Source of the DNA: an uncultured Spirochaetota bacterium
Lineage (GTDB): Bacteria; Spirochaetota; B62-G9; DRHN01
NCBI GenBank assembly: GCA_964460545.1
Contig: CAYWUT010000001.1
Location: 21,320-85,319 of the forward strand
Length of the DNA stretch: 64,000 nt
Direction of reading: 5' to 3'
In this document: piece after piece, positions 1-64,000 of the stretch
Layout of the letters: each line of letters begins with the position of its first letter
Position numbering within the stretch: position 1 is the first letter of the stretch
Notes under the pieces: model-generated
Databases searched by the model: none
The model's input: the letters and a program-made list of their open reading frames with translations, nothing else
Told to the model about the DNA's origin: nothing
Position numbers and translations under genes: made by a program

Positions 1-1654
1 CCATTCTGCCCGCGGTGCTCAACGGGATTCCCTTCGCTCGAAGGACATGCTCGACCATCGCTATCTCCGCATTCGTCCTGCAGAGAACGGCCATGTCCTC
101 GTACCCAACGCCGCTTCTCCCCATCTCCTCTACACGGGAGGCGAGCGCGTCGAGGCTTGCATCCCTGGATTCGGTACCTTCCAGGAAGACGTATCCCCTT
201 TTTGCTTTCCCGGCGGCGTCCGCGGGCAGTGATTGCGGGTTATACACGTAACCCGGGCCGAGGTTATTCCCGATTGACTCGAAGACCTCGTTCACGAACG
301 CGAGGAGAATCCCGTTCTGCCTGTATGAATGGGGAAGCCTCGCCTCGCCGATTCCGAGCTCCCTTCTCACCGCATTGAAAAGACCGGGCTCGCCGCCGCG
401 CCAGCGGTAGATGGACTGTTTCCTGTCGCCCACATAAAACACGGTACCGCCCGACCCGAGGCAGGAGACCGCAATGGGTCTGAGCCCCTCCCACTGCAGA
501 ACCGAGGTGTCCTGAAACTCATCGATGAGCACATGAGTGATGGTTCCCCCGAGCCTGAAGAAAAGCGTATCGAGCGATTCCATCTCCTTTATGAGACTGC
601 AGGCCGTCCGCTCCATATCGTGAAAGTCGACCGCATGCATCCGTTTTTTCAGGAGACTGTAGTGGCGTTCGATGCGGGTGTATATTTCATTCCACAGCTC
701 CATGGAGGAGCGCATTGCAGCCGTCTGATAATTCTCAAGGGCCGACCTGATCTCAACGAAGAGATCCATGAACCGGTCCGCATCCACGGCCGGGAGATCC
801 CTGTAAAACTTTTGCAGGTAATTCTTCAGGCCTTTTTCTCCGAAATCAGCGAACTGCCGCGCTTCGACAAGGATGGACGGCCTGCCCGTCTCAACGAACT
901 CGCGAACCGTTTCTCTGAATTTTGCAATAGAGACGTTTTCTGATTTCTCGAGCATCCCCTCCAGCCCGGCTGCCTTTTTTCTCATCGCTTCAGACCTGAG
1001 GCGGCGGTCGGCCTCCCTGAAATCCCCGTCATATGAAAATGTCTCCGGGTTCAGAACCACGCTGTCCGAGACGCTGCGCAGGGTGCCGTATATATCAGCC
1101 AGTGTTCCGGCAGCGTCCAGTTTTCGCTCCTTGTAGTGTTCCATGAAATGAACAACCCGTTCAAAAAACCGCCCGTCCCGCTCCAGGTCCTCGAAAAAGT
1201 TTTCCATTGCGTCCCGCAGGAGCACATCCCTGCCGCCGCCCTCCTCGAGCACGGTACAGTCCATCAATCCTGTTTTTCCCGGGAATGCGCGTACGATGCG
1301 CCCGAAGAAGGCATGTATGGTGGAAATATGAATGAAGGAAAAACGGCGAATGAGCAGGCGTTTAATCTCCCCGGCCCTTTCCACAAGGACATCGGGCTCC
1401 ATGGACGTGATCGGGGAAAACATGCGTATTTCGTCATCGTCCCTTTTCTCAAGCGCTGTAATTCTATCGAAGAGCCGCTGCCGTATCTCGTTCGCCGCCC
1501 GCTTGGTAAAGGTGATGGCGAGGATCTCGCCCGGACGGGCCCCGTTCAGGAGCAGGGAGATGAGGCGCGTCGTCAGTGCGTGGGTCTTGCCGCTTCCCGC
1601 GGACGAGCTGAGCGCGAGTGAGCGGTCCGGTCCGTATATTCCCCAGTCCGTCAT
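1..1654 (-). CDS. UvrD/AddA-type ATP-dependent DNA helicase (N-terminal ~550 aa; C-terminus beyond window start)
   Basis: Manual translation of the reverse strand from ATG at 1654..1652 gives MTDWGIYGPDRSLALSSSAGSGKTHALTTRLISLLLNGARPGEILAITFTKRAANE..., with Walker A (GSGKT) and helicase motif Ia (TFT). It is missing from the ORF track because it runs off the window edge. Its ATG overlaps the stop of the upstream nuclease gene (ATGA). Confidence 0.7.
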   Translation of the reverse strand, partial: MTDWGIYGPDRSLALSSSAGSGKTHALTTRLISLLLNGARPGEILAITFTKRAANEIRQRLFDRITALEKRDDDEIRMFSPITSMEPDVLVERAGEIKRLLIRRFSFIHISTIHAFFGRIVRAFPGKTGLMDCTVLEEGGGRDVLLRDAMENFFEDLERDGRFFERVVHFMEHYKERKLDAAGTLADIYGTLRSVSDSVVLNPETFSYDGDFREADRRLRSEAMRKKAAGLEGMLEKSENVSIAKFRETVREFVETGRPSILVEARQFADFGEKGLKNYLQKFYRDLPAVDADRFMDLFVEIRSALENYQTAAMRSSMELWNEIYTRIERHYSLLKKRMHAVDFHDMERTACSLIKEMESLDTLFFRLGGTITHVLIDEFQDTSVLQWEGLRPIAVSCLGSGGTVFYVGDRKQSIYRWRGGEPGLFNAVRRELGIGEARLPHSYRQNGILLAFVNEVFESIGNNLGPGYVYNPQSLPADAAGKAKRGYVFLEGTESRDASLDALASRVEEMGRSGVGYEDMAVLCRTNAEIAMVEHVLRAKGIPLSTAGRM

Positions 1655-4161
1655 GGTTCGAGTATCCTGCATATGTCATGATAAGGGCAATATCTGCATG
1701 TTTCGGGATCGTCCGCCAGGGAGAGCGTCTCCCTGGCATTGAAATCGTCCAGGATGTCCAAAAGATGTCCTTCGAACTCACCCATATAGGCTTCAATCAT
1801 GTCGGAACCGACAATATCGACGTATCGGGACCCGTTAAAGTCGTAGTAGCAGAGCTGTTCCAGCCGGAGGCCGGGAAAGCTCCGCTGAAAGAGCAGCCCG
1901 TAGAAACCGAGCTGGATACTCCGGAAGTCCTTCTGACCGGTGTGGTCCTTCTTCCCGGGCAGCGAGCCCGTCTTGTAGTCTATGACGGCATGTCCCCCGT
2001 CGGGCGTCCGATCAATCCTGTCTATTCTTCCGCTCAGGGTATACCGGCCGAGGGTACAGGAGAAAGGCTTTTCAATGAAATCCCGGCATATCCGGTACCC
2101 CCCCGAGAAACGCACCTTGTCCCTGTCGAGCAGGCCGATCAGCCTGTTCCGCACGAACCTCCGCGTCAGCCCCTCCTCGCGGGTGAAGAAAAAGCCCTTC
2201 GGGAAGCGGGAGTCCAGTATCCGCAGCAGATTTTCCCGCAGATCATCCCCCGAAGCATCTTCCGTCCAAACGTCCCGGTAAAAGGCCGACAGCACGTCAT
2301 GCACGATTTGCCCCACTGCACGCAGCTCTATGGTTCGGTCGAGTCCGGACGGCTCCCGTATTCCGAGCACTCTTCTGATGTAATACCGGGTCTCGCACTC
2401 CTTTATACGCTTTACGTCCATTCTGGAAAAATCCGTGATTTCCCTCTTCATTCGCGGGGGATCCGGGGGTTCAGGCGGGCCCCCGGGCTCCGAGGCCGGG
2501 ACCGGCAGTGTGTATTCCCTCCGCGAAATCCTTTTCACATCGCCGAGGGCGTAAAAAAACCTGCTCCGTGTTCCGTCACCTCCCTCGGGATCATCGATCG
2601 TCAGAAAGCTCGTTCTCCGCGACCCGTCCGCGAGACGCTTCAGGTAATAGAACTCGAGTTCCTCGCGCTGGGCGGGGCCCGCAAGTCCGAGCTCCCGCCT
2701 TACCGCCGGTGGGAGAAAGTCAGTCCCGCTTCGAACCGGGAAAAACCCCTCGTTGAACGAGGGGACGATCACCCGCCTGAACCCGATCCCCCGGGTCTCG
2801 AGCAGTCCCAGTATCTGAACACCCTCTGTGTAATCTCCGAGGAGCGGGTATCGGGTCGCAGCCGCGGACGAAAGCCACATCTCCCAGGGCTTCTGGCCCA
2901 TCTCCTCCTGCAGATCTTCCAGCTCGATCGCCGTTTCTATGAGAAGGTCCCGCACCTTGTGAAAAGCGTAGGGCCTTCTTTCCTTGAAGCGGAAGAGGAA
3001 CAGCTCGAGTCCCCTGACGAAGTCCCCCATGGTCTTCGAACCGTACAGCGTCAGCATCTCCTTGAAAACTCGGGCGCCCTCTCCGAGCGCGCGTATGTAT
3101 TTCGATTCGATCGAAGGGAACCTGAAGACCCGGTCCTTCTCGATGAGAGCCCTTATAATCCCGGATTCGCCCGTGTCCGCGAGCTGGAGGAAAATATCGT
3201 CGTTCAGTATCTGCAGAAAGGGCGCCGTGTCGTACCGGGATTTGAAAAAACGGTCCATGCATGAAAAAAAACGGAAGAGTGGGGCTCCCGCGACCCTCAA
3301 TCCTCCGGAATAGTTCACCATCACGCCGTGATCCGCGAGCGATTCGCGGAGCATGGAGCTGAAATCCGAATCGAGGTTGACAACCGCTATTTCATGGGGA
3401 GGGGTACCGGCGTCCATCTCTTCCATGATCAGGGAAAGGATGAATGCGAGCTGCTCGGCCCGGGAACCCGTTTCCGCGAAATCCGTTACCGGACCGCCGC
3501 CCGTTACGGGCGCGGTGCCGGCCCGGAAGGTCATGACCGGCGAAAAATCATATCCGGCCGTGTCCTGGTAGATGACCGTCAGTCTCTCCTCTAACCGGTC
3601 GAAAATCCGCTTCTCGAAGCGTGTGAGAGAACCGGGGGAGACGAGCACGACCGACTCCCAGGATTTGAAAAACCGGTCGATAAGACCGCCGTCTATGCGG
3701 GAGAGCTGCAGGTCCATATCATAGACCGATGCATTCACCTGTTCGTCCATGTAGCGGACGTAAAGCCGGGACAGGAGCGCAATGTACTCCCGTACGGCAC
3801 TTCCTCCGCGAACGGACCTCTTTTCCGTCAGCTCGCACTCCTCCCCCGCGATCTCTCTGAATGCTCCGAGCAGGCCGAAACCGATACCTGCAAACGTGGA
3901 ATACGCGTTCAGCGCGTCATGCGGGAAAAGGACATCGAGCCCTTCCATTTTTCTGCACGCGCGCAGAAGCATGGACAGTTTTTCCATTCCGGCGGCGGGC
4001 TTTCGGCCGGTTGAAGCGGATAGGGACCGGACGAGCGTTTCCATGGTCATAAGAGCGGGTGCGTACGCTTCCCGCTCGCCCAGCTCTGAAAGGAGGCGGG
4101 AACCGAGGAATGTCTTGAACCGCTGCGTCGGCACCACCACGACCGTTCTTTCGGTTTTCAT
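1651..4161 (-). CDS. AddB/RexB-like PD-(D/E)XK nuclease subunit of helicase-nuclease complex
   Basis: The 910-aa ORF 1651..4383 has a RecB-type nuclease motif (GRIDRIDRTPDG..IDYKTG) and a C-terminal Cys cluster (ETCRYCPYHDIC) typical of the AddB Fe-S domain. The probable real start is the internal MKTERTVVVVPTQRF (~4161). It is coupled to the helicase gene by a 4-bp overlap. Confidence 0.6.
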   Translation of the reverse strand: MKTERTVVVVPTQRFKTFLGSRLLSELGEREAYAPALMTMETLVRSLSASTGRKPAAGMEKLSMLLRACRKMEGLDVLFPHDALNAYSTFAGIGFGLLGAFREIAGEECELTEKRSVRGGSAVREYIALLSRLYVRYMDEQVNASVYDMDLQLSRIDGGLIDRFFKSWESVVLVSPGSLTRFEKRIFDRLEERLTVIYQDTAGYDFSPVMTFRAGTAPVTGGGPVTDFAETGSRAEQLAFILSLIMEEMDAGTPPHEIAVVNLDSDFSSMLRESLADHGVMVNYSGGLRVAGAPLFRFFSCMDRFFKSRYDTAPFLQILNDDIFLQLADTGESGIIRALIEKDRVFRFPSIESKYIRALGEGARVFKEMLTLYGSKTMGDFVRGLELFLFRFKERRPYAFHKVRDLLIETAIELEDLQEEMGQKPWEMWLSSAAATRYPLLGDYTEGVQILGLLETRGIGFRRVIVPSFNEGFFPVRSGTDFLPPAVRRELGLAGPAQREELEFYYLKRLADGSRRTSFLTIDDPEGGDGTRSRFFYALGDVKRISRREYTLPVPASEPGGPPEPPDPPRMKREITDFSRMDVKRIKECETRYYIRRVLGIREPSGLDRTIELRAVGQIVHDVLSAFYRDVWTEDASGDDLRENLLRILDSRFPKGFFFTREEGLTRRFVRNRLIGLLDRDKVRFSGGYRICRDFIEKPFSCTLGRYTLSGRIDRIDRTPDGGHAVIDYKTGSLPGKKDHTGQKDFRSIQLGFYGLLFQRSFPGLRLEQLCYYDFNGSRYVDIVGSDMIEAYMGEFEGHLLDILDDFNARETLSLADDPETCRYCPYHDICRILEP

Positions 4162-4223
4162 GGACGATATATGCCGGGCCGTTTCGAGCGCCGGATCATC
4201 TGAAAAGGACAGCGTTACAAGGT

Positions 4224-5168
4224 TCACACTTTTTCCCGGAAAGAAGGCATTACGTATTTCTCGACATACCCCTTTACGAAACCGGATGAGAGGGAAAGCC
4301 AGGAACAGGTAAGACCGGCCAGGGGCTCGGACAGCGCAAGACCCGCGGCCTCGGCCGCACCGATCTTGAAGAGCCGCCTGCACTCAGCTGAGGGCCATAT
4401 CTTCTCGAGCTCCCCGAACAGGGGATAGAAGAGGCGGCGCGCCTTCAGGGACTGCCGGCGCAGATCACGGACCAGATCATTAATGACCAGCGGCTTCGCC
4501 TCCTCGATCGCCCCGATAAACCGCTGCTCTCCGTGCCAGAGAGCCCAGCCGACCATACGCTCGTAGTTCAGGTGATAATTCGATACGACCGTCTGCAGGG
4601 TTCCGGGGTACGGGAGATTCCTCAAAAAAAATCCCTCCGTAAAGGGCTTCTGATGAACCGGAGTCAAGCAGTCCTCCATGTAATGAAGGGCCCGTGCCGC
4701 AAACCGAAGGGTCCAGTAATCGTCTCCTTCCCTTTTAACCCGCTGTGCCGCTCCGTGATAGTAGCGGGCCCGCTCCGCGACACATCCCGCTTTAATCGAA
4801 AACAGATGGAAATCCAGGTGCCTGTATCCCTGGCTTCCTCCGGTCAGCCCCTGAAAAGCCGAGAGGGATAACCCTGAGTCCATTCCCCAGTCGGGCTCGG
4901 CCGAGTAGAGCGCCAGGACCTCCAGCGCATCAACCTCGCCTCCCGTCGGGGCGCTATAACGCACGTAGTCGCCGTAATACTCGTTCTCATCGTACTGTTC
5001 GTTCCGGGAGTCGACGGTCGGTCTTCCGCCCTCTCTCATCTGTGGAACGTAATCCGGATTGAGCGGCTCGGTATCGGCGTTTTTATTAGTAAAATCCGTG
5101 ATGCGCACCCGTGCTCGAAGACCGCATGTACGCGCGGCACTGTATGTCAGGACATCGTGGCCTATCAT
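4224..5168 (-). CDS. zinc-dependent phospholipase C / S1-P1 nuclease superfamily protein
   Basis: The motif ARALHYMEDCLTPVHQKPF matches the Zn-binding H-Y-x-x-D-x-x-x-P-x-H signature of bacterial Zn-PLC (alpha-toxin AMHYFGDIDTPYHP) and P1 nuclease. A 4-bp overlap (ATGA) joins it to the upstream TPR gene. Confidence 0.45.
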   Translation of the reverse strand: MIGHDVLTYSAARTCGLRARVRITDFTNKNADTEPLNPDYVPQMREGGRPTVDSRNEQYDENEYYGDYVRYSAPTGGEVDALEVLALYSAEPDWGMDSGLSLSAFQGLTGGSQGYRHLDFHLFSIKAGCVAERARYYHGAAQRVKREGDDYWTLRFAARALHYMEDCLTPVHQKPFTEGFFLRNLPYPGTLQTVVSNYHLNYERMVGWALWHGEQRFIGAIEEAKPLVINDLVRDLRRQSLKARRLFYPLFGELEKIWPSAECRRLFKIGAAEAAGLALSEPLAGLTCSWLSLSSGFVKGYVEKYVMPSFREKV

Positions 5169-6058
5169 TGGACGGCGGATCCCCTTCGGTCCCCTATGAC
5201 GTCGAGCGGGGGTGCGGGGATGAGATCGAGCATGGCGTTTCGCATCTCGACGGCGGTAACCGCGTTGCGCTGCAGGGCCGCGTTCACGCCGCCGTATATA
5301 TTCGCCCCGTAAGCCGTCACTCCGATCACGATGAAGAGCGCCGCGAGTACGGGAATACCGAGTACGACCGAGAGAACCGCCGCTCCGGCCAGTCCGCCGT
5401 TTATGAAAAAACTCCGAATCCCGTCCATGGTCCTGCCCGCATAGATATGACCCATTCCCGGGACGACCGAGAGGATCCCCGCAACGGCCGGATGTTTTTG
5501 ACTCGTCTCCGACGCCCGGATGAGCAGCACCTCCAGTTCCGGCACGAAACCGTCATTCATCCGCGCGTCTTCAATGAACTGCAGAGCACCCTCCCAGTCG
5601 AATTCTTCTATGAGCAGAGCGGTCCGCATCGCATCCATATATCCTCCGAGAACGGGGCCGGGCTCGGGGTATTCGGCGAAAAAACGATCGCGGGCCAGGA
5701 GAAAATCATTCGTATGCTTCTGTCTGAAAAAGATGTTTGCGATCTGAAAGAGGGACATCCTCCGTAAATCTTTATCATTACCGCTTTCATAAAGAAGCGT
5801 CTCGAGCTTCATGAGCCCGGAAACCGCCTCCCTGTATCTCCCCGATTGTACATCGGCCATCGCGCCGTAATACCGCGCGCGGTCGGCGAACCCGTGGTCC
5901 GGGTTCACATAAACGAAACGTTCGAATTCGACCGCAGCGGCTTCAAACCTCCCGGACCGGAAGAGAATGAGGGCGAATGACGGGTCGGTCTGGCCCAACG
6001 CCGTTATCCGGACGAGGAAGCAGAGGAGCGCGAGGGCAGTTGTCTTCCGGAGTATCAT
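5165..6058 (-). CDS. TPR-repeat protein with N-terminal signal peptide and C-terminal transmembrane segments
   Basis: N-terminal hydrophobic signal (ALALLCFLVRITALG), TPR-like AxxYY helical repeats, and a C-terminal stretch of hydrophobic helices (GLAGAAVLSVVLGIPVLAALFIVIGVTAYG). A 4-bp overlap joins it to yidD. Confidence 0.45.
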   Translation of the reverse strand: MILRKTTALALLCFLVRITALGQTDPSFALILFRSGRFEAAAVEFERFVYVNPDHGFADRARYYGAMADVQSGRYREAVSGLMKLETLLYESGNDKDLRRMSLFQIANIFFRQKHTNDFLLARDRFFAEYPEPGPVLGGYMDAMRTALLIEEFDWEGALQFIEDARMNDGFVPELEVLLIRASETSQKHPAVAGILSVVPGMGHIYAGRTMDGIRSFFINGGLAGAAVLSVVLGIPVLAALFIVIGVTAYGANIYGGVNAALQRNAVTAVEMRNAMLDLIPAPPLDVIGDRRGSAVQ

Positions 6059-6441
6059 CTGCAGTAATCAACCGGTCTGAAGATAAAATTATGATTGACG
6101 GGATCCCGGTATCTTCCGGTTCCCGGGTCCTCCTCGTAGTGTACGGTCGACCGGGCGTTCTCCCTGTAAAGCATCCGGTCCGCGGTCATGAGCACCGCCC
6201 AGAAAAGACCGTGCATACGGGCGGCTTCGGAAAAAAATTCGGAGCAGGTGGGATAAAACATACACCTTCCCCCGTCATGAACGGAGATACGATCCCTGTA
6301 AAATCGGACAAGGGGCTGCACCGGGAGGACGGTCCCCGTCGTTTCACCGTGTCCCAGAGCGTTCCTGCAGCTCTCGTCCGTCCAGCCGTAAACGGACGCA
6401 CAGGAAAACAGGAAAATGAACCCGAGCGCGAACAGCCTCAT
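6055..6441 (-). CDS. yidD: membrane protein insertion efficiency factor YidD (DUF37)
   Basis: Carries the family signature CRFYPTCSEY-like motif (GRCMFYPTCSEFFSEA). Start taken at MRLFALGFIFLF, a signal-like N-terminus. Confidence 0.6.
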   Translation of the reverse strand: MRLFALGFIFLFSCASVYGWTDESCRNALGHGETTGTVLPVQPLVRFYRDRISVHDGGRCMFYPTCSEFFSEAARMHGLFWAVLMTADRMLYRENARSTVHYEEDPGTGRYRDPVNHNFIFRPVDYCR

Positions 6442-6569
6442 ATCCGGTATGGTAGTATCCGCACCGGTAAAAATCAACAAACTTATTGAACACCGGCGCA
6501 CGGGAGCAGTATAATGCAGGTAACGGATATCAGGGACATCCACCGCACGTTCGAAAACGGAGTCTGAAC

Positions 6570-7196
6570 ATGGACAGGGACATGCTCTTTCAAAAATACG
6601 GACAGGTTGTTGAACCGGGACGGATCATATTCAAGGAAGGTGAGCCGGGAGAAACGATGTGCATCATACAGAAAGGCCGGGTAAAGATAACAAAACGCGT
6701 CGGCCAGATCGAGAAAATCCTCATGATTCTGAATAAGGGCGACTTCTTCGGTGAGATGGCCATCATTACCCAGACGCCGAGAACGGCTACCGCATCCGCG
6801 ATAGACACATGCGAGCTCCTGATGTTCAACCGCCAGGGTTTCACGAGCATGATAAGCAAGAACACGAATATTGCGATGAACATCATCGAAAAGCTCTGTC
6901 TGCGCCTCGAAAAGGCGGACAACCAGATACGCGACCTCGCGAAACGGGACATCAAGTCTCTCGTTATCAGCGCTCTCAATGATTTCAGGAAATCAACAAA
7001 AACCGGAGAAAGGGACACCGTCCTCTACGGTGAGTCCGTCAGGCACATCGCGGAACAGACCTCATCGACCGCGGAGGAGGTCGAAACCCAGTTAAAACGC
7101 CTCATCGAGTCAGGCCTCCTTTCAATGCATGAGAACACGCTTCACATCGTCAAACCGGGTGAACTCGACGTGCTTGCAGGGTACCTGGAGAAGTAG
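6570..7196 (+). CDS. cyclic-nucleotide-binding domain protein (Crp/Fnr-like regulator)
   Basis: cNMP-binding beta-roll motifs (IFKEGEPGETMCIIQKGRVKI ... GDFFGEMAI). Start taken at MDRDMLF (ATG 6570). Confidence 0.55.
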   Translation: MDRDMLFQKYGQVVEPGRIIFKEGEPGETMCIIQKGRVKITKRVGQIEKILMILNKGDFFGEMAIITQTPRTATASAIDTCELLMFNRQGFTSMISKNTNIAMNIIEKLCLRLEKADNQIRDLAKRDIKSLVISALNDFRKSTKTGERDTVLYGESVRHIAEQTSSTAEEVETQLKRLIESGLLSMHENTLHIVKPGELDVLAGYLEK

Positions 7197-7204
7197 GAAA
7201 CCTC

Positions 7205-7708
7205 ATGGACCGCTGCCTCATATGCCGGGAAATGAATGAGAGAGACCTCGATGATGTCATGCGCATCGAGAGGGCGGTTTTCAAGCGCCCCTGGACCGAG
7301 GAGTTCTTCAGGCTGATACTCTCGGATATGAACAATTATATCATTACGCTGAGAGATCGCGATCTCATCGGGTACGGCGGCTATCATCTCCTGAAAAACA
7401 GCTCGAATTTTCTTCATATACAAAAAACCTATCCGAGAATCATCCACCTCATCAGCATCGCCATCAACCCCGGCTTTCAGCACAGGGGTTTCGGCACCAT
7501 GCTCATGAATATGCTCATGAATGATGCGCTGTCGAAGAAAGCCGGATACTGCTACCTCGAAGTTCGTCCCTCGAACATGAGAGCACTCTCCTTCTACCAG
7601 TCCCGGTCCTTTTCCATTATCGGCTTCATAGAGAATTACTACGCGCAGGAGCACGAAAACGCCTATGTCATGGGGAAGGAGATTACTCCCAGGCTGAACC
7701 GGTTATAA
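7205..7708 (+). CDS. GNAT family N-acetyltransferase (RimI-like)
   Basis: GNAT acetyl-CoA motif (IAINPGFQHRGFGTMLM) and a RimI-like length of 167 aa. Confidence 0.6.
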   Translation: MDRCLICREMNERDLDDVMRIERAVFKRPWTEEFFRLILSDMNNYIITLRDRDLIGYGGYHLLKNSSNFLHIQKTYPRIIHLISIAINPGFQHRGFGTMLMNMLMNDALSKKAGYCYLEVRPSNMRALSFYQSRSFSIIGFIENYYAQEHENAYVMGKEITPRLNRL

Positions 7709-7911
7709 TCGGCCGCTTGAATTCGCCACCCCATTCACCGTTATACCCGTAATGACGCCTCGATCATTCAGCCCCGTTCGCGGGCGCGGCTGCGGGCGCG
7801 AATGGCGTCCAGTGAATTTCAACCTGTGTGGTATGAATGACGAGATGGAAGGTCCCCGCGGTCAAACCGGCCGGCGGTCATGGATCGCCGGCCGTCTTCA
7901 TGCGGATAAGC

Positions 7912-8958
7912 TCAGGCAACCGTGACCGTTTTATCGAGATACACGTCCTGTATGGTATTGAGGAGCTTGACACCCTCCTCCATGGGACGCTGGAAAGCCT
8001 TCCTGCCTGAGATGAGTCCCGTGCCGCCGGCACGTTTGTTGATAACTGCCGTCCGAACCGCCTGTGCGAAGTCGTTTTCTCCGGAAGCGCCGCCTGAATT
8101 GATCATACCTGCCCTGCCCATATAACAGCCCATGACCTGGTAACGTGTCAGGTCTATGGGATGGTCGGACGTGAGATCGGAATAGATAAGCTTATGGGTC
8201 TTGCCGAACTTGAGGGCATTGAATCCCCCGTTGCACTCCGCCTGTTTCTGCTTGACGATATCGGCCTCGATGGTGGCGCCGAGATGGTTCGCCTGGTTCG
8301 AAAGATCGGAAGCGAGGTGATAATCCGTCCCCTCGTGCTTGAAAGCATTGTTTCTCAAATAGGCCCAGAGAACGGTAAACATTCCGAGACTGTGCGCATA
8401 CTCGAACGCCTCGGTGATCTCGACGATCTGCCTGCTCGATTCCTCGGAGCCGAAGTAGACCGTGGCGCCGACGGCAACAGCACCCATGTTGAATGCCTGG
8501 TCCACGCTCGCGAAGAGAACCTGGTCGAACTTGTTCGGATAGGTCAGAAGCTCGTTGTGATTGATCTTCACGATAAACGGAATCTTAAACGCGTATTTCC
8601 GCGCCACTGAACCGAGCACCCCCAGTGTCGAGGCGACCGCATTGCATCCCCCCTCAACCGCGAGCTTTACGATGTTTTCAGGATCAAAATAGATCGGATT
8701 CGGTGCGAATGCGCTGCCGGCCGAATGTTCGATACCCTGGTCAACGGGCAGTATAGAGAGATACCCGGTTCCTGCCAGACGACCGTGGCTGAATACGGTC
8801 TGCATATTTCTCAGTACATTGGCCGACCTGTCCGTGTGGACCATAACACGCTCTATGAAATCCGGTCCCGGAAGGTGCAGTAAATCCTTCGATACCATGC
8901 ACTTGTGTTCGAGTAGGTTTTTAGCTTCATCTCCAAGTAGTTGTGAAACTGAACTCAT
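7912..8958 (-). CDS. fbaB: class I fructose-bisphosphate aldolase (DhnA/FbaB type)
   Basis: Near full-length colinear similarity to E. coli FbaB (QLLG..A.NLL.H.CM ... LRNMQT...[22 protein letters not shown] ... [16 protein letters not shown] ... [16 protein letters not shown]) and the same ~348 aa length. Confidence 0.9.
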
Positions 8959-9051
8959 TTCCTCCTCCTCGGCGAGTATTTTTTTACAATATACTAATAA
9001 TTGTCCTGAAAAACAGAAATTGTTTGTAAAACATCATGTCCGGCCGCTTTT

Positions 9052-10179
9052 TTATCTCCATCTCTTTCGAAGCGGATGAAGTTTCAGCGTTTCCTGTACC
9101 AGATCCGCGATTCCTGCGGCGCCGTTTCTCTCTGCGAGCCGGGAAGCGCTGCACCCCATGGAACGGAGAGTCTTTTCGTCCGAAAGCAGCCGGGTAACGG
9201 CCTCGAAGAGTGATTCTCCGCACAGGTCGTCATCCTGCATGACGACCGCACCGCCGTTTTCCTTAAAAAAGGCGGCGTTGCGCACCTGCTCGCCCCTGCT
9301 CTTGGAACGGGGAAGAGGAACGAGGATTGCAGGTTTTCCCGCACACGCTATTTCAAAGAGAGCACCGGCACCCGCCCTGCTTACGACGATATCGGAAGCA
9401 GCGAGGACATCCCCGATCTCCGCGCCGATAAAGGGAAAACACCGGTACTGCCGCCCGCAAGGCTGCCGCCCGTAAGGCTGTCGCCCGTAAGGCTGCCGCC
9501 CGCCGTCCCCGCACTGATGCACGATGAAGAAGGGAAGATCGCGGCGCGACACCATTTCCCGAACCGCGCTGTTCAGCGATTCGGCGCCGAGACTCCCCCC
9601 GAGTACGGTAACCACCGGCTGACCGGGCTGCACCCCGATAAAACTCCTCCCGCGCAGCGCATCTCCCTCCAGAATGAGCTTGCGCACGGGATTTCCCGTA
9701 TACACGGTTTTTACGTTTCCCAGGCGCTCCGCCGTCTGCGGAAACGAAACACACACCGCTTCCGCAAACCGTGCGATAATGCGGTTTGCAAGTCCGGGAT
9801 CGATATCGCTCTCGTGCGTGATTACCGGTATTCGGAGGAAAGTGGCCGCAAGAACGGGCGGAACGGCGACGAACCCCCCTTTTGAGAAGAGCAGCGAGGG
9901 CCTCTCTCTGCGAAGAATGATGAAGGATTGGACGACCCCGATGATGACGTTGAAGAAATCGGAAAAATTCTTCAGCGAAAAATACCGCCTCAGCTTTCCC
10001 GTTCTGACGGGATGAAAGGGAATGGAGAGCTCCCCGGAGCGTGCTTCCTCAGGTCCGCCTTTCTTCCCGATCCAGAAAAATGCACCGAACCCCCTTCTCC
10101 GCAGCTCGTCCAGGACCGCAATAATCGGATAGATATGCCCCCCGGTTCCTCCGCCCGTTACACCGATCTTGATTTCCAC
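9052..10179 (-). CDS. murG: GT28 UDP-GlcNAc transferase, MurG-like
   Basis: N-terminal G-loop GVTGGGTGGHIYP and overall MurG-like architecture. Carries an internal GRQPY x3 insertion encoded by a 15-bp tandem repeat. The gene stands alone, not in a dcw cluster. Confidence 0.55.
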   Translation of the reverse strand: MEIKIGVTGGGTGGHIYPIIAVLDELRRRGFGAFFWIGKKGGPEEARSGELSIPFHPVRTGKLRRYFSLKNFSDFFNVIIGVVQSFIILRRERPSLLFSKGGFVAVPPVLAATFLRIPVITHESDIDPGLANRIIARFAEAVCVSFPQTAERLGNVKTVYTGNPVRKLILEGDALRGRSFIGVQPGQPVVTVLGGSLGAESLNSAVREMVSRRDLPFFIVHQCGDGGRQPYGRQPYGRQPCGRQYRCFPFIGAEIGDVLAASDIVVSRAGAGALFEIACAGKPAILVPLPRSKSRGEQVRNAAFFKENGGAVVMQDDDLCGESLFEAVTRLLSDEKTLRSMGCSASRLAERNGAAGIADLVQETLKLHPLRKRWR

Positions 10180-10331
10180 GACTCTCCCCCGTGCCGGATT
10201 CTCCTGAGAACGGGCCTGCCGGTCCGCACCGCTTCTCCAAATATATCCCGTACATCCGCTATGTCCATTAAAAGAGATTCATTTTCATTTCCCGGGTTTC
10301 ATGGTACACTGAAAAAAAAGCGGAGTTTGCA

Positions 10332-10814
10332 ATGGAACTGAAATCCGTATCGGTTGAAATTCCGGAGGGTGCGAACGTCATTATCGGACAATCGCATTTC
10401 ATTAAAACCGTGGAGGATATATACGAAGCCGTTATCAATACCGCTCCTTCAATACAATTCGGACTGGCATTCAACGAGGCTTCGGGAGTCTGTCTCGTTC
10501 GAAAAGACGGCAACGATGAGGAGCTCATCCGGCACGCGGTGGACACCGCGCTGAATATCGGCGCGGGCCATATATTCGTTCTTTTCATGAAAGAAGGGTT
10601 CCCCATCCAGGTGCTGCCGGCGGTTCGAAACGTCCGCGAGGTGGTCGGTATATTCTGTGCGACCGCGAATCCCCTCGAGATCATCGTGGCTGAAACCGGG
10701 GGCGGAAGGGGAATCATCGGCGTGGTAGACGGTTCTGCTCCCAGGGGTGTTGAAAAAGAAGACGATAGAAAAGCGAGAATCGATTTATTGAGGAAATTCG
10801 GGTATAAACGCTGA
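10332..10814 (+). CDS. adenosine-specific kinase family (PF04008-like) small protein
   Basis: 160 aa. The N-terminal pattern V.IP.GANVI.GQSHFIKTVED..EA resembles the adenosine-specific kinase family. Assigned from memory of the family only. Confidence 0.35.
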   Translation: MELKSVSVEIPEGANVIIGQSHFIKTVEDIYEAVINTAPSIQFGLAFNEASGVCLVRKDGNDEELIRHAVDTALNIGAGHIFVLFMKEGFPIQVLPAVRNVREVVGIFCATANPLEIIVAETGGGRGIIGVVDGSAPRGVEKEDDRKARIDLLRKFGYKR

Positions 10815-10932
10815 GAGGGAAGCGTCCGTAATCGCATGAATAATTCTGTTTACATGCCCGTCCGGACGCATATAATAAAGGGATATGCGGAAGCCGGGTT
10901 TCGTCCGGAGCCCGGTATGAAAGGAGGGAGCC

Positions 10933-11118
10933 GTGTCTCATCTTCTGGGACAGGTCTTGATGGAATCGGGTATGATAACCATAGATGAGCTGAACGAAGC
11001 GCTGGAGATACAGAAATCCTCCGGACAGAGGCTCGGTGACATTCTCATCAACCTTAATATGATCACGCCTGAAGAGCTGCAAATGGCTCTTGAATTTCAG
11101 GAAGATGCAACTGAGTAG
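10933..11118 (+). CDS. stand-alone MshEN / T2SE_Nter domain protein (61 aa), putative c-di-GMP receptor
   Basis: Strong RBS AAGGAGGGAG 3 bp before the GTG start. Two tandem copies of the 24-residue MshEN motif RLGxxLLxxGLLxxxxLxxxLxxQ (LLGQVLMESGMITIDELNEALEIQ and RLGDILINLNMITPEELQMALEFQ). Confidence 0.6.
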   Translation: MSHLLGQVLMESGMITIDELNEALEIQKSSGQRLGDILINLNMITPEELQMALEFQEDATE

Positions 11119-11143
11119 GTGGTTTGGTGTCCGACCCGGTCCG

Positions 11144-12733
11144 TCAGAGGTAGACCTCTTCACTGCCTATGTTGAGCATCTTGACGATCTTGTTCTTGGC
11201 CTCGAGATAGCTGAGGAAAGCGATGATCTCATCCGGTGTCGTACACTTGAGAAGCCATTCGAAATGCTCCATACGGGCGAATATCTTTGACAGCGAATCG
11301 ACAATTCGATCATAGATCTCACCGAGATACTCGGGCGCGAGAAACGCGAACGCGATGTAAAACCGATCGCTGCCCGGACTCATTTCCACGCCGTCAGGCG
11401 AAAGCCCGATAATGGGCACAATATCATCCACGAAATCCCCGAATGCGTGAAACAGGGCGATGTTCCTTCCGATGGGGGTATGCACGATAATTCCGGTCTG
11501 CATGAGCTCCGCTTCCGCTTTTTCAGGGTTGAGCATCCGTCCCTTCCCCGTCTGTATGATCTCCCTGATGATTTCTTCCCGCTTTACGCCCCTGAGCCTC
11601 GGAATAACGAGATCTTTATGAAACATAAGTGACGCCGTGTAGGGAAGCGGATCGGGCGTGTCTCCTCCCGCATCCGTTTCCGTCTGTTCCAGCATGCGCC
11701 GTTGCGCCCTGTACTCGGGTATCTTGATCATGGGCGGGCGCTCGATACCCCATACTTTCATCTTTTCTATGGAATAGACGTCCCTCACGCCCGTCAAAAC
11801 CTGGAGGGAATCGGTGATGTCCTGAAATATCTCTATCCTCCCCATGTCGTCCGCCCTCTGGAGAAGTATCTTCAGAATCCGGTAGGACATGGACCGGAGT
11901 GATTCGATACTCTGGTTCTTGTGTATGCGAACGTCGAGATCGCACTGGCCCATGATATCGAGACTATAGAGCCGGTTGATATCGATGAGATGGCCCGTTT
12001 CAACTCCGTACCCGGTAAAGAAGGGCAGCTTCTCGAGCAGGTCCCTCCGCCCGGCGTATTCACCGGAGAGCGGCTGGGCGAAACCCGTAAGCTCGGGGAA
12101 GAGAAGATTGAAGAAAGGCCTGACCACCAGTTCCGTAACCCTTCCCCCGCCCGTGTAGTGAATCTCTCCGTGTATCTGAATCGGGCGTTTGTAAAAGGCC
12201 TTTACGTATGAGAGGTGCGGATAGAGAAGAAGCGGTCCGACAAGGCCATAGACGAAACGAGGATGTATATTCGTGATATCCGCGTCAATCCAGCATATAA
12301 TGTCTCCCTTGAGCACATAGAGGCTCTTCCAGAGGTTCTCACCCTTTCCCCTGTACACCCTGTGCTGAGGGAGGATATCCGATGAGTAGTAGAAATCCGC
12401 ACCCGCGCTCCTTGCGACCTCCTCGGTCCTGTCCGTTGATCCCGAATCGATGACCGCTATCTCGTCGAGGAGCGGGTGCTTCTCCGCGAGCTCGCGCCGC
12501 ATGAGCTCGATCTCTTTTCCGACGGTCTTTTCCTCGTTCAGCGTCGGAAAACAGAGGCTTATGCTCAATCCGAGCTCATTCTTTTTTTCAATGAGGCTTT
12601 CGACATCCTTGAACCGCGAGTGATGGAAGGTGTTCCGCTCTATCCATTCCTTTATGTACGAGGGCTTGTCGAGGTCACGGGTAAGGGCCTCCTGTACCTC
12701 GTTCGGACTCTCTTTCTTGTATAATTCCGCCAT
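11144..12733 (-). CDS. gpgS: glucosyl-3-phosphoglycerate synthase (GT81) fused to C-terminal PTS EIIA type-2 (PtsN-like) domain
   Basis: The N-terminal ~330 aa align with mycobacterial GpgS (PTLNEE.TVG ... IAVIDSGSTD.TE ... GKGE.LW.SL...GDI..(W/F)IDADI.N.HP.FV.GLVGPLL). The C-terminal ~150 aa have EIIA-2 hallmarks (PIGRNIALFHA ~ GxAIPH; FYIAFAFLAPE). Confidence 0.7.
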   Translation of the reverse strand: MAELYKKESPNEVQEALTRDLDKPSYIKEWIERNTFHHSRFKDVESLIEKKNELGLSISLCFPTLNEEKTVGKEIELMRRELAEKHPLLDEIAVIDSGSTDRTEEVARSAGADFYYSSDILPQHRVYRGKGENLWKSLYVLKGDIICWIDADITNIHPRFVYGLVGPLLLYPHLSYVKAFYKRPIQIHGEIHYTGGGRVTELVVRPFFNLLFPELTGFAQPLSGEYAGRRDLLEKLPFFTGYGVETGHLIDINRLYSLDIMGQCDLDVRIHKNQSIESLRSMSYRILKILLQRADDMGRIEIFQDITDSLQVLTGVRDVYSIEKMKVWGIERPPMIKIPEYRAQRRMLEQTETDAGGDTPDPLPYTASLMFHKDLVIPRLRGVKREEIIREIIQTGKGRMLNPEKAEAELMQTGIIVHTPIGRNIALFHAFGDFVDDIVPIIGLSPDGVEMSPGSDRFYIAFAFLAPEYLGEIYDRIVDSLSKIFARMEHFEWLLKCTTPDEIIAFLSYLEAKNKIVKMLNIGSEEVYL

Positions 12734-13016
12734 CTTAGCCCCTATCCCGATATTAATTTAATAACATATATTTACACTTTCATCAATAGAAATAGACAGA
12801 CGCGTATACACGCCGGGAACGGTTATGTACGGAATAAAGGTCACTTTCAGCCCCGTTTCTTCATTAATAATTGAAAAATCGGACCGCTTTTTACCTTATA
12901 TACAGTATAATGAGGCGAATGGGGCGATCGAGTTTCAAGAAATAGGTAAAAGAGGGAGATTACACAAAAAATCCCTCAATTCACCCTTTTTTAAGGGTGC
13001 CGGGAAGGAAGGTGAA

Positions 13017-14714
13017 ATGTCAAGTACCGATTATGACCGTATGAAAGAACGGCTCAATAAACTGTACGGCGGGCGGAAGGGCAAAACAACGTATGAAAAA
13101 CTTATACGGATAATCGAACGATACGAGCCGGAGCTCACGCAGCAAACCGGGAGGCTCTCGGAAAAGGACGTCGTGATCATCACCTACGGGGACGCGTTCC
13201 GGAAAGAGGGCACGGCACATCTCCGGACACTTCACGGATTCCTCAAGGACCATCTGCACGACATGGTGAGCATCGTTCATATTCTGCCCTTCTTTCCCTA
13301 CTCCTCGGACGACGGATTCTCGGTAATAGACTATAAGAAGGTCGACCCGAAGCTCGGCTCATGGGACGACATCGGGTTCCTGGAAAAGGACTTCAAGCTC
13401 ATGTTCGACGCCGTCATCAACCATATATCCGTCAAGAGCGAACCGTTTATGGGGTTCCTCGCCGGGGATCCCAGGTACCAAGGCTTCTTCATAGAGCCCG
13501 GTCCCGAATACGATATCTCATCGGTATTCAGGCCCAGGGCCCTTCCCCTTATTACCCGCTATAATACCGACGAGGGAGAGGTCGGCCTGTGGACCACCTT
13601 CAGCGTTGACCAGGCGGACCTGAACTACGAGAATCCCGAGGTCCTCCTCTACATCATCGACGTCCTCCTCTTCTACGCTTCAAAGGGCGCATCTATCATA
13701 CGTCTCGATGCCATCGCGTTTCTCTGGAAGACGAGCGGTACCTCGTGCCTCCACCTTCCACGGACCCATGAGGTCATCAAGCTCTTCAGGAACGTCATGA
13801 ATGCGGCCGCACCGCAACTCAAGATCATTACGGAGACGAACGTACCGCACAGGGACAACGTCGCATACTTCGGATCCGGCAGGGACGAGGCGCATATGGT
13901 CTACAATTTCGCTCTGCCGCCGCTCGCGGCGCACGCGCTCATAACCGGAAACGGCTCCTACCTGACGTCATGGGCCGCGAAGCTCGAAACCCCGGGGGGA
14001 AACACGGCCTTTTATAATTTTACCGCTTCCCATGACGGCGTCGGGCTCATGCCCGTAAAGAACATCCTCCCACCCGAGGAGATTTCGGTCCTCGAGAACG
14101 CCGCTGTCCGTCACGGGGGGCTGACGGGCCTGAAAAACAATCCCGACGGCACGAAGAGCGTTTACGAGCTGAATATATCCTACTTCGACCTGCTCTCCGA
14201 TCCCGCTGGACAAGAGGACACCCGCCAGCAGGCATCCCGTTTCATCGCTTCACAGGGTATCGCACTGACGCTCCGGGGAGTACCGGCCCTCTATTACCAC
14301 TCCTTCATCGGTTCGAGAAACGACCTTGACGGGGTGGAAAGAACCGGAACAAATAGGTCGATCAACAGGGAGAAGCTCGATGTCCAGGAGGTCGAAGAAG
14401 GCTTGCGGGACCCCGGCTCTCTCCGTTCACTCGTTTATGACGGTTTGAAAAAGCTCACCCGGGCGAGGAGCAGCCGCGACGCGTTCAGTCCGTATGGAGG
14501 CCAGGAGGTACTGAACATATCAAATGAGATCTTCGCGGTTCTGCGGACCTCACCCGACGGCCTGAATAAAATTCTATCGTACATCAATGTCTCGAACAGT
14601 GAGGTTTTCGTCAAGCCGCCCGCAGCCGGGATGCGCGATATCATAACCGGCAGGCGTTTCGGTGAGGAGATCGGGGTGAAGCCGTACGAGGTGCTCTGGC
14701 TCGAGGAAAAATGA
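13017..14714 (+). CDS. GH13_18 sucrose-phosphorylase-family enzyme (likely glucosylglycerate phosphorylase)
   Basis: Sucrose-phosphorylase-like motifs (ITYGDAF, ILPFFPYSSDDGFSVIDY, DAVINH, IIRLDAIAFLWK). Start taken at MSSTDYD with an upstream GGAAGGAAGG RBS; the ORF track begins earlier at 12825. Product inferred from context: divergent from gpgS. Confidence 0.65.
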   Translation: MSSTDYDRMKERLNKLYGGRKGKTTYEKLIRIIERYEPELTQQTGRLSEKDVVIITYGDAFRKEGTAHLRTLHGFLKDHLHDMVSIVHILPFFPYSSDDGFSVIDYKKVDPKLGSWDDIGFLEKDFKLMFDAVINHISVKSEPFMGFLAGDPRYQGFFIEPGPEYDISSVFRPRALPLITRYNTDEGEVGLWTTFSVDQADLNYENPEVLLYIIDVLLFYASKGASIIRLDAIAFLWKTSGTSCLHLPRTHEVIKLFRNVMNAAAPQLKIITETNVPHRDNVAYFGSGRDEAHMVYNFALPPLAAHALITGNGSYLTSWAAKLETPGGNTAFYNFTASHDGVGLMPVKNILPPEEISVLENAAVRHGGLTGLKNNPDGTKSVYELNISYFDLLSDPAGQEDTRQQASRFIASQGIALTLRGVPALYYHSFIGSRNDLDGVERTGTNRSINREKLDVQEVEEGLRDPGSLRSLVYDGLKKLTRARSSRDAFSPYGGQEVLNISNEIFAVLRTSPDGLNKILSYINVSNSEVFVKPPAAGMRDIITGRRFGEEIGVKPYEVLWLEEK

Positions 14715-14724
14715 CCGCCTGAGG

Positions 14725-16053
14725 CTATTCGCTCCTGGGATCCATGGATTCGACGATTCCCTCGAAATTGATAAGGAGGCTCTTGAGCTTTCTCTTGAGT
14801 ACTTCGTAGGAAAAATACTTTGCCGCGAGCCTGTAGTTCTTCTCCGCCCGTTCCCTGTGCGAATTCCCGTCCCGGAGCACCGCTTTAATTTTACTTATCA
14901 CCTCGTCCGTTACATAGCCCTCCATCTCGATGACCTCGAAACCGAGGGGCTTTATGTCCGTGAGGTATGCCGAGTACCGGTTTACCAGTATGGCCTTCTT
15001 GAAGTAGATGGCCTCTATGAAGGCATTCCCGAATCCTTCGTAGGTGGAGGGATAGGTGATGAGGTCGGCGTGCGGATAAATGTCCCAGAGAGTGTACACC
15101 TTTTCTCCCCGCTCGTTTCTCCCACGCCGGTCGCCGATGATTTCGGGTTTTAATATGATGGAAACCCCGAGGTGCTCCGCATAACTCAGGATACGCTTCT
15201 CATAGGCATCACCCTCGTCTCCCACGGAATGGGTAATGACGAGCTTCGCCCTCGGATCACCTATCCTGGATACGGCCTCTATGGTGTGCTCGATCCCCTT
15301 CCTGGCCACGACCCGGGTGGGCTGCAGTATAAAGTAATCGTCCTTTCCTATACCGAACGCCTTCCGTACATCCGCATTGTAGTGGTTGATTCCCGGAGGC
15401 TCCTTACTGAAATCGAGTACATTCGGGATAACCACGGGCGAAAGCCCCGTTCTGTAGCTCAGCTGGCGGTCGGCTTCGGACTGGATCACCACGTGCTGTA
15501 TGGAATGAAGAGAGGGCGGAAAGGCCGTGCTCAGTATGTCCGCCACGGCGTTGACGTAGAAACGGGGCCGCTCCCAGTAGAAATCGTGATGATGCGCTAT
15601 CGTCGGAATCCCGGTCTCCGCTATGAGCTCGGTCAGCGCGAGCCCGAGCGGAATGTTCATCGGTATGGCGAGGCAATTTTCCGCTATGATGAGATGTATC
15701 TCGAACTTATCGAGAAACCGGTAGAGGGCGTCCTTCAGCATCCGCCTGAGCCGGTGTATTTTACCGGTGAGCTCCGAAGTCCTCCTGTACACCTTGAAGC
15801 ACTGGTCATTGATCTGCAGTATGCTCTTGTGGCCGAAGAAAGCCTCGGGTACGATCATGGTCTTTGCCGGGTCCCGGTCGCTGACCCCGGCAAAATAGAA
15901 CTTCCTGTACCCCATTCCCCTGAGCACGGCGGCCCACTTTTCCGTTTCGAGCGAAACACCGTCCGTCCCCGCGAAGCGCGTTGAAACGAATCCGATATTC
16001 TTGATTTGCCTGTAACCGTTGTACCTGCCCTTTTTCTGGTTAGCCGCTGCCAT
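14725..16053 (-). CDS. GT4-family (GT-B) glycosyltransferase
   Basis: GT4-like C-terminal nucleotide-sugar binding region (YPSTYEGFGNAFIEAIYFKKAILV). Sits inside the compatible-solute locus; may catalyse a second glycosyl transfer. Confidence 0.5.
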   Translation of the reverse strand: MAAANQKKGRYNGYRQIKNIGFVSTRFAGTDGVSLETEKWAAVLRGMGYRKFYFAGVSDRDPAKTMIVPEAFFGHKSILQINDQCFKVYRRTSELTGKIHRLRRMLKDALYRFLDKFEIHLIIAENCLAIPMNIPLGLALTELIAETGIPTIAHHHDFYWERPRFYVNAVADILSTAFPPSLHSIQHVVIQSEADRQLSYRTGLSPVVIPNVLDFSKEPPGINHYNADVRKAFGIGKDDYFILQPTRVVARKGIEHTIEAVSRIGDPRAKLVITHSVGDEGDAYEKRILSYAEHLGVSIILKPEIIGDRRGRNERGEKVYTLWDIYPHADLITYPSTYEGFGNAFIEAIYFKKAILVNRYSAYLTDIKPLGFEVIEMEGYVTDEVISKIKAVLRDGNSHRERAEKNYRLAAKYFSYEVLKRKLKSLLINFEGIVESMDPRSE

Positions 16054-16271
16054 AACCCCCCCGTATTCGCTCGCGGACGATAATCGGTTTCACCTCATCC
16101 CCTTAAGTCCCGTCACCCTGTACTTTTTGGCATTATCTATTAAAATCCGGTATATTTTATCAGAATTCACGAAAGAAGATAATTATTTTTTTATACGGCC
16201 TTTTAAGCGTTGATGCTTTACGGAAAGAACCGTATGGTACGTCTTGATTTCGAAATTTTACGCGCTTCATT

Positions 16272-17108
16272 TTATTTTACGCTATTAATATGTTCGGTTA
16301 TTTCCGGAAGCTTTAAAACCGTAATATCGGGCCGCACCCCCCCGCACCGTTCGTCTTCCTTCCTGAGGCGCAGCGACCGTGCGTCGCCCGCAAACAGGGC
16401 GGTTTGAAAACCGGCCGCTGCAGCCGGCGCGATATCATTCAGCATGTCGTTTCCCACGTAGAGCACGTTGCCGGCGTCTATCCCCCTCACCGCACAGGCC
16501 CTTCGGGCCCTTTCAAAGAACAGGGAGGACGGCTTCGCACGGGCCTGCTCGAAGGAGTAGAACGAAAGGTCCCGGCATATCCCGATATCCCCGGGTTTCC
16601 CGAGGAAATAGTAAAAGAGCAGGGGTGTGTAGAACTGGGCGTTCGATATAACACCCAGAGGCAGGTCTCCCGCCGCGAGGTCCGTGAAGAGACCGCGGAG
16701 TCCGGGCATGGGCCAAGCCGGGTTTACCGTCCACTCGTACTCGAGTGCAAACCGTTTCACGCGGCCCGGGCCGAGATCCAGCACCCGCATCCACACCTCG
16801 TCAATGTTCACCTCGGGGAAATCGATGCCTTTCAGGCGGTCGACTTCATGCATCTCCTCTATGACGCTGAAATAGGACGAGAGAACACTCCCGGGATCGC
16901 GGCGGATTCCGTACGCGGAGAGCAGGGGGGCGAGCGCGGCCGCTCCGTAATCCCGGCGTGCCGTAGAGATATCACCGGAGCCGCTGATGAAGAGCGTGCC
17001 GTAAATATCGAAAAACACCGCGCGTACCGTGCGGCCGAGCGAACCGCTGCTCCGCAGTTCCGTGGCGAGGGGCTGCATGGGAGTCGCGTATTTTTCGATT
17101 ATGGACAT
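16272..17108 (-). CDS. HAD-superfamily hydrolase (candidate sugar-phosphoglycerate phosphatase)
   Basis: HAD motif I FFDIYGTLF and motif IV YVGNDMLNDI. Start taken at MSIIEKY; the track ORF begins 30 nt earlier. Confidence 0.5.
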   Translation of the reverse strand: MSIIEKYATPMQPLATELRSSGSLGRTVRAVFFDIYGTLFISGSGDISTARRDYGAAALAPLLSAYGIRRDPGSVLSSYFSVIEEMHEVDRLKGIDFPEVNIDEVWMRVLDLGPGRVKRFALEYEWTVNPAWPMPGLRGLFTDLAAGDLPLGVISNAQFYTPLLFYYFLGKPGDIGICRDLSFYSFEQARAKPSSLFFERARRACAVRGIDAGNVLYVGNDMLNDIAPAAAAGFQTALFAGDARSLRLRKEDERCGGVRPDITVLKLPEITEHINSVK

Positions 17109-17118
17109 AAATTTATTC

Positions 17119-18534
17119 TTATGCATAGGATTTTTCACAGAGAAGCAGCTGGTTATGCTCGGGCTTGTTGAACGCCCTCAGTAGTACGGATTTATCGATC
17201 CGGTGTACGGGCGACCCTTCAAGCACTTTTCCGTATATTCCCATCATCCGGGCCCCGTTTTTCTCCAGCGAATACGCGTCTTCTATTATTGTACTGTTCC
17301 GCTCGATCCGTTCCTCATCGATCATCGTATCTCCGGAAACCGGGAGAAAGGGATTGTATTCCTCAAGACGCTTCCGCGCGGACGGCTCCTTAAGACACCG
17401 GACGATCACCCCGCTCTGCAGGTCCTCGCTCAGCGCACCGAAATCGACCCAGCCGCGCGTTCTTATGGAGTCCAGGTAGCCGTCCTCCTCTTCCCGGCGG
17501 ACCTCCAGGCCGTACCGTTCCGCTTTAAGCCGATGGCACGCGCGCCACTTCATCTCGAAGAGGCTGTAATCGACCATATCGAGGGGAATACGGAGCGCGG
17601 TGTAGAGTTGATCGAAGACGATTCCACGGTCGGTAAAATCCCCGCATACATCCGGAAGCAGCCGCCCGAAGAGCTGTCTTTTCCCTGTCCACGGCTCCAA
17701 AAAGGTGAGGCCGAAACCCTCCTTGATACTCGTGGTGATCACGAAGCGGGACCTGCCGAGTATGACGGACAAGTCCGTATCCGTGCCGAGCCCGAAGAGC
17801 ACCGGAAGGCCGTACCGTGAAACGAAACTCCGCCACTCCTCGTAGCTCTGTACATCGAGCATACCCGTCGGCTCAAGGGTCAGGCCGACCGCATCGCCCT
17901 TTTGTATGAAGAGCGAGAGAAGCACCGCCTCTCCCACGTTCTTTCTCCGTATCGCCCTTACCGGGTAAAGCACGATATCCCTGTTTCCATTCCGGGCCCG
18001 AAGAGGCCTGACCGCGTTCGGAAGGAGATGAAGCCCCTCATCCTTTAAACCCGCTTCCCTCAGTATTTTATAATCACGTGAATTGATAACCGCGTAGTGG
18101 CAATCGGAGGGGTACTCTTCGGCCGTATAGTTGTCGGGCCTGCCGTCTTCCGCGAAATCATGAATCTGGAGCAGGACCCGCTCACCGCGGGAGCGTAAAA
18201 TCCGGACCATACGCACGAACTCTTTATTCTTGCCCAGCGTCGGATTGTGTATGTGCAGTATGTCCGCTCCCTCTTTCCACACCGAGCCGATCGAACGCTG
18301 AACATCATCGGCCATCCGTTCCGGGTCGCATCCTTCCCTCCTGTCACGGTCATACCTGAGAGAGGAAACGACCCTGAAGGGCAAGCGAAGATCCTCGTCG
18401 GACGGAGGAGGGGATTCCCCGGTCAGGATGAGCGGCCTGAATCCGGCAAGGCCGGCGGCGGATGCGATCTGGTCCTCAATTACGCGGGTAACGCCTCCCC
18501 GCCGCATATGGTGATGGATAAACGCTACTTTCAT
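17119..18534 (-). CDS. GT-B glycosyltransferase (GT4-like), second copy in locus
   Basis: 471-aa ORF with a GT-B C-terminal motif (SIKEGFGLTFLEPW). Confidence 0.45.
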   Translation of the reverse strand: MKVAFIHHHMRRGGVTRVIEDQIASAAGLAGFRPLILTGESPPPSDEDLRLPFRVVSSLRYDRDRREGCDPERMADDVQRSIGSVWKEGADILHIHNPTLGKNKEFVRMVRILRSRGERVLLQIHDFAEDGRPDNYTAEEYPSDCHYAVINSRDYKILREAGLKDEGLHLLPNAVRPLRARNGNRDIVLYPVRAIRRKNVGEAVLLSLFIQKGDAVGLTLEPTGMLDVQSYEEWRSFVSRYGLPVLFGLGTDTDLSVILGRSRFVITTSIKEGFGLTFLEPWTGKRQLFGRLLPDVCGDFTDRGIVFDQLYTALRIPLDMVDYSLFEMKWRACHRLKAERYGLEVRREEEDGYLDSIRTRGWVDFGALSEDLQSGVIVRCLKEPSARKRLEEYNPFLPVSGDTMIDEERIERNSTIIEDAYSLEKNGARMMGIYGKVLEGSPVHRIDKSVLLRAFNKPEHNQLLLCEKSYA

Positions 18535-18551
18535 GCTCGGGACGTCCGGTT

Positions 18552-19658
18552 TCAGAGCTCCGTAAAGGGAATGTCGATCCGCTTTCCGCCCGCCATCGCC
18601 GATTCATGGGCTGCTATTCCGGCCATGGTCCAGTTGGCCGCCGTATCCGCATCGATCGCGGATTTTCGCCCTTCCCTGATGGCGCTCAGGAATTCATGAA
18701 CGAGATGGGGATGGGACCCCCCGTGTCCGGACCCCTGTATGAACGAGGTGGATTCCTCGTCGACCACCTCCCCCATGGTAAAGGGGGCTATTTCCTTGGG
18801 AAGTATACCGGCAAAATCAGGTACATCCACCCGCTCCGCATCCTCAAATCCTGAAAAACGTACCATGCCCTCGCCCGCCACCTGCTCCCACTCGTAGGAC
18901 AGCTTTGTCCCGTAAACGTCGAAACTCTCCCTGTACTGTCTGATCGTATCGAAGAGCGACCTCGTTACCTCTATTGTCAGGTTGCTCTCCCTGAGCTTCA
19001 TGGTGGCCGTTTCAACGGCAAAGGGAGAGTTGTACCGGGCGCGGTACTCCTCCCGTATCCTGCCTGAGCCGTGACACACCACATATTCAGCCGCGCCGCC
19101 TGAAAGTTTCAAAAGGGGACTCACCGCATGGGTGGCGTACAGCATGGGCGGATATCCGTACCAGTACTCGGGCCATCCGGGAAGGCTCATGTTCTGCTGA
19201 TGCGAACCGCGCATGAACTGTATCGCGCCGATATTTCCAGAATTATACTGCTCCTGGACGTAGAGAAACTCCCGTGTGTACACGGCTGTTTCCATCATCA
19301 TATACACCCGGCCGGACGCCTTCCGCGCCTCCGCGATACCCATGCACTCATCAGCGGTGAATCCCATGGGTACGGTGCACGCCGTGTGCTTACCCGCTTT
19401 GAGTGAAGCGATTGACATGGGGGCATGGTCGGCAATACCCGTTACGATGTGAATTGCGTCGATTTCCTCCACCTCGAGGAGATCCTCGAAACGGGTGAAC
19501 CGCCGTTCCACGCCCAGCTGGTCGCCTATCTCGTCGAGATGCTTCCTGTTGCGCCGGCATATGGCATAGCATTCGGAATACGGATGCTTCTGGTAAATAG
19601 GTACGAACTCGGCTCCGAATCCGAGACCGACCACCCCGACCCTTATTTTATCCGCCAT
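18552..19658 (-). CDS. Gfo/Idh/MocA family NAD(P)-dependent oxidoreductase
   Basis: N-terminal Rossmann fold IRVGVVGLGFGAEFVP and the typical family length of 368 aa. Confidence 0.6.
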   Translation of the reverse strand: MADKIRVGVVGLGFGAEFVPIYQKHPYSECYAICRRNRKHLDEIGDQLGVERRFTRFEDLLEVEEIDAIHIVTGIADHAPMSIASLKAGKHTACTVPMGFTADECMGIAEARKASGRVYMMMETAVYTREFLYVQEQYNSGNIGAIQFMRGSHQQNMSLPGWPEYWYGYPPMLYATHAVSPLLKLSGGAAEYVVCHGSGRIREEYRARYNSPFAVETATMKLRESNLTIEVTRSLFDTIRQYRESFDVYGTKLSYEWEQVAGEGMVRFSGFEDAERVDVPDFAGILPKEIAPFTMGEVVDEESTSFIQGSGHGGSHPHLVHEFLSAIREGRKSAIDADTAANWTMAGIAAHESAMAGGKRIDIPFTEL

Positions 19659-19834
19659 GGTTCCTCCTCCTCTTTACCTTTCTCACGGGGTACAAACTCC
19701 CCCTGGAAAGGAACGTCATCCGTATTACAATACTACCACGACACTGTTTATTACACCACCACTCAAATACCGGAAGGGTAAATCGTCCGAAGCCGTTTAA
19801 AAAGAATGGAACCGGTGGAATCCAGGGGTGGAAA

Positions 19835-20638
19835 TCAGGCTACGCCGTTTTCTTCGGGATCTTCCAGCACCTTCTTGAGGTCCTGAAGAAACCGCGCGCC
19901 CGTTGCGCCGTCCACCGCCTTGTGGTCGCATGAGACCGTCATTTTCATGCGATAACCCGCCTGGATGGAGCCGTCCTTCACGACCGGGACTTCCTTGATC
20001 GCACCCACGGCGAGTATGAGGGCCTGCGGGGGATTCACAATCGCGGCAAAGTGCTCTATTCCGAACATGCCGAGGTTTGAAACGGTAAAGGTCCCGCCCA
20101 TCCCCTCTCGCGGCCTGAGCTTCATGTTTCGAGCCTTCTCGATGAGAATGAGCGATTCCTCCTGCAGCTGCTCGAGGTTCTTCGACTCGCAGTTCCTCAC
20201 CGTGGGAACGAGCAGGCCGCCTTCGACCGCCACGGCAATACCTATATTAATCTCTTCAAAATAGAGCATTTTTCCATCGTCATACGATGCGTTGCACTCC
20301 GGATGGTTCTGCAGTGTAACGGCGCATGCCTTGACAATGATGTCGTTGAAGCTGAACGTGCGCTCACGCCCCTCATTCAGCTTCTTCCTGTACTGCATGG
20401 CCCGCTCCATCTCGACTTCAATGGTCATATAGATATGGGGGTTCTCGAGCTTGCTCTGCACCATTCTCTTTGCAATGACCTTCCTCAGCGACGAAGCCGC
20501 TTCTTCCCTGTACTGTACGTCACTCATACTCACTGTCCTCCGAGTATCCATGGCATTTCGGAAATAATACCCCGCGGGCTCTTTAAAAGTAAAGAACCTT
20601 TTGCTCCGCCGGGAACGCCGAACCGCCGTGATAGACAT
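19835..20638 (-). CDS. 2-oxoacid dehydrogenase acyltransferase (E2) catalytic-domain protein, no lipoyl domain
   Basis: Catalytic motif SCDHKAVDGATGARFL (DHRxxDG). No lipoyl or E1/E3-binding domains. The true start may be the internal MSDVQY (~20530). Confidence 0.55.
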   Translation of the reverse strand: MSITAVRRSRRSKRFFTFKEPAGYYFRNAMDTRRTVSMSDVQYREEAASSLRKVIAKRMVQSKLENPHIYMTIEVEMERAMQYRKKLNEGRERTFSFNDIIVKACAVTLQNHPECNASYDDGKMLYFEEINIGIAVAVEGGLLVPTVRNCESKNLEQLQEESLILIEKARNMKLRPREGMGGTFTVSNLGMFGIEHFAAIVNPPQALILAVGAIKEVPVVKDGSIQAGYRMKMTVSCDHKAVDGATGARFLQDLKKVLEDPEENGVA

Positions 20639-20913
20639 AGAAAACTATTGCAAAATCCCAACGGCCGTGACACTATACGGGTTGTAAGGCCCCGTGCATG
20701 GGGCCGCACCGCGGGAGAACCGTGTGGTATAGAACTTTGAATTTAAGGGTATTCATGGTATATTTAATGTACATAGAATCGGTGTGATCACGGAAACTCC
20801 CGAAGGGACGAAGGGACGAAGGGAGACCGGAACACAGTGATTATCAAAAATATGCGTGTCATAATTATAAATCGACATCGGTATAAGCGGCATGTTTACA
20901 GGTCAAGTAACGG

Positions 20914-21705
20914 ATGACGAAAAGCGAGTTTCAGAAAAAGGTCATAGAGCTCCTCAAGAAATATCGTATCAACAGGAGGATGAAGGAGAGTATTTTCCCC
21001 CTCTTCTCACTGGCCGATAATCTATCTCAGGAGGAGATGGTCAACGTCTACAACCTCCTCAAAGAGGCGATTGTAGCCCAGAAGGAGGCGGAAAAACTCT
21101 CCACGAGGCTGAATGCGCTTTTCCTTGATTTCAACACCACGATCAAGGACGTTTCGGACGACCTGAGTGATATCAGGAAGAAGCTTAATGATCTGCGCGA
21201 ATCGGAAGCTCAGACGGGGGCCAGACCGGCGGGGAGAGAAATACGGATTAAACACGGAAATACGATGAAATTCAACAAACAGTCGTTTCCAGGAGAGAAA
21301 CCGAATTTCGGTCTCAAGCTGAACAAGCTTTTCGCCGCCTTTATAACCGAATACGGCCCGGACCATATAACGCTCGTAGTCAGCGACTCGATTCTCTATA
21401 CCAACAATCTCATCCTGAGGATCTCACTCCGGACAAAAGAGGTACTCATCGGTTCCAGCAAATCCATGAAGCTCTACGAATCCTCGAACGGAGAAAGCTT
21501 CCTCGTCACCGACAAGCCCGAGGTCATTCCCCGGGGAAGCAGAAAGGGATTTTACTTCAAGAACATCACCTACGAGGATATCCTGAATCTTACCAACGGG
21601 GATTTCTTCAAGGTATTCGACGAGAACATACTCAAGACGTACCGTGAGTATGAAACCGACCTTCCGAGCGAGCTGGAACAGGTGGGCTACTTCGAATTCG
21701 AGTAA
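20914..21705 (+). CDS. hypothetical protein (lower-GC region)
   Basis: 263-aa ORF lying in an AT-richer stretch with no antisense competitor. No recognisable motif. Confidence 0.4.
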   Translation: MTKSEFQKKVIELLKKYRINRRMKESIFPLFSLADNLSQEEMVNVYNLLKEAIVAQKEAEKLSTRLNALFLDFNTTIKDVSDDLSDIRKKLNDLRESEAQTGARPAGREIRIKHGNTMKFNKQSFPGEKPNFGLKLNKLFAAFITEYGPDHITLVVSDSILYTNNLILRISLRTKEVLIGSSKSMKLYESSNGESFLVTDKPEVIPRGSRKGFYFKNITYEDILNLTNGDFFKVFDENILKTYREYETDLPSELEQVGYFEFE

Positions 21706-21796
21706 TATCCATCCCGGCATTCGCTCTCAACATCATTAACGAGATATAAATCGAAGCCGTTGAGCGGTGCACCCCTCCATAATCGTATAATCCGCC

Positions 21797-22369
21797 TTAA
21801 TCCGGAGCGGAGAAACGTCCGCCCGCCTCACGCGCCCTCCGCATGAGATCTGCGCTGTTCCGCGCATCACCCGGCCCCTCGATGCCGCTCTCCACCACCT
21901 CCCCGGCATGCGATAGTCCGCAGGTAGCGTAAAAGGCCCTGACCACCGCGATGTTGCACCTGAAGATGCGGTCCGTCCCCTTGAATCCGCCGACCGAGAG
22001 CAGGAATCCCTTCCGTTCGATCCCCTCCCGCTCGGGTTTGATTCCGAGCACATATTTTCTTATCCAGAGCGCCTGTCCCCTGTCGATGAAGCCCTTTGTA
22101 AGGGCGGGCGGGCCGAGAAAATAGACGGGAAAGCTCATAACGACCCGTTCATATTCGATAAGCTTATCGTAAAGTAACTGCATATCATCCCTGACCACGC
22201 ACATGCCCGTTTTCGAGCACCCGGCACACTCCGAACAGGGGGCTATGTGAAGATCGCGGAGATAAATCCTCTCGATCCCGCAGTCCCGCGTGCCTTCCAG
22301 AAATCCATCGAGCAGGTCGTCACTGTTGCCGCCCTTTCTCGGACTTCCGTACAGCGCCAGAAGCTTCAT
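21797..22369 (-). CDS. NADPH-dependent FMN reductase / iron-sulfur flavoprotein-like
   Basis: Flavodoxin-like start MKLLALYGSPRKGGNSD and a CSECAGC cysteine cluster. Confidence 0.55.
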   Translation of the reverse strand: MKLLALYGSPRKGGNSDDLLDGFLEGTRDCGIERIYLRDLHIAPCSECAGCSKTGMCVVRDDMQLLYDKLIEYERVVMSFPVYFLGPPALTKGFIDRGQALWIRKYVLGIKPEREGIERKGFLLSVGGFKGTDRIFRCNIAVVRAFYATCGLSHAGEVVESGIEGPGDARNSADLMRRAREAGGRFSAPD

Positions 22370-22415
22370 CCGGCTTTCGCTCCTCGTCATCGTCCTGTAA
22401 AATCGATACACGGTA

Positions 22416-23012
22416 TCATGAAAGCGGTCTGCGTCCGTCGATCGCCTTGGAGAGGGTGACCGCATCCGCATATTCGAGGTCCCCGCCGACCGGAAGGCCG
22501 CTCGCTATCCTCGTAACCAAGACGCCGAGCGGTCCCAGGAGCCGCGCGAGGTAAAGGGCCGTGGCATCGCCCTCCACGTTCGGGTCCGTGGCGATGATGA
22601 TCTCCTCCACCTCGTCCGTAACCCTCGAGAGCAGCTCGCGAATACGGAGCTTGTCGGGTCCTATTCCGTCGAGCGGTGAAAGCGACCCCATGAGAACGTG
22701 GTAGAGCCCGGAATAGGTCCCGGTTTTTTCAATGGCCCACACATCCTTGGGCTCCTCGACGACGCATATGGTCTTTCCGTTTCTGCCGGGATTGGAACAG
22801 ATCGCGCAGGGGTCCTCTTCCGTCAGGTTCCCGCACACCGAACAGAACGCCACGCGCTCCTTGACCTCCCGTATTGCACGGGCCAGTTCGTCCGCGAAAG
22901 AGCCGTTCTCCTTCACTATGAAATAGGCGAGACGTTCCGCGGTCTTGCGGCCGATACCGGGAAGCCTGGAGAGTTCGCCTATCAGCCGGTTTATTGCATT
23001 CTTCTGCTGCAC
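22416..23012 (-). CDS. recR: recombination protein RecR
   Basis: HhH motif LPGIGRKTAERLAYF, C4 zinc finger CSVCGNL..CAIC, and a Toprim domain. 198 aa. Confidence 0.9.
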   Translation of the reverse strand: MQQKNAINRLIGELSRLPGIGRKTAERLAYFIVKENGSFADELARAIREVKERVAFCSVCGNLTEEDPCAICSNPGRNGKTICVVEEPKDVWAIEKTGTYSGLYHVLMGSLSPLDGIGPDKLRIRELLSRVTDEVEEIIIATDPNVEGDATALYLARLLGPLGVLVTRIASGLPVGGDLEYADAVTLSKAIDGRRPLS

Positions 23013-23333
23013 TTAAAAGGGCACCTCTAATCCCGGGATATTCAAACCGCCCGTGACCCTGGCCATTTCAGCCTTTATGACTTCGTCTATCCGGTGCATC
23101 GCATCGGTCACAGCTGCCACCACGAGGTCCTCGAGCATCTCGATCTCCTCCTTGTTCACGACCTCAGCCGCGATACTGAGACCGATGAGCTCGTGTTTTC
23201 CGTTCACCGTGGCTTTCACCATGTCGCCGCCCGAACTGCCTGTCGCCGTCTTGTCGACGAGCCCTTCCTGTATCTTCTTGATCTTCTCCTGCAGCTGCTG
23301 AGCCTGCTTGAGGAAGTTCATATTCATTGCCAT
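23013..23333 (-). CDS. ybaB: nucleoid-associated protein YbaB/EbfC
   Basis: 106 aa. Begins MNMNFLKQAQQLQEKIKKIQEGL, and sits in the conserved position between dnaX and recR. Confidence 0.85.
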   Translation of the reverse strand: MAMNMNFLKQAQQLQEKIKKIQEGLVDKTATGSSGGDMVKATVNGKHELIGLSIAAEVVNKEEIEMLEDLVVAAVTDAMHRIDEVIKAEMARVTGGLNIPGLEVPF

Positions 23334-24886
23334 TATTTACCTCCGGAATTGTTGTTCGAAATTATATCTCCCTTGAATATTTCAACCACCTTCGCCGTAT
23401 CTTCTGAAAGATCCCCGCCGGCCTCTTTTACCTCCTCATCAATGGAGACCACCAGGCGCAACTCCCTGTTCAATAATTTCCGCATCTCATCCTCTATGAA
23501 CCGGCGCGTTCCGCGTTCGCTCACACGGTCGTAGCACATCCTCTCTTTCTGTTCATACCGAACGTTCAGGCTGTCCCCGTTCATAGCGCAGCTCTTCGCC
23601 TGTATGAGACACTCGGCTATGGCCCTCCGTTTCCCGGTGAGGTGCTCGATTATTCTCCCGGTTTCATCGGCTGCCGCATCTCCCGGTTCTGGGCCCCGTG
23701 CAGGGCTCCCTGCAGGGTCCCGTGCCGAATTCCCCGTTCCCCCGAGCTTCTTTCCCAGTTCCTCCATTCTTCTGACGAGCGTTGACGGATGGACGGCATC
23801 CCTGAAATGCGCGCACTTGATGAGCGTAACCTCGAAGAGTTCGTAGGCGAGCCCGCAATTCCTCGTATCCGTGTATGCCCGTGACAAAAGCACCAGTATG
23901 TTTCTGATATCCGTACTGGTAAACCGCGGAAGCAGGCCGGAGAGTTCCGTCCTGTCGTCTGGAGGAAGATCGATAAGCCCCTCGGCATCCGAGTCGACCG
24001 AGAGTACGTAGAGGTCGCGGAAGTACTCTATCAGGCCGCTTATAACGACCGGGACCTCGGTACCGTCGCGCACGAGCGCGTCGAACAGGGAGAGGCAGGA
24101 CTTCGTGTCTTCATCCGCGATCGCCCGGGCGAAATGATGAAAGGACTGGTAGGCGGGCCTTCCCTGGACAAAGAAAACGTCCTCCTCCTTTATAGTCCCT
24201 TCCGCGTAGGACGCCATCTGATCGAGTATGGATTCGGCGTCCCGCATCGACCCCTGGGCGTATCGCGCCATCCAGAAGAGGGCCCGTGCGTCGGCCTTCA
24301 CTCCTATATCTTTCGCGATTCTCTCGAGCATGTCGATGATGAGGGGAATGGGAATGCGTTTGAAGATGAACTGCTGACAGCGTGAACGGATGGTCTGCGG
24401 CACCTTGTTGATCTCAGTTGTGGCAAAGAGGAAAACGACGTGATCGGGCGGTTCCTCGAGCGTTTTTAATAGGGCGTTAAAGGCCTCATGGGTGAGCATG
24501 TGCACCTCGTCGATGATGTAGATCTTGTATCTCGACGAGGAGGGAACAAAGCGTACATTCTCGCGGATCTGTCTGACCTCATCAATACGCCGGTTCGAGG
24601 CGCCGTCAATTTCGACGAGATCGAGCGCGGTGCCCTCCTGTATCTCGCGGCAGAAGGTACACGCTCCGCACGGTGCGGGCGTGGGACCGTGCTCGCAGTT
24701 GAGGGCCTTTGCGAATATCCGTGCCGCGGAGGTCTTGCCGATGCCTCTGGGTCCCGCGAAGAGATAGGCGTGGCCGACCCTTTCCTTTGTAATCGCGTTC
24801 TTCAGGGTATTCGCGATATGCTCCTGCCCGACGAGCTCGTCAAAGGTCTGCGGTCGGTATTTTCGGGCTGATACTATGTAGGACAT
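23333..24886 (-). CDS. dnaX: DNA polymerase III subunit gamma/tau
   Basis: N-terminus MSYIVSARKYRPQTFDELVGQEHI, Walker A GPRGIGKTS, and zinc module CEHGPTPAPCGACTFC. Confidence 0.9.
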   Translation of the reverse strand: MSYIVSARKYRPQTFDELVGQEHIANTLKNAITKERVGHAYLFAGPRGIGKTSAARIFAKALNCEHGPTPAPCGACTFCREIQEGTALDLVEIDGASNRRIDEVRQIRENVRFVPSSSRYKIYIIDEVHMLTHEAFNALLKTLEEPPDHVVFLFATTEINKVPQTIRSRCQQFIFKRIPIPLIIDMLERIAKDIGVKADARALFWMARYAQGSMRDAESILDQMASYAEGTIKEEDVFFVQGRPAYQSFHHFARAIADEDTKSCLSLFDALVRDGTEVPVVISGLIEYFRDLYVLSVDSDAEGLIDLPPDDRTELSGLLPRFTSTDIRNILVLLSRAYTDTRNCGLAYELFEVTLIKCAHFRDAVHPSTLVRRMEELGKKLGGTGNSARDPAGSPARGPEPGDAAADETGRIIEHLTGKRRAIAECLIQAKSCAMNGDSLNVRYEQKERMCYDRVSERGTRRFIEDEMRKLLNRELRLVVSIDEEVKEAGGDLSEDTAKVVEIFKGDIISNNNSGGK

Positions 24887-24940
24887 GGTCTACTCGGGGA
24901 TATTAAACCGCCTTCCGCCAAACGATAGAACCTATATCTC

Positions 24941-25063
24941 GGCGCCCGCTCCAACCGAGTATCCGCATTCACAAACACAGATCGCTTACCGTTGCTCCCT
25001 TCCGGTCCTGGCGGGGTTGGGCGTCGGTGTTTTGAACCGTACCCGGTTATCATCACGGGCACC
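24941..25063 (-). ncRNA. ffs: signal recognition particle RNA (4.5S/ffs, small bacterial type)
   Basis: The reverse strand contains the domain IV core CCAGGACCGGAAGGGAGCAACGGUAAG (compare E. coli GGUCCGGAAGGAAGCAGCCAAGG). Terminal helix GGUGCCCG / CGGGCGCC. Located immediately upstream of dnaX, the conserved position. Confidence 0.6.
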
Positions 25064-25089
25064 GAGGTACAGGCCTCAGGAACATGGTA

Positions 25090-25177
25090 CGGAGAGAGTG
25101 GGATTCGAACCCACGGTACCCGGTTAAGGTACACACGCTTTCCAAGCGTGCTCCTTCGGCCTCTCGGACATCTCTCC
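25090..25177 (-). tRNA. tRNA-Ser (anticodon GGA)
   Basis: Reverse strand reads GGAGAGATGTCCGAGAGGCCGAAGGAGCACGCTTGGAAAGCGTG...GGTTCGAATCCCACTCTCTCCG. Anticodon loop TTGGAAA, long variable arm, T-loop GGTTCGAATCC. CCA not encoded. Confidence 0.8.
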
Positions 25178-25280
25178 AGGTGAAATGATCACGGGAGAAA
25201 TCTTAAGTAACAGGGCGAGCTTTGAAACTCGACCCCGGCATTCGCTTTAATATATCATGGGGCAGGTGAAAAAACAACGG

Positions 25281-26795
25281 TTAATGGGAAACCGCCTGGT
25301 CCGGCGGGAAGATGAGGGCGCCGTCCGTGATCTCTATGGTAAGGTTTCCGTTCTCGAGGTCCAGGTCGCGGAATATCCGCGCCGTGACCCCGTCACCGTC
25401 CGGCACCAAAGCGTACAGATTGACCTTCTTATGGTTGCGCACGAGCTTGTTGTAACGGCGTTTCCCGATGGTGAGGGTATAGGCCCCTTCCATCGGGACC
25501 TTGAACACGAAATTATAATCGACTTTCTTGAACCCGATCTCGTCCAGCTGTTGGAAATAACGCGGTTTCTGATAACCCCGCTTTTCTCCATCCTCTCCGG
25601 TGACGTATGCAATCTCGGTCTTCTCCACAATAAGCAGCGTTTTACGTTCGCGCGCCACTCGTTCTCTCACTCCCCGGAGGAAGGCGGAGAACATATCGTG
25701 ATCGAAATCATACTTCTTCTCGAGGTTCACCGTGAAGATGCACAGCGGATACCGGTACTTCTTCTTAGTGAGATCATACCACTTCATGATATGATCGGCC
25801 GAGAAATCGACCACGATATTCTCGGCGTCCTCGCTGAAGATGTTCGAATCCTGCCCGCGTTCCCAGTTGTTTGCGGTGAGGAGCGTGGTCGTGGAGCGAT
25901 ACTCGTTATCGAAATACCCGTACACCACCATTGAGTGGTGCATCTTCTTGCTCAGGTATCCGATGATGATTCGCCGGCCCCGGTCGATCGCGCTCCTTAC
26001 CGTTCCAAGCTCGTTCGCGAGCGTTTCCGGGTCTATGCCTTCCGACATCCTTATCCTTCCCGAGATGAAATTGGCGAATACGATATCGTTCTGCACGTAA
26101 TCCATCGCCCGTATGACCGTCTCGTTGAGCTCGCTCAGCTCGTAAACGTCCCCGTATCCCTCGGGAAAGCGTTCCGGATCGTCTAGATAGTAGATCTGCC
26201 CTCCGGTGAACCCGTAGCATCGGCCTATGCTCCCCTTGTACAGATCATACATCGAGGAGAGGAGCAGAACCTCCTCTTCCCCGTCAAGGGGTTCGAACCG
26301 TTCTCCGGCCCACTCGATGAGCCGTTCCGATACGAAATCGTTGTAATCCTCGTACTGCCCGTCATTGGCGAAGCTGTAATTGTCCCGTCCCCAGACGAAA
26401 TCGGCGAACGCGACGACGAATGACCGCTCGAATACGCCGAAATCCGTTTCGAGTTTCACGAGGGGCCTGTAAACGCCCGCCTCCCTGTACGGTATGCCCC
26501 TGAACACCGTTTCGTTTACCGTTTTGTCAACAGCAAGGTCTGTGTTTCCGTCCCGGTCGAAATCGAAGAGGACACGGCGGACCAGGTTCTGCGGGTCCCG
26601 GAGCACGAATTCCAGAACGAGCGGGGTCCCGCTGTGGCACTCGATATCCAGGGAAACCGAACCGTTCTTATCCCCGTACGCTTCTTTCGAAGGACCGCCC
26701 GGATCCTCGGCGAACAGGAAGAGGGGACTGAGGGATAAAAGATTGAGGACGATTAAAAAACGGGCGGGTAGTAACCGGAATAATACCATAGGCAT
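25281..26795 (-). CDS. secreted hypothetical protein (504 aa)
   Basis: N-terminal signal peptide (LLPARFLIVLNLLSLSPLFLFA). No recognisable catalytic motif. Confidence 0.4.
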   Translation of the reverse strand: MPMVLFRLLPARFLIVLNLLSLSPLFLFAEDPGGPSKEAYGDKNGSVSLDIECHSGTPLVLEFVLRDPQNLVRRVLFDFDRDGNTDLAVDKTVNETVFRGIPYREAGVYRPLVKLETDFGVFERSFVVAFADFVWGRDNYSFANDGQYEDYNDFVSERLIEWAGERFEPLDGEEEVLLLSSMYDLYKGSIGRCYGFTGGQIYYLDDPERFPEGYGDVYELSELNETVIRAMDYVQNDIVFANFISGRIRMSEGIDPETLANELGTVRSAIDRGRRIIIGYLSKKMHHSMVVYGYFDNEYRSTTTLLTANNWERGQDSNIFSEDAENIVVDFSADHIMKWYDLTKKKYRYPLCIFTVNLEKKYDFDHDMFSAFLRGVRERVARERKTLLIVEKTEIAYVTGEDGEKRGYQKPRYFQQLDEIGFKKVDYNFVFKVPMEGAYTLTIGKRRYNKLVRNHKKVNLYALVPDGDGVTARIFRDLDLENGNLTIEITDGALIFPPDQAVSH

Positions 26796-26821
26796 GAAGA
26801 GTGGCCGATACGGGCGGAGAG

Positions 26822-27223
26822 TCAGTCCTCCCCGTTTCCTTCTCCTTTTTCTTCGCCGTTTTCCTTGAACAGAAAGGATGGATTCTTTCCCTCTTTAAGG
26901 GCCTGGAGAAACTTCAGGCTGATGGACTTCGGAACCATCCTGAGTATACCGTCACCGTAGTACATGAAACCGTAAACGTTGCGTATGAGCGCCCTGGTAC
27001 AGGTCCTCCCGTCCTCTGCAAAAAACGCTTCGTGAACGAAAGCTCTCTTCTCCGGGTCCTTGAAGGAGGCCACATACACCTCCCTGGAGGTGATGAGGTC
27101 CTCGTACCTGTCGAACTTCTTGCCCCTGAGATACTCAGGAAGCTTTTCCTGGCGCTTTCTCCGGTGAATATAGATCGCGAAATAGACTGCAGCGGCTAAA
27201 ACAACGACTGCGATAATGATCAA
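26822..27223 (-). CDS. small membrane-anchored hypothetical protein
   Basis: Single N-terminal TM helix MIIIAVVVLAAAVYFAIYI followed by a charged domain. 133 aa. Confidence 0.35.
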   Translation of the reverse strand: MIIIAVVVLAAAVYFAIYIHRRKRQEKLPEYLRGKKFDRYEDLITSREVYVASFKDPEKRAFVHEAFFAEDGRTCTRALIRNVYGFMYYGDGILRMVPKSISLKFLQALKEGKNPSFLFKENGEEKGEGNGED

Positions 27224-27242
27224 GATCCCGCCTCCGGCGTTC

Positions 27243-29876
27243 CTAACCCGAGATCGAAAGGAGTAGGTTTTTTACACGCTCGCGGCTGCTCTCAAAGGAG
27301 GCGAGCCTCGTCTTTTCCTTTTCCACGACCTGCGGCGGCGCCTTCCGGGTGAACTGTTCGTTTTGAAGCTTGGTCCTGCTCTTGTTTATCTCGGCGTCGA
27401 TCTTTTCCATTTCCCTGGCGAGCCTCTGTTTCTCCAGATCGATATCGATGACCCCCTCGAGGGGCAGATAGACTTCGAAACCTTCTCCCACGGCGGACGC
27501 GGACCCTGGCGGCTTGGACAGGTCCCCGCACTCGATGTGCTCCAGGTGGGCGAGGAATTTGATCGTCGTCTCCTTGGAATCCACGATCCCGCCTATCCGT
27601 CCGTCGAGGTCCCTGACGAGCACCTTCACCCTGAGCTCCGGGGGCACGTTCATCTCGCCCCTTATGTTCCTGATCGCATACACCAGGGACTGCAGAAGCG
27701 CTATTTCCCGCACGCTCTCCTCGTTCTCCTCGTGCTCTCCGGCTACCGGATAGGGAGCGGACATGATGCTCTTCTCCCCGTGATCCACGGGCAGCCGCTG
27801 CCAGATCTCCTCGGTGATAAAGGGCATGATCGGATGGAGGAGGCGCATGCATCCCTCGAGCATAAAGACGAGCATGCTCGCCGCGCGTACCTTCTTCTCA
27901 CCGTCATCGGAATAGAGCCTGACCTTCGTGAACTCGATATACCAGTCGCAGAACACATGCCAGAAAAACTCGTATATAAGGGAAGACGCGTCGTTCAGCC
28001 GGTACTCCTCGAAACAGCGGTTCACATTCCGCACGGTCCGTTCGTAGAGCGTCAGTATCCACCTGTCTTCGGTCTCGAGCTCATCGTCGGAGAGACGGCG
28101 AATTTCCAGCCCCTCCACATTCGTTAATATGTAGCGCGATGCGTTCCATATCTTGTTCGAGAAGCGGGCTCCCGTGTTGAACTTGTCCATGGACAGGAGG
28201 AGGTTCTGGCCGACGGGCGTTATGTTCACGATGGTGTACCGCATGGCGTCGGCACCGTATTTCTCCACGACCTCGATAGGGTCGATCCCGTTGCCGAGCG
28301 ACTTGCTCATCTTTCGCCCCTGATCGTCCATCACCACGCCGTGAATGTAAACGTCCCTGAACGGCACCTCGTTTCTGAATTTCAGGCCGCTCATGATCAT
28401 CCGGGCGACCCAGAAGAAGAGTATTCCCGGGTCCGTCACGAGAAGGTTCGTCGGGTAGTAGTAGGCGAGGTCCTCGGTCTCCTCCGGCCATCCGAGCGTG
28501 GAGAAGGGCCAGAGCTGCGACGAGAACCAGGTGTCGAGCACGTCCTCGTCCTGGCGGATGACCGAAGATCCGCACTCGGGACATGATTCGGGCTCCTCGA
28601 CCGAGGCGAACTGCCCTCCGCACGCGTCGCAATAGTAGACCGGTATCCGGTGTCCCCACCAGATCTGCCTGCTGATACACCAGTCCCTGATGTCGTTCAT
28701 CCAGTTCATGTAGACCTTTGTCCACCTGGACGGATGGAAAACGACCTTCCCCTGCTCGACCGCCTCTATGGCGGGCTGCGCGAGCGGTTTCATGCGCACG
28801 AACCACTGGTTCGAGACATAGGGCTCGACAACGGTATGGCAGCGGTAGCAGTGGCCCACCTCCGATTCGTGCGGCTCCTGCTTAACGAGATACGCACCAG
28901 ACTTGAGCTCGTCGACCATGACCTCCCTGCACTCGTACCGGTCCATACCGATGCAGTCCGCAATACCGTTTTCATTTACGGTCGCGTCCTCGTTGAGAAC
29001 ATTGATGACCGGAAGCCCGTGACGCTTTCCAACCTCGAAATCGTTCGGATCATGCGCGGGGGTGATCTTGAGCGCCCCTGTCCCGAACTCCCGCTGCACG
29101 TACCGGTCCGCTATAACCGGGATTTCTCTTCCCACAAGCGGAAGTATTACGGTCTTCCCGACATGGTCCCGGTAGCGGGGGTCCTCCGGGTGGACGGCTA
29201 CCGCGGTGTCGCCGAGCATGGTTTCCGGCCTCGTCGTAGCCACCACGAGACCGCCGCCGCCTTCCTTGAAGGGATAGCGCACGTAGTAGAGGTACCCGCT
29301 GTGCGGCTCATGCTCCACTTCTTCGTCCGAGAGCGCAGTCTGGCAGCGGGGACACCAGTTTATGATGTATTCCCCCCTGTAGATGAGGCCCTCGTTGTAG
29401 AGCTGCACGAATACCTCGCGAACCGCCCTGGAGAGCCCCTCGTCCATGGTAAACCGCTCACGCTCCCAGTCACAGCTCGCGCCGAGCCTTTTAAGCTGTT
29501 TTATAATATTGGAACCGTATTCCTCTCTCCACTCCCAGACGAGCTCGATAAACCGCTCGCGTCCAACGTCCTGCCTCTTCTTTCCTTCCCGCCCGAGGGC
29601 CTTCTCCACCACGTTCTGTGTGGCTATGCCCGCATGATCCGTACCGGGCACCCAGAGTGCGTTGCAGCCCAGCATGCGCTTCCAGCGTACCATGATGTCC
29701 TGTATGGTGTTGTTCAGACCGTGCCCCATGTGGAGGACGCCGGTAACGTTCGGTGGCGGGATAACGATGGTGAAGGGTTCTTTCCCTTCGTCGACTTCCG
29801 CCCTGAAATAGCCGTTCTTCTCCCAGAATTCATACCACTTCTTTTCCACACGCGCCGGGTCGTACTTTTTTTCCAT
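27243..29876 (-). CDS. valS: valine--tRNA ligase
   Basis: HIGH motif PPPNVTGVLHMGHG, KMSKS motif KMSKSLGN, and a C-terminal coiled-coil. 877 aa. Confidence 0.92.
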   Translation of the reverse strand: MEKKYDPARVEKKWYEFWEKNGYFRAEVDEGKEPFTIVIPPPNVTGVLHMGHGLNNTIQDIMVRWKRMLGCNALWVPGTDHAGIATQNVVEKALGREGKKRQDVGRERFIELVWEWREEYGSNIIKQLKRLGASCDWERERFTMDEGLSRAVREVFVQLYNEGLIYRGEYIINWCPRCQTALSDEEVEHEPHSGYLYYVRYPFKEGGGGLVVATTRPETMLGDTAVAVHPEDPRYRDHVGKTVILPLVGREIPVIADRYVQREFGTGALKITPAHDPNDFEVGKRHGLPVINVLNEDATVNENGIADCIGMDRYECREVMVDELKSGAYLVKQEPHESEVGHCYRCHTVVEPYVSNQWFVRMKPLAQPAIEAVEQGKVVFHPSRWTKVYMNWMNDIRDWCISRQIWWGHRIPVYYCDACGGQFASVEEPESCPECGSSVIRQDEDVLDTWFSSQLWPFSTLGWPEETEDLAYYYPTNLLVTDPGILFFWVARMIMSGLKFRNEVPFRDVYIHGVVMDDQGRKMSKSLGNGIDPIEVVEKYGADAMRYTIVNITPVGQNLLLSMDKFNTGARFSNKIWNASRYILTNVEGLEIRRLSDDELETEDRWILTLYERTVRNVNRCFEEYRLNDASSLIYEFFWHVFCDWYIEFTKVRLYSDDGEKKVRAASMLVFMLEGCMRLLHPIMPFITEEIWQRLPVDHGEKSIMSAPYPVAGEHEENEESVREIALLQSLVYAIRNIRGEMNVPPELRVKVLVRDLDGRIGGIVDSKETTIKFLAHLEHIECGDLSKPPGSASAVGEGFEVYLPLEGVIDIDLEKQRLAREMEKIDAEINKSRTKLQNEQFTRKAPPQVVEKEKTRLASFESSRERVKNLLLSISG

Positions 29877-30025
29877 TTTCCCTCTGTACTCCGAAATCGT
29901 CCGGCCGGATCCACCCGGGCCGTTTCTTCAAAATCTGAAAAAACATAATCAGCATAACTTTATATGTCAAATAAAAGGGCCGGGTGCCTTCGCGGGAGGG
30001 GAAATCACAATCCGCGGATCATTAT

Positions 30026-31024
30026 TCAGACACGATTATATTTTACATATCTCCCGGACTCGTACCTTCGTACAAAGATGGTATAGAAGAGGGCCGAGAT
30101 GGGAAACTGCGCGAGCACACAGGCGGCCACACCGAGTATGGCCCTGGTCTCGAACGTGGTTATAACGATGACCATGGCAATGGAGAGGTTTTTCGATCCG
30201 TTCTGGTAGATGAGGGGGACGGAGATCTCCCGGTCCAGCTTGAAGAGCGCGGTAATCATCCAGGCCATCATGAAACCCGCGGCGTAGTATATGGACGCGG
30301 ACAGGACGCCCCACCAGATGATTACCGGATACATCGTCAGTATCTCGGCTCTGAGCGCGATCGATATGAGAATGATGAAAAGCTCGATGATACCGGAGAT
30401 CGAGGAGAGCGTCGGCCTGATACGCCTCATGATGTCCTCCTTCAAATGCCTGCGCAGGAAATACTTCAAACCGCCCGCGAGGCCGAAGGGAATGACGATG
30501 AGGAGGAACAGGTTCCTGGCGAGTATGACGATTGAAAACGGAGCGGCCCTGAGCAGGAGGGCCTTGAGACCGAACGGAACGAGAATGAGGTAGTATATGA
30601 AGGTAAAGGACTGTATGATGAGCGTGAGCAGCACGTCCCCCTCGAGAAACGCGGTCCAGGCCGAGAGCATGGCGTTGGGAGGAACGGTCGAGGAGATGAT
30701 GAGTCCGTTTCTGAGGAACACGAATTGAACCGGAATGATCCTGGAAATCAGTATCCCGAGAACGGGGGAGAGAATGGTGAGTATGAAGCTCACGATTATG
30801 GGCATGGCATAGTTTCTGAGCTTGTAGAGCAGGGAGAGGTCCGTGGGGAAGACCATGAGAAACACCATGATAAAGAGGAGGGGGGTCAGAAGAAAACGGA
30901 GAGAGGACACCCGCTCCGGATTGAACCGTCCCACGAGGTACCCGACCACCATTGCAGCGAGCGCCCAGAGGAGTATGTATTTCCTGAAACTTATGTTGAA
31001 GTGCATGAAGGCGTCCGCCCGCAA
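30026..31024 (-). CDS. BASS/ACR3-like (bile acid:sodium symporter / arsenite efflux family) membrane transporter
   Basis: About 10 predicted TM helices over 332 aa and a family-like overall pattern. Family-level call only. Confidence 0.4.
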   Translation of the reverse strand: MRADAFMHFNISFRKYILLWALAAMVVGYLVGRFNPERVSSLRFLLTPLLFIMVFLMVFPTDLSLLYKLRNYAMPIIVSFILTILSPVLGILISRIIPVQFVFLRNGLIISSTVPPNAMLSAWTAFLEGDVLLTLIIQSFTFIYYLILVPFGLKALLLRAAPFSIVILARNLFLLIVIPFGLAGGLKYFLRRHLKEDIMRRIRPTLSSISGIIELFIILISIALRAEILTMYPVIIWWGVLSASIYYAAGFMMAWMITALFKLDREISVPLIYQNGSKNLSIAMVIVITTFETRAILGVAACVLAQFPISALFYTIFVRRYESGRYVKYNRV

Positions 31025-31064
31025 AGTTGCACTATTTTAACATAAACGGCGATCAAATAAAATA

Positions 31065-31874
31065 TTAATTAAGGGCGCGCAGTATGCGGACGCAGGTTTT
31101 AACGTTTTCCAGCCTGTCGCCGTTGGACAGGGAAACCCTGATCGTGTCGCCTATGCCCTCCGCAAGCAGGATTCCCGTTCCGAGCGCGGATCGTATGATG
31201 CCGTCCGTACCGAAACCGGCCTCCGTTATGCCGATGTGCAGGGGATAGTCGACGCGCGCGGCGATCAGCCTGTTCGCATCCACCGTGAGCCTTACATCCG
31301 TCGATTTGAGCGATAATACAATATCTTCGAACCCCTCCCCTTCAAGGAGCGCCACCTCGCGCAGGCAGCTTTCCACGAGCGCCTGCGGCGTCATGGAGTA
31401 TTTATCGAGGATTTCGCGGGCAAGTGACCCGGAATTGACCCCTATCCTTATGGGAACCCCCCGCGCCTTCGCCGCAGCAGCAACCTCTGAGACCTTCTTC
31501 TTGGATCCGATGTTGCCCGGGTTGATCCGTATCTTGTCCGCCCCGCTCTTTATCGCCTCCAGCGCGAGCCGGTGGTCGAAGTGAATATCCGCCACAATGG
31601 GAACACCCGACCGTTCCCTGATCACACCGATAAGCCGGGCGCTCTCCTGATCGGGAACCGCGACCCGGATGAGCGCACACCCCGCCTGCTCGAGGCGTTT
31701 TATCATCTTCACCGCGTTCTTTACGTCCCCCGCGCTCCGAACGGGCGTGGGCAGCATCTCCTGAATTACAACGGGGCTCCCGCTTCCGATGGAGACCGGA
31801 CCGACATAGACGGTGCGCGTAACACGCCGCCGGACCTGCGTTCTCCCCGGATCCTTCCGTTCCCCGCAGTTCAT
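31065..31874 (-). pseudogene. ispG: 4-hydroxy-3-methylbut-2-enyl-diphosphate synthase (IspG/GcpE) N-terminal TIM-barrel domain only; 4Fe-4S C-terminal domain absent
   Basis: Colinear with E. coli IspG residues ~1-270 (IQEM/SMT ... ADIHFDHRLALEA ... RINPGNIG ... IRIGVNSGSL ... HIGITEAG ... GIGDTIRVSL ... VRILRAL). Terminates with TAA where E. coli continues RIRSRGINFIACPTCSR. The next 40 bp are AT-rich intergenic before a transporter gene. Start taken at MNCGERK (31874); the track ORF extends to 32078. Confidence 0.6.
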
Positions 31875-31888
31875 TCGGCGCCCGGCGA

Positions 31889-33160
31889 TCACGTGAATAC
31901 CGCCTCCTGTATCTTTCTGAACTGGAGAAGAATGGAGTCGACGACCTCGACGCTGCTTTTCTTTATGACCTCGTCGCGGGCGATATCCTCCCTTACCCGG
32001 GCTCCCTCGCAGAGTCCCATGGGAAGGAGACCTTCCTGTTCGGCGGTCGCGCTTCTCTCTATACCGCCGTAAACGCATTCCCCGCCGAAACCGTCGATGA
32101 CGTCATCCTTTTTCAGGTCTTTCTTCGCACGCGTGATGACCTCGAGCCGCGGCTTACCGGGCGTCATTGAGGCCCTTCCGTGGAGGCACGCATTCGCGAC
32201 GGTAAGGGGAACCTCGAGGTTGGTGAGGTGATAGGGCCTGACGAGCGCGTAGTTCGGCCCTTCGCCCACCCGCAAATAGCGCAGGGTCCGGTCCGCGACG
32301 GGCCCCTTCGGCCTCACAACGGCGAAGACCCCGGGAGCCAGGTCCCCGATAATGTAATCGACGACGCCCTCCTTTTCCAGCACGCCCCCCTCGCCCGTAC
32401 TGAAGACCTTCGGCAGGTCCGCCACATCGGCGCTCGGTCCGTGCATGTTCCTGACGTCGATATCGAGCCCGGCGGAGTTCGCGGCACAGCACATCTCGAC
32501 CATGGTTTTCGTACCGTCCACAAACTCGGTAAGCATCTTCGGATTGAGCCCCGACGATTTCGCCCTTTTCTCGAGGGACCGCGGCGTGCCGTGATTATCC
32601 AGCGGATTGTTCTTTCCCTTGCCCGCGGCCACGACCGTGCACCCGCAGAGCCGGGCGAAATCGACGAGCTCGACGACCGCCGCGGGCTCGTCGCCCGCGC
32701 ACACCGTGTACACGGTCCCCATCCGTTTCGCCAGCATGCCCAGATAGGGTCCGACCGTGGCGTCCGTCTCCACATTGAGCATGCCGGTGTGCTTCCCCCG
32801 CACCATGCTCAAGAACGCCGTTTCCGCGCCGATCGCAGGTTTTCCGGTCGCCTCGATCACCATGTCGATCCCCTCCAGCCCGGGAATCAGCCTGAAATCA
32901 TCGGTGATAACGCGCTCCTCCGGGAACGCGATGTCCTTAACCGGTCCTTTCGAATCATCCGTGCGGACCGTGCACGGAATATTCTCGAAACACCGGGCGG
33001 CCCGCTCGATGTCGATATCCGCGAGCGCAACGACCTTCATCCCCGGCACGTTCTCCATGACTTCGACGATGCCCCGTCCCATGAAACCGCCGCCCACGAG
33101 GCCCACCTTGAAAAAGCGGCCCTGGCTCTGCATATCCTCCAGCTCCCTGTACATACCCAT
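31889..33160 (-). CDS. NAD(P)-binding oxidoreductase with C-terminal SAF domain (homoserine-dehydrogenase-like, COG4091-type)
   Basis: Rossmann motif VGLVGGGFMGRG near the N-terminus. Start taken at MGMYRE; the track ORF extends to 33238. Confidence 0.4.
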   Translation of the reverse strand: MGMYRELEDMQSQGRFFKVGLVGGGFMGRGIVEVMENVPGMKVVALADIDIERAARCFENIPCTVRTDDSKGPVKDIAFPEERVITDDFRLIPGLEGIDMVIEATGKPAIGAETAFLSMVRGKHTGMLNVETDATVGPYLGMLAKRMGTVYTVCAGDEPAAVVELVDFARLCGCTVVAAGKGKNNPLDNHGTPRSLEKRAKSSGLNPKMLTEFVDGTKTMVEMCCAANSAGLDIDVRNMHGPSADVADLPKVFSTGEGGVLEKEGVVDYIIGDLAPGVFAVVRPKGPVADRTLRYLRVGEGPNYALVRPYHLTNLEVPLTVANACLHGRASMTPGKPRLEVITRAKKDLKKDDVIDGFGGECVYGGIERSATAEQEGLLPMGLCEGARVREDIARDEVIKKSSVEVVDSILLQFRKIQEAVFT

Positions 33161-33310
33161 ATCGCTCCCCGTCCTTTCGACAAGGAAAATAATACTCCCG
33201 TGTCGGGGAAAAATAAAACAAGTTCTCAAATAATTCATGGAACATAAGGGGAATAGTGAGCCGAACAGCGGAAAAGGGGAATAACCGCACGCTACGCGCG
33301 AAAAGACAGA

Positions 33311-33382
33311 TTGATAGGAAACGATTTTTTTACTACAATTAACATACCGGTAAAACGTTTACCGTCCGGTAAGCATTTACCG
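33311..33382 (+). promoter_or_regulatory. sigma70-like promoter (TTGATA-17-TACAAT) followed by two tandem palindromic operator-like sites upstream of gspD
   Basis: -35 TTGATA at 33311..33316, 17-bp spacer, -10 TACAAT at 33334..33339. Site 1 CGGTAAA-acg-TTTACCG at 33348..33364; site 2 CGGTAA-gca-TTTACCG at 33367..33382. Confidence 0.45.
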
Positions 33383-33387
33383 TCCGA

Positions 33388-35055
33388 ATGCTGAGAGGAT
33401 TGAACATGAGAAAAGCTGTGATCGGATTTTTTATACTGGCGCTCCTGACAGGGGCGTATCCGCTCCTCGGCCAGAAAGTCTCCCTGAATTTCGACGAGGT
33501 CGACATCGCCGTCTTTCTTCAAACGATGAGCGAGATTACGGGTAAAAGCTTCGTTGTAAGCGACAAGGTAAAGGGCAAGATTAGTTTCGTCTCGTCGGAG
33601 GATGTTCCCGCATCAAAAGTCTATCCCATCGTTCTCTCCATACTGGAAGCGCGGGGATTCCAGGCCGTGCCCGGCAAGGGCGACATCATACACATCTACC
33701 CGGCGCAGGAAGCGCTGAAGATGAGCGGGCGCATACACTACGGCACCCAGCCCCATCCCCCCGGGGACGAGGGCATCATCACCCACATCATTCCTCTCGA
33801 TTACGCGGATGTCAACAGCGTGATCAACGCAATACGTCCCGCTTTCGGCAATGACATCATTCTCACTCCCTACACGCGGATTAACTCCATTATAACGAGC
33901 GGCAATCCGGAAACCGTCAACCTGATCCTCGATATGGTGGGGTACATGGACACCTCGGTCCCGACCGAAAAGTCGGATATACACATATACAACCTCGAGA
34001 ACTCAGACGCCGTAACCATGGCCAAGACCCTGTCGACCCTGGCGAGCAGCATACAGTCGCGGCAGAGCCAGAAGAAACAGAAGACGCCGGAACAAGAGGA
34101 GGATTTCCTCAGCGACCGCTTCAACGTGGTGGCCAACGAGGAGACCAACTCCGTTATCATAATCAGCGCTCCGGATGACTGGGAAAAGATCGAGAATATA
34201 ATCGTTGAGCTCGACATCAAACGCGACCAGGTGCTCGTCGAGGCGCTCATCCTGGAGATAACGCTGAACGACGACCAGATACTGGGATTCGACTGGAACG
34301 TGCTGGTCGATACGGGTGTCGGGGCGGACGTGGTGGCGGGCTCGAATACCGGCCTCATGGCCGAGGGCCTGCAGACGGGCGGGCTTGCCGGGCTGACGGT
34401 CGGGCTTCTCAGTGGAGACCTGCCCAACGTGTACGCGATTCTCAATGCGAACAAGGAGAAGACGAACCTGAAGATCCTCTCCACTCCTGAAATCGTGACC
34501 GTGGACAATCACGAGGCAACGATCGAGATCGGCGAACAGATTCCGTTTCTCACGAGCTCCCGCGTCGATGAAAACAACAACGTGGTTCAGACCTACGATT
34601 ACAAAAACATCGGGATCACCCTCAAGCTCACGCCCCACATAAACAAGAACGGCTACATAACGATGAACATAAACCAGCAGATAAAGAAGATCGTCGAGGG
34701 CACGAGGGCCCTGGAAAACCCGTCGGTCTTCAACCGCGAGGTGACCTCGAAGGTCACGGTCAGGAACGAACGCACCATCGTCATCGGAGGGCTCATCAGG
34801 GACGATATTACGACGAGCGAGCAGAAGGTCCCGATACTGGGGGACATACCGATTCTCGGCCTTCTTTTCAGGAAAGAGGTGGAACAGCGGACGAGAACGA
34901 ACCTCCTCATATTCATCACTCCGCACCTTATAACGGACGATACGCAGATCAGCGAGATCACGGAGCAGAAGAGGCGGCAACAGGAAGATTTCGAGGCGAC
35001 GCAGCAGAAGAAAAAGCTACTCAGGCGGAAGGAAGATGAAAAAGACGGAGACTGA
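33388..35055 (+). CDS. gspD: type II secretion system secretin GspD (PilQ/GspD family)
   Basis: Signal peptide, then N0 domain LNFDEVDIAVFLQTMSEITGKSFVV. C-terminal secretin domain (LSTPEIVTVDNHEATIEIGEQIPF...VIGGLIRD...VPILGDIPILGLLFR). Confidence 0.85.
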   Translation: MLRGLNMRKAVIGFFILALLTGAYPLLGQKVSLNFDEVDIAVFLQTMSEITGKSFVVSDKVKGKISFVSSEDVPASKVYPIVLSILEARGFQAVPGKGDIIHIYPAQEALKMSGRIHYGTQPHPPGDEGIITHIIPLDYADVNSVINAIRPAFGNDIILTPYTRINSIITSGNPETVNLILDMVGYMDTSVPTEKSDIHIYNLENSDAVTMAKTLSTLASSIQSRQSQKKQKTPEQEEDFLSDRFNVVANEETNSVIIISAPDDWEKIENIIVELDIKRDQVLVEALILEITLNDDQILGFDWNVLVDTGVGADVVAGSNTGLMAEGLQTGGLAGLTVGLLSGDLPNVYAILNANKEKTNLKILSTPEIVTVDNHEATIEIGEQIPFLTSSRVDENNNVVQTYDYKNIGITLKLTPHINKNGYITMNINQQIKKIVEGTRALENPSVFNREVTSKVTVRNERTIVIGGLIRDDITTSEQKVPILGDIPILGLLFRKEVEQRTRTNLLIFITPHLITDDTQISEITEQKRRQQEDFEATQQKKKLLRRKEDEKDGD

Positions 35056-36760
35056 GAGAAAGTCTTTTCTGGGGCTCAGGTTCGGCGAGATCCTTCTGCG
35101 AATGGGAAGAATCGACGAAGAGGATCTGGAGTCACTGATCGCCGCACGGAAAAACGTGCGTACCCGGATCGGCGAATTCCTGCTCCAGCGGGGAGTCATA
35201 TCCGAAGACGACGTGCTCCGCACCCTCTCCGCGCAGCTCGGAATAGAGTACAGGGAGGACCTCCTCCTTCGGCACTCCGTCGTCATCGCGGAAAACCTGC
35301 CCAGACACTATATCAAGAAATACAACGTCCTCATCCTGAGCGATTCCGGAGATTTCGTGGAGGTCGCGATAAACGACCCCTTCCAGTTCGATGTGGTCGA
35401 GAATATCAGGGTGCTGACCGGCAAGGACGTGCAGCTCGTCCTCGGCAAGAAGCTCGATATAATGAAGCTCTCGGATATGCTCGCCGGCGAGGACGGTGAG
35501 AGCGCCGACCAGGTCATAGAGGACATGATGGGCGGGGAGGGGGGCATCGAGATACTGGGCGAGATAAACGAGACCGGAGAGGACATGCTCGACCTCGCCA
35601 ATGAAGCGCCCATAATCAAGCTCGTCAACCTCATGATAACCGAGGCCCTCAAATCCCGGGCCAGCGACGTTCACGTGGAGCCGAGCGAAGAGGGGATAGC
35701 GGTTCGGTACCGTATCGACGGTGTCCTCTACAACGTGCTCTCCCCACCGAAGAAATATCAGCAGGCCATCGTTTCGAGAATCAAGATCATGTCCAATCTC
35801 AACATAGCGGAGAACCGGCTTCCACAGGACGGCCGCATAAAGGTCAAGTACGGCACGTCAGACGTGGACATACGCGTTTCCATAGTCCCCTCTGTGGTGG
35901 GCGAGCGCGTCGTCATGCGGCTTCTCGTCAAGGACGAGCGGCGCTTCAACCTGGACAAGCTCGGCATGCGCGAGGACCTCGTGGAGTCGATGCGCTCCCT
36001 GCTCGGATCGCCGAGCGGCATCATCATCGTATCCGGTCCGACGGGAAGCGGAAAGACAACCACGCTCTACGCCGCGATCCGCGAGATCAACACGCCCGAG
36101 CGGAACATCATTACGATCGAGGACCCGGTGGAATACCGGATACAGGGCATCAGCCAGATACAGGTCAACAGCAAGATAAACCTGACCTTCGCGAACGGGC
36201 TCAGGTCCATACTGAGGCAGGACCCCGAGGTGATCATGGTGGGCGAGATACGCGACCGCGAAACCTCGGAAATAGCGATACAGGCCTCGATGACGGGGCA
36301 CCTCGTTTTCTCAACGGTGCACACGAACGACGCGGCCAGCGGAATCGTCCGCCTCATCGACATGGGCATCGAGCCCTATCTCATCGCCTCCACCGTTATC
36401 TGCTTCCTCTCGCAGCGGCTCGTCCGCGTGCTCTGCCCCCACTGCCGCGAGCCGGTCCGGATCGATCCCGAGGTGCTCCGCAGGGAGAATATCGATCCCG
36501 ACAGATTCGAGAAGGATGTGTTCAAACCCGTGGGGTGCACCAAGTGCCAGAACACCGGGTACCACGACCGGGTCGGCATATACGAGATAATCAGGTTGAA
36601 CGACGAGGTACGGCGCATGATCGTCGAAAAGCTCGACGCCGCCACCATCAGGGACCGCTGCATCGAGGCGGGCATGCGCACCATGATGGACGACGGCATC
36701 CAGAAGGTGCTGGACGGCGTCACATCGCTCGAGGAAGTAGTGCGGGTCATCAGGGAATAA
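35036..36760 (+). CDS. gspE: type II secretion / type IV pilus assembly ATPase GspE (MshE-like) with N-terminal MshEN repeats
   Basis: Walker A GPTGSGKTT, Asp box, His box, and tetracysteine CPHC...CTKC. N-terminal T2SE_Nter repeats (LRFGEILLRMGRIDEEDLESLIAARKN; RIGEFLLQRGVISEDDVLRTLSAQLG). Its start overlaps the gspD end by 20 bp. Confidence 0.88.
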   Translation: MKKTETERKSFLGLRFGEILLRMGRIDEEDLESLIAARKNVRTRIGEFLLQRGVISEDDVLRTLSAQLGIEYREDLLLRHSVVIAENLPRHYIKKYNVLILSDSGDFVEVAINDPFQFDVVENIRVLTGKDVQLVLGKKLDIMKLSDMLAGEDGESADQVIEDMMGGEGGIEILGEINETGEDMLDLANEAPIIKLVNLMITEALKSRASDVHVEPSEEGIAVRYRIDGVLYNVLSPPKKYQQAIVSRIKIMSNLNIAENRLPQDGRIKVKYGTSDVDIRVSIVPSVVGERVVMRLLVKDERRFNLDKLGMREDLVESMRSLLGSPSGIIIVSGPTGSGKTTTLYAAIREINTPERNIITIEDPVEYRIQGISQIQVNSKINLTFANGLRSILRQDPEVIMVGEIRDRETSEIAIQASMTGHLVFSTVHTNDAASGIVRLIDMGIEPYLIASTVICFLSQRLVRVLCPHCREPVRIDPEVLRRENIDPDRFEKDVFKPVGCTKCQNTGYHDRVGIYEIIRLNDEVRRMIVEKLDAATIRDRCIEAGMRTMMDDGIQKVLDGVTSLEEVVRVIRE

Positions 36761-36969
36761 AGACCTCATTCCGCTTCTATTCTTTTCTCCGGTATAATAA
36801 AGCAAAAGAGGATAAGGCACTTTTTCACGGGAAAACCATAATCGCCGCTCATTTGATTCGGTTGTTGGATCGACCCGGGACAATTCATCTACATTATTCA
36901 AATATATCCCTCATCAGCTATACATCCGGTAAGGCATCCTTGATGAAACCATTTCAAGGAGGCTACAAG

Positions 36970-37507
36970 ATGAGACCGGCACGATTTGCGTCAATCATGA
37001 TTCTTATGGTAACAGCATCGATTATGGCTGAAGGTTGTGCAACTAAAAAGGCAATTACTCATGATGATGCGTCCAACAGATTGATTGGAAAATGGGTAAA
37101 TACTGACAATCCCGATTCCGGAACTTATGTGGTCCTTACACAAGATGCGTCAGATACTGCGGATTTTTTCTCATCCTTAAAAATTGATATTAACATCAAA
37201 AAAAATATGGCAAGTCCATCATTCGGCTGATGATCCGCTTGCAGCCGGTTACGGAACATATACTATAAGAAAATGCTGGGTAGACTTAAAAGAAAATACA
37301 TTCTGTCAGGCTCTGCTGCAATTTGTAAGTGGGAGCAGATTTTATACGTTATTTCAGCTAGATTCATCTAATGCTATTCTTGAATGCAACTGGTATTATG
37401 GTGGGGAAGAAAGATATCCGGAAAAAATCATTGGGCATGATGTTATCATAGAAGATTTTAGATCGTCTGATGTATCACTTTATTATAATATCTACTACGG
37501 AAGGTAA
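36970..37507 (+). pseudogene. AT-rich lipoprotein gene, frameshifted at an A8 homopolymer (two ORF fragments 36970..37230 and 37184..37507)
   Basis: RBS AAGGAGG, then ATG 36970 and a lipoprotein-type signal MRPARFASIMILMVTASIMAEGC. The reading frame switches at CATCAAAAAAAATATGG (about 37196..37212); the downstream fragment continues in a different frame, which would give a single ~180-aa protein. Low GC relative to the flanks. Confidence 0.45.
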
Positions 37508-37563
37508 AAAGCCACGCCCGCTGAAGAGGAGCGTTCCGCCCCCGGGAAAATCCCTCTGACTTC

Positions 37564-37600
37564 TTGACTCAAATATGTTACACGTGTATTATACGTGTAA
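37564..37600 (+). promoter_or_regulatory. sigma70-like promoter TTGACT-17-TATTAT with inverted repeat TTACACGT...ACGTGTAA flanking the -10 (putative TA operator)
   Basis: -35 at 37564..37569 and -10 at 37587..37592 with exact 17-bp spacing. Inverted-repeat arms at 37578..37585 and 37593..37600. RBS AGGAGG at 37605..37610. Confidence 0.5.
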
Positions 37601-37619
37601 ATAGCAGGAGGTGTGCGTG

Positions 37620-37850
37620 ATGCAAAAAAAACTCACCGTTACCATAGACGAGGAAGTCTATAACGGTTTACGGACCGTCATCGGTCCGCGGAAAATCAGC
37701 CGGTTCATCGAAGAGTTGGTCCGCCCGCATGTTGTCAAGAAGAATATGTATGCTGCCTATAAAGAGATGGCTGCTGATAAGGTCAGGGAATCCGAAGCCC
37801 TTGAGTGGGCCGAAGGTACGGTTGGAGATGTAAGTGATGAAAAGAGGTGA
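37620..37850 (+). CDS. type II antitoxin (MazE/PemI-like partner of downstream PemK/MazF toxin)
   Basis: 76-aa ORF ([33 protein letters not shown]...) immediately upstream of, and overlapping, the toxin gene. An autoregulatory-type promoter/operator lies upstream. Confidence 0.6.
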
Positions 37851-38157
37851 AATATGGTGGGTCAATTTTGATACTTCCGTCGGTGGTGAAATCCGTAAAC
37901 AGCGACCTGCCGTCATTGTAAGTAATGATGCCGCCAACCAGTACCTTAACAGAGTCCAAGTCGTACCCCTGACGAGTAGCGTCGGCAAACTCTACCCAAG
38001 CGAATCATACGTAACATTTCGTGGAAAAAAGACCAAGGCTATGTCCGATCAGATTACAACGGTGAGTAAAAAGCGGCTCATCAATCAAGCAGGATCGTTG
38101 TCCACTACCGATATGGAGGGTATAGGCCAGGCTATAACTGTCCAACTGGATCTTTAA
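37834..38157 (+). CDS. mazF: PemK/MazF-family endoribonuclease toxin
   Basis: Canonical N-terminus [33 protein letters not shown]. 107 aa. Its start overlaps the antitoxin stop (GTGATGA). Confidence 0.8.
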
Positions 38158-38456
38158 GGCGGAACAAGCTGTGCGGAGTGGTTTGTCAACCGTAAAATAT
38201 GATGAAACACCATGAGCCGTTGTTAACCGGCGACGAATTTGTTATTAGGGTGAACTTAGATTTTTTCTTTTATACCACTGGGTAGTCATTAAACATGATA
38301 ATCATTTCTATTTTATTTCATTAATTATTGAAGTTCACCTGCAATAGCGTATCTTATATATGTGAAAGCTTCCCATTATATATATTTCTTAAAACTCGAA
38401 ATTCGCTCTATTAATATGTGAGAAGTCTAAAAGAAAATCGAAGGATATAGGGAATA

Positions 38457-39668
38457 ATGGCGGTCTTCGACTACAGGGCGATAACGGGGGGCGGCAAGCA
38501 GGTGAAGGGGATGCTGGATGCCTCGTCCCTGGAGAGCGCCCGGGAGCGGCTCAGGAGCCGCGGTCTCTTCATACAGTCCCTCACTGAGATGACCAAATCC
38601 GGGTCGGGGGGCCTGGGCCGATCCTTCTCGTTCAGGCGCAAGAGCACGGTCACGACCCAGATCACCCGCCAGCTCGGTTTCCTCCTGAGCGCCCACATCC
38701 CGGTCGTATCCGCGCTTGACGGCGTCATAGACCAGGCCGAGGATGAAAAGACGAAAAAGATGATGATAGACATAAAGGAAAAGATGAAAGAGGGGAAGAG
38801 CGTATCCCAGGCCTTCTCCGATTACCCGGACTATTTCAACAACATGTACGTGAACACGCTGAAGGCGGGCGAGGCGTCCGGCAGGCTCGAGTCCGTTTTC
38901 AAGCGGCTGTCCGAAATGTACGAGCGAAACCAGGCGCTCGTGTCGAAGCTCAGGTCCACCCTTACCTATCCGGCGGTGCTTCTCCTCTTCTCTGTCGTCG
39001 TCATCGTGTTTCTCGTCTCCTTTATCGTTCCCACGTTCGCGAAGCTCTTCGAGGATTTCGGACAGGCCCTCCCCCTTCCCACGAGGGTCCTCATAGGCCT
39101 GTCACAGGCGTTTTCCGCGGGATGGTGGATCATCCTCATCGTTCTGGTGTTTCTCTTCTTATTGGGAAGGAGGATCTACCGCGGAGAACGGGGGCGTGTC
39201 TACCTAGACGGGCTCGTCTTCAAAATACCGGTGGTAAAAAACCTCGTGCTCGATACGTTCAGGATACGCTTCTCCTTTACCATGAGCCTCATGCTCGGGA
39301 ACGGCGTGGGAATAATCGAATCCCTCCAGAATACCGGGCATGTATTCAGAAACAGGCTGTTCACGAACGCAATCGCAGACGCGATTACGAAAGTGAAAAA
39401 AGGTGCGAAACTATCAAAAGCGCTTTCATCGAACGAGGTCTTCAACGCGTCCCTGCTCGGAATGATCCATGCAGGCGAGATGAGCGACCGGGTCTCCGAA
39501 GTGCTTCAAACGATCGGCGACAACCTCGAAATCGATCTCGAGGAACGCATCGGGATACTGACCTCTCTCGTGGAACCCGTCATGCTGCTCGTGATAGGAA
39601 TCATCGTGGGCTTTGCGGTTCTTTCCATTATGCTGCCCATCTTTCAGATAAACCAGATATTCGGCTGA
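38457..39668 (+). CDS. gspF: type II secretion system inner-membrane platform protein GspF (PilC family)
   Basis: Two GspF-type repeats, TM segments, and a typical N-terminus MAVFDYRAITGGGKQVKGMLDASSLESARERLRSRGLFI. 403 aa. Confidence 0.85.
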   Translation: MAVFDYRAITGGGKQVKGMLDASSLESARERLRSRGLFIQSLTEMTKSGSGGLGRSFSFRRKSTVTTQITRQLGFLLSAHIPVVSALDGVIDQAEDEKTKKMMIDIKEKMKEGKSVSQAFSDYPDYFNNMYVNTLKAGEASGRLESVFKRLSEMYERNQALVSKLRSTLTYPAVLLLFSVVVIVFLVSFIVPTFAKLFEDFGQALPLPTRVLIGLSQAFSAGWWIILIVLVFLFLLGRRIYRGERGRVYLDGLVFKIPVVKNLVLDTFRIRFSFTMSLMLGNGVGIIESLQNTGHVFRNRLFTNAIADAITKVKKGAKLSKALSSNEVFNASLLGMIHAGEMSDRVSEVLQTIGDNLEIDLEERIGILTSLVEPVMLLVIGIIVGFAVLSIMLPIFQINQIFG

Positions 39669-39697
39669 GGGGGATACACCGGCCGTACGGAGGAGAA

Positions 39698-40603
39698 ATG
39701 AACATACCGTTCGTCAAGATGCAGGGGGCGGGAAACGACTACATTTACCTCGACCTCGTGAAAGAGGAAATCGAACTCGACTTCGCCTCCCTTGCCGCGG
39801 ATATTTCCGACCGGCACTTCGGAGTCGGGGGCGACGGGCTCGTCCTCATCATGAGAAGCGGGGAAGCCGATTTCCGCATGCGGATGTTCAACGCGGACGG
39901 AAGCGAGGCCGAGATGTGCGGCAACGCGGTGCGATGCGTGGGGAAATACGTATACGATTCAGGGTATACCTCCTCAGACACCATCTCCGTACAGACACTC
40001 GCAGGCATAAAACACCTCACCGTTGTCCAAAAAGGCGATGACGCATACATGCACGGCGCATCAATGCTCACGGTCGATATGGGTGAGCCCGTTCTCGACG
40101 GAAAATCCATTCCCGTGAACGTGGATGAAAATCCCGTGCTCGACCTGGAAGTCGAGGGATTCACCGGTACCGCCGTCAGTATGGGCAACCCGCACTTCGT
40201 GATTTTTGTCGACCGGGTAACGGACGATCTCGTTCTGAATCACGGACCCCGAATTGAAGTTGCTCCGGTTTTCCCCAGGAAAGTCAACGTCGAATTCGTT
40301 CAGGTCCTGGATTCCGGCAGCACGGTTCTCCGCGTCTGGGAACGCGGCTCCGGCGAGACGCTGGCATGCGGAACGGGCGCCTGCGCGAGCGTGGTTGCGG
40401 GCGTACTCAACGGGTTCCATTCGAGGGAAGTGTCCGTCAGTCTCCTAGGGGGCGTGCTCCGCATAGCGTGGAATGAAAAAAACAACCGCGTATATTTAAC
40501 GGGACCGGCCGTGGAGGTGTTTCGCGGCACCTTCAATGTACCACGATCCTGTTCTTGCCGTCCTTTTTCGCCCGGTAGAGCGAATCATCCGCCAGCTTCA
40601 TGA
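39698..40603 (+). CDS. dapF: diaminopimelate epimerase
   Basis: Begins MNIPFVKMQGAGNDYIYLD (GNDF/Y motif). Catalytic cysteines MCGNAVRC and LACGTGACA, plus SMGNPHFV. RBS GGAGGA at 39689. The 3' ~70 bp overlap the convergent GGDEF gene. Confidence 0.85.
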   Translation: MNIPFVKMQGAGNDYIYLDLVKEEIELDFASLAADISDRHFGVGGDGLVLIMRSGEADFRMRMFNADGSEAEMCGNAVRCVGKYVYDSGYTSSDTISVQTLAGIKHLTVVQKGDDAYMHGASMLTVDMGEPVLDGKSIPVNVDENPVLDLEVEGFTGTAVSMGNPHFVIFVDRVTDDLVLNHGPRIEVAPVFPRKVNVEFVQVLDSGSTVLRVWERGSGETLACGTGACASVVAGVLNGFHSREVSVSLLGGVLRIAWNEKNNRVYLTGPAVEVFRGTFNVPRSCSCRPFSPGRANHPPAS

Positions 40604-41960
40604 GCTCGTCCATGCTCTTCGTATCCACGGGATATCCGGCGATACCGATGCTGAGCGTCACAGCGATGACCTGTTTTTCAGACGGAACCCTGATCTCCCT
40701 CCCTGAGAAGAGGTCCAGGAGCCTGCGCGCTATCTTCAGGGCCCGCTTTTTTGGGGTTTTCGGAAGTACGATTATGAACTCGTCCCCGCCGTACCGTGCG
40801 GGTATATCGGAGGAACGGACGGAGAGACTCACACTCCTGGCCAGCTCTCTCAGAACAAGGTCGCCCACCTGATGGCCGTAGGTATCGTTGACGATCTTGA
40901 AGTCATCAATATCGAGCATGATGCATGAAAGATGCTCATCGTAACGCCTGGCCTTCTCTATCTCCAGCCGCAATGTCTCCACGAAATGTCTGAAGTTGTA
41001 GAGGCCGGTCATGGAGTCCCGCATGGAGAGGTCCTTGACCTTTTCGTAGAGGATCGTGTTGTGTATCGAAACGGCCAGATGCTTGGATATGCGGACGATT
41101 CGGCCCTCGAAATCGATATGCTCCATTTCCTCAAGACCGGGATCGTTCACATTCAAGACACCGATGGTTTTATCCGCCGATATGAGCGGTACGACACACA
41201 CTTCATTGCTCTTGTACTTTTCCCGCTTTCCCTTCCTGTACCGGGAAGCGCTGAAATCATCAATAAAGAGGGGTTTCTTCGTTTTTAATACCTCGTACAT
41301 GACGCTCTTCTTGTCGATCGGTACAACGAAATTCTGGGGCATATCCTTATGGTTGGAAACGAAGAGCCTGAATTCACGCTCGCCCTCGTCAATGGTAAAA
41401 ATGGTGAAGAGACGGGCTCCGAGAAAAGTTGAAAAACTTTCACCGATAAATGCTTTTTTTAGCTCCGCGTCGAGAAACTGGTTCAGGTCCTGGGTGAAAT
41501 CGGCCTCCTGTGCGAGCATTTCCCTGTTTAGGGAAGCCGAGTCCATAAGCCGGACGAGCTCTTCACCCTTCAGCCGAAGCTCTTCCTCCTCCTCCTTCAG
41601 CTTGAGCATGGAATCGATCTTGGCCGTAAGCACCCGGTAATCGAGGGGCTTCTCCATGAAATCGTTCGCGCCGCACTTGATCGCCCGTATCACGTCCTCA
41701 TCGCGCCGCGAAACGGACAGCGCGATGATCGGAAGACCCGCATGCGGTCCGCCACGCAATTTCTCGCAGACCTCGAAGCCGCTCGTATCTTTCAGCACTA
41801 AATCAACGAGTACGAGACTGATATTATTCCGGGAAAGCAGGGAAAAGGCCTCGGCATCGTCACCCGAGACAAACACCCCGTATCCCCCCTCCTCGAGGTT
41901 CTTTTTGAGGATATTTCGCATGTCGAGGTCATCATCGATGACGAGAATGTTCTTCTTCAT
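40533..41960 (-). CDS. response regulator with REC-GAF-GGDEF architecture (diguanylate cyclase)
   Basis: REC (VIDDDLDMRNIL...LVLVDLVL..SGFEV), central GAF-like region, and GGDEF domain with intact RYGGDEF and upstream RxxD-type I-site context. Confidence 0.8.
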   Translation of the reverse strand: MKKNILVIDDDLDMRNILKKNLEEGGYGVFVSGDDAEAFSLLSRNNISLVLVDLVLKDTSGFEVCEKLRGGPHAGLPIIALSVSRRDEDVIRAIKCGANDFMEKPLDYRVLTAKIDSMLKLKEEEEELRLKGEELVRLMDSASLNREMLAQEADFTQDLNQFLDAELKKAFIGESFSTFLGARLFTIFTIDEGEREFRLFVSNHKDMPQNFVVPIDKKSVMYEVLKTKKPLFIDDFSASRYRKGKREKYKSNEVCVVPLISADKTIGVLNVNDPGLEEMEHIDFEGRIVRISKHLAVSIHNTILYEKVKDLSMRDSMTGLYNFRHFVETLRLEIEKARRYDEHLSCIMLDIDDFKIVNDTYGHQVGDLVLRELARSVSLSVRSSDIPARYGGDEFIIVLPKTPKKRALKIARRLLDLFSGREIRVPSEKQVIAVTLSIGIAGYPVDTKSMDELMKLADDSLYRAKKDGKNRIVVH

Positions 41961-41988
41961 TTATTCCTTCTTATCGTCAGGTTTATGT

Positions 41989-43272
41989 CTATAGAAAGTC
42001 CTGAACCGTAACCCCGCTGACGCTTTCCTCGGAATGCGCCATTATATAGGAAACAGCCGCGTTACCGGTTACGTTTACAACGTTCTCGATCTGGAAGATT
42101 ATGGCCGTAACTCCCAGCAGGATCGTGTATCCCTCGGCCGGCAGCTTGATGACGTAGGAGAGCACAACGGAGAGGAGCACGAGGCTGCCCTCGGGTAATC
42201 CGTCAAGCTTCAAGGTAGAAACGGTGATCAGCAGAACGACGATTATCTGCAGGTAGACGGAGAGGTCGAGCCCGTATGCCTGGGACACGAAAAGGGTCGT
42301 AACTCCCGCCGCGACCGCGCTCCCCGAAAGACTGAGCGCGGTACCGAGACCCGCAGTCAGGCTGAAAACCTCCCTGTCCGCGCCGAGGTTATTCTCCACG
42401 CACTCGACCAGCGTCGGATAGGCCGTATACCGATTTCCCGCGCAGTAGGCGATGATGGCGGCCGGAAGGACCGCGTGTATGAATTTAAAGGGATTGAGCT
42501 TGGTCAGAAAATAGACGAGGAGCGACTGCACGATAAAGACCTGTATTATGGAGCCCGCGGCAATAACGAGGATGAGTTTCAGGAAGGGTAGAATCTGTCC
42601 GAATGTGGAGGATCCAATAGCTGCCCCTATGGATGCGAATATTCCGATGGGAAGAAACTCGAGAACGGTGATAGCCAGGCGATGGAGCGTGTCGTCTATA
42701 CTGACCAGTATGTCAAACAATCCTTCCGCCTTTTCTTTCGCCGCCAGTATACCCATACCCGCGAGAAACCCGGCAAACAGCATGGGAAGGGCCGAAGTGC
42801 TCGATGTGAGCAGCCGGAATACACTGTCGGGCACAATATCGGTGATGAACCGGGCGGTGCCCGGATAATCGATAAGAACGGGAGATTCGAACGCGGAAAC
42901 GGTTATACCGACCCCGGGCTTGAGCACCTCGCCCAGCGTTATACCGATGGCGGCTCCCACAATGGTGAGAACAAGGAAATAACCGATCGACTTTGAAAAA
43001 ACAATGAGAAGGTTCCTGCTCGTTCGCAGATTGATGAACACGCGAATGCTGGTAAAGAAAAGAAGCGGTAGGAAGATGAAGCTGAGCGTCCGCATGAAAA
43101 CCATACCCGCCGTATAGAGTGGAACGATGGCATGCGAGTCGGACCTGAGAAAGCTCCCGATAAGTATACCCGCGACAAGACCGACCGCCATTTTTATCCA
43201 GAGCTTCATCCACCGTACCTCCGCTCCTTGATTTTTGGACATTATCTTAATTGAGGTTGGGGATATTGTCAA
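41989..43272 (-). CDS. dicarboxylate/amino acid:cation symporter (DAACS/GltP family)
   Basis: Multi-TM 427-aa protein with a family-typical hairpin and serine-rich reentrant loop region (GAAIGSSTFG; GLGTALSLSGSAVAAG). Confidence 0.6.
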   Translation of the reverse strand: MTISPTSIKIMSKNQGAEVRWMKLWIKMAVGLVAGILIGSFLRSDSHAIVPLYTAGMVFMRTLSFIFLPLLFFTSIRVFINLRTSRNLLIVFSKSIGYFLVLTIVGAAIGITLGEVLKPGVGITVSAFESPVLIDYPGTARFITDIVPDSVFRLLTSSTSALPMLFAGFLAGMGILAAKEKAEGLFDILVSIDDTLHRLAITVLEFLPIGIFASIGAAIGSSTFGQILPFLKLILVIAAGSIIQVFIVQSLLVYFLTKLNPFKFIHAVLPAAIIAYCAGNRYTAYPTLVECVENNLGADREVFSLTAGLGTALSLSGSAVAAGVTTLFVSQAYGLDLSVYLQIIVVLLITVSTLKLDGLPEGSLVLLSVVLSYVIKLPAEGYTILLGVTAIIFQIENVVNVTGNAAVSYIMAHSEESVSGVTVQDFL

Positions 43273-43320
43273 GGCGGCCCGAAAAATGAAGACCGAAAGG
43301 TGTAAAAAAGGGGCCCGTCG

Positions 43321-44310
43321 TTAAAAATCCAGCCATGCTCGAAAATACGCTCCGCCCTTTTCCAGTGCAACGGCCGATCCGTATGAGTATCCGTTTTCCG
43401 TTATAATGTAGCCGGCACGCCACCGGGCACCCGCCGTTACCATGTAGAGGCTCAGGCCCGCGCCGTAAAAGGAAAGGCCGTCCCCGTTCTCATTAAAAAG
43501 TGCGAGTGATGCTGCGGTGCCGAAGTCTTTCCACGCCCTGTCGAGCTCCAGACCGACCTTGCTTGGAACGCTCCCCTTTTCCCCGTTCAGTGACAATCCC
43601 CCCTCCAACCCCAGGTAACGCACACGCGTCCCCGCGCCGAAGCTCCACCCCTCGCTCTCGGGACGGACTGCCGTTCCGAAGGCGAGTCCGAATATCCCGC
43701 CGAAGAGCTCGCCCGCCGAAAAAGAAAAACCCGCCTTCCCTTCTTCGCTCCCGGATACATAAAATGCCTCATACGCGGACCGCTCCGTACCAAATACGAG
43801 GGAAAGCGCATTGGCGGCATCGGTACCGAACCCGGTCCCGGCAGTCACGCCGACCCCTCCCGATTCCGCATAAACTTTCAGGGGAATCGGATCCACACCG
43901 GATCGGACAAGCGTGCGCTCGTACGCGTGACCCGTTACCTCGTATTTTCCCGTATACAGATTCGTCAATCCGGCGGTCAGCTCGAATCCCACGGGCAGAC
44001 TGAAATAGGAACCCGCATCCGTGGTCAGCTCAAATACGGGAACATGCGCCGCCGTAGAGGCCCCTGTCTTCTCCCCTTCCAGCGTCAGAAGCACCCGGTT
44101 GTACTCGTTCGGGCGCAGGGTAAAGTCCACATACATATCTTCGAACCCGGCATTCCTGCCGCCCTCGGAGTCCTGTATCGCACCAAAATCAACCCGCCCT
44201 CCGGCGTACAGTGACGGACCCTCGACTTCAGGAGGATCCGCGCGGACCGTAACGGGAATTCCGGCTATAAAAACCGCGACACAGCCGATAAGCACCGTCC
44301 ACATCCGCAT
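43321..44310 (-). CDS. outer-membrane beta-barrel porin-like protein (paralog A)
   Basis: Signal peptide; alternating amphipathic beta-strand pattern rich in G/Y/S/A; C-terminal ...AWLDF with a terminal Phe. Paralogous to 45066..46115 (shared EVTGHAYERTLVRS / EVSGHAWERTPVRS). Confidence 0.55.
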   Translation of the reverse strand: MRMWTVLIGCVAVFIAGIPVTVRADPPEVEGPSLYAGGRVDFGAIQDSEGGRNAGFEDMYVDFTLRPNEYNRVLLTLEGEKTGASTAAHVPVFELTTDAGSYFSLPVGFELTAGLTNLYTGKYEVTGHAYERTLVRSGVDPIPLKVYAESGGVGVTAGTGFGTDAANALSLVFGTERSAYEAFYVSGSEEGKAGFSFSAGELFGGIFGLAFGTAVRPESEGWSFGAGTRVRYLGLEGGLSLNGEKGSVPSKVGLELDRAWKDFGTAASLALFNENGDGLSFYGAGLSLYMVTAGARWRAGYIITENGYSYGSAVALEKGGAYFRAWLDF

Positions 44311-44397
44311 GTATGCACCCCGTTCGTACTATTTTTTTGACATCATCCTACCGCTCGGTTATCATTATGTCAATCCCGGCATTGAAAAGGAGATCGT

Positions 44398-44994
44398 ATG
44401 CAGAAAATGTTTTTATTCACGGCACTCGCAGCGGCCGCCCTCCTCTGTTCCTGCGCCACCACGAGTGTGCAGCCTGATAGAGCGGATAGTATCGTTCTTC
44501 AAAAGTCGGCCGCAGGCGTAGACATGTCCGTACGCTTTCTCGATGAAACCGTCCTCAAAGAGCTTCACGGTGAAACGAACAACCCCTTCATCTCTCCGCC
44601 TTCAACCTTGAAGATGAACCAAACCCTGGTCTTCGAGGTGACGGCGTCCTCCGCGTCTGCGAAACCGGAAAATATTCTCATGCAGCTTAATACCATAGAG
44701 CTGCAGTTCGGCCGCAAACCCGAAGAGCCGGTAAACCGTTTTCACCTGGCAAATATCTGGGAAAGAAGGATCGAAAAGAATGACGGCTATCGGGGGTGGA
44801 ACAAGGCCCGTTTAAACAATGTTATCAAGGAATACGTGCTTCCCAATACCGCCCAGGCCGCATCCGGCGAACGTATCGAAGGATACGTTGTATTCATGGG
44901 CAAGTTCCCCACCTACGGCGACGCCACCCTCTATATTCCGGTATTCGAAAGGGAAAACATGCTGAAAAACTTCCGCTTCCAGTTCACGTTTTAA
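44398..44994 (+). CDS. lipoprotein, hypothetical
   Basis: Signal plus lipobox LLCSC. 198 aa. Followed by a strong terminator. Confidence 0.5.
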   Translation: MQKMFLFTALAAAALLCSCATTSVQPDRADSIVLQKSAAGVDMSVRFLDETVLKELHGETNNPFISPPSTLKMNQTLVFEVTASSASAKPENILMQLNTIELQFGRKPEEPVNRFHLANIWERRIEKNDGYRGWNKARLNNVIKEYVLPNTAQAASGERIEGYVVFMGKFPTYGDATLYIPVFERENMLKNFRFQFTF

Positions 44995-45025
44995 CGTTTT
45001 TTTCTACAGACAAAGTAAAAAAAAA

Positions 45026-45052
45026 CCCCCTCTTGAAAGAGGGGGTTTTTTT
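45026..45052. terminator. bidirectional Rho-independent terminator (A-run, CCCCCTCTT-gaa-AGAGGGGG, T-run)
   Basis: Perfect 8-9 bp GC-rich stem with a 3-nt loop, flanked by A8 upstream and T8 downstream. Lies between the convergent lipoprotein and porin genes. Confidence 0.85.
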
Positions 45053-45065
45053 ATTCTGATTCAGA

Positions 45066-46115
45066 TTAGAAATCGATGTCACACGCCAGGAAGAGCCCGC
45101 CGCCACCAAGAGGTTCAGCAAACGAGGTAGCCTGAGACGCATAGGCATAACCCTGATCCGTTACGAGGTAGCCGGCCCTCCACTTCGAGGCGCCGGGAGC
45201 CAGGTAAGCGGATACTTCGAGGCCCTGGAAGGTCTCAGCATTTTCAGCAAGACCGAGACCGACAGCGACGTCAGCACCGTACATGTCGGAGGGAGCGATA
45301 TTCACATCGATACCGAGCATGTTGATCGCGTCAACATCGTTTCCGTTGAGGCTCACGCCGAGCGTGGCGATCGATACGGAGTAGGCACCACCAACACCAA
45401 ACGCCCAGGTTTCCATCAGCGTATCATACTTGAAACCCGCGGCCGCTTTGGCAGGACCAAAAGAGGCATTGCCATCAACGCCGAACGCACCCTTGAACTC
45501 ATGGTTGTCGTTGATCATGTAGAAAGCCTCGGCAAAAGCAGGTCCGACCTCGGGCAGGGTGACCAGTACGCCGTAGTCGATCTGGGGAGCGGCATCGGTT
45601 CCGCCGGCTTCCATGTTGAATCCGAAGTCGACTATAGCCATCCCGAAATCAGCGTTGAAGTAGAAACCGTGGCCCGCGATGTTGCTTCTGACCGGGGTAC
45701 GTTCCCACGCATGACCCGAGACCTCGTACTTGCTCGAGTAGAGGCTCGCGAAACCGGCCTTGGCCGTGAGAGGAATGGCCAGACCGAGATAGTCGCCCAC
45801 AGACGTTTGCAGGAAGGCCGCGCCAATTGTCCACGCATTGACTGGACTAATGACTGCGGCGGCGCCGGCACCAGCAACACTGGAAGCATTACCAAAACCA
45901 CCGCCGAACTCGAACACCACATCGTTGTAGTCGTCAACACTGTAAGTAACATCGGCATAGAGGTTGCCGTAGCCGTTGTTTACCTCTGAGTGCTCAAATG
46001 GCGTGATGCCTCCGAACGTGAACTCTCCCGCCCAGCTGGCATCACTCGCAAGAGCTGGTACTGCAAAGGCAACGAGCACAGCTACCGCTGTAAGAATAAG
46101 GACTAACTTCTTCAT
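45066..46115 (-). CDS. outer-membrane beta-barrel porin-like protein (paralog B)
   Basis: Signal peptide MKKLVLILTAVAVLVAFAVPALA and a C-terminal ...CDIDF. RBS AGGAGG upstream. An AT-rich ~600-bp upstream region. Confidence 0.55.
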   Translation of the reverse strand: MKKLVLILTAVAVLVAFAVPALASDASWAGEFTFGGITPFEHSEVNNGYGNLYADVTYSVDDYNDVVFEFGGGFGNASSVAGAGAAAVISPVNAWTIGAAFLQTSVGDYLGLAIPLTAKAGFASLYSSKYEVSGHAWERTPVRSNIAGHGFYFNADFGMAIVDFGFNMEAGGTDAAPQIDYGVLVTLPEVGPAFAEAFYMINDNHEFKGAFGVDGNASFGPAKAAAGFKYDTLMETWAFGVGGAYSVSIATLGVSLNGNDVDAINMLGIDVNIAPSDMYGADVAVGLGLAENAETFQGLEVSAYLAPGASKWRAGYLVTDQGYAYASQATSFAEPLGGGGLFLACDIDF

Positions 46116-46722
46116 TTTTTAATCTTCCTCCTAAAATAAAGTCTATCCTCTGGGACCGACGGCCCCTGTTATCCAGGTTTTACCCGAATAATTCATTCGT
46201 TTCACAACATTCCGGCTTGCCAGGCCGTACTGAAATTTGAAGCTCCTCCACCCTCCTTTTAAGAATGTCTGCACCGGTTTTCCGGTGCTGAAAAGGCTTT
46301 CACCTTTTATAATCAACCGCCGAAGCGAAGCTTCAAATCCTACAGCGAGGCAGATAAACAGTGAAAGAGTATACCCTTTCATTTCAAAATGCAAGCGAAT
46401 TTTTACAAAAAAAGTAAAAAATACGCCTTAATTAAGTAATAATTATGAAAAGATCAATTCTATAAGGAATTTTTATATACGATCAGGAGCGAGGCTGCCG
46501 TCTCTACCCCCTTCTGTAATCAGCAGATAAATGATCAGGCTTTTTATTCATCCGCCCTTATGCGAGGACTCGTACTATACTATTTCGTCACGTGAAGCAC
46601 AAATCTTTATTTATTAAAATAGTAAATATTTGGAGAATAATACCACTATCCCTCATGGTAGTCAAGAAAAAATAAATAAATAACAGCAGGATACCGTGAG
46701 CCGGATTTCATCGCGTCCTCCG

Positions 46723-49020
46723 TCATTTTAATCCGTCGCCGGATCCGAGCACGTCGCCCACCCTCCCGAGAAAACTTTCAACATCAAGCGGTTTGGACAC
46801 GACATCCCGGACGGCGCTCAGTCCGTGTAGGCTCTCCAGGGTATCGGACGTTTCTCCCGTCAGTATTATGATGGGCATGTCGGTCTTCCCGGACAGCTCC
46901 TCTATGAGCATCGAACCGTCAAGCCCGGGCATATGGTAGTCGAGTATGCAGAGGTCGTACCGGTTCCCCTTATCCAGCAAATCGACCGCCTTCTCCCCGC
47001 TTCCGGCCGTGCCGACCCGGTATCCGTTCTTTTCCAGTATTTGCTTTCCGATAAGCCTGAGGTCCTCATCGTCGTCGACCAGGAGTATACTCGCCCCCCT
47101 GTGTTCCTTCCCGGTCTTTCCGCGGGGAGACGTATCACCTTCACCCGCTTCTTCCAGCAGAGGAATGGAAACCGTAAAATCCGAGCCCTCTCCGGGAACC
47201 GATTCCACGCAGAGCCCGCCGCCGAGTTTTTCCACAACCGAATAGACGATGGCCAACCCCAGCCCGTTGCCCAGCACCTCGCCCTCCAGCTTGGTCGTAA
47301 AGCAGGGCTCGAATATTTTATCCAGAATGGCTTCATCGATTCCCGTACCGTTGTCCTTCACCGAGAGCATGAGGAAGTCGGCGTTTCGCTCCTTCGGCAT
47401 GACAACGGGACGCTCCGGAGTCCGGTACGGTCCGGTACGCGCACTGACCTCGATACGTCCGTCCCGTCCCACGGCTTCACGCGCGTTCATGATGAGATTG
47501 AGCAGGACCTGCAGGATGCCTGTTTCATTCGCTTTGAACGCGCTTCCGTTTTTCACCTCGTTCCTGAAATGGAACGGAACCGACTCCCCGAGCGCTTTCT
47601 GTGCAAGGGTCTCGATCTTCATGAGGATTACAGACAGGGGGGTTGTTTTCTCCACGCTGCCGTCACCCCTCGCAAACACGAGTATCTGATCGATGAGCTC
47701 TTTCGCCTTTCCGACCACCTCCTCGTTCCCGTTCAAATGACCCCTCATCGCCTCCAGGTCCGTTTCATTCCGGGCGAGGTAATGGTTCTCCCTGATAACA
47801 GTGAGCAGATTATTCAGGTCATGGGCGAAACCGCAGGCGAGCTTACCCATGGTTTCCATCTTATACGATTGGATGAGGCTGCGTTCGAGCTCCTTCCGTT
47901 TTCGTATATCCCTGATCGTTGCAAGGTACACGCGCTCCCCGTCGAGTACGGTCGTGGATACCGAGACCTCGATCGGAATCGTGATCCCGTCCTTCCTGCG
48001 TATGCCGGTTTCGAACGCCGTTACATTCCCGGCGTTGTCCTGGCTTACGCGGGTTCGCCGCTCTTCGCGAAAGCTTCCCGGCTCCTCCTCGGAGAGAAGA
48101 AGCCGAATATCCATCCCCCTGAGCTCGTTTGGTTCGAACAGGGTCAGCTTCTCGAAGGCGGGATTATTGAAGACTATCTCCCTTTGCGTATTGGAAGCCA
48201 CTATACCGTCGTTAATACCGTTCATGATGGTTTCATAGGTATGCCGTATACGAGCCTCACACTCCCGGGACCGGGACATGGAATGCACGACGCTTTCCAT
48301 GAGCTTCCGCGATGTTCCCGTTATATGGTAGAGAATATACCCGAGGAAGAGTATATAGAGCGATTTAAAGACCTGTCCGATTATGTTCCCCGAGGTGATC
48401 TCGCTGAAAAAGGGAAGGAGGGAAAACTCCGGATAGCGGAGAAAATAAACGAGATTGAATGCTGTGAGAACCAGCCCGACCGTATACACGGTGAACATCT
48501 TTCTCTGTCTGAGCGCGCTTCCGGCGAGTATCACGATATAGAGAAAGACCGTGGCGTTCGTTACCGGACCGATCGACGATGAGAGGTAAGATCCGACATA
48601 GATGGAACAGGTGACGATGACCGTATCGATGAGCACGGAAAAATACTTGATTATGCACCTGTACCGGTTCTGCCTGAATACAATGCCGAGGTAGAAATTG
48701 TAAATCGCCGTACCCGCGATAAACCCGTAGGCGTAATAGTGGGTGGATAAGAAGCGTCCCGTTACGGCAAGGACCGAGATAAGCACGAGCTCGAAGATGA
48801 CGATACACCAGCGCAGCCAGTAGAAAAATTTTTCTCCCTGTATCTCCTCCTTCAAAACGAGGAAGGGAATCCTCTCTTTTCGATTCGAACTCACTGTACC
48901 CCTCTTTCGTATCGGAAATCGGACACGCTCACTCCGGATATAAACACGCTTCCGGACGCCGCTGTTCCCGAACAGGCGGTCCTGCAAAGAAGGAGATGCT
49001 AAAAGGGGAAACGGCCGCAT
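46723..49020 (-). CDS. hybrid sensor histidine kinase (N-terminal multi-TM sensor, PAS, HisKA, HATPase_c, C-terminal REC)
   Basis: H-box FAHDLNNLLTVI, ATPase G-boxes DNGTGID and GNGLGLAIV, and a C-terminal receiver ILLVDDDEDLR...DLCILDYHMPGLDG. Confidence 0.8.
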   Translation of the reverse strand: MRPFPLLASPSLQDRLFGNSGVRKRVYIRSERVRFPIRKRGTVSSNRKERIPFLVLKEEIQGEKFFYWLRWCIVIFELVLISVLAVTGRFLSTHYYAYGFIAGTAIYNFYLGIVFRQNRYRCIIKYFSVLIDTVIVTCSIYVGSYLSSSIGPVTNATVFLYIVILAGSALRQRKMFTVYTVGLVLTAFNLVYFLRYPEFSLLPFFSEITSGNIIGQVFKSLYILFLGYILYHITGTSRKLMESVVHSMSRSRECEARIRHTYETIMNGINDGIVASNTQREIVFNNPAFEKLTLFEPNELRGMDIRLLLSEEEPGSFREERRTRVSQDNAGNVTAFETGIRRKDGITIPIEVSVSTTVLDGERVYLATIRDIRKRKELERSLIQSYKMETMGKLACGFAHDLNNLLTVIRENHYLARNETDLEAMRGHLNGNEEVVGKAKELIDQILVFARGDGSVEKTTPLSVILMKIETLAQKALGESVPFHFRNEVKNGSAFKANETGILQVLLNLIMNAREAVGRDGRIEVSARTGPYRTPERPVVMPKERNADFLMLSVKDNGTGIDEAILDKIFEPCFTTKLEGEVLGNGLGLAIVYSVVEKLGGGLCVESVPGEGSDFTVSIPLLEEAGEGDTSPRGKTGKEHRGASILLVDDDEDLRLIGKQILEKNGYRVGTAGSGEKAVDLLDKGNRYDLCILDYHMPGLDGSMLIEELSGKTDMPIIILTGETSDTLESLHGLSAVRDVVSKPLDVESFLGRVGDVLGSGDGLK

Positions 49021-49042
49021 GGAAAGAAAGCCGCGTATAAAA

Positions 49043-49909
49043 CTATTCTCTTATATCGAATTCATAGGTAAAGATCTGATTCTTCCTCTCGAGATCCACA
49101 CTGATCCTCGAATCGTCCTTAATATTTTCCCAGAGTTTGTACGACTGATCTATCCGGTTCAGCTCATGCCCGTTAACGCGGCGTATAATATCGCCGTTCC
49201 TTCCTCCCAGTTCATACACGATACTGTCATTAGGCACCTTTATAAGACGCATTCCCTCCATCTTCCCGTCTTCCATGTAAGGACTGATGGCGATTTTCGT
49301 CAGTATTTCATTGACCCGGTTGAATACCTTGCTCTCAACATCACTTCTGCTCAGCACCTTCGTTATCTGTTTCGCGTCGCCGTAGATGTCGTCGCTCCGC
49401 CTGTTCGATTCCTCGGAGGAAGCGTTCTTCGAGCTCTTCTGCTGCGGCGTATAATACATGGGGAGCCCGACCGCCTTAAATCCGTCATGGAGCAGTACCC
49501 TGCGTTTCTCTATGCCGACGACCTCGAGGTTGTCTATCATGTCCCCCTTCCTGTATATGCCGCTCTCCCGTTCCCGCGCCTTCCTTATGAGCGCGATGGA
49601 CCGGTCATCGGGAAGCATGATGACCCCGCTGAGCTCGTATTTCCTCAATAACGGAGAATCCACGGTTTCGATTTCTTCACCGTCCGAGATGCCGGTACCG
49701 GGCGACGTTACGGTAAAGAGGGGTGAATTGAAGAAGACGAGCTCGTATTCCTCTGTTTTCAGGGGCTCGCGGACCTCCGGAGCCGAGAAATCGGCATCGG
49801 GCGGAGAAACGAGAACGCGCCGTTCTATGGATATCCCGACCAGCCTGGAGGCCTGGAAGAGAATGAAAACTCCTATGCAGATATAGAGAAGAAAGAAGAG
49901 CTTCTTCAT
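49043..49909 (-). CDS. GspC-like type II secretion protein (N-terminal TM anchor, C-terminal PDZ domain)
   Basis: Single TM MKKLFFLLYICIGVFILF. PDZ-like C-terminus (GMRLIKVPNDSIVYELGGRNGDIIRRVNGHELNRIDQSYKLW). Immediately upstream of the prepilin peptidase. Confidence 0.5.
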   Translation of the reverse strand: MKKLFFLLYICIGVFILFQASRLVGISIERRVLVSPPDADFSAPEVREPLKTEEYELVFFNSPLFTVTSPGTGISDGEEIETVDSPLLRKYELSGVIMLPDDRSIALIRKARERESGIYRKGDMIDNLEVVGIEKRRVLLHDGFKAVGLPMYYTPQQKSSKNASSEESNRRSDDIYGDAKQITKVLSRSDVESKVFNRVNEILTKIAISPYMEDGKMEGMRLIKVPNDSIVYELGGRNGDIIRRVNGHELNRIDQSYKLWENIKDDSRISVDLERKNQIFTYEFDIRE

Positions 49910-49951
49910 GGACCGGCACTATCCCCTCTCTTTATATGTGCAATAATACTA

Positions 49952-50689
49952 TTAAAAAAAGAGAATTTCAATAAAGACTCCTCCGGCGAGACAGGGTAAA
50001 AAGGGAAGCTTCATCCCTCCCGCGCTTTTCCTTTTTATTATAAGGAGAACGAATCCGGCGATAAGGCCCAGAACCGAGGCGCAAATGAGCACCCGTATAA
50101 TCTCTTCGGGTCCGAAATAGAGGGATACACCGGGGAGCACGAGAAGATCTCCCACACCCAGGCCCATCCGTTTCTTTATAATAAATACCGCTCCGATGCT
50201 GACCGCCGCAAGGCCCACCCCGACCGCCAGTCCGTACAGCGGAACCGGAAGGGGGACCGGCACGGTTCCCCGAATAACGAGCAGCAGGTAGGCGGCACTT
50301 CCCGCATATACCGTTAATCCCTCCCACACCCGTATGGAACCGACCTCCAGGTCCAACAGCGCGAGATAGAGAAGCACGCAACTGAGATATCCGTAACAGA
50401 AGAAGAGCGGCGTTATTCCGTGGTGCCGGTAGAGAAAAAAAAGTACGCACGGGAGCACGATCTCCGCCGCAGGGTACCGTACCGGTATTGATTTCCCGCA
50501 GTACCTGCACCTCCCTCTCAGCAGTATGTAGCTCAGCACAGGTATGAGGTCCGGGATTCTGAGACTCGAACCGCAGTCCGGACAGAAGGACGGGGGCGTT
50601 ACGATCGATATGTTCCTGTGGCTCCTGTAGGAAAGGCTGCCTATGAAGCTCGCCAGAGCAAGCCCTGTGCAGATTATAAAGATCCCCAC
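49952..50689 (-). CDS. prepilin peptidase (A24 family; PilD/GspO)
   Basis: N-terminal zinc-binding CPDCGS...CRYCGK, followed by multi-TM peptidase A24 topology with conserved Asp positions. Confidence 0.75.
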   Translation of the reverse strand: MGIFIICTGLALASFIGSLSYRSHRNISIVTPPSFCPDCGSSLRIPDLIPVLSYILLRGRCRYCGKSIPVRYPAAEIVLPCVLFFLYRHHGITPLFFCYGYLSCVLLYLALLDLEVGSIRVWEGLTVYAGSAAYLLLVIRGTVPVPLPVPLYGLAVGVGLAAVSIGAVFIIKKRMGLGVGDLLVLPGVSLYFGPEEIIRVLICASVLGLIAGFVLLIIKRKSAGGMKLPFLPCLAGGVFIEILFF

Positions 50690-50692
50690 CGT

Positions 50693-51529
50693 TCAGCTCA
50701 CATAGTGATAGGCGTTTTTAAAGAGAGCCAGTCCGTCCCCCTCCTCGGACAAGGGAGCACCCGAGCGTTTCGCCCTTTCCCGAACCAGGGTCCAATCAGG
50801 GTACTGGTAAATGCTGACAGCGGCCTCGGGATGGGGCATGAGACCGAAAACCCGTCCCGTGGGGTCGCACAGGCCGGCGATCGCATTCTGCGATCCGTTC
50901 GGATTCCAGGGGAAGCGCTGCGTCGCCTTAAAAGAACCGTCCCCGTACCTGAGCGGGACCTGTTCGTTTTTTTCGACCGTCTCCAGAGTCCCTTCCTCCG
51001 CAATGAGCCTCCCCTCCCCGTGCCGTACGGGCAGCCGTACATTTTTGAGCCCGCGGGTAAATACGTTCGGGGATTTTTCAACCTCGAGATTTACCCACCG
51101 GTTCAGGAAAGTTCCCTCCCTGTTGAACCCGAGTGTCATCTGCTGCTCTCCGTATGCTCCGCCGGCAGCGGGAATGATCCCGAGACGCACGAGTATCTGG
51201 AACCCGTTGCACACTCCCAGTATGAGCCCGTCCCGATTGACGAACTCCATCAGGTAATCGTAGAGTCCGGTGCCGCCCTCGCCGGCCGAATACCGTATCT
51301 TTGCTGAAAACGCGACACCCGACCCGAGATCGTCGCCGAAAGTAAATCCCCCTGGAAACACGATGAGGTTGTAATCGAATATTCGCCTGCCCGATCCGAG
51401 CAGGTCTTTCAGGTGCACGCGATGCGGATCGAATCCCGCGAGTTTGCACGCCGTAAACGTCTCATAATCACAGTTTATTCCATAACCGGCAAGTACGAGC
51501 GCTTTCGGACTTTTTTTCCCCACCTTCAC
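50693..51529 (-). CDS. purQ: phosphoribosylformylglycinamidine synthase subunit PurQ (glutaminase)
   Basis: Class I amidotransferase nucleophile GVCNGFQIL and a His/Glu pair near the C-terminus (HPE). Confidence 0.85.
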   Translation of the reverse strand: MKVGKKSPKALVLAGYGINCDYETFTACKLAGFDPHRVHLKDLLGSGRRIFDYNLIVFPGGFTFGDDLGSGVAFSAKIRYSAGEGGTGLYDYLMEFVNRDGLILGVCNGFQILVRLGIIPAAGGAYGEQQMTLGFNREGTFLNRWVNLEVEKSPNVFTRGLKNVRLPVRHGEGRLIAEEGTLETVEKNEQVPLRYGDGSFKATQRFPWNPNGSQNAIAGLCDPTGRVFGLMPHPEAAVSIYQYPDWTLVRERAKRSGAPLSEEGDGLALFKNAYHYVS

Positions 51530-51556
51530 TCTCCCTTTGCCTTCCGTTATACCCTG

Positions 51557-54500
51557 TCAGCCGCCCTCAGGGCCGTCATCAAAGGCCATCCCCATGAGGT
51601 CGTAGAGCGGCCTCCGGTAAGAGGAGGCGATGCTTTCCACGCTGAGCGACAGCAGTTCCCCTCTCTTTGCCTTTACGCGAAGGTCATTCCCCTCGCCGGT
51701 TTTCCCTATCCTGACGAGGAGGTGCGACAAACCCGCGGTCCCGGCGCGCCGTTCGAGATCACTTTCTCTGTCCCCGTTCACCGAGACGAGGAACCTGCCC
51801 GCGGACTCCGAGAACAGGACCTCTTCGGGGCTCAGACCCGAACGTTCCTCCACGGAAGAGATATCCACGTCGGATCCGAGCATCCCGCCGATACATGATT
51901 CCATGAGGCCTACGGCCAGGCCCCCTTCGGAGAGGTCGTGACCGCTCGCGATGACCCCGTCTCTCACGAGTCCGAAGTAAAACCGGTACACCGCGCCGTT
52001 GCGTGTAAAATCCACCTCCGGAAGCCTGTGAGAGCTCCCGCCGTAAAGCCTGTAAAAGAGTGAGCAGCCGAGAGCGGGACCCGTCTCGCCCAGCAAATAG
52101 ATCCCGTCGCCCGGGAGCTTGAAATCGGAGGTAACGCAGGTCCGTATATCGGGTACGATACCGAGCGCGGACACGAGTACGGTCGGAAGAACGCTCACCT
52201 TGTGCTCACCGATCTTATAGTCGTTCTTCATACTGTCCTTCCCGGATATGAAGGGCGCACCGTACGCGGTCGCCGCGTCATGGAGAGCCTCCGCGGCGCG
52301 TACGAGCTGCGCGAGCTTATACCGGCCGTCCGGTGTCTTTTCTTCGTTGTAAACCGGGTCGGGCCAGCAGAAGTTGTCGAGAAGCGCCACCCGGTCAGGA
52401 TCCGCTCCCACGGAGACTGCATTCCGAAGGGCCTCGTCAACCGCATGAGCTCCCATTGTATAGGTGTCGACCGGGGAAAGAAAGGGATTTATCCCCGACG
52501 CGAGCACGAACCCGGTATGATCACCGGGAACCGGGGCGATCACGCCGCCGTCGGACGGAGCGGTCTTCCCCTTTTCCTTGCCGGTCCATCCCATCAGTGG
52601 CTTTATCACCGTATTCCCGCCTACCTCGTGGTCGTAGCGTCTGATCACGGGCTCCCTCGAGCATATGTTGAGGTCTCCTATCATCCGGAGGAACACTTCT
52701 CCCAGATCTCCCGCCCCTGAGGGCGGCTTTCTGCGAACGGGCGGTTCTTCCCACACGGCTTCGAGTGAGAGGGGAATGGATGCATGCAGAAATTCCAGCT
52801 CCAGCAGCCCCACCGTCCTGTTACCGTAACGTATGTGAAAATATCCCGAATCGGTAAAACGTCCGATGGAAACGGCGAGAACGTCACGTGATTCGGCGAG
52901 CTCGAGAAATCTATTCAATTTCTCCTCAGGAACCGCCAGAGTCATGCGCTCCTGCGCTTCGGAGAGGAGTATCTCCCATGGATCGAGACCGGCATATTTA
53001 AGCGGGGCCTTTTCGAGCTGAAGCACCGCGCCGCCCGCAAGCAGGGCCATCTCACCGACGGACGAGGAGAGACCTCCCGCACCGTTATCCGTTATTCCCC
53101 TGTAGAGAAAACGGTCACGGGCCTCGAGTATCATGTCGAGCAGGTTCTTCTGCGTTATGGGGTCCCCGATTTGCACCGCCTGCGACGGGGATTTTTCCGA
53201 GATCTCCTCGCTCGAAAAGGTCGCGCCGTGAATTCCGTCCTTCCCGATCCTGCCTCCGGCCATGACGATCACGTCACCGGGTTTCGCGTGCTTTTCATGT
53301 GCCGGCATGCCATCGATAAACCGCGGCATGATGCCGACGGACCCGCAGAATACGAGGGGCTTGCCCCTGTATGAGGGGTCGAAAAGAACAGCCCCGTTTA
53401 CCGTAGGTATGCCGCACTTGTTTCCCCCGTCCTCTATCCCCTTGACGACACCCTCCATGATCCGTTTCGGGTGCATCATCCGGGGAGGCAGTTCATCCAC
53501 GGAAACAAAAGGATCGCCGAAACAGAGCACGTCCGTATGGGCTATAATACGGGAGCCCATACCCGTTCCGGCCGGGTCCCGGTCGCATCCCACGATTCCG
53601 GTGATCGCCCCCCCGTAGGGATCGAGCGCTGAAGGCGAGTTGTGGGTCTCCACCTTGAATGCGAGGTTGTAATCGTCGTTGAATCGTACGACCCCCGCGT
53701 TGTCGCTGAAAACGGATACGAGAAAATACTTTTCCTTCGCGATCCGTTCGGTCGCCGAGCATATAAAGGTCTTGAAAAGGGAGTTGATGACCCGCTCCCT
53801 GCCGTTCTCCCGGTAACGGATCGATGCGTTGAATATCTTGTGCTTGCAGTGTTCCGACTGCGTCTGCGCGAAACACTCGAGCTCCACATCGGTCGGGTCC
53901 GGACCGATGCCCTCGTCTATCCTGGCCTGCCGCACGGCCTCCCTGTCGAAATAATTTCTGAAGTACTTCATCTCCTCGAGTGTAAGGGCGAGCACGCGAT
54001 CGGCGGATAGTTCCATGAGTGCATCATCGGGAACATGCAGGTCAAGCGTATCAACCACCGGTGCATGATCGAAAAAACTGTTCTTTGACCGCGGGCCGAC
54101 CCCCCCCTGCTCCTCGAATTCGTTCCGATCGAGTATAACGATCTCCTCGATAAGGCCGTTGTAGAGTATCTCCCTCCCGATGCGCTCCACCGATTTCCGT
54201 TCAAGCTCCGCATCGATGAGATACTGTACGGACTTGTAAACGGCCGGGAGGGAGCCGTCTCCGGCGTCGGACGGCCCGGGCCGCTGTTCACCGTTTTTCA
54301 TCATCATCTTCAGGACATCGGTCGCCGTATGTCCCACATTATCCGTGACACCCGGTTTGTAACCAACCTCGACCGCCCACCTGAAAAACGGGAGCTTCAG
54401 TGCCGCAGGCGCGTCCACCGTATAGATGCAGAGCACGGGGTCGCACAAAACATCCCGGGCGAATTCCGAAAGCCGTTCCTTTGAAAGGCGGGAATAAACC

Positions 54501-54652
54501 GTGTAGACCGACACCGTTCGCAGTGATGATATTTCATAACCGAGCGTCGAGCCTATCTCCCACGCCGCGTGCGCGGCAAAGGGATCGTCCCTGTCAGGTC
54601 GCACCGCGATCTCTATCCTCGAGCATTTCGCCTCGTCGGTCCCCGAATCCAT
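51557..54652 (-). CDS. purL: phosphoribosylformylglycinamidine synthase, PurS-PurL fusion (1031 aa)
   Basis: The N-terminal ~170 aa are PurS-like duplicated domains. The rest carries PurL AIRS/AIRS_C motifs (SVFSDNAGVV, THNSPSALDPYGGAITGIVG, ISGKDSM). A separate purQ lies immediately downstream. Confidence 0.8.
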   Translation of the reverse strand: MDSGTDEAKCSRIEIAVRPDRDDPFAAHAAWEIGSTLGYEISSLRTVSVYTVYSRLSKERLSEFARDVLCDPVLCIYTVDAPAALKLPFFRWAVEVGYKPGVTDNVGHTATDVLKMMMKNGEQRPGPSDAGDGSLPAVYKSVQYLIDAELERKSVERIGREILYNGLIEEIVILDRNEFEEQGGVGPRSKNSFFDHAPVVDTLDLHVPDDALMELSADRVLALTLEEMKYFRNYFDREAVRQARIDEGIGPDPTDVELECFAQTQSEHCKHKIFNASIRYRENGRERVINSLFKTFICSATERIAKEKYFLVSVFSDNAGVVRFNDDYNLAFKVETHNSPSALDPYGGAITGIVGCDRDPAGTGMGSRIIAHTDVLCFGDPFVSVDELPPRMMHPKRIMEGVVKGIEDGGNKCGIPTVNGAVLFDPSYRGKPLVFCGSVGIMPRFIDGMPAHEKHAKPGDVIVMAGGRIGKDGIHGATFSSEEISEKSPSQAVQIGDPITQKNLLDMILEARDRFLYRGITDNGAGGLSSSVGEMALLAGGAVLQLEKAPLKYAGLDPWEILLSEAQERMTLAVPEEKLNRFLELAESRDVLAVSIGRFTDSGYFHIRYGNRTVGLLELEFLHASIPLSLEAVWEEPPVRRKPPSGAGDLGEVFLRMIGDLNICSREPVIRRYDHEVGGNTVIKPLMGWTGKEKGKTAPSDGGVIAPVPGDHTGFVLASGINPFLSPVDTYTMGAHAVDEALRNAVSVGADPDRVALLDNFCWPDPVYNEEKTPDGRYKLAQLVRAAEALHDAATAYGAPFISGKDSMKNDYKIGEHKVSVLPTVLVSALGIVPDIRTCVTSDFKLPGDGIYLLGETGPALGCSLFYRLYGGSSHRLPEVDFTRNGAVYRFYFGLVRDGVIASGHDLSEGGLAVGLMESCIGGMLGSDVDISSVEERSGLSPEEVLFSESAGRFLVSVNGDRESDLERRAGTAGLSHLLVRIGKTGEGNDLRVKAKRGELLSLSVESIASSYRRPLYDLMGMAFDDGPEGG

Positions 54653-54711
54653 ACCGTACCCCTCGTATAAACTTACCCTCTATTTTATAGACGCCTGATC
54701 CTGTGTATTCG

Positions 54712-55479
54712 CTAGAACCGGAAGTCGCCTCCCGTAAGCCCGCTCAGTCCCCCGAGAAGCCCCCCTCCCCGGGTCTCTTCCCTGTTCGACCGGGCAGCCG
54801 CCATGACCCGGTCGGCAAAACGGGAGAAGGGCAGGGTCTGAAGGTATACGGTGCCGGGACCGCGGAGGATGGCGAAGAAGAGTCCCTCGCCCCCGAAAAA
54901 GGCGGTTTTCAGACCGCCCACAAACTCGATCTCGTAGCTCACCTTTTCTTCAAAGGCCGCCAGGCACCCCGTATCCACGCGGAGCAGTTCCCCGGATTCC
55001 AGCTCTTTCTTGACAAGGGTTCCTCCCGCGTGAACGAACGCGAGCCCGTCTCCGGAGAGCTTCTGCAGAATAAAACCCTCTCCACCGAAAAAACCGGCCC
55101 CGAGCCGCTTCGTAAAGGCCACGGATATGTCAATGCCGTATGCCGAGCAGAGATAGGCATCACGCTGGCAGAGCATGGTTCCCGTTTGAGCGAGGTCCAG
55201 CGCGAGTATCTTACCCGGATAGGGAGCCGCGAAACTGACCTTTTTCTTCTCTCCCGCCCTGTTCATAAAGGTCGTAATAAAAAAGGATTCCCCGGCGATT
55301 ATGCGCTTGACGCCGGCCATCATGCCCCCGCCGGTTTCCGTCTTCATCTCAACGCCGTCCTCCATGAACATAAGCGCACCCGCCTCGGCCTGCACGGCCT
55401 CATCCGGATCGAGCGAAATAATGACGGCCTGCATGTCATCACCGATCAGGCGGTAGTCTATCTCATGAGCAGTGCCCAT
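54712..55479 (-). CDS. AIM24/TIGR00266 family protein
   Basis: Family-typical length and Gly-rich repeats (FFGGEGFILQKLSGDGLAFVHAGG...). Start taken at MGTAHEIDY. Confidence 0.5.
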   Translation of the reverse strand: MGTAHEIDYRLIGDDMQAVIISLDPDEAVQAEAGALMFMEDGVEMKTETGGGMMAGVKRIIAGESFFITTFMNRAGEKKKVSFAAPYPGKILALDLAQTGTMLCQRDAYLCSAYGIDISVAFTKRLGAGFFGGEGFILQKLSGDGLAFVHAGGTLVKKELESGELLRVDTGCLAAFEEKVSYEIEFVGGLKTAFFGGEGLFFAILRGPGTVYLQTLPFSRFADRVMAAARSNREETRGGGLLGGLSGLTGGDFRF

Positions 55480-55733
55480 AGCGTGCCCTCCTTCCTTTCC
55501 GGGACTCATTTAACAGTATCGCCGCTTTCGGCGATCACATATCGGCTGGGAAATGTTTTATCATTAATAATGTACCGCAAATAGACGGCACGTCAATCAG
55601 TCATGGGCCGCCGGATACCTATCAGTACCTGATAGTACCTTTCAGGTACTGATAGGCACTTTTATTTGACAATTAATGTCCATTCGTCCATATTTAGAGA
55701 AGCGCGAATCCTCCCGCTGAAGGGGAACCGGGA

Positions 55734-57128
55734 ATGAGAAACAGAGAACGGATCATGTGGATAAGCCTCGTTCTCGTCCTCCTCGTGGTCATCACCGCGT
55801 CCGGGCTGAACAGGATATTCGCCGGAGACGCGGAAAATACCTACGAACAGCTCCGGCTCTTCAACGAAATATTCAACCTCCTTCGCACCGAATACTACGA
55901 CGAGGATAAGGTCAAACCCGACGTTCTCGTTCCGGGCGCGATAGACGGCATGATAGAAGCGCTTGAAGACCCCCACACCTCCTATCTTCCTAGAGAGATG
56001 TATCAGGAGCTTCAGACCGATACGAAGGGAGAGTTCGGGGGGCTCGGCATCGTAATCGGAAAGCGCGACGACTGGATCACGGTGATATCACCCATAGACG
56101 ACACCCCGGCCGCGAAGAAGGGCCTTCGCTCGGGCGATAAAATCATCAGTATAAACGGGGAAACCACGGAGGGCTTTACGACCATGGACGCCGTGAAGCT
56201 CCTGCGCGGCAAGGTGGGCACGAGTGTGACCATCACGATAAAACGCGAGTCCGTGTCCGAACCGTTCGATGTAACGATCGTCAGGGGCGTTATCAAGCTT
56301 GAGACGGTCAAATCCACCACCATCGACGACGATATCGGCTACATCAGGATATCCCAGTTCAGCGAGCCGACCGCAGAGGCCCTGACCGAACACCTCGCGG
56401 ACCTGATTGGCCGGAACGTGGAGTCCCTCATCATAGATCTCCGCAACAATCCGGGCGGCCTCCTCTCCTCGGTCGTTGAAATAGCGGACATGTTCCTTGA
56501 AGAGGGAACCATCGTATCGACCAAGGGGAGAAACGCGGCGCAGAACCAGTTCTTTACCGCGCGTGAAACCGCCATGGTTCCCTCCCTACCTCTGCTGATA
56601 CTGGTAAACGAGGGAAGTGCATCCGCATCCGAGATATTCGCGGGTGCCATGAAGGACAACAAACGCGGCATACTCCTGGGCAGGAAGACGTTCGGGAAGG
56701 GGTCCGTGCAAACCGTGCGCGAGCTTCCGGACGGCTCCGGTATACGTATTACCACGGCGCTCTATTACACGCCCTCTGGAGTTTCCATAAACACCATCGG
56801 CATAGAGCCGGATGAGATCGTGAACGAGATCGAGCTCACTCCGGAGGAGGTCGAGGCGGTTAACAAACTGAACGAGACGACCATAATCGGGGATTTCGTT
56901 TCAAGCACACCGGACTATTCGAATGAAGACGTGAAAGATTTCACCATGACCCTCCGGGACGAAGGCTTCGACCTGCGTCCTGTTATCGTCAGGAGACTCA
57001 TCAAAAACGAGGTGGAAAAGAATAGAATGCCTTCGCTCGTGGACCTCGATTATGACGTTCAGCTCAAGTATGCCGTGGATATGCTGAGATCCCACGCCAT
57101 GCTGACGGGCACGGGTTCAGGCTCCTGA
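55734..57128 (+). CDS. carboxyl-terminal processing protease (S41 family, Ctp)
   Basis: N-terminal TM, PDZ domain (GGLGIVIGKRDDWITVISPIDDTPAAKKGLRSGDKIISING), catalytic Ser in LVNEGSASASEIFAG, and Lys in TFGKGSVQT. Confidence 0.88.
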   Translation: MRNRERIMWISLVLVLLVVITASGLNRIFAGDAENTYEQLRLFNEIFNLLRTEYYDEDKVKPDVLVPGAIDGMIEALEDPHTSYLPREMYQELQTDTKGEFGGLGIVIGKRDDWITVISPIDDTPAAKKGLRSGDKIISINGETTEGFTTMDAVKLLRGKVGTSVTITIKRESVSEPFDVTIVRGVIKLETVKSTTIDDDIGYIRISQFSEPTAEALTEHLADLIGRNVESLIIDLRNNPGGLLSSVVEIADMFLEEGTIVSTKGRNAAQNQFFTARETAMVPSLPLLILVNEGSASASEIFAGAMKDNKRGILLGRKTFGKGSVQTVRELPDGSGIRITTALYYTPSGVSINTIGIEPDEIVNEIELTPEEVEAVNKLNETTIIGDFVSSTPDYSNEDVKDFTMTLRDEGFDLRPVIVRRLIKNEVEKNRMPSLVDLDYDVQLKYAVDMLRSHAMLTGTGSGS

Positions 57129-57137
57129 GGAGATCCC

Positions 57138-57530
57138 ATGGTACGTGAGGTCACGATCCGCTCGGAGAAAAGAAACCAGTTCATCAGGGTGGACAACCAT
57201 CTTCGTGATCTTGTTCGCGATTCGGGCAGGGGGGAGGGCGTTATCACCGTGTTCGTTCCCCACACCACCGCGGGGATAACCATTAACGAGAACGCGGACC
57301 CGACCGTGGTCCTCGATATCGAGAAAAAAACAGGGGAGCTGATACCGGAGCGGGACCGCTACAGGCACGCAGAAGGCAACTCGGACGCCCATATCAAGGC
57401 GTCTTTCTTCGGAAGCAGCCAGAGCATAATAGTCGATAATGGAACACTCATGCTCGGAACCTGGCAGTCCGTATACTTTTGTGAATTCGACGGGCCCCGT
57501 ATACGAAAGATGTTGATGCGTTTCGACTAG
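57138..57530 (+). CDS. yjbQ: YjbQ/UPF0047 family protein (secondary thiamine-phosphate synthase-like)
   Basis: 130 aa. Contains VFVPHTTAGITINENADP and GTWQSVYFCEFDGPR, both typical of YjbQ. Confidence 0.75.
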   Translation: MVREVTIRSEKRNQFIRVDNHLRDLVRDSGRGEGVITVFVPHTTAGITINENADPTVVLDIEKKTGELIPERDRYRHAEGNSDAHIKASFFGSSQSIIVDNGTLMLGTWQSVYFCEFDGPRIRKMLMRFD

Positions 57531-57612
57531 GTCGGCCTGAACGCGGCAGTCCGTATACTTTTGTGAATTCGACGGGCCCCGTACTCGAAGGATGTTGATG
57601 CGTTTCGATTGA
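57463..57612 (+). repeat. direct duplication (68 bp x2, 14-bp spacer) of the yjbQ 3' end
   Basis: Copy 1 at 57463..57530 contains the true stop. Copy 2 at 57545..57612 differs at 4 positions and ends in a different stop. Confidence 0.85.
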
Positions 57613-57662
57613 GATATAAAAGCATGGAAAGGTTCTCCCACACGGGTTAAAGGAGGGGTACA

Positions 57663-58070
57663 ATGGTACTGTTTCTCGGAATCGCATGCATCATAGGAGG
57701 AGTGGTGTGTGTTCTTCCTCTCTTCATGGAGAGGAACCCCGGGTTAAAACGGTTCGATGATAGGCTTACCACCTATAAGATAATCATCGGCATAGCCGTA
57801 CTCGTTATCGGAATCATCAAGTTCATCGTGCCCTATCACAGAAACGGCAGGGTGCTCATCCCCATTTTCGGGGACTTCTTCCCGGCCGTGCTCGCAATAC
57901 TGACAGGCATATTCGTGTCTATCGATTTCCTCGAGTCTATTGAAGGCATAAAGGGAGCTTTCCTGGAACGGCTGCGTGCAATACTGCAAAAATATCAGTT
58001 TCCCATCGGCTTTGCAGCTATCCTCTTCGGGATTCTGCACTGGATCGTTTTCAGGGTCGTATTCTTCTGA
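57663..58070 (+). CDS. small integral membrane protein, hypothetical
   Basis: 135 aa with 4 predicted TM helices. RBS AGGAGGGG upstream. Confidence 0.5.
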   Translation: MVLFLGIACIIGGVVCVLPLFMERNPGLKRFDDRLTTYKIIIGIAVLVIGIIKFIVPYHRNGRVLIPIFGDFFPAVLAILTGIFVSIDFLESIEGIKGAFLERLRAILQKYQFPIGFAAILFGILHWIVFRVVFF

Positions 58071-58073
58071 TCC

Positions 58074-58970
58074 TCAATCGAGCGCGTCGCTCCTGCTCAC
58101 CACCTTGTTCAGGGGATACTCGATAATGCCGTCCGCGCCCTCGCCTATGAGCTGCGGTATAAGCTCCCGGACAAGGTCCTCCCGAATGATCGTTTCAACC
58201 GAAAGCCACTCGGCATCGTGCAGCTCAGCCACGGTCGGAGCGGTCAGGCTCGGCAGAATCCCGGCAACGGCTTCCAGTTTCTTTCGCGGAACGTTCATCT
58301 TCAAACCGACCAGGCTCTCGGCGTTGAGCGCACCCCTGAGCAGGAGGGCCATCTGGTATATCTTCGCCTTTTTCCACTCGTCTTTCAGGCTTTCTTTGTT
58401 CGCGATGAGCTTCGTATTCGTTTCCAGCAGGGTATGAATGATTTTGAGGCCGTGCGCCCTGATCGTCGTTCCCGACTCGGTCACTTCCACGATCGCGTCC
58501 ACGAGCCCCTCGGCCACCTTCGCCTCGGTCGCTCCCCAGGAGAATTCCACCTTCACGGGAATATCCCGCGCTTTGAACCAGTCCCTCGTGTAGTTCACAA
58601 GCTCGGTCGATATGGTCTTGCCCGCCAGGTCCTCGACACGGTTGATGTCAGAGTCGCCGGGCACGGCAGCGACCCACCGCGCCTTGCGCAGGCTCCTCTT
58701 GGAGTAGATGAGGTCCGATATGATCTGCACCTCCGCCCTGTTTTCGAGTACCCAGTCGAGACCGGTGAGCCCCACGTCGAGGACGCCGTTCTCCACGTAG
58801 CGCGCCATCTCCTGTGCCCTGACGAGCGAGCATGAGATCTGATCGTCGTCAATGGAAGGAAAATAATTCCTGGCCGAAACGTCGATCTTCCATCCCGCGC
58901 GGTAGAAAAGATCGATCGTTGCCTTCTCCAGGCTCCCCTTCGGTATACCGAGTTTAATGTTCTTTTCCAT
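58074..58970 (-). CDS. hisG: ATP phosphoribosyltransferase (long form)
   Basis: Begins MEKNIKLGIPKGSLEKATIDLF, and has the long-form C-terminal regulatory domain. Start taken at MEKNIK. Confidence 0.85.
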   Translation of the reverse strand: MEKNIKLGIPKGSLEKATIDLFYRAGWKIDVSARNYFPSIDDDQISCSLVRAQEMARYVENGVLDVGLTGLDWVLENRAEVQIISDLIYSKRSLRKARWVAAVPGDSDINRVEDLAGKTISTELVNYTRDWFKARDIPVKVEFSWGATEAKVAEGLVDAIVEVTESGTTIRAHGLKIIHTLLETNTKLIANKESLKDEWKKAKIYQMALLLRGALNAESLVGLKMNVPRKKLEAVAGILPSLTAPTVAELHDAEWLSVETIIREDLVRELIPQLIGEGADGIIEYPLNKVVSRSDALD

Positions 58971-59027
58971 ATTCTCTCTCCGGTGCGCCGCACCATTCAA
59001 CAAAATAACGTATGCCCGTCAGCGGCC

Positions 59028-59420
59028 TTATTTTTCCTGCGGATTATTTGCCGCTGGATACTTTTCCGCGGGATCGAAGACCTTCACACCGTCAACCTCG
59101 AGCCGGTCTCCCCGAACGACACGGTAGAAACAGCTCCTGTATCCCGTATGACAGGCCGCTCCCCCGATCTGGTTGACCTTGATGAGAATGCAGTCCCCGT
59201 CGCAGTCGACCCGGATTTCCTTCACTTCCTGCACGTTTCCCGATGTCTCGCCCTTTTTCCACAGTTTTTTCCTCGACCTGCTCCAGTAATGGACGATCCC
59301 TGTCTTCAGGGTCATCTCCCACGACTCCCTGTTCGCGAATGCCATCATGAGCACCTCGCCGGTTTCATGGTCCTGCGCGATTACCGGCACGAGCCCTTCC
59401 TTGAAATCTATATCGATCAT
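59028..59420 (-). CDS. hisI: phosphoribosyl-AMP cyclohydrolase
   Basis: Motifs [52 protein letters not shown]. Start taken at MIDIDF; the upstream part of the track ORF overlaps a tRNA. Confidence 0.85.
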
Positions 59421-59485
59421 GGTATTTACCCTTTTCACCCTGTACCGGATTGGTATACGGCGGAAAAAACGAGGTGTCGTCCCAT

Positions 59486-59569
59486 TGCCGGAGGAGGGAC
59501 TCGAACCCTCATGGAGTTGCCCCCGCTGGATTTTGAGTCCAGTGCGTCTACCAGTTCCACCACTCCGGC
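59486..59569 (-). tRNA. tRNA-Leu (anticodon CAA)
   Basis: Reverse strand reads GCCGGAGTGGTGGAACTGGTAGACGCACTGGACTCAAAATCCAGCGGGGGCAACTCCATGAGGGTTCGAGTCCCTCCTCCGGCA. Anticodon loop CTCAAAA, long variable arm, T-loop GGTTCGAGTCC. Confidence 0.8.
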
Positions 59570-59733
59570 TCACCAAATGTATAGCAACCGCCTTTGGCAA
59601 AGTCAATTAATTTCACCCACGCCTCCTTCCTGTAAAACTCGTTGACCCGACCCCGCATGACCGCTATTTTTTGGAAACCCGTTTTTCACGGGCCTCTACA
59701 CCACTTTCACTCTGCGAGGATTCGGAGCCGGCT

Positions 59734-62331
59734 ATGGCGAGAGAGCACTACCCCTTTAAAACGATAGAAGAGAAGTGGCAGAAGGCCTGGGAGCGCGGGA
59801 AGCTCTTCAGGGTCGCCCGTGACGATTCGCGCGAGAAGTTCTACTGTCTCGAGATGTTTCCCTATCCGTCCGGCAGAATACATATCGGACACGTCCGCGT
59901 CTACACCATAGGCGACGTGCTTGCACGTTTCAAGCGGATGAAGGGATACAATATACTCCACCCCATTGGCTGGGATTCATTCGGCCTTCCAGCAGAAAAC
60001 GCGGCGATCGAGCGCAACGTGCACCCGGCGAAGTGGACGGCGAGCAATATTCATAACATGAAGGAGCAGCTCAGGAGGATGGGTTACTCGTATGACTGGG
60101 AGCGCGAAGTCGCCACCTACATGCCCGAATACTACCGGTGGAACCAGTGGATCTTCCTGAAAATGTATGAAAAGGGGCTCGCCTACAAGCGTGAAGCCGA
60201 GGTCAACTACTGTCCCAGATGTTCCACCGTGCTCGCCAACGAGCAGGTGGAGGACGGCGCCTGCTGGCGATGCGGGACCGAGGTGGTGCACAAAAGCCTC
60301 TCCCAATGGTTTCTCAGGATAACCGATTACTCCGACGAGCTCCTCGACGGTCTCGAAACCCTGCCGGGCTGGCCCGAGCGCGTCAAGAGCATGCAGCGCA
60401 ACTGGATCGGAAAAAGCCGCGGCGTTCTCATCAACTTCACGCTGGACGGCGAGGATTTTCCCATTTTCACGACCCGTCCCGACACGGTGTACGGCGTGAC
60501 CTTCATGGCGATCGCGCCCGAGCACCCCGTGGTCGCGCGGATTCTCGAAAACCACCCCGACCCCGCGCTCTCCCGGTTCGTCGCCCGTTTGAAAAAGGAA
60601 AGCGGACGCAGGGAGGAGGAAAATTATGAGAAGGAGGGCATGTTCACCGGCAGGTTCGTGATCAATCCGCTGAACGGGGAGCAGGTACCGCTCCACGTGG
60701 TGAATTTCGTACTCATGGAGTACGGTACCGGCGCCATCATGGCGGTCCCGGCCCACGATCAGCGTGATTTCGAGTTCGCGCGTAAGTACGATCTTCCGGT
60801 CAGGGTCGTCATTCAGAACCCGGAGGAGACTCTGGACGGGACATCAATGACGGAGGCGTACGTAGAAGACGGCGTCAACGTTGATTCGGGCCCCATATCC
60901 GGCCTTCGGAACCGCGACGGTATAGAGAAAATTGCGGACTATATAGAAAAAAAAGCGCTCGGCACGAGGACTTTGCACTACAGGCTGAAGGACTGGCTCA
61001 TATCGAGACAGCGCTACTGGGGGACCCCCATACCCGTGGTCTACTGCGAAAAATGCGGTATCGTACCCGTGCCCCTGGAGGACCTTCCCGTCATCCTTCC
61101 GGAGGATATTGAATTCGGAAAGGAAGACAACCCCCTGAAAACGAGTGACGGGTTCCTCCACGCAGTCTGCCCGAAGTGCGGCGGGGCCGCGCTTCGCGAG
61201 ACCGACACGATGGACACCTTCATAGACTCCTCGTGGTATTTCGAGCGGTACTGCAGTCCCGGAACGGACACCCTCCCCTTCCTGAAGGAGGATTCGGATT
61301 ACTGGATGAACGTCGACCAGTACATCGGCGGGATCGAGCACGCCATACTCCACCTCCTCTACGCCCGTTTCTTCACCAAGTTCCTCCGCGACATGGGCCT
61401 CACCTCGGTGGATGAGCCCTTTCAGCGTCTCCTCACGCAGGGCATGGTAACGAAGGAGACCGCATACTGTGAGGAGCACGGGTATCTTTTTCCCGAGGAG
61501 GTCGACGAGAACAAATGCTGTACAAAATGCGGGAAGAAAGCCGAGTTCGGACGAATCGAAAAGATGTCCAAGTCGAAGAAGAATGTAATCGACCCCGACG
61601 ACATCGTTAAACGGTACGGCGCCGATACGGTAAGGCTCTTCATACTCTTCGCCTCGCCGCCGGAAAAGGACCTCGAGTGGTCGGACGCGGGCGTGGAGGG
61701 CGCTTTCAGGTTCCTCAACCGGGTATACCGTCTCTTCGAGAAGTGGGTCGGTACCATTAAATCCAGGCATGACGAAATCGACGCGTACTGGAGGGATGAA
61801 GCACGGGCCGCGGTGAAACAGCGGGAGAAGGAGCTCCTGCATATGACGCACCGGACAATCAGAAAGGTGAGCGAGGATATCGAGACCCGCTTCCACTTCA
61901 ACACCGCCATTGCCGCGGTCATGGAGCTCGTCAACTACCTCTACGCTGCGGAACCGGAGTCAGTTGAAGGAGAGCATGAGCTCCTCGCGTACCTGGGGAG
62001 TCTCAAGACCCTCATCGTTATACTCTCACCCTTCGTGCCCCACCTGGCCGATGAGCTGTGGAGCAGGGCGGGATACGCGGGCTGCCTTCTGGAGGAACCA
62101 TGGCCGGTCTTTGACGAGGACCTCGCAAAACAGGACATCGTCACCATCGTGGTGCAGGTGAACGGCAAGCTCCGCGCCCGTTTCGAGGCGGAGCGGGACT
62201 CGGACGACGAGACACTCCTGGACCGGGCGCTCGAAGAGGAAAAGATAAAAAGGCTTGCCCAGACGGGGGAGATCGTCAAGACCATAGTAGTGAAGAACAA
62301 GCTGGTGAACATCGTCCTGCGCCCCTCCTGA
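59734..62331 (+). CDS. leuS: leucine--tRNA ligase
   Basis: HIGH motif [20 protein letters not shown], and editing-domain insertions. Start taken at MAREHYPFK. Confidence 0.92.
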
Positions 62332-62342
62332 AAACGGAAGAG

Positions 62343-63080
62343 CTATGAAAGTAAAAGGTTAATGGATGCCCCGGCCGCCAGGATCTCAACGATTATATTG
62401 AAGACCTTCTGCGGAATTACCTTCACGAGGAAAACCCCGATAAGCGCTCCCGTGATTATGGCGGGAAAAAGAGTGATATCGAACGTCAGGGACCGGAGCG
62501 TTATGAGACCCAGCCCCAGTGAAAAGGGCAGCTTGAAGAGGTTGATTGCCGCGAAGAACCACGCCCTGTTGCCGATAAACTCCTTCTTCTCGGCTCCCAT
62601 GGAAAGGAGATAAATCGTCATTATCGGGCCCGCTGCATTCGCAATCATGGACGTGAAACCCACGAGCATGCCCATGAAACCGGAAAAGAAGAGCCCGTAC
62701 CGTCCCATGTCCACCTTTTTCAAACGCAGGAAAAAATTGAGGACGATGAGGCCGAGCACGAGGCCGCCGATAATGGGCTTGAGCTGAATATTCTCGAGCC
62801 TGTGCATGAAGAAAAATCCCGCGACAACGCCGGGAACGGCGAAGGGGAAGAGCCGCAGCAGGACCTTCCACTGCGCGTGCCTCCGGTAAAAGAGTATGGC
62901 GAAGATATCGGCGAATATGAGCAGCGGGAGAACGATGCCCACGGATTCCTTTGCCGGGAATATGCTCGCCATCAGGACCACGATAATGGGACCGGTCCCG
63001 GCGATACCGGTCTTGTTGAAGCCTATAAGGAGCGCGGATACGGCGGCGAGCGCCCAGCCGAGAGGCGACAGCCCGAACAT
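62343..63080 (-). CDS. TauE/SafE (DUF81) family sulfite/anion exporter-like membrane protein
   Basis: 245 aa with 7-8 TM helices and duplicated Gly-rich halves typical of the family. Confidence 0.55.
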   Translation of the reverse strand: MFGLSPLGWALAAVSALLIGFNKTGIAGTGPIIVVLMASIFPAKESVGIVLPLLIFADIFAILFYRRHAQWKVLLRLFPFAVPGVVAGFFFMHRLENIQLKPIIGGLVLGLIVLNFFLRLKKVDMGRYGLFFSGFMGMLVGFTSMIANAAGPIMTIYLLSMGAEKKEFIGNRAWFFAAINLFKLPFSLGLGLITLRSLTFDITLFPAIITGALIGVFLVKVIPQKVFNIIVEILAAGASINLLLS

Positions 63081-63249
63081 GTTTTCTCCCTGAATCGAAG
63101 ATGGTCCCTACAGATGGGGAATCCGCATAAGATACCACCAATCCCCCGGTAACACAAACACGATTTCCGCCCATCCCCGCTCTTCCCTTGACCGGGCGGC
63201 TATTTTTCCTTATCGTATGGGAAATTAGACATTATATGAGGATACGTAC

Positions 63250-64000
63250 ATGGGAAGCAAGGTAGCCAAGTTCGGGGGTTCATCCCTCGCGAACGCCGAC
63301 CAGTTCAGAAAAGTAAAAAAAATTATCGAAGATAATCCCGACAGGAAATATATCGTTCCGTCAGCGCCGGGAAAACGGGCTCCCGAAGACAGCAAGATAA
63401 CGGACCTGCTCTATCTCTGTCACGCTCACGTGCAGCAGAACATACCCATGGATGAGGTTTTCAGGCCGCTCAGGAAGCGGTACGAAGGCATCGTCCGGGA
63501 CCTGAACCTCGATTTAGACATTGCCGTGTACCTGGATGAGGTCCGCGCACGCATCATCCGGGGCGCTTCCGCGGATTACACGGCCTCCCGCGGCGAATAC
63601 CTCAACGGCATCGTCATGTCAAGACTCCTCGGCTACGATTTCGTCGACGCCGCGGATGTCGTTTTCTTCGACAGCAGGGGGAACCTCGAAACCGAGCGCA
63701 CGCATCAGGCCATGAAGAAACGCCTGGCGGACCACGAACGCGCGGTCATACCCGGATTCTACGGGAGCTCGAGGGACGGAGAGATAAAGACCTTTTCCAG
63801 GGGCGGTTCCGATATAACGGGAGCCATCGTCGCGCGCGGCGTTCACGCCGATATATACGAGAACTGGACCGACGTATCCGGCCTTCTCATGTGCGATCCG
63901 GCCATCATAGAGGATCCCGAACCCATAGACGTGGTCACCTACCGGGAGCTCCGGGAGCTCTCATACATGGGAGCCAAGGTCCTTCACGACGAGGCGGTGT
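63250..64000 (+). CDS. lysC: aspartate kinase (N-terminal 250 aa; continues past window end)
   Basis: Manual translation MGSKVAKFGGSSLANADQFRKV... (KFGGSS kinase motif). Not in the ORF track because it runs off the window edge. Confidence 0.75.
   Translation, partial: MGSKVAKFGGSSLANADQFRKVKKIIEDNPDRKYIVPSAPGKRAPEDSKITDLLYLCHAHVQQNIPMDEVFRPLRKRYEGIVRDLNLDLDIAVYLDEVRARIIRGASADYTASRGEYLNGIVMSRLLGYDFVDAADVVFFDSRGNLETERTHQAMKKRLADHERAVIPGFYGSSRDGEIKTFSRGGSDITGAIVARGVHADIYENWTDVSGLLMCDPAIIEDPEPIDVVTYRELRELSYMGAKVLHDEAV

Follow-up and report, generated by a model that had tools for sequence, protein, structure and literature searches.

Single-domain PilZ adaptors are small cytoplasmic c-di-GMP receptors that carry no output domain of their own and bind their partners in a ligand-dependent manner. 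Only three protein domains are widespread as c-di-GMP receptors, MshEN among them (PMC12448109), and work on MshEN has dealt almost exclusively with its cis-regulatory role in ATPases and glycosyltransferases. For the glycosyltransferase NfrB, for instance, control by c-di-GMP is established (PMC8669469). In the architecture table of Wang et al. (2016), proteins made up of MshEN_N alone appear solely as (MshEN_N)2, represented by Cyanothece cce_1044, and a single-module MshEN_N protein is absent (PMC5013675); our full-text literature searches found no description of one. Isolated N-subdomains of 57-65 residues are able to fold (PMC12002112), and they are able to bind: the V. cholerae segment VcMshEN_N 1-62 binds c-di-GMP with a KD of 0.35 µM (PMC5013675), and an engineered PilF 9-65 binds it at 0.7 µM, binding being blocked by an N-terminal helix extension (PMC12002112).

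We describe here a 61-residue protein, encoded in a 64,000-nucleotide stretch of DNA from an uncultured Spirochaetota bacterium (assembly GCA_964460545.1, contig CAYWUT010000001.1, positions 21,320 to 85,319; hereafter the window), that consists of three residues, one complete MshEN_N module of 53 residues and a 5-residue acidic tail (Table 1). Its architecture, a minimal one, is new for this known receptor domain, and to judge from its sequence and predicted structure it is very probably a free-standing c-di-GMP receptor. A first-pass annotation of the same DNA had proposed a stand-alone MshEN_N protein and candidate c-di-GMP receptor at this site, and that reading gains support from a curated profile match, the predicted fold, the conservation of the ligand contacts, a family of homologues under selection and the presence of a diguanylate cyclase in the window.

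Table 1. Positions of the features in the window, followed by the c-di-GMP contact residues of VcMshE with their counterparts in the 61-mer (VcMshE number minus 5) and the residues found there in the small-protein family.
Feature	Position	Strand	Remarks
Promoter-like site TTTACA-16 nt-TATAAT	10849..10876	+	11/12 consensus matches, by consensus match alone; sigma-70-like
Shine-Dalgarno AAAGGAGGGA	10920..10929	+	core GGAGG ends 5 nt before GTG
CDS, 61-aa stand-alone MshEN_N protein	10933..11118	+	GTG start, 61 codons, stop; 6.8 kDa, pI about 4.05, net charge about -10
Motif I, aa 4-27, LLGQVLMESGMITIDELNEALEIQ	10942..11013	+	helices 1 and 2 (predicted); Leu for consensus Arg at first position
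Linker KSSGQ, aa 28-32	11014..11028	+	K28, S29 and Q32 invariant in the small-protein family
Motif II, aa 33-56, RLGDILINLNMITPEELQMALEFQ	11029..11100	+	helices 3 and 4 (predicted); turn Gly is Asn42
Acidic C-terminal tail EDATE	11101..11115	+	low model confidence; Glu/Asp-rich in nearly all homologues
PF04008 'adenosine-specific kinase' family gene	10332..10814	+	upstream, same strand
gpgS-EIIA, glucosyl-3-phosphoglycerate synthase fused to PTS EIIA-2	11144..12733	-	convergent, 25 nt between stop codons
T2SS ATPase GspE	35036..36760	+	canonical MshEN_N motif aa 15-67 (nt 35078-35236), NF053729 46.8 bits
REC-GAF-GGDEF diguanylate cyclase	40533..41960	-	intact GGDEF and RxxD I-site (RSSD-IPARY-GGDEF)
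VcMshE R9 = L4			L, I, Q or P
VcMshE L10 = L5			L or I
VcMshE G11 = G6			invariant
VcMshE G18 = G13			invariant
VcMshE L25 = L20			invariant
VcMshE L29 = L24			I, L or V
VcMshE Q32 = Q27			invariant
VcMshE R38 = R33			K, R or M
VcMshE L39 = L34			>=94%
VcMshE G40 = G35			invariant
VcMshE G47 = N42			G, N, D or E
VcMshE L54 = L49			invariant
VcMshE L58 = L53			97%
VcMshE Q61 = Q56			>=94%

The open reading frame is a genuine gene, translated on its own and subject to strong purifying selection, and it has the position, length and near-consensus Shine-Dalgarno sequence that were originally read for it. The stop-to-stop frame opens just four codons before the start, and since the next gene downstream lies on the opposite strand the small gene is not a fragment of a longer one. 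The promoter-like site lies 56 nt 5' of the start codon, inside the 118-nt gap that follows the PF04008 gene; orthologues at three further loci (L001, L002 and L007) are also preceded by comparable sites, and a GGAGG/GGGGG-like Shine-Dalgarno sequence stands at equal spacing in most orthologous loci. Across the window copy and 12 GTDB loci (13 loci in all), the median dN/dS is 0.07, with dN of 0.09-0.25 and saturated synonymous sites, and differences at codon positions 1, 2 and 3 number 828, 420 and 2322. The orthologous proteins are 64-80% identical to the window copy, a level equal to that of the best-conserved neighbours (DeoC 80%, GpgS 70-75%) and above that of MurG and the HAD hydrolase (both about 50%), and the identical 61-residue protein is present on several independent metagenome contigs. 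Neither a riboswitch nor any other RNA was detected close to the small gene when the entire window was scanned with Rfam, and folding of the 5' UTR and of the convergent junction gave structure no better than that of shuffled sequence and no intrinsic terminator.

The two 24-residue repeats of the protein share 12 of their 24 residues and take the form (R/K/L)LGxxLLxxGLLxxxxLxxxLxxQ twice, five residues apart, with deviations at L4 and N42. Both repeats, and the Asn in the second, had been read correctly in the first-pass annotation, which overlooked the Leu-for-Arg deviation in motif I. The NCBIfam model NF053729 ('cyclic di-GMP-binding domain-containing protein, MshE-related'; 53 positions) matches aa 5-56 over model positions 2-53 with 70 bits, against a cutoff of 38 (E 1e-19), and a phmmer search of the PDB returns Thermus thermophilus PilF (E 1e-16) and V. 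cholerae MshE 5HTL (E 2e-6), which together put the two-repeat likeness far beyond chance. A profile search against T2SE_Nter/MshEN had been proposed as a check on the domain assignment, with the lack of a hit to count against it, and here the answer was divided between the NF053729 match and a Pfam scan of the 61-mer that gave no match to MshEN/T2SSE_N (PF05157) at E<=0.1. The Pfam miss is uninformative, as PF05157 matches the GspE of the window at aa 68-154, downstream of its c-di-GMP motif.

Structure prediction (AlphaFold2 with 36 homologues, pLDDT 87.9), which had also been suggested, bears the assignment out: the modelled 61-mer is a two-repeat four-helix bundle (helices 5-11, 17-30, 34-40 and 46-58) like the N-subdomains of MshE and PilF. 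The top PDB match of the model in Foldseek is 5HTL, MshE with c-di-GMP (TMq 0.87, rmsd 0.7 Å over 55 columns, 38% identity), followed by c-di-GMP-bound structures of PilF GSPII-B; the PilB-PilZ complex of X. citri is also among the fold matches. The 61-mer shares with MshE (5HTL) and PilF GSPII-B (8PDK, 8PE0) the two 24-residue motifs, the 5-residue linker and the contact residues, and its model superimposes on them with TMq 0.81-0.87, rmsd 0.7-1.2 Å and 36-41% identity. It differs from them in being the subdomain alone, with neither MshEN_C/T2SSE_N1 nor an ATPase, in the Leu that replaces Arg or Lys at the start of motif I and the Asn that replaces the turn Gly, and in its strongly negative net charge, its acidic tail and its many additional invariant residues outside the motif. 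Since the chain ends 5 residues past helix 4 and the alpha/beta C-subdomain (MshEN_C/T2SSE_N1) is missing, a full MshEN/T2SSE_N domain of about 145 aa, with N and C subdomains, can be ruled out. The GspE/PilB ATPase implied by a JGI label was rejected as well, there being no T2SSE (PF00437) match in the 61 residues and gpgS-EIIA, on the opposite strand, in the DNA downstream; so was the JGI label of transcriptional regulator, for which the sole trace was a sub-threshold match to Sta1 (16 bits against a cutoff of 80), and the net charge of the protein argues against DNA binding. Closest in architecture are proteins such as cce_1044 and the multi-repeat proteins recovered in our own searches, for example P0067, which likewise consist of MshEN_N modules with no recognised output domain; unlike these, with their two to eight matched repeats, the 61-mer has a single module, the smallest possible.

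The ligand-site positions of the 61-mer are conserved in all but two places, the Leu at position 4 and the Asn in the turn between helices 3 and 4, and the protein retains the two Leu triangles, the LG backbone amides and the two Gln that hold one c-di-GMP. L9 and L38 are likewise invariant in the 36-sequence alignment of the small family. In XpsE of X. campestris the loss of binding has been blamed on substitutions at eight positions (PMC5013675), and all eight are intact here. The Leu at the start of motif I is not a defect, given that PilF GSPII-B binds c-di-GMP with a KD of 2 nM as the K167L variant, 6 nM as the wild type and 150 nM as K167R, and the authors of that work have extended the motif consensus to (R/K/L)LG (PMC11731258). 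The helix 3-4 Gly has been described as required for the turn (PMC5013675); it is 82% conserved in generic domains and is replaced by Asn, Asp or Glu in most members of the small family. The family also lacks the N-terminal basic patch of VcMshE (K5, R7, K8, R9), and the 61-mer lacks the Asp108 contact that MshEN_C supplies; the missing patch and the high acidity of the family could weaken the binding of a dianionic ligand. There is almost no N-terminal extension in the family, just three residues standing ahead of motif I. We consider it likely that the 61-mer binds c-di-GMP. The window holds both the GspE with an N-terminal MshEN and the REC-GAF-GGDEF cyclase that had been pointed out earlier, and the intact GGDEF motif of the latter indicates that c-di-GMP is made in this organism.

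The survey of small open reading frames in related genomes that had been called for turned up about 70 homologues ranging from 52 to 107 aa, the majority between 58 and 72 aa, with purifying selection at the GTDB loci as described above. Of the small-gene loci, GTDB genomes contribute 12 and JGI metagenomes 20; wherever the source of a homologue is named, it is an uncultured Spirochaetota MAG, and as far as seen the family is confined to one uncultured spirochaete lineage. NCBI labels these proteins 'hypothetical protein', and JGI 'PilB' or 'predicted transcriptional regulator'. In no fewer than two genomes another site holds a second, diverged copy (paralogues L011 and L012). When 1.84 billion representatives were searched exhaustively by profile, 8620 proteins containing MshEN_N were recovered. 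Multi-repeat proteins score best among them, and some of these are built of MshEN_N modules and nothing else, for example P0067 with its 394 aa and 8 matched stretches; clustering at 50% identity reduces the single-module small proteins to about five groups. When the larger MshEN_N proteins were examined for informative fusions (a Rosetta-stone check), the module was found joined to Hpt, REC, T2SSE ATPase, GT2 and Ig-like domains, and no fusion to GpgS, EIIA or sugar-phosphorylase domains was found. A phage collection gave two matches, both on unannotated 'Bacteriophage sp.' contigs, and the one that was translated proved to be a full PilB/GspE-type ATPase, not a small open reading frame. Plasmid matches were mostly unannotated at the site, and the annotated ones were NfrB-type glycosyltransferases and one PulE-type ATPase.

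The small family differs from other MshEN_N modules in its charge and at positions outside the motif. Its members have a pI of about 4.05 and a net charge of -8 to -13.5, as against -1 to -3 in three reference MshEN_N segments, and a comparison with 371 MshEN_N domains taken from multi-domain proteins shows that the motif positions are conserved alike in both sets while Q7, E11, M14, D18, E22, E25, K28, S29, S30, Q32, T45, E47, E48, M51 and F55 are near-invariant in the small family alone. With dS saturated and neighbouring genes down to 50% identity, this indicates that much of the protein outside the motif is constrained too, even if the conservation of surface positions is partly what a narrow clade would lead one to expect.

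The genomic neighbourhood is well conserved. To the left of the small gene (+) the orthologous locus reads DeoC (-), MurG (-) and the PF04008 kinase-like gene (+), and to the right GpgS-EIIA (-), a sucrose-phosphorylase-like gene (+), an MggS-like GT4 glycosyltransferase (-) and a HAD hydrolase (-); in some loci two (+) genes resembling those for homocysteine biosynthesis and an NIL-ferredoxin are inserted before the small gene. The convergent arrangement with gpgS-EIIA noticed in the first-pass annotation is found in 18 of the 21 orthologous loci that have downstream sequence; the other three (L001, L029, L030) have no adjacent gpgS-EIIA, and there the sucrose-phosphorylase-like gene directly follows the small gene. 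The link to the compatible-solute locus is a positional one. Because deoC and murG are equally syntenic, adjacency to GpgS-EIIA is weak evidence of function and may reflect inheritance. The contexts of the paralogues (L011, L012, the P0057 loci and L035-L040) have no shared neighbour; one paralogue adjoins a sigma54 response regulator and others adjoin IS elements. A recurring upstream open reading frame of 62 aa was treated as spurious, since it is identical at L017, L020 and L035 and shows nothing recognisable. Genome context, of orthologues and paralogues alike, points to no conserved partner gene, and the sole positional candidate for a partner is the neighbouring GpgS-EIIA/glucosylglycerate locus.

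We suggest that the 61-mer acts as a single-domain c-di-GMP adaptor, a mechanism that, taken as a whole, we hold to be moderately probable. In such a mechanism each molecule of the protein would bind one c-di-GMP monomer, with an affinity in the sub-micromolar range or tighter, and enzymes such as the REC-GAF-GGDEF cyclase of the window would supply the ligand. As the 61-mer has no output domain, the signal would have to be passed on through protein-protein contact, made in a c-di-GMP-dependent way as in the single-domain PilZ adaptors. The likeness to the latter is one of functional analogy and not of homology, PilZ being a beta-barrel with RxxxR/DxSxxG motifs and the 61-mer a predicted four-helix bundle with Leu triangles and LG amides. 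The strongly acidic family-specific surface, with its invariant residues, would predict a partner protein, which would probably dock on that surface (E11, D18, E22, E25, E47, E48, M51, F55 and the tail) and/or on the ligand face that MshEN_C covers in MshE.

Other interpretations of these results can be weighed against this one. That there is no gene at all, the frame having arisen by chance or as the orphaned 5' remnant of a disrupted gspE or pilB, might be argued from its extreme shortness, from the longer antisense frames that overlap it (for example 10714-11163 on the minus strand) and from the PilB and hypothetical-protein names that automated pipelines give to the homologues. This we regard as effectively refuted by the conservation of the Shine-Dalgarno sequence, the dN/dS of about 0.07 and the levels of identity across loci; moreover, change falls mostly at third codon positions, a length of 58-63 aa is kept together with a Shine-Dalgarno sequence in more than 30 loci, the antisense frame recurs in just one of the 12 GTDB loci clustered, and downstream there is no remnant of an ATPase, the next gene being on the opposite strand. 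A genuine protein could instead have kept the fold while c-di-GMP binding was lost or became irrelevant, and serve as a constitutive partner, a decoy or a mimic for a basic surface. Its extreme acidity, the loss of the N-terminal basic patch and the replacement of the turn Gly in most members would agree with this, degenerate non-binding MshEN_N domains are documented in XpsE (PMC5013675) and in PilF GSPII-A (PMC12002112), and proteins can dock on the fold, as they do in the PilB-PilZ complex of X. citri. We nevertheless find it improbable, given that all the contact positions mutated in the known non-binders are intact and invariant here, that PilF binds more tightly when its motif starts with Leu (PMC11731258) and that the 61-mer scores well above the GspE of the window with NF053729.

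If the ligand is bound, the protein might simply buffer it: a 61-mer with no partner would sequester c-di-GMP and set a threshold or a delay for other receptors, such as the MshEN_N of GspE. A minimal ligand-binding module with no output domain is what such a sponge would look like, the strong Shine-Dalgarno sequence and near-consensus promoter suggest high expression, isolated MshEN_N is a tight binder in vitro (PMC5013675), and genome context reveals no partner. Buffering, however, needs the fold and the contact residues alone, yet some 15 further non-motif positions and the acidic tail are conserved, and two diverged paralogues in at least two genomes fit distinct partners better than they fit bulk buffering. 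The invariant non-motif positions and the charge of the family lead us to favour an adaptor, and we think a sponge unlikely. As a special case of the adaptor, the c-di-GMP-loaded protein could bind GpgS-EIIA or another enzyme of glucosylglycerate or mannosylglucosylglycerate synthesis and tune the production of osmolytes, which would make it a split version of the cis fusions of MshEN with glycosyltransferases such as NfrB. Fusions of this kind are well documented (PMC5013675 Suppl. Table 4), and the C-terminal MshEN modules of NfrB-type glycosyltransferases (E. coli NfrB and Ralstonia megaplasmid homologues) provide both the next-closest NCBIfam match to the 61-mer (E 1e-8 to 5e-6) and the best plasmid matches (41-43% identity). 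The small gene also stands tail-to-tail with gpgS-EIIA in most loci, even where two genes are inserted upstream, and where gpgS-EIIA is missing it still abuts the sucrose-phosphorylase-like gene. Against this, the two genes are convergent and not co-transcribed, the functionally unrelated DeoC, MurG and PF04008 genes are just as syntenic, and three loci have retained the small gene though gpgS-EIIA is not next to it. Whereas NfrB carries its sensor in cis, on a membrane polysaccharide synthase, the 61-mer is the product of a separate gene and GpgS is a soluble, small-molecule glycosyltransferase; our literature search found no paper tying c-di-GMP to the regulation of glucosylglycerate. We judge this special case quite improbable. 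A more specific version, in which the four-helix bundle would hold c-di-GMP on one face, exposed where MshEN_C normally sits, and the exposed ligand and acidic surface would together recruit a metabolic enzyme, most plausibly GpgS-EIIA, so as to put compatible-solute (glucosylglycerate) synthesis under c-di-GMP control, is something of a long shot. If true, it would be an undescribed link from biofilm and motility signalling to osmoadaptation, and an undescribed output class for a trans-acting MshEN_N.

The single-domain adaptor that we favour would be the MshEN counterpart of the stand-alone PilZ adaptors, with the domain signalling in trans. The family also exposes an annotation gap, its small proteins being missed by Pfam, hypothetical at NCBI and named PilB or transcriptional regulator at JGI. 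At 61 residues the protein is synthetically accessible, which would make it a handy minimal system for work on c-di-GMP recognition, biosensors and sponges, and the discovery of its partner would add a c-di-GMP output pathway in a poorly known lineage of uncultured spirochaetes.

In GspE, the match of the Pfam family whose present name is 'MshEN' (PF05157) is limited to residues 68-154 and thus begins after the near-canonical c-di-GMP motif that occupies residues 15-67; use of this family therefore misses both the ligand-binding module itself and any protein that consists of MshEN_N alone. Partial matches of DUF4388 (Pfam PF14332) to MshEN_N repeats were found in many proteins, which suggests that this family includes a related half-motif. 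Among the MshEN_N-containing proteins recovered by the profile search, some (P0067, P0097, P0147 and P0206) carry at least two tandem modules without any other domain, the 394-aa P0067 having eight matched stretches. We note that such proteins, for which no characterised example was found, could bind c-di-GMP multivalently.

At least two of the genomes already bearing the small MshEN_N gene also encode a second, diverged single-module paralogue. In CP070841, a complete genome of the clade, this paralogue lies 340 nt upstream of a gene for a sigma54-dependent response regulator, the receiver of which gives a weak VpsR-domain match; on other contigs, the paralogue is adjoined by IS21/Mu-type transposase genes. 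The coordinates of these and other features are collected in the table.

Features of the window and of the paralogue loci L011 and L012
Sequence	Feature	Position	Strand
Window	15-bp tandem repeat, 3.7 copies, within murG (9052-10179, -)	9448-9503	
Window	Glucosyl-3-phosphoglycerate synthase fused to C-terminal PTS EIIA-2 (EIIA-Ntr-like) domain (GpgS-EIIA)	11144-12733	-
Window	471-aa ORF, end of glucosylglycerate locus	17119-18534	-
Window	Type II secretion/pilus-like cluster (GspD secretin, GspE, GspF)	33388-39668	
Window	GspE	35036-36760	
Window	Prepilin peptidase, 10 kb beyond the cluster	49952-50689	
L011	MshEN_N paralogue	1943-2200	
L012	MshEN_N paralogue	5977-6180	
L012	Sigma54-dependent response regulator	6520-7926	

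Several observations concern the neighbours of the small gene. The GpgS-EIIA fusion is kept across the clade at 69-75% identity, and its domain composition hints at phosphotransferase-type control of compatible-solute synthesis. The 471-aa ORF of the same locus had no match in Pfam or NCBIfam, and partial homologues occupy the equivalent position in two homologue loci (L005 and L006). In one subclade (L007-L010), a two-gene insertion at about 4170-5960 separates the PF04008 'adenosine-specific kinase' gene from the small gene. Read by eye, one gene of the inserted pair resembles those of homocysteine biosynthesis and the other those for NIL-4Fe-4S ferredoxins, and a role for the PF04008 proteins in a sulfur-amino-acid pathway, rather than as adenosine kinases, would fit this company. 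The GRQPY-like repeats in MurG are the translation of the 15-bp tandem repeat, which populations appear to carry in differing numbers of copies, since one contig, nearly identical to the others in all else, encodes a MurG of 370 aa where theirs has 375 aa.

Because the GspE of the type II secretion/pilus-like cluster carries its own near-canonical c-di-GMP motif, this spirochaete probably adjusts its secretion in response to c-di-GMP.

Follow-up and report, generated by a model that had tools for sequence, protein, structure and literature searches.

A probable gene cluster for glucosylglycerate and mannosylglucosylglycerate in Spirochaetota, with a PtsN-like domain fused to glucosyl-3-phosphoglycerate synthase

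The window analysed here is a 64-kb stretch of DNA from an uncultured Spirochaetota bacterium. Within it, a single 7.4-kb block contains five genes (Table 1), coding for a glucosyl-3-phosphoglycerate synthase fused to an EIIA domain (GpgS::EIIA), a GH13_18 phosphorylase, two GT4 glycosyltransferases and a HAD-superfamily hydrolase. Their order and strands, as given in the initial annotation, were borne out, and genes called independently on metagenome contigs that are near-identical to the window gave the identical set of proteins (471, 284, 442, 565, 529 and 61 aa, the last a small flanking protein). A longer ORF for the GH13 gene (12825-14714) was discarded in favour of a start at ATG 13017, where the Shine-Dalgarno sequence AAGGAAGGTG is located and the alignment with Escherichia coli YcjM begins. 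The HAD gene starts at ATG 17126, overlapping by 8 nt the stop of the upstream 471-aa glycosyltransferase gene, to which it is translationally coupled.

Table 1. Features of the five-gene block and its borders (positions in the window).
Feature	Position	Strand	Basis or remark
61-aa MshEN-like protein	10933-11118	plus	Conserved ORF; cluster membership uncertain
gpgS::EIIA, 529 aa	11144-12733	minus	GT81, linker and PtsN-type EIIA
PtsN-like EIIA domain	11210-11626	minus	Putative phospho-acceptor His429
Candidate sigma-70 promoter of gpgS::EIIA	12758-12786	minus	Intergenic conservation
GH13_18 glucosylglycerate phosphorylase (GGaP), 565 aa	13017-14714	plus	YcjM homology and signature motifs
MggS-like GT4, 442 aa	14725-16053	minus	EX7E motif; NF041101 is best match
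HAD-superfamily hydrolase, 284 aa	16272-17126	minus	Pfam Hydrolase and Hydrolase_like
MggA-type GT4 (GT-B), 471 aa, putative mannosylglucosyl-3-phosphoglycerate synthase	17119-18534	minus	AF2 fold and context
Gfo/Idh/MocA oxidoreductase	18552-19658	minus	Pfam GFO_IDH_MocA

In three Spirochaetota MAGs (loci L002, L005 and L029), synteny extends over the entire block and also takes in a flanking adenosine-kinase-like gene and murG, and in a fourth (L006) a matching block extends up to the contig edge; amino acid identities across the four loci range from 47 to 80%. The murG gene lies 1 kb from the cluster. Because of this synteny, and because sub-modules of the cluster recur in Planctomycetota, SAR324 and Desulfobacterota, the five-gene arrangement is not due to chance. 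Upstream of gpgS::EIIA, the intergenic regions of the window, L002 and L006 are conserved in a single stretch of their alignment, in which 17 nt separate a -35 element (TTGATG) from an extended -10 element (TGT-TATTAA). Judging from this conservation, it is likely the sigma-70 promoter of the gene; a consensus promoter scan did not detect it.

On one side, the block had been described as bounded by an MshEN mini-protein. This is a real ORF, convergent with the 3' end of gpgS::EIIA and found at the same position, with 76-79% identity, in L002 and L005. The 61-aa protein has two MshEN-like motifs of 24 residues with a 5-residue spacer, and these motifs carry substitutions at the key Arg and Gly; the protein aligns to residues 13-75 of the T2SSE/MshE-type ATPase encoded in the window (E = 2e-5) and gave no Pfam match. 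The proposed link to c-di-GMP, which depends on this protein, is therefore weak. On the other side, a Gfo/Idh/MocA gene is indeed present on the same strand as the MggA-type gene and 18 nt upstream of it, but none of the 80 related loci contains it, and it probably does not belong functionally to the cluster.

In the gpgS::EIIA product, a disordered linker (aa ~350-364) joins a glucosyl-3-phosphoglycerate synthase domain of family GT81 (aa ~27-340) to an EIIA domain of the PtsN type (aa ~370-520), and the AF2 model of the protein comprises two folded domains. The identity previously given to the protein was confirmed for both parts: the GpgS part scored 367.7 bits against NCBIfam NF010496 (equivalog cut-off 262), and the fused domain 36.3 against Pfam PTS_EIIA_2 (cut-off 27). 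The PDB matches of the GT81 domain were GpgS and Rubrobacter MpgS (E = 1e-57 to 1e-65); it counts against the assignment that the top match is the Rubrobacter enzyme, named mannosyl-3-phosphoglycerate synthase.

The likeness of the fused domain to EIIA-Ntr (PtsN) is a profile match at the level of the fold. Its best PDB profile matches are the PtsN structures 2a0j and 1a6j (~1e-22), and hhalign matched it to E. coli PtsN with a probability of 98.9%, aligning His429 (codon 11447-11449, within the motif NIALFHAF; translation checked) with the histidine of GIAIPH, i.e. the active-site histidine of PtsN (His73). Across 20 fusion proteins, His429 does not vary, and this histidine and an upstream Thr are invariant over two deeply diverged clades (40% identity) from at least four phyla. 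Whereas PtsN is made as a separate protein of ~160 aa and acts in trans, the domain found here is covalently joined to the enzyme presumed to be its target. Such fusions recur across several phyla, in over 100 protein clusters, and our literature search found no paper linking a PtsN-type or EIIA domain to GpgS.

The domain may be a switch by which the state of an HPr/NPr phosphorelay (nitrogen/carbon and K+ status) would control the first committed step of the pathway. A second reading, which we regard as a serious possibility although not as the probable one, is that it is a PTS-fold module that has degenerated and serves in oligomerisation, ligand binding or stabilisation, like other non-phosphorylated EIIA-fold domains, and that GpgS is not wired to any PTS. 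In the clade of the window, the active-site loop diverges from that of PtsN, with NIALFH replacing GVAIPH and loss of the canonical G-x-A-I-P-H context. A single-sequence search retrieved only remote PtsN relatives, the profile has weak matches in anion exchangers as well, to their non-PTS cytoplasmic domains, and HPr, EI and HprK genes were not found near any fused gpgS examined. However, the invariance of the histidine and the Thr and the rank of true PtsN proteins as the best structural relatives argue for the phospho-switch, as does the fact that Salinispira pacifica, which bears a fusion, encodes HPr and Enzyme I.

Along its full length (559 aa, E = 2e-172), the GH13_18 enzyme shares 45% identity with YcjM, the characterized glucosylglycerate phosphorylase of E. 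coli. It contains TETN (13830-13841) and the loop-A Glu (YELN, 14163-14174), which are signatures of glucosylglycerate phosphorylases (PMC7178133) and are also found in all seven cluster-linked homologues; signatures of sucrose phosphorylase are not present, and the identity suggested in the initial annotation holds. With the GGaPs (EC 2.4.1.352) of E. coli (YcjM), Spirochaeta thermophila and Meiothermus silvanus, as cited in PMC7178133 from Franceus et al. (2017), it shares TETN, the loop-A Glu and a size of ~560 aa; association with gpgS is a further common feature. The reviews on GGaP consulted here do not discuss its pairing with an MggS-like GT4; the 442-aa GT4 accompanies GGaP in every locus having GGaP.

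For this 442-aa protein, the mannosylglucosylglycerate synthase (MggS) family NF041101 is by far the best match (E = 3e-67 over the full length, the next family being at 3e-10), and is the first match in all eight members of the protein's family. The score is 227 bits, below the curated cut-off of 640, and the protein belongs to a sister clade of the characterized MggS.

The second glycosyltransferase (471 aa) gave no Pfam or NCBIfam match. Its AF2 model (pLDDT 90) matches retaining GT4 enzymes of the GT-B fold, and both glutamates of the EX7E motif (E272, E280) are invariant. In about 65 of the 80 genome loci, a homologue lies immediately upstream of the HAD gene, and the two proteins also occur as a natural GT-HAD fusion (P0110). 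Motif I of the HAD protein (DIYGT, 16986-17009) has an invariant Tyr at Asp+2, which is atypical for a phosphatase. In Desulfosudis oleivorans, for which consecutive mggA and mggB genes have been described, the homologue of the 471-aa protein adjoins an MggB-type HAD gene, and the best homologues of Rhodopirellula baltica MggB occur in Spirochaeta (Cunha et al., 2013; PMC3736172). From gene context and this literature, we infer that the two proteins belong to the MggA family and to the Rhodopirellula-type MggB (mannosylglucosyl-3-phosphoglycerate phosphatase) family, i.e. that they correspond to the known MggA-MggB pair.

Because the assignments to GpgS, GGaP, MggS-like and MggA-MggB families hold, neither of the findings that the initial annotation had named as contrary to its proposal was made: the phosphorylase does not carry sucrose-phosphorylase residues only, and the GT4 and HAD proteins do not fall in unrelated families. 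These assignments, together with full-cluster synteny in four Spirochaetota MAGs, point to a locus for a mannosylglucosylglycerate (MGG)-type solute. We consider it likely that this conserved Spirochaetota cluster serves the metabolism of glucosylglycerate (GG), an anionic compatible solute, and most probably also that of MGG, with a proposed EIIA switch on GpgS.

While the families were assigned in this analysis, the enzyme activities are inferred from them. The GT81 domain would convert NDP-glucose and 3-phosphoglycerate into glucosyl-3-phosphoglycerate (GPG), the MggA-type GT4 would add mannose from GDP-mannose to give mannosylglucosyl-3-phosphoglycerate (MGPG), and the HAD protein would dephosphorylate this to MGG. 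The phosphorylase is expected to interconvert GG and Pi with alpha-glucose-1-phosphate (Glc1P) plus D-glycerate, and with the MggS-like GT4 it would probably form a shunt at the level of GG. In one direction this could lead from Glc1P and glycerate through GG to MGG independently of NDP-glucose; in the other it could be an entry point for recycling. The turnover scheme proposed earlier, with accumulation under stress and recycling on relief, fits poorly with the phosphorylase gene being co-directional and operon-like with mggA-mggB in one planctomycete and one SAR324 genome. In a planctomycete locus (L057), MggA, MggB, MggS-like and GGaP genes are consecutive. No genes for GPG phosphatase, glycerate kinase, GDP-mannose or PTS phosphocarriers were found within the window.

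Compared by description, the MGG pathway of R. baltica (GpgS RB1005, MggA RB5546, MggB RB12347; Cunha et al., 2013; PMC3736172) has the same five families, GpgS, MggA-type GT4, HAD-type MggB, MggS-like GT4 and a GH13_18 'sucrose phosphorylase' homologue. There, they are scattered over three sites, with an operon-like mggS-like/mggB/spasE unit (PMC3736172), GpgS is without the C-terminal PtsN-type domain, and the GH13_18 enzyme has been reported to cleave sucrose, whereas the enzyme in the window has strict GGaP signatures, from which its specificity is predicted. As summarized in PMC3736172, Petrotoga mobilis (GpgS-MggA-MggB; GgS and MggS) shares with the window the phosphorylating three-step route and possibly the non-phosphorylating one, with free GG and an MggS-type GT4. 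On the same account, its MggB and the HAD family of the window are unrelated, and its GgS has no counterpart in the window, where GGaP could supply GG instead; the 442-aa GT4, unlike the Petrotoga MggS, falls outside the MggS equivalog.

The final product could also be a different derivative of GG, such as glucosylglucosylglycerate, a tri-saccharide glycerate or an oligosaccharide primed by GG (akin to the primer of mycobacterial methylglucose lipopolysaccharide), if the GT4s transferred glucose or another hexose rather than mannose. Their donor specificity is not readable from sequence, the low score of the 442-aa GT4 and the inactivity of its R. baltica homologue in MggS assays agree with this idea, and additional functions have been proposed for MggB homologues (Cunha et al., PMC3736172). 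Nevertheless, we judge it unlikely, considering that all characterized MggA and MggB members act on MGPG or its precursors and that no other curated family approaches MggS in similarity to the 442-aa protein. An MGG-type solute is also preferred to a mainly catabolic island for uptake and degradation of environmental GG or MGG, as thought for the E. coli ycj cluster. GGaP is the only currently known GG sink and is also found in organisms that produce no GG, including E. coli, and a Gfo/Idh/MocA gene adjoins the cluster as in the ycj operon. However, the cluster has no transporter or hydrolase for the solute, it contains three Leloir glycosyltransferases with GpgS above its equivalog cut-off, and the oxidoreductase, besides not being conserved with the cluster, resembles YcjS (19% identity) in the Rossmann domain alone, which makes a catabolic role very improbable. 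That the glycosyltransferases serve cell-envelope glycoconjugates and are clustered with gpgS and the phosphorylase incidentally, as the nearby murG, the JGI label of homologues ('glycosyltransferase involved in cell wall biosynthesis') and weak NCBIfam matches to LPS and EPS GT4 families might suggest, is hardly credible given that the 471-aa GT-HAD and 442-aa GT4-GGaP adjacencies are both kept across phyla, that a GT-HAD fusion exists and that none of the cluster proteins has membrane or export features.

The pathway to MGG is already known, and this kind of locus was reported for Spirochaeta homologues in 2013, when Spirochaeta species were listed as carriers of GpgS, MggA and MggB homologues (PMC3736172). 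The PtsN-like fusion is the less ordinary part of it. In R. baltica, MGG increases 25-fold under nitrogen limitation and serves as a counter-ion to K+. PTS-Ntr senses glutamine/2-oxoglutarate and controls K+ homeostasis, and PtsN regulates enzymes and K+ transport through direct protein contact (PMC13104625). The fusion of EIIA to GpgS suggests that the nitrogen/K+-PTS directly controls an anionic solute known to rise under nitrogen limitation.

All the genes that the initial annotation had read as an island combining compatible-solute synthesis with a phosphorylase are present at 10.9-18.5 kb of the window, and the observation as a whole was correct and well read, genes, order and families being as it described. 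Independent gene calls on near-identical metagenome contigs (JGI 3300030616; ENA ERZ27252234, 248 kb), which were traced through the database protein P0001, gave products of 471, 284, 442, 565, 529 and 61 aa. The phosphorylase gene starts at ATG 13017, as opposed to position 12825 in the ORF listing; the Shine-Dalgarno sequence AAGGAAGGTG lies immediately 5' of this ATG, where the alignment of the homologues also begins. The gene of the HAD hydrolase starts at 17126, in an 8-nt overlap that takes in the stop codon of the upstream gene for the 471-aa glycosyltransferase (hereafter GT_471). An exact-sequence look-up retrieved no database record identical to the GpgS::EIIA protein of the window.

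Features of the window discussed in the text
Feature	Position	Strand	Length	Remarks
Small conserved ORF	10933-11118	+	61 aa	
gpgS::EIIA	11144-12733	-	529 aa	
Sigma-70-like promoter	12758-12786	-		TTGATG, 17 nt, TGT-TATTAA
GH13 phosphorylase	13017-14714	+	565 aa	
GT4 (GT4_442)	14725-16053	-	442 aa	
Non-coding gap	16054-16271		218 bp	
HAD hydrolase	16272-17126	-	284 aa	
Motif I of the HAD hydrolase	16986-17009	-		DIYGT
Second glycosyltransferase (GT_471)	17119-18534	-	471 aa	
Gfo/Idh/MocA oxidoreductase	18552-19658	-	368 aa	
E2 acyltransferase	19835-20638	-	267 aa	
ORF without Pfam family	20914-21705	+		
Bacterial small SRP RNA	24950-25048	-		Rfam; ordinary
tRNA-Ser(GGA)	25089-25178	-		Rfam; ordinary
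ORF without Pfam family	25281-26795	-		
Secretion/pilus-like and signalling genes	33388-39668	+		
Secretion/pilus-like and signalling genes	40533-41960	-		
ORF without Pfam family	43321-44310	-		
ORF without Pfam family	45066-46115	-		
Secretion/pilus-like and signalling genes	46723-49020	-		
ORF without Pfam family	49043-49909	-		
Secretion/pilus-like and signalling genes	49952-50689	-		
tRNA-Leu(CAA)	59486-59569	-		Rfam; ordinary

The cluster is flanked by housekeeping genes (murG, an adenosine-kinase-like gene, a class I aldolase gene, recR, dnaX and valS). The neighbouring Gfo/Idh/MocA oxidoreductase was considered as an analogue of E. coli YcjS and rejected, the two sharing 19% identity in the Rossmann domain only and the gene being absent from the related loci. 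Further along, a 2-oxoacid dehydrogenase E2 acyltransferase is encoded (230 aa on the sister contigs) that consists of the catalytic domain only, lacking both the lipoyl and the subunit-binding domain; its neighbourhood contains no genes for E1 or E3. Five sizeable ORFs of the window (263-504 aa) have no Pfam family; those at 25281-26795 and 20914-21705 are called as genes on the sister contigs too.

In Pfam, the phosphorylase matches the alpha-amylase catalytic domain only, and its score against the sucrose phosphorylase model TIGR03852 (208 bits) is below the cut-off of 334. It is 45% identical to E. coli YcjM over 559 aa, that is, over the full length (E=2e-172), and YcjM has been published as a strict glucosylglycerate (GG) phosphorylase (EC 2.4.1.352). 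According to the review by Franceus and Desmet (PMC7178133), the signatures of GG phosphorylases (GGaP) are (T/S)ETN at the acid/base and a loop-A Glu replacing the usual Gln. The window enzyme reads IITETNVPH at the acid/base (TETN at 13830-13841), where the sucrose-phosphorylase-type structure 7qqi has ILPEIHEHY, and SVYELN in loop A, compared with SPYEIN in YcjM and DIYQVN in 7qqi. The seven cluster-linked homologues, which represent four phyla, all share both signatures. The GH13_18 enzyme is therefore a putative GGaP, in line with the link to GG metabolism drawn by the initial annotation: the diagnostic residues are not those of a sucrose phosphorylase.

GT_471 has no sequence match in Pfam, NCBIfam or the PDB and belongs to a large family (> 2,200 matches, mostly from Spirochaetota and Desulfobacterota). 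Its AlphaFold model, built with 32 homologues (pLDDT 90, pTM 0.89), has as top Foldseek matches the retaining GT4 enzymes of GT-B fold GlgM, BshA, sucrose-phosphate synthase, MshA and a mycobacterial mannosyltransferase, and both glutamates of the EX7E hallmark of GT4 (E272 and E280) are invariant. The possibility that GT_471 and GT4_442, the 442-aa GT4 of the cluster, are recent paralogues was rejected, the EX7E region alone being common to both.

In Rhodopirellula baltica, Cunha et al. (PMC3736172) characterised MggA, a GT4 enzyme, together with a novel HAD-type phosphatase, MggB; they found MggA homologues in Spirochaetaceae and the best homologues of MggB (RB12347) in Spirochaeta (32-39% identity), and described consecutive mggA and mggB genes for both Desulfococcus oleovorans and Spirochaeta caldaria. 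In the D. oleivorans locus that we retrieved (L052; the species is now placed in Desulfosudis), the homologues of GT_471 (39%) and of the HAD hydrolase (45%) are likewise consecutive, and a 798-aa protein from a JGI metagenome (P0110) is a natural fusion of an MggA-type glycosyltransferase with an MggB-type HAD, which parallels the synthase-phosphatase fusions of other compatible-solute pathways. From these correspondences with the homologues described in the paper, we infer membership of the MggA family for GT_471 and of the Rhodopirellula-type MggB family for the HAD hydrolase.

The invariant residues of the HAD hydrolase comprise the nucleophile D44, S165 (motif II), K202 (motif III) and D231/D235 (motif IV). 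Motif I carries a Tyr at position Asp+2 that is invariant in the alignment and in all 582 relatives found by the pattern FD[IVL]YGTLF. HAD phosphatases normally carry Asp at this position, and Tyr is typical of 2-haloacid dehalogenases. For the sole characterised member, R. baltica MggB, the specific activity was very low, at 0.013 U/mg (Cunha et al., PMC3736172). The catalytic chemistry or the true substrate of MggB-type HAD proteins may differ from that assumed.

A profile of the HAD hydrolase retrieved 582 relatives in species-representative genomes, the best being 50% identical; 80 loci, mostly from MAGs, were kept and compared with all the window proteins by tblastn. The loci of R. baltica, T. 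caldarium and C. akajimensis lay outside these 80, and those of D. oleivorans and of a Bythopirellula MAG were used in their stead. The source organism of the window is missing from the species representatives and, judging by these relatives, would be an uncultured member of Spirochaetota. The whole block, in the order GT_471, HAD, GT4_442, GH13 (on the opposite strand), gpgS::EIIA, adenosine-kinase-like gene and murG, is syntenic in MAGs of Spirochaetota, being complete in three (L002, L005 and L029) and preserved up to the contig end in a fourth (L006), with 47-80% amino-acid identity. Of the 80 loci, about 65 have the homologues of GT_471 and HAD side by side; these are mostly from Desulfobacterota, a phylum in which the mggA-mggB pair stands alone in most loci.

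A GT4_442 homologue is present at each of the loci (among the 80) that bear a GH13_18 gene, which come from Spirochaetota, the Bythopirellula planctomycete (L057), a SAR324 member (L066) and a deltaproteobacterium (L075). In the planctomycete (8439-13996 of the locus), the GGaP-like gene (42% identity) is co-directional and nearly contiguous with the others, in a row that runs MggA-like, HAD (45%), GT4_442-like (51%), GGaP-like, an arrangement that agrees with the operon described for R. baltica (mggB, MggS-like GT4, GH13_18). In SAR324 (5474-10822), it is co-directional and 21 nt upstream of mggA-mggB, and in the deltaproteobacterium (363-9230) it is flanked by two MggS-like GT4 paralogues.

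The best curated family for GT4_442 is mannosylglucosylglycerate (MGG) synthase, NF041101, matched over the full length (E=3e-67; next family 3e-10). The score is 227 bits, well short of the equivalog cut-off of 640, and all eight relatives examined from four phyla likewise have NF041101 as their best family yet fall below its cut-off. GT4_442 is therefore placed, on the strength of these profile scores, as an MggS-like protein of a clade that is sister to MggS and not part of it. In R. baltica, an MggS-like gene, mggB and the gene of a GH13_18 'sucrose phosphorylase' make up an operon-like unit, and no MggS activity was detected with either the recombinant MggS-like protein or cell extracts (PMC3736172). 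A tentative, secondary reading is that GT4_442, instead of being a Leloir synthase, supplies the MGG-level step that a GG shunt would otherwise lack; it could, for instance, be a phosphorylase that liberates mannose-1-phosphate, just as the trehalose phosphorylases of family GT4 liberate glucose-1-phosphate. A phosphorylase of this kind would explain the failure to observe MggS activity for the R. baltica homologue. The strict pairing of GT4_442 with GGaP suggests that the two enzymes have GG as their common intermediate.

The de novo route would lead from GpgS, through the MggA-type glycosyltransferase and the MggB-type phosphatase, to MGG. No phosphatase for glucosyl-3-phosphoglycerate is encoded in the window, which implies that, short of a promiscuous HAD or of supply by some unlinked enzyme, the free GG used by GGaP would not come from the de novo route. 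The initial annotation proposed regulated turnover, with the solute accumulated under stress and recycled on relief. The co-directional position of GGaP in the planctomycete row and its placement 21 nt upstream of mggA-mggB in SAR324 argue for its co-expression with synthesis. Both directions are possible, and a nucleotide-sugar-sparing route from glucose-1-phosphate and D-glycerate to GG and on to MGG is favoured at least equally with recycling.

The N-terminal domain of GpgS::EIIA exceeds the equivalog cut-off of the GpgS model NF010496 (367.7 bits against 262), covering model positions 5-306 of 307, and matches the GT81 structures of mycobacterial GpgS and Rubrobacter MpgS/GpgS with E=1e-57 to 1e-65. 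The two aspartates of its GT-A acidic motif WIDADI (D150 and D152) are invariant in 20 homologues. It should be noted that the best PDB match, 3f1y, bears the name mannosyl-3-phosphoglycerate synthase; the linked GG-specific phosphorylase argues for the transfer of glucose, not mannose, by the putative GpgS.

The C-terminal 160 residues are a PTS_EIIA_2 domain (PF00359; 36.3 bits, gathering score 27), here fused to GpgS and not free-standing. Nearly all the best database matches of the whole protein are also fusions, 500-540 aa long, which fall into two clades (68-75% and 40-46% identical) and whose named sources include Spirochaetota (with Salinispira pacifica and Sediminispirochaeta), Candidatus Eisenbacteria and Calditrichota. 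When a profile of the EIIA domain was compared with the PDB, PtsN gave the best matches (2a0j, 4e-22; 1a6j, 1e-21), ahead of mannitol EIIA (9e-13), and hhalign aligned the domain to E. coli PtsN with 98.9% probability, pairing H429 with the histidine of GIAIPH. This putative phospho-acceptor (codon 11447-11449) and one upstream Thr are invariant in the alignment of 20 fusions. The active-site loop is canonical in the distant clade (G-x-G-[IV]-A-[IV]-P-H) and degenerate in the window clade (NIALFH). The latter is divergent, considering that the window EIIA domain searched alone retrieved only six representative clusters below 1e-10. In the AlphaFold model of the protein, which gives no usable docking information, a disordered linker (350-364) connects two folded domains.

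The same fusion occurs in another osmolyte context on the Candidatus Eiseniibacteriota chromosome CP070702 (L084:8001-11471), where the fused gpgS is followed by a gene whose 419-aa product has a weak GT domain of the mannosylglycerate-synthase type (PF21969) and by a third gene for a small protein with a faint match to mechanosensitive channels.

The fused PtsN-type domain might be a working phospho-switch, by which an HPr/NPr relay directly gates the first committed step of GG/MGG synthesis; such a phosphorelay would report the glutamine/2-oxoglutarate ratio and the K+ status to GpgS. We regard this reading as tentative and less likely than not. It gains fit from the 25-fold increase of MGG in R. 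baltica on nitrogen depletion, for which a role as K+ counter-ion replacing glutamate was proposed, from the properties of PTS-Ntr, which senses glutamine and 2-oxoglutarate and acts by direct contact on K+ homeostasis and metabolic enzymes (PMC13104625), and from the presence of HPr and Enzyme I in S. pacifica, a carrier of the fusion. Against it stand the degenerate loop of the window clade and the lack of PTS phosphocarrier genes both in the window and beside three other fused gpgS genes (from Eisenbacteria, Calditrichota and another spirochaete). In the searchable literature, no paper was found that links GpgS or GG with EIIA or PtsN, and the words 'fused' and 'fusion' do not occur in a 2026 review of PTS-Ntr.

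As to transcription, matches to the sigma-54 promoter, sought as a link to nitrogen 5' of gpgS or GGaP, were not above those in shuffled sequence, with none in the intergenic region, and scans of the locus for consensus promoters and terminators gave counts no higher than the shuffled expectation. Within the 283-bp divergent intergenic region, which is AT-rich, only one stretch is conserved, a sigma-70-like promoter upstream of gpgS::EIIA that the consensus scan overlooked and that has equivalents in two related loci (L002 and L006). The gap between the HAD and GT4_442 genes, which are on the same strand, measures 33-213 bp in related spirochaete loci; it has no Rfam family match in the window and may hold an internal promoter. 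Scanned with Rfam at gathering thresholds, the whole window yielded no riboswitch or other regulatory RNA, but only the SRP RNA and two tRNAs.

The initial annotation had also considered a c-di-GMP link, by way of the small ORF next to gpgS::EIIA. It is a real ORF, conserved with 76-79% identity in two spirochaete loci (L002 and L005) and likewise called on the near-identical contigs. The MshEN domain (PF05157) reportedly consists, following Wang et al. in 2016, of two 24-residue RLGxx(L/I/V)(L/I/V)xxG... motifs with a 5-residue spacer. The 61-aa product contains two MshEN-like motifs of 24 residues separated by 5 aa, the first having Leu in place of Arg and the second Asn in place of Gly, and aligns with residues 13-75 of the MshE-type secretion (T2SSE) ATPase of the window (E=2e-5); it has no Pfam match at E<=0.01. 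A search for strict MshEN motifs near the mggA-mggB loci returned one match in 1.18 Mb, that is, no association, and the Rfam scan found no c-di-GMP riboswitch in the window. Given the substituted motifs and these negative results, c-di-GMP control of the solute cluster is possible but unsupported.

Elsewhere, the window encodes a type II secretion/type IV pilus-like set (secretin, T2SSE ATPase with a Pfam MshEN domain, T2SSF protein and prepilin peptidase) along with a REC-GAF-GGDEF diguanylate cyclase and a PAS histidine kinase with a receiver domain, from which it follows that the organism has c-di-GMP signalling.

The pathway logic was published in 2013, together with the gene families and their occurrence in spirochaetes (PMC3736172), and the specificity of GGaP, including the enzyme of Spirochaeta thermophila, in 2017. 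The island is therefore an unusually complete case of a known pathway. Two features go beyond the searchable literature, namely the widely distributed fusion of GpgS with a PtsN-type domain that has a conserved His, and the consistent pairing of GT4_442 with GGaP; the locus is otherwise a tidy yet expected instance of the pathway worked out in 2010-2017.

The pairing, which extends over four phyla, points to a second route between glucose-1-phosphate/glycerate and MGG, and the GT4_442 clade is a concrete candidate for the enzyme whose activity was not detected in R. baltica. GG and MGG are nitrogen-free anionic solutes that can stand in for glutamate as counter-ions of K+ when nitrogen is scarce. 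Through the GpgS-PtsN-like fusion of Spirochaetota, Eisenbacteria and Calditrichota, the synthesis of osmolytes may be connected to the nitrogen-related PTS, and this connection is open to direct test.

Follow-up and report, generated by a model that had tools for sequence, protein, structure and literature searches.

A glucosyl-3-phosphoglycerate synthase of uncultured Spirochaetota fused to an EIIA-fold domain with an altered phosphotransfer site

The DNA analysed here, a stretch of 64,000 nucleotides referred to as the window, encodes a protein (GpgS-EIIA) in which a GT81 glucosyl-3-phosphoglycerate synthase (GpgS) domain is followed by a disordered linker and a C-terminal EIIA type-2 domain. 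The best explanation, to which we assign a probability of roughly 55%, is that an active GT81 GpgS has been joined to a repurposed EIIA-fold module that regulates it in cis and independently of phosphorylation. A sequence-only reading had recognised the fusion and had placed the enzyme under direct control of the PTS(Ntr) phosphorylation state; the fusion is borne out, whereas direct PTS(Ntr) phosphorylation of the window's protein is unlikely because key phosphotransfer residues have been lost.

Architecture of the fused protein

The gene and the segments of its product are located as follows:
11144..12733, minus strand: whole gpgS-EIIA gene, 529 aa plus stop codon (ORF list)
11708..12655, minus strand: GT81 glucosyl-3-phosphoglycerate synthase catalytic domain, residues 27-342 (NF010496)
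12278..12286, minus strand: DXD metal/nucleotide-sugar motif of the GT-A fold, D150-A-D152 (direct translation)
11711..11743, minus strand: E331-RPPMIKIPE-Y341, conserved C-terminal tail of the GpgS clade and fusion junction (translation)
11648..11707, minus strand: variable, acidic inter-domain linker, residues 343-362 (no conserved columns; pLDDT below 50 at residues 349-366)
11147..11647, minus strand: EIIA type-2 fold domain in a divergent form, here termed subfamily a, residues 363-529 (PF00359)

Re-reading of the codons shows one unbroken open reading frame on the minus strand, with limits of exactly 11144..12733, in which all motifs under consideration are present: NEEKTVG, IDSGSTD, GKGENLW, GDIICWIDADITNIHP, VGPLL, PIGRNIALFHA and FYIAFAFLAPE. 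For the full-length protein AlphaFold predicts (pLDDT 83.9) two folded domains, with residues 349-366 as a disordered linker between them. An assembly or frameshift artefact merging two genes is a vanishingly improbable source of this arrangement, since the frame is continuous and full-length identical or near-identical proteins, sharing both architecture and junction, are found in independent assemblies. One of these proteins (P0001) is 100% identical to that of the window. Clustered at 90% identity, end-to-end GpgS-EIIA proteins bearing both PF00535 and PF00359 fall into over 100 independent clusters, drawn from assemblies of NCBI, JGI, ENA and Logan. This recurrence, together with the unbroken frame, leads us to discard a frameshift or misassembly origin. 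In a scan of species-representative genomes the best match to GpgS-EIIA was 75% identical. We found no paper joining GpgS with EIIA, PtsN, PTS or USP, in line with the sequence-only reading, whose author was not aware of a described fusion of this kind, and GpgS-EIIA proteins are now annotated as plain 'glucosyl-3-phosphoglycerate synthase', a name that hides the putative regulatory domain.

The assignment of the N-terminal part to GT81 GpgS is upheld by profile, fold and motifs alike. Residues 27-339 match the NCBIfam equivalog NF010496 with 367.7 bits (cut-off 262, E 4.1e-110, profile positions 5-306 of 307), the GT domain matches the PDB sequences 3f1y, 7p5l and 4y6n with E values of 1e-56 to 1e-65, and the N-domain model overlays GT81 GpgS/MpgS crystal structures (Foldseek 7pho, 4dec and 3f1y) with a target TM of 0.87-0.93. 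Neither D150 nor D152 varies in alignments A1 and A2 or across 96 sequences, and the tail residues R332, P334 and Y341 are likewise invariant in the alignments. Across the 96 sequences GKGENLWKS, GGGRVTE, QPLSGEY and R-x-H-x-NQ are invariant or nearly so, with GKG-x-N, GGRVT and R-x-H-x-NQ strictly invariant and the NEE residues ~90% conserved. The NEE, GKGE, GGRVTE and RxHxNQ elements, which we take from the Mtb GpgS structures to be substrate-binding motifs, align identically with M. hassiacum GpgS. Characterised GT81 enzymes (Mycobacterium tuberculosis and M. hassiacum GpgS, Petrotoga mobilis GpgS, Rubrobacter xylanophilus MpgS) share with GpgS-EIIA the GT-A fold, the DXD motif and GKGE/GGRVTE/RxHxNQ, at 35-41% identity and a target TM of about 0.9. 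These enzymes are single-domain proteins of ~300-390 aa, whereas GpgS-EIIA adds a 20-aa linker and a C-terminal EIIA-fold domain of 167 aa.

The C-terminal region likewise hits the Pfam profile PTS_EIIA_2 (PF00359) above its gathering score and over nearly its full length, residues 370-508 scoring 36.3 bits (GA 27, E 6.6e-9, profile positions 2-142 of 144), which is a modest margin. The E values of the two profile matches lie far beyond chance. The C-domain model (pLDDT 84.4) retrieved 1a6j and 2a0j (IIA-Ntr), 1xiz, 3oxp and 1a3a (IIA-Mtl) in Foldseek with E values of 1e-5 to 6e-4; these structures and 3urr and 4gqx were matched at probability 1.00 with TM values of 0.6-0.76, and superposition on 1a6j, 2a0j and 1a3a gave TM 0.65-0.76. 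At the sequence level a subfamily-a C-domain profile matched PDB EIIA sequences weakly (E 0.14-1.8), and it was the fold search that settled the match. The C-domain has the fold of the E. coli and Neisseria IIA-Ntr (1a6j, 2a0j) and IIA-Mtl (1a3a) proteins, and the window's protein has a His at the place of their phospho-acceptor. PtsN differs in being free-standing where the C-domain is covalently fused, their identity is only about 15%, and the His is dispensable in some GpgS-EIIA members.

Use of the EIIA fold as a regulatory, protein-docking domain that takes no part in phosphotransfer is already known from SLC4/band 3. The band 3 structures 5jho and 1hyn were among the fold matches of the C-domain, and a PtsN gave a cross-match to Band_3_cyto. 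The cytoplasmic domain of SLC4/band 3 (1hyn, 5jho) resembles subfamily a in placing an EIIA type-2 fold in cis to a functional module, but it is eukaryotic, is carried on a membrane transporter and has a sequence relation to GpgS-EIIA that is undetectable beyond the fold.

The phosphotransfer site and its PTS context

GpgS-EIIA proteins split into two subfamilies, a and b. Subfamily a, which includes the window's gene, was encountered only in uncultured Spirochaetota, and subfamily b, with proteins of ~505 aa, occurs in Spirochaetota, Calditrichota, Eisenbacteria and Salinispira pacifica. Members of subfamily b (for example Salinispira pacifica WP_455381906.1 and Ca. Eisenbacteria UCF79554.1) have the same two domains and the same junction after ERPPMIT-x-x-Y as subfamily a, and the GT domains of the two are ~55% identical, whereas the C-domains are only 22% identical. 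Subfamily b differs in having the canonical L-x-R-E...STGIG-x-G-I-A-I-P-H site, together with a conserved element, RGI-x-EDD, in the linker, and, unlike subfamily a, it lies outside the locus of glucosylglycerate phosphorylase (GGaP), GT4 and HAD genes described below. In phmmer searches E. coli PtsN found subfamily b (E 1e-9 to 4e-15) and did not find subfamily a. C-domain identity is 65% inside subfamily a, compared with the 22% between the two subfamilies and 15% between subfamily a and E. coli PtsN, which implies strong purifying selection on a diverged domain. Fixed in this subfamily are LPYTASLMFH, FGDFVDD, LAPEYLG and the C-terminal helices EHFEWLL-C-TP--IIAF-SYLE-KNKI, and alignment A3 contains 40 invariant columns, the His not being among them.

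To take a census of the active site, 54 subfamily-a and 64 subfamily-b sequences were aligned with E. coli PtsN; on checking, the PtsN sequence used proved to be that of PDB 1a6j. Two codons of the window's gene are central to the comparison:
11495..11497, minus strand: Thr413, standing where the active-site Arg is universally conserved (R57 in E. coli, R51 in N. meningitidis; alignment)
11447..11449, minus strand: His429, in register with His73, the phospho-acceptor in E. coli IIA-Ntr (translation and alignment)

The active site of subfamily b is canonical, with Arg in 62/64, Pro in 64/64 and His in 63/64 sequences; the corresponding counts in subfamily a are 0/54, 0/54 and 50/54. At the position of the His, which is His73 in E. 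coli IIA-Ntr and His65 in IIA-Mtl, the four subfamily-a variants (50/54 with His being 93%) carry Ser (2) or Asn (2) in otherwise intact proteins, and the one variant whose locus was checked, the His-to-Ser protein P0013, lies in an intact, fully syntenic locus. The existence of these variants indicates that the His is not essential to the function of subfamily a. The Arg, universally conserved in EIIA and of a significance stated in PMC1201152, is never found among the 54 subfamily-a sequences, where the position reads Ser in 37, Thr in 8 and Asn in 4. The GIAIPH signature is departed from as well, reading N-I-A-L-F-H in the window's protein: its Pro position is occupied by Phe (49), Tyr (4) or Leu (1) throughout subfamily a, and its first Gly is Asn in 50/54 sequences. 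The aligned His of the sequence-only reading is present in the window's protein as His429. With His429 kept in 93% of the subfamily, and Thr419 and Gly422 retained, some non-canonical phosphotransfer might still operate in subfamily a. In 51/54 subfamily-a sequences a basic residue, Lys or Arg, occupies position 423, two past the conserved Ile-Gly, and it could stand in for the lost Arg.

We also looked for the phosphocarrier proteins that such phosphotransfer calls upon. The phmmer queries were HPr, NPr, EI and PtsN from E. coli, the PtsN being identical to 1a6j, and HPr from B. subtilis. With these queries no HPr, NPr or EI gene was detected among all ORFs of the 64-kb window and 80 loci, the only matches being subfamily-b fused domains, one stand-alone PtsN (in locus L041) and a PPDK-like match. 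Scans with Pfam, which covered most of the window's larger ORFs, likewise showed no PTS family, nor did the precomputed Pfam tables of nine further fused loci, and neither the window nor the ~20-kb flanks of 18 other fused loci contained HPr, NPr or EI homologues.

These results bear on the proposal that the C-domain is a working PTS(Ntr) phospho-acceptor, on which NPr or HPr would act at His429 according to nitrogen, carbon or K+ status and thereby switch GpgS in cis. The EIIA-2 fold, the Pfam threshold passed and the alignment of His429 with His73 of IIA-Ntr in 50/54 close relatives are consistent with such a role, as are the link between glucosylglycerate and nitrogen limitation and the probable existence of a phosphorylatable ancestor, which we deduce from the fully canonical site of subfamily b. 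PtsN, moreover, acts by direct binding and regulation of enzymes and transporters, PtsN~P inhibiting GlmS in Salmonella (PMC13104625), and in GpgS-EIIA a PtsN-like regulatory domain would be attached in cis to its presumed target. Against this, the active-site Arg (Thr413 in the window) and the GIAIPH Pro are missing from 54/54 subfamily-a proteins, the His gives way to Ser or Asn in four intact members, including P0013 with its syntenic locus, and no phosphocarrier gene turned up in the 64-kb window or near the examined fused loci. We therefore regard direct PTS(Ntr) control of the window's protein as rather unlikely, while it is plausible, judging by the canonical site, in the sister subfamily b.

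The glucosylglycerate locus

The gpgS-EIIA gene belongs to a conserved locus of the glucosylglycerate/mannosylglucosylglycerate type, where a gene for glucosylglycerate phosphorylase runs divergently from it. Its neighbours are as follows:
12825..14714, plus strand: GH13_18 glucosylglycerate phosphorylase (GGaP), divergent (alpha-amylase domain, TETN, synteny)
14725..16053, minus strand: GT4 glycosyltransferase, MggS-like, related to mannosylglucosylglycerate synthase (NF041101)
16272..17138, minus strand: HAD-superfamily phosphatase, candidate MGPG/GPG phosphatase, MggB-like (PF00702 and PF13242)
17119..18534, minus strand: 471-aa divergent GT4-like glycosyltransferase, candidate MGPG synthase, MggA-like (homologues, synteny)
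10933..11118, plus strand: 61-aa MshEN mini-protein consisting of the c-di-GMP-binding motif pair only (NF053729, 70 bits, cut-off 38)

The phosphorylase gene is syntenic in all subfamily-a loci. Its product scores only 208 bits against the sucrose phosphorylase family TIGR03852 (cut-off 334) and contains, as ITETNVPH, the TETN signature motif of GGaP as defined in PMC7178133; translation probably begins in truth at Met65, near 13017, and homologues are 563-569 aa long. The MggS-like GT4 protein, also syntenic, reaches 227 bits against NF041101 (cut-off 640) and is thus related to that family without being an equivalog. The HAD phosphatase gene is syntenic and is also found beside unfused gpgS, and P0254, a homologue of the glycosyltransferase adjoining it, is itself fused to a HAD domain. 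No Pfam or NCBIfam match was obtained for the 471-aa GT4-like protein, which has 2237 homologues, some named GT family 4 or 1 and one fused to HAD, and whose gene adjoins gpgS in 3 fused and 20 unfused loci.

The locus helps in judging the activity of the catalytic domain, which might instead be a GT81 mannosyl-3-phosphoglycerate synthase or an enzyme of another donor or acceptor, in which case a different pathway would be controlled. The top PDB match by both sequence and fold is indeed the Rubrobacter xylanophilus GT81 MpgS 3f1y, at 225 bits compared with ~200 for mycobacterial GpgS. The curated GpgS equivalog cut-off is nevertheless passed, the adjoining gene encodes a glucosylglycerate phosphorylase with the TETN signature, and the remaining locus fits the GPG to MGPG to MGG scheme of Cunha 2013, all of which makes a non-GpgS enzyme quite improbable. 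GpgS activity, the conversion of NDP-glucose and 3-phosphoglycerate to glucosyl-3-phosphoglycerate, is predicted for GpgS-EIIA from context, the TETN-bearing GGaP and the MGG-type locus, and the donor specificity is putative, the top PDB match being an MpgS.

On the other side of the gene, an MshEN homologue lies directly 3' of gpgS-EIIA in 5/8 subfamily-a loci, in either orientation, and a promoter-like site at 10849-10876 precedes the window's MshEN mini-protein. This association is one of position, and the mini-protein is a possible accessory of gpgS-EIIA. No riboswitch or other RNA element was matched in Rfam at E <= 1 in the interval 9000-21000.

Proposed regulation and origin of the fusion

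According to the reading that we favour, GpgS-EIIA would catalyse the first committed step of glucosylglycerate/mannosylglucosylglycerate synthesis, and the subfamily-a C-domain would gate GpgS as an allosteric, partner-binding or ligand-binding module with no role as a PTS phospho-acceptor. Such gating would likely keep the synthase from entering a futile cycle with the glucosylglycerate phosphorylase whose gene lies divergently beside it. Subfamily b, the less derived of the two, retains the full phosphotransfer site and is probably His-phosphorylated by HPr or NPr; in subfamily a that site has decayed (no Arg, Pro to Phe, Gly to Asn, His dispensable in some members) and other surfaces have become fixed. 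The regulatory role and the absence of phosphorylation in subfamily a are suggested by this pattern of loss and conservation.

A decayed remnant with a structural part only, in solubility, dimerisation or tethering, and with no signal to transmit, would also account for the loss of phosphotransfer residues and for the finding that, in the best 80 genome loci with close GpgS relatives, 71 lack the EIIA domain and evidently manage without it. Drift would be expected of such a remnant, yet the C-domain retains 65% identity and 40 invariant columns on specific surfaces, is confidently folded in the prediction, and has counterparts in the USP and SLOG sensors gained in parallel by sister GpgS enzymes. 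We accordingly consider a purely structural remnant unlikely.

The regulatory reading can be extended to both subfamilies, an extension that we offer tentatively, as one that may well prove wrong. Subfamily b would then be a true His-phosphorylated switch coupling PTS state (nitrogen, carbon, K+) to glucosylglycerate synthesis, and subfamily a a repurposed, phosphorylation-independent sensor gating synthesis against GGaP. The features of the latter sensor would be the conserved acidic loop FGDFVDD and the C-terminal helical surface, and it might dock the MshEN mini-protein or read an ion or metabolite.

Glucosylglycerate, an anionic solute, and mannosylglucosylglycerate accumulate when salt stress coincides with nitrogen scarcity, and to our knowledge no protein-level switch for their synthesis has been known. 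If the proposal is correct, the EIIA fusion would single out GpgS, which takes the first committed step, as a point of regulation, and no earlier case would be known in which a domain of the PTS EIIA(Ntr) type is linked in cis to an enzyme that makes a compatible solute. Subfamily b with its intact site and subfamily a with its decayed one form a natural pair of constructs for testing direct PTS(Ntr) control of an osmolyte pathway, and subfamily a would provide a bacterial case of the EIIA fold leaving phosphotransfer while being kept under selection.

Other fusions in the same clade point in a similar direction. Among N-terminally extended GpgS representatives USP was found in 36/51 and cpYpsA/SLOG in one, and the partners of fused GpgS found overall were tandem N-terminal USP, cpYpsA/SLOG, HAD, His_Phos_1 and GT4+GH13. 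These USP-GpgS and other proteins belong to the same GpgS clade, with GT domains 50-54% identical, and differ from GpgS-EIIA in the sensor domain and its position. Because GpgS relatives carry other sensor domains, mostly N-terminal USP, a regulatory role of the appended EIIA-fold domain is likely; because sister GpgS carry USP or SLOG in its place, several stress signals may converge on GpgS across lineages. EIIA fusions account for only 3 of the best 150 GpgS representatives at 50% identity. Three further GpgS proteins with C-terminal extensions were examined as hidden EIIA fusions and rejected, P0319 and P0339 having hydrophobic, membrane-like tails and P0356 a low-complexity tail.

When the GT domains of 111 sequences were placed in a neighbour-joining (NJ) tree with 200 bootstraps, subfamily a was monophyletic in 200/200 replicates, and neither subfamily b nor a and b together were recovered as a clade. 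A single origin of the fusion followed by losses is tentatively favoured by the shared junction and by the C-domain identity, which is higher between subfamilies a and b than between subfamily a and PtsN. The fusion probably arose when an IIA-Ntr-like domain was appended behind the conserved ERPPMIT-x-x-Y tail of a stand-alone GpgS, and the stand-alone relatives P0114, P0118 and P0120 stop a few residues past the ERPPMI tail motif.

The fusion protein and its relatives

The 529-aa gpgS-EIIA open reading frame (11144..12733, minus strand) is uninterrupted when its codons are re-read. The NCBIfam glucosyl-3-phosphoglycerate synthase equivalog (NF010496, cut-off 262 bits) scores 367.7 bits over residues 27-339 (E 4e-110). 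Pfam PTS_EIIA_2 (gathering score 27) aligns over nearly its full length with residues 370-508, scoring 36.3 bits (E 6.6e-9). Among PDB sequences the N-terminal part retrieved 3f1y, the Rubrobacter xylanophilus GT81 MpgS, at E 1.5e-65 and GpgS enzymes of mycobacteria at about 1e-57 to 1e-59, with the DXD region, GKGE, GGGRVTE and R-x-H-x-NQ identical in the alignments. A whole-protein AlphaFold model built from 96 homologues (pLDDT 83.9, pTM 0.72) comprises two folded domains with residues 349-366 disordered between them; its N-domain aligns with GT81 crystal structures at a target TM of about 0.9, and residues 363-529 modelled alone (pLDDT 84.4) match E. coli IIA-Ntr (1a6j), N. meningitidis IIA-Ntr (2a0j), IIA-Mtl (1a3a) and other EIIA-2 structures at TM 0.6-0.76. 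The sequence-only reading of a GpgS fused to an EIIA-type domain is borne out by the fold matches and by both profiles, each above cut-off in the domain search it proposed, and every motif it quoted is present in the ORF.

The N-domain carries every testable feature of a GT81 GpgS; use of a different sugar donor is a highly improbable reading, which we retain on the ground that an MpgS is its nearest relative of known structure. The C-domain has the fold and profile of EIIA type 2 and lacks the conserved Arg and the Pro of GIAIPH. With these two active-site residues absent it should, judged from its sequence, be called an EIIA-fold or EIIA-like domain and not a functional PTS EIIA.

PF00535 and PF00359 occur together at full length in P0001, a protein identical to that of the window, and in over 100 other clusters at 90% identity from NCBI, JGI, ENA and Logan assemblies. 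A frameshift joining two genes, against which the sequence-only reading had cautioned, is ruled out by the continuous ORF and by the same full-length architecture in these clusters from separate assembly sources. Among the best 80 of at least 595 related loci in species-representative genomes, nine are fusions and 71 are stand-alone GpgS genes (about 325 aa); the stand-alone proteins stop a few residues beyond a conserved ERPPMIT-x-x-Y tail, exactly after which the linker and EIIA domain of the fusions begin. JGI sometimes labels the architecture 'IIA component (Ntr-type)/glycosyltransferase'. As far as the literature we searched shows, GpgS-EIIA is visible in databases and undescribed in print, in agreement with the sequence-only reading, whose author was not aware of a description of one.

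When 1.84 billion 50%-identity representatives were searched exhaustively with HMMER, 575 GpgS relatives were obtained at E <= 1e-30, of which the best 150 include only three EIIA fusions (P0042, P0119, P0276). Many of the relatives (in P0266-P0404) are about 600-650 aa with a C-terminal GpgS domain, and 36 of 51 N-terminally extended relatives examined carry USP (universal stress protein) domains; USP-GpgS is much commoner than GpgS-EIIA. Other partners are cpYpsA/SLOG (ligand-binding), HAD, His_Phos_1 and a second GT of MGS type (MGS_GT), and a 1383-aa GT4-GpgS-GH13 triple fusion unites the window locus's three main genes in one polypeptide; P0275, P0282, P0405, P0265 and P0295 are the proteins concerned. 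GpgS-HAD and GpgS-His_Phos_1 would be bifunctional synthase-phosphatase proteins. Our literature search found no paper on these GpgS fusions, whether with EIIA, USP or other domains. The first step of the pathway has gained sensor or pathway-partner domains repeatedly, which supports the EIIA domain being a regulatory module and not an accident.

Two subfamilies and the phosphotransfer site

Subfamily a, the window gene's own group, comprises proteins of about 528-540 aa that are 68-75% identical to the window protein; the few members with organism labels are all Spirochaetes/Spirochaetota MAGs. The other group, subfamily b (about 502-514 aa, 40-46% overall identity), occurs in Spirochaetota (including the cultured Salinispira pacifica, WP_455381906.1), Calditrichota and Ca. 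Eisenbacteria. A neighbour-joining tree of the GT domain recovered subfamily a as monophyletic in 200/200 replicates and recovered neither subfamily b nor a+b as clades. We aligned 118 C-terminal regions (64 from subfamily b, 54 from subfamily a including the query) with E. coli IIA-Ntr (PtsN), using a sequence identical to PDB 1a6j over 163/163 residues.

Residues at PtsN active-site positions in subfamily b (n = 64) and subfamily a (n = 54)
Arg57: subfamily b, Arg 62/64; subfamily a, Ser 37, Thr 8, Asn 4, Arg never
Glu58: subfamily b, Glu 63/64; subfamily a, Gly 45/54
Gly68: subfamily b, Gly 63/64; subfamily a, Asn 50/54
Pro72: subfamily b, Pro 64/64; subfamily a, Phe 49, Tyr 4, Leu 1
His73: subfamily b, His 63/64; subfamily a, His 50, Ser 2 (P0013, P0026), Asn 2 (P0028, P0032)

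The phosphorylatable His of the sequence-only reading stands in so far as His429 aligns with the phospho-acceptor His73 and is shared by 50 of 54 subfamily-a members; the active-site Arg and Pro are lost in all 54, and the His itself is Ser or Asn in four full-length proteins, one of which (P0013, His to Ser) lies in a completely syntenic locus. The Arg (R57 in E. coli, R51 in N. meningitidis) is a universally conserved active-site residue, the significance of which is set out in PMC1201152. Phosphorylation of His429 by PTS(Ntr), the wiring proposed for the window gene, draws support from retention of the His in 93% of subfamily a, and Lys/Arg at position 423 could conceivably offset the lost Arg; with both that Arg and the Pro of GIAIPH gone, we consider it unlikely. 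It is the better hypothesis for subfamily b. A phmmer search with PtsN detected subfamily b fusions (E 1e-9 to 4e-15) and did not detect subfamily a. The subfamily-a C-domain profile matched PDB EIIA sequences weakly (E 0.14-1.8) and stand-alone EIIA proteins in a 5.8-billion-protein set at E 1e-7 to 5e-4.

Identity of the subfamily-a C-domain is 65% within the subfamily, 22% to subfamily b and 15% to PtsN. Its 40 invariant columns cluster in LPYTASLMFH, in FGDFVDD (the loop directly following the His position), in LAPEYLG and in the C-terminal helices EHFEWLL-C-TP--IIAF-SYLE-KNKI. The domain is not decaying, and constraint has shifted off the phosphotransfer site to other surfaces. Such strong conservation disfavours an inert structural appendage, a decidedly unlikely alternative.

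We therefore favour, at a probability of roughly 0.55, an active GpgS whose EIIA-fold C-domain is predicted to be a module that works in cis and independently of phosphorylation, by allostery or by binding a partner or a ligand; here, as throughout, we infer all roles beyond domain identity. The subfamily-a C-domain would descend from a PTS-type phospho-acceptor still kept in subfamily b. The cytoplasmic domain of SLC4/band 3, which is among the C-domain fold matches, offers a precedent for an EIIA fold without phosphotransfer. Such a module might prevent a futile cycle between GpgS synthesis and the adjacent phosphorylase and tie glucosylglycerate-type synthesis to a stress signal. GpgS-EIIA lends itself to clean tests of two ideas, that a compatible-solute pathway is controlled after translation and that an EIIA fold has been repurposed.

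The HPr, NPr, EI and HprK families were found neither in the 64-kb window nor in the fused loci examined. Direct enzyme control by PtsN is documented, for example of GlmS, in a 2026 review of PTS(Ntr) that mentions no fusions (PMC13104625). In one Spirochaetes MAG (L041) an unfused gpgS has a canonical stand-alone PtsN (6914-7417, plus strand; PF00359, 106 bits) some 2.5 kb upstream, the two being separated by a pair of genes that could not be annotated; this single case is too weak to serve as a gene-neighbourhood link.

The solute locus

Genes flanking gpgS-EIIA
From 12825, plus strand (mechanical ORF), divergent from gpgS-EIIA: GH13_18 enzyme, candidate glucosylglycerate phosphorylase
16272-17138, minus strand: HAD phosphatase, after a GT4 gene
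17119-18534, minus strand: 471-aa divergent GT4-like protein without Pfam or NCBIfam match

The GH13_18 enzyme, at 208 bits, falls short of the 334-bit cut-off for sucrose phosphorylase and contains TETN, the glucosylglycerate phosphorylase signature of Franceus and Desmet (PMC7178133). Its true start is probably Met65 (about 13017), because homologues are 563-569 aa; the mechanical ORF begins 64 codons upstream of their start (12825-13016, plus strand). With the Met65 start, this gene and gpgS-EIIA would share about 280 bp of AT-rich sequence as a divergent promoter region. The GT4 beyond it is a relative of mannosylglucosylglycerate synthase that does not reach the 640-bit cut-off of NF041101 (227 bits).

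The 471-aa protein has 2237 homologues, almost always adjoining a HAD phosphatase and gpgS, and one of 798 aa (P0254) includes a HAD domain as a fusion. Public records name the pair only 'hypothetical' or 'GT family 4'; they are likely an MggA/MggB-type MGPG synthase and phosphatase. The set of GH13_18, GT4, HAD and 471-aa GT genes is syntenic in all subfamily-a loci examined and also stands beside unfused gpgS in Verrucomicrobiota, Balneolaceae and Desulfobacteraceae. The GpgS -> MggA -> MggB route described by Cunha et al. has been noted in Spirochaetaceae (PMC3736172), and the window locus would fit that route plus a phosphorylase.

The surroundings of subfamily b genes are unrelated and variable. 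In Ca. Eisenbacteria CP070702.1 (L081) gpgS-EIIA is followed by a 419-aa GT (11598-12857) that weakly matches a mannosylglycerate-synthase GT domain. P0265 has this pair as a fusion, and the pairing suggests a second pathway step different from that of the window's locus.

c-di-GMP domains and other neighbouring genes

A 61-aa protein (10933-11118, plus strand; promoter-like site at 10849-10876) consists only of tandem MshEN c-di-GMP-binding motifs (NF053729, 70 bits). A homologue lies directly 3' of gpgS-EIIA in five of eight subfamily-a loci: it converges on the fusion gene in the window, L001 and L083 and runs in the same direction in L003 and L089, whereas L004, L087 and L088 lack it. The mini-protein is a possible partner for the EIIA-like domain. 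Type IV pilus/T2SS genes at 33388-36760 (plus strand) and 49952-50689 (minus strand) encode a secretin, a prepilin peptidase and a T2SSE/PilB-type ATPase whose MshEN domain is of the same c-di-GMP-binding type as the mini-protein beside gpgS.

No Rfam elements were found between positions 9000 and 21000 of the window. Subfamily-a loci conserve a PF04008 'adenosine-specific kinase' gene close to gpgS-EIIA (10332-10814, plus strand, 238.8 bits); it also occurs near L011, a locus of subfamily b, and near L052 and L066, which are unfused. Within murG (9052-10179, minus strand), an in-frame 15-nt tandem repeat at 9448-9503 (3.7 copies, 90% match) adds GRQPY-GRQPY-GRQPC between the two Pfam domains of MurG.
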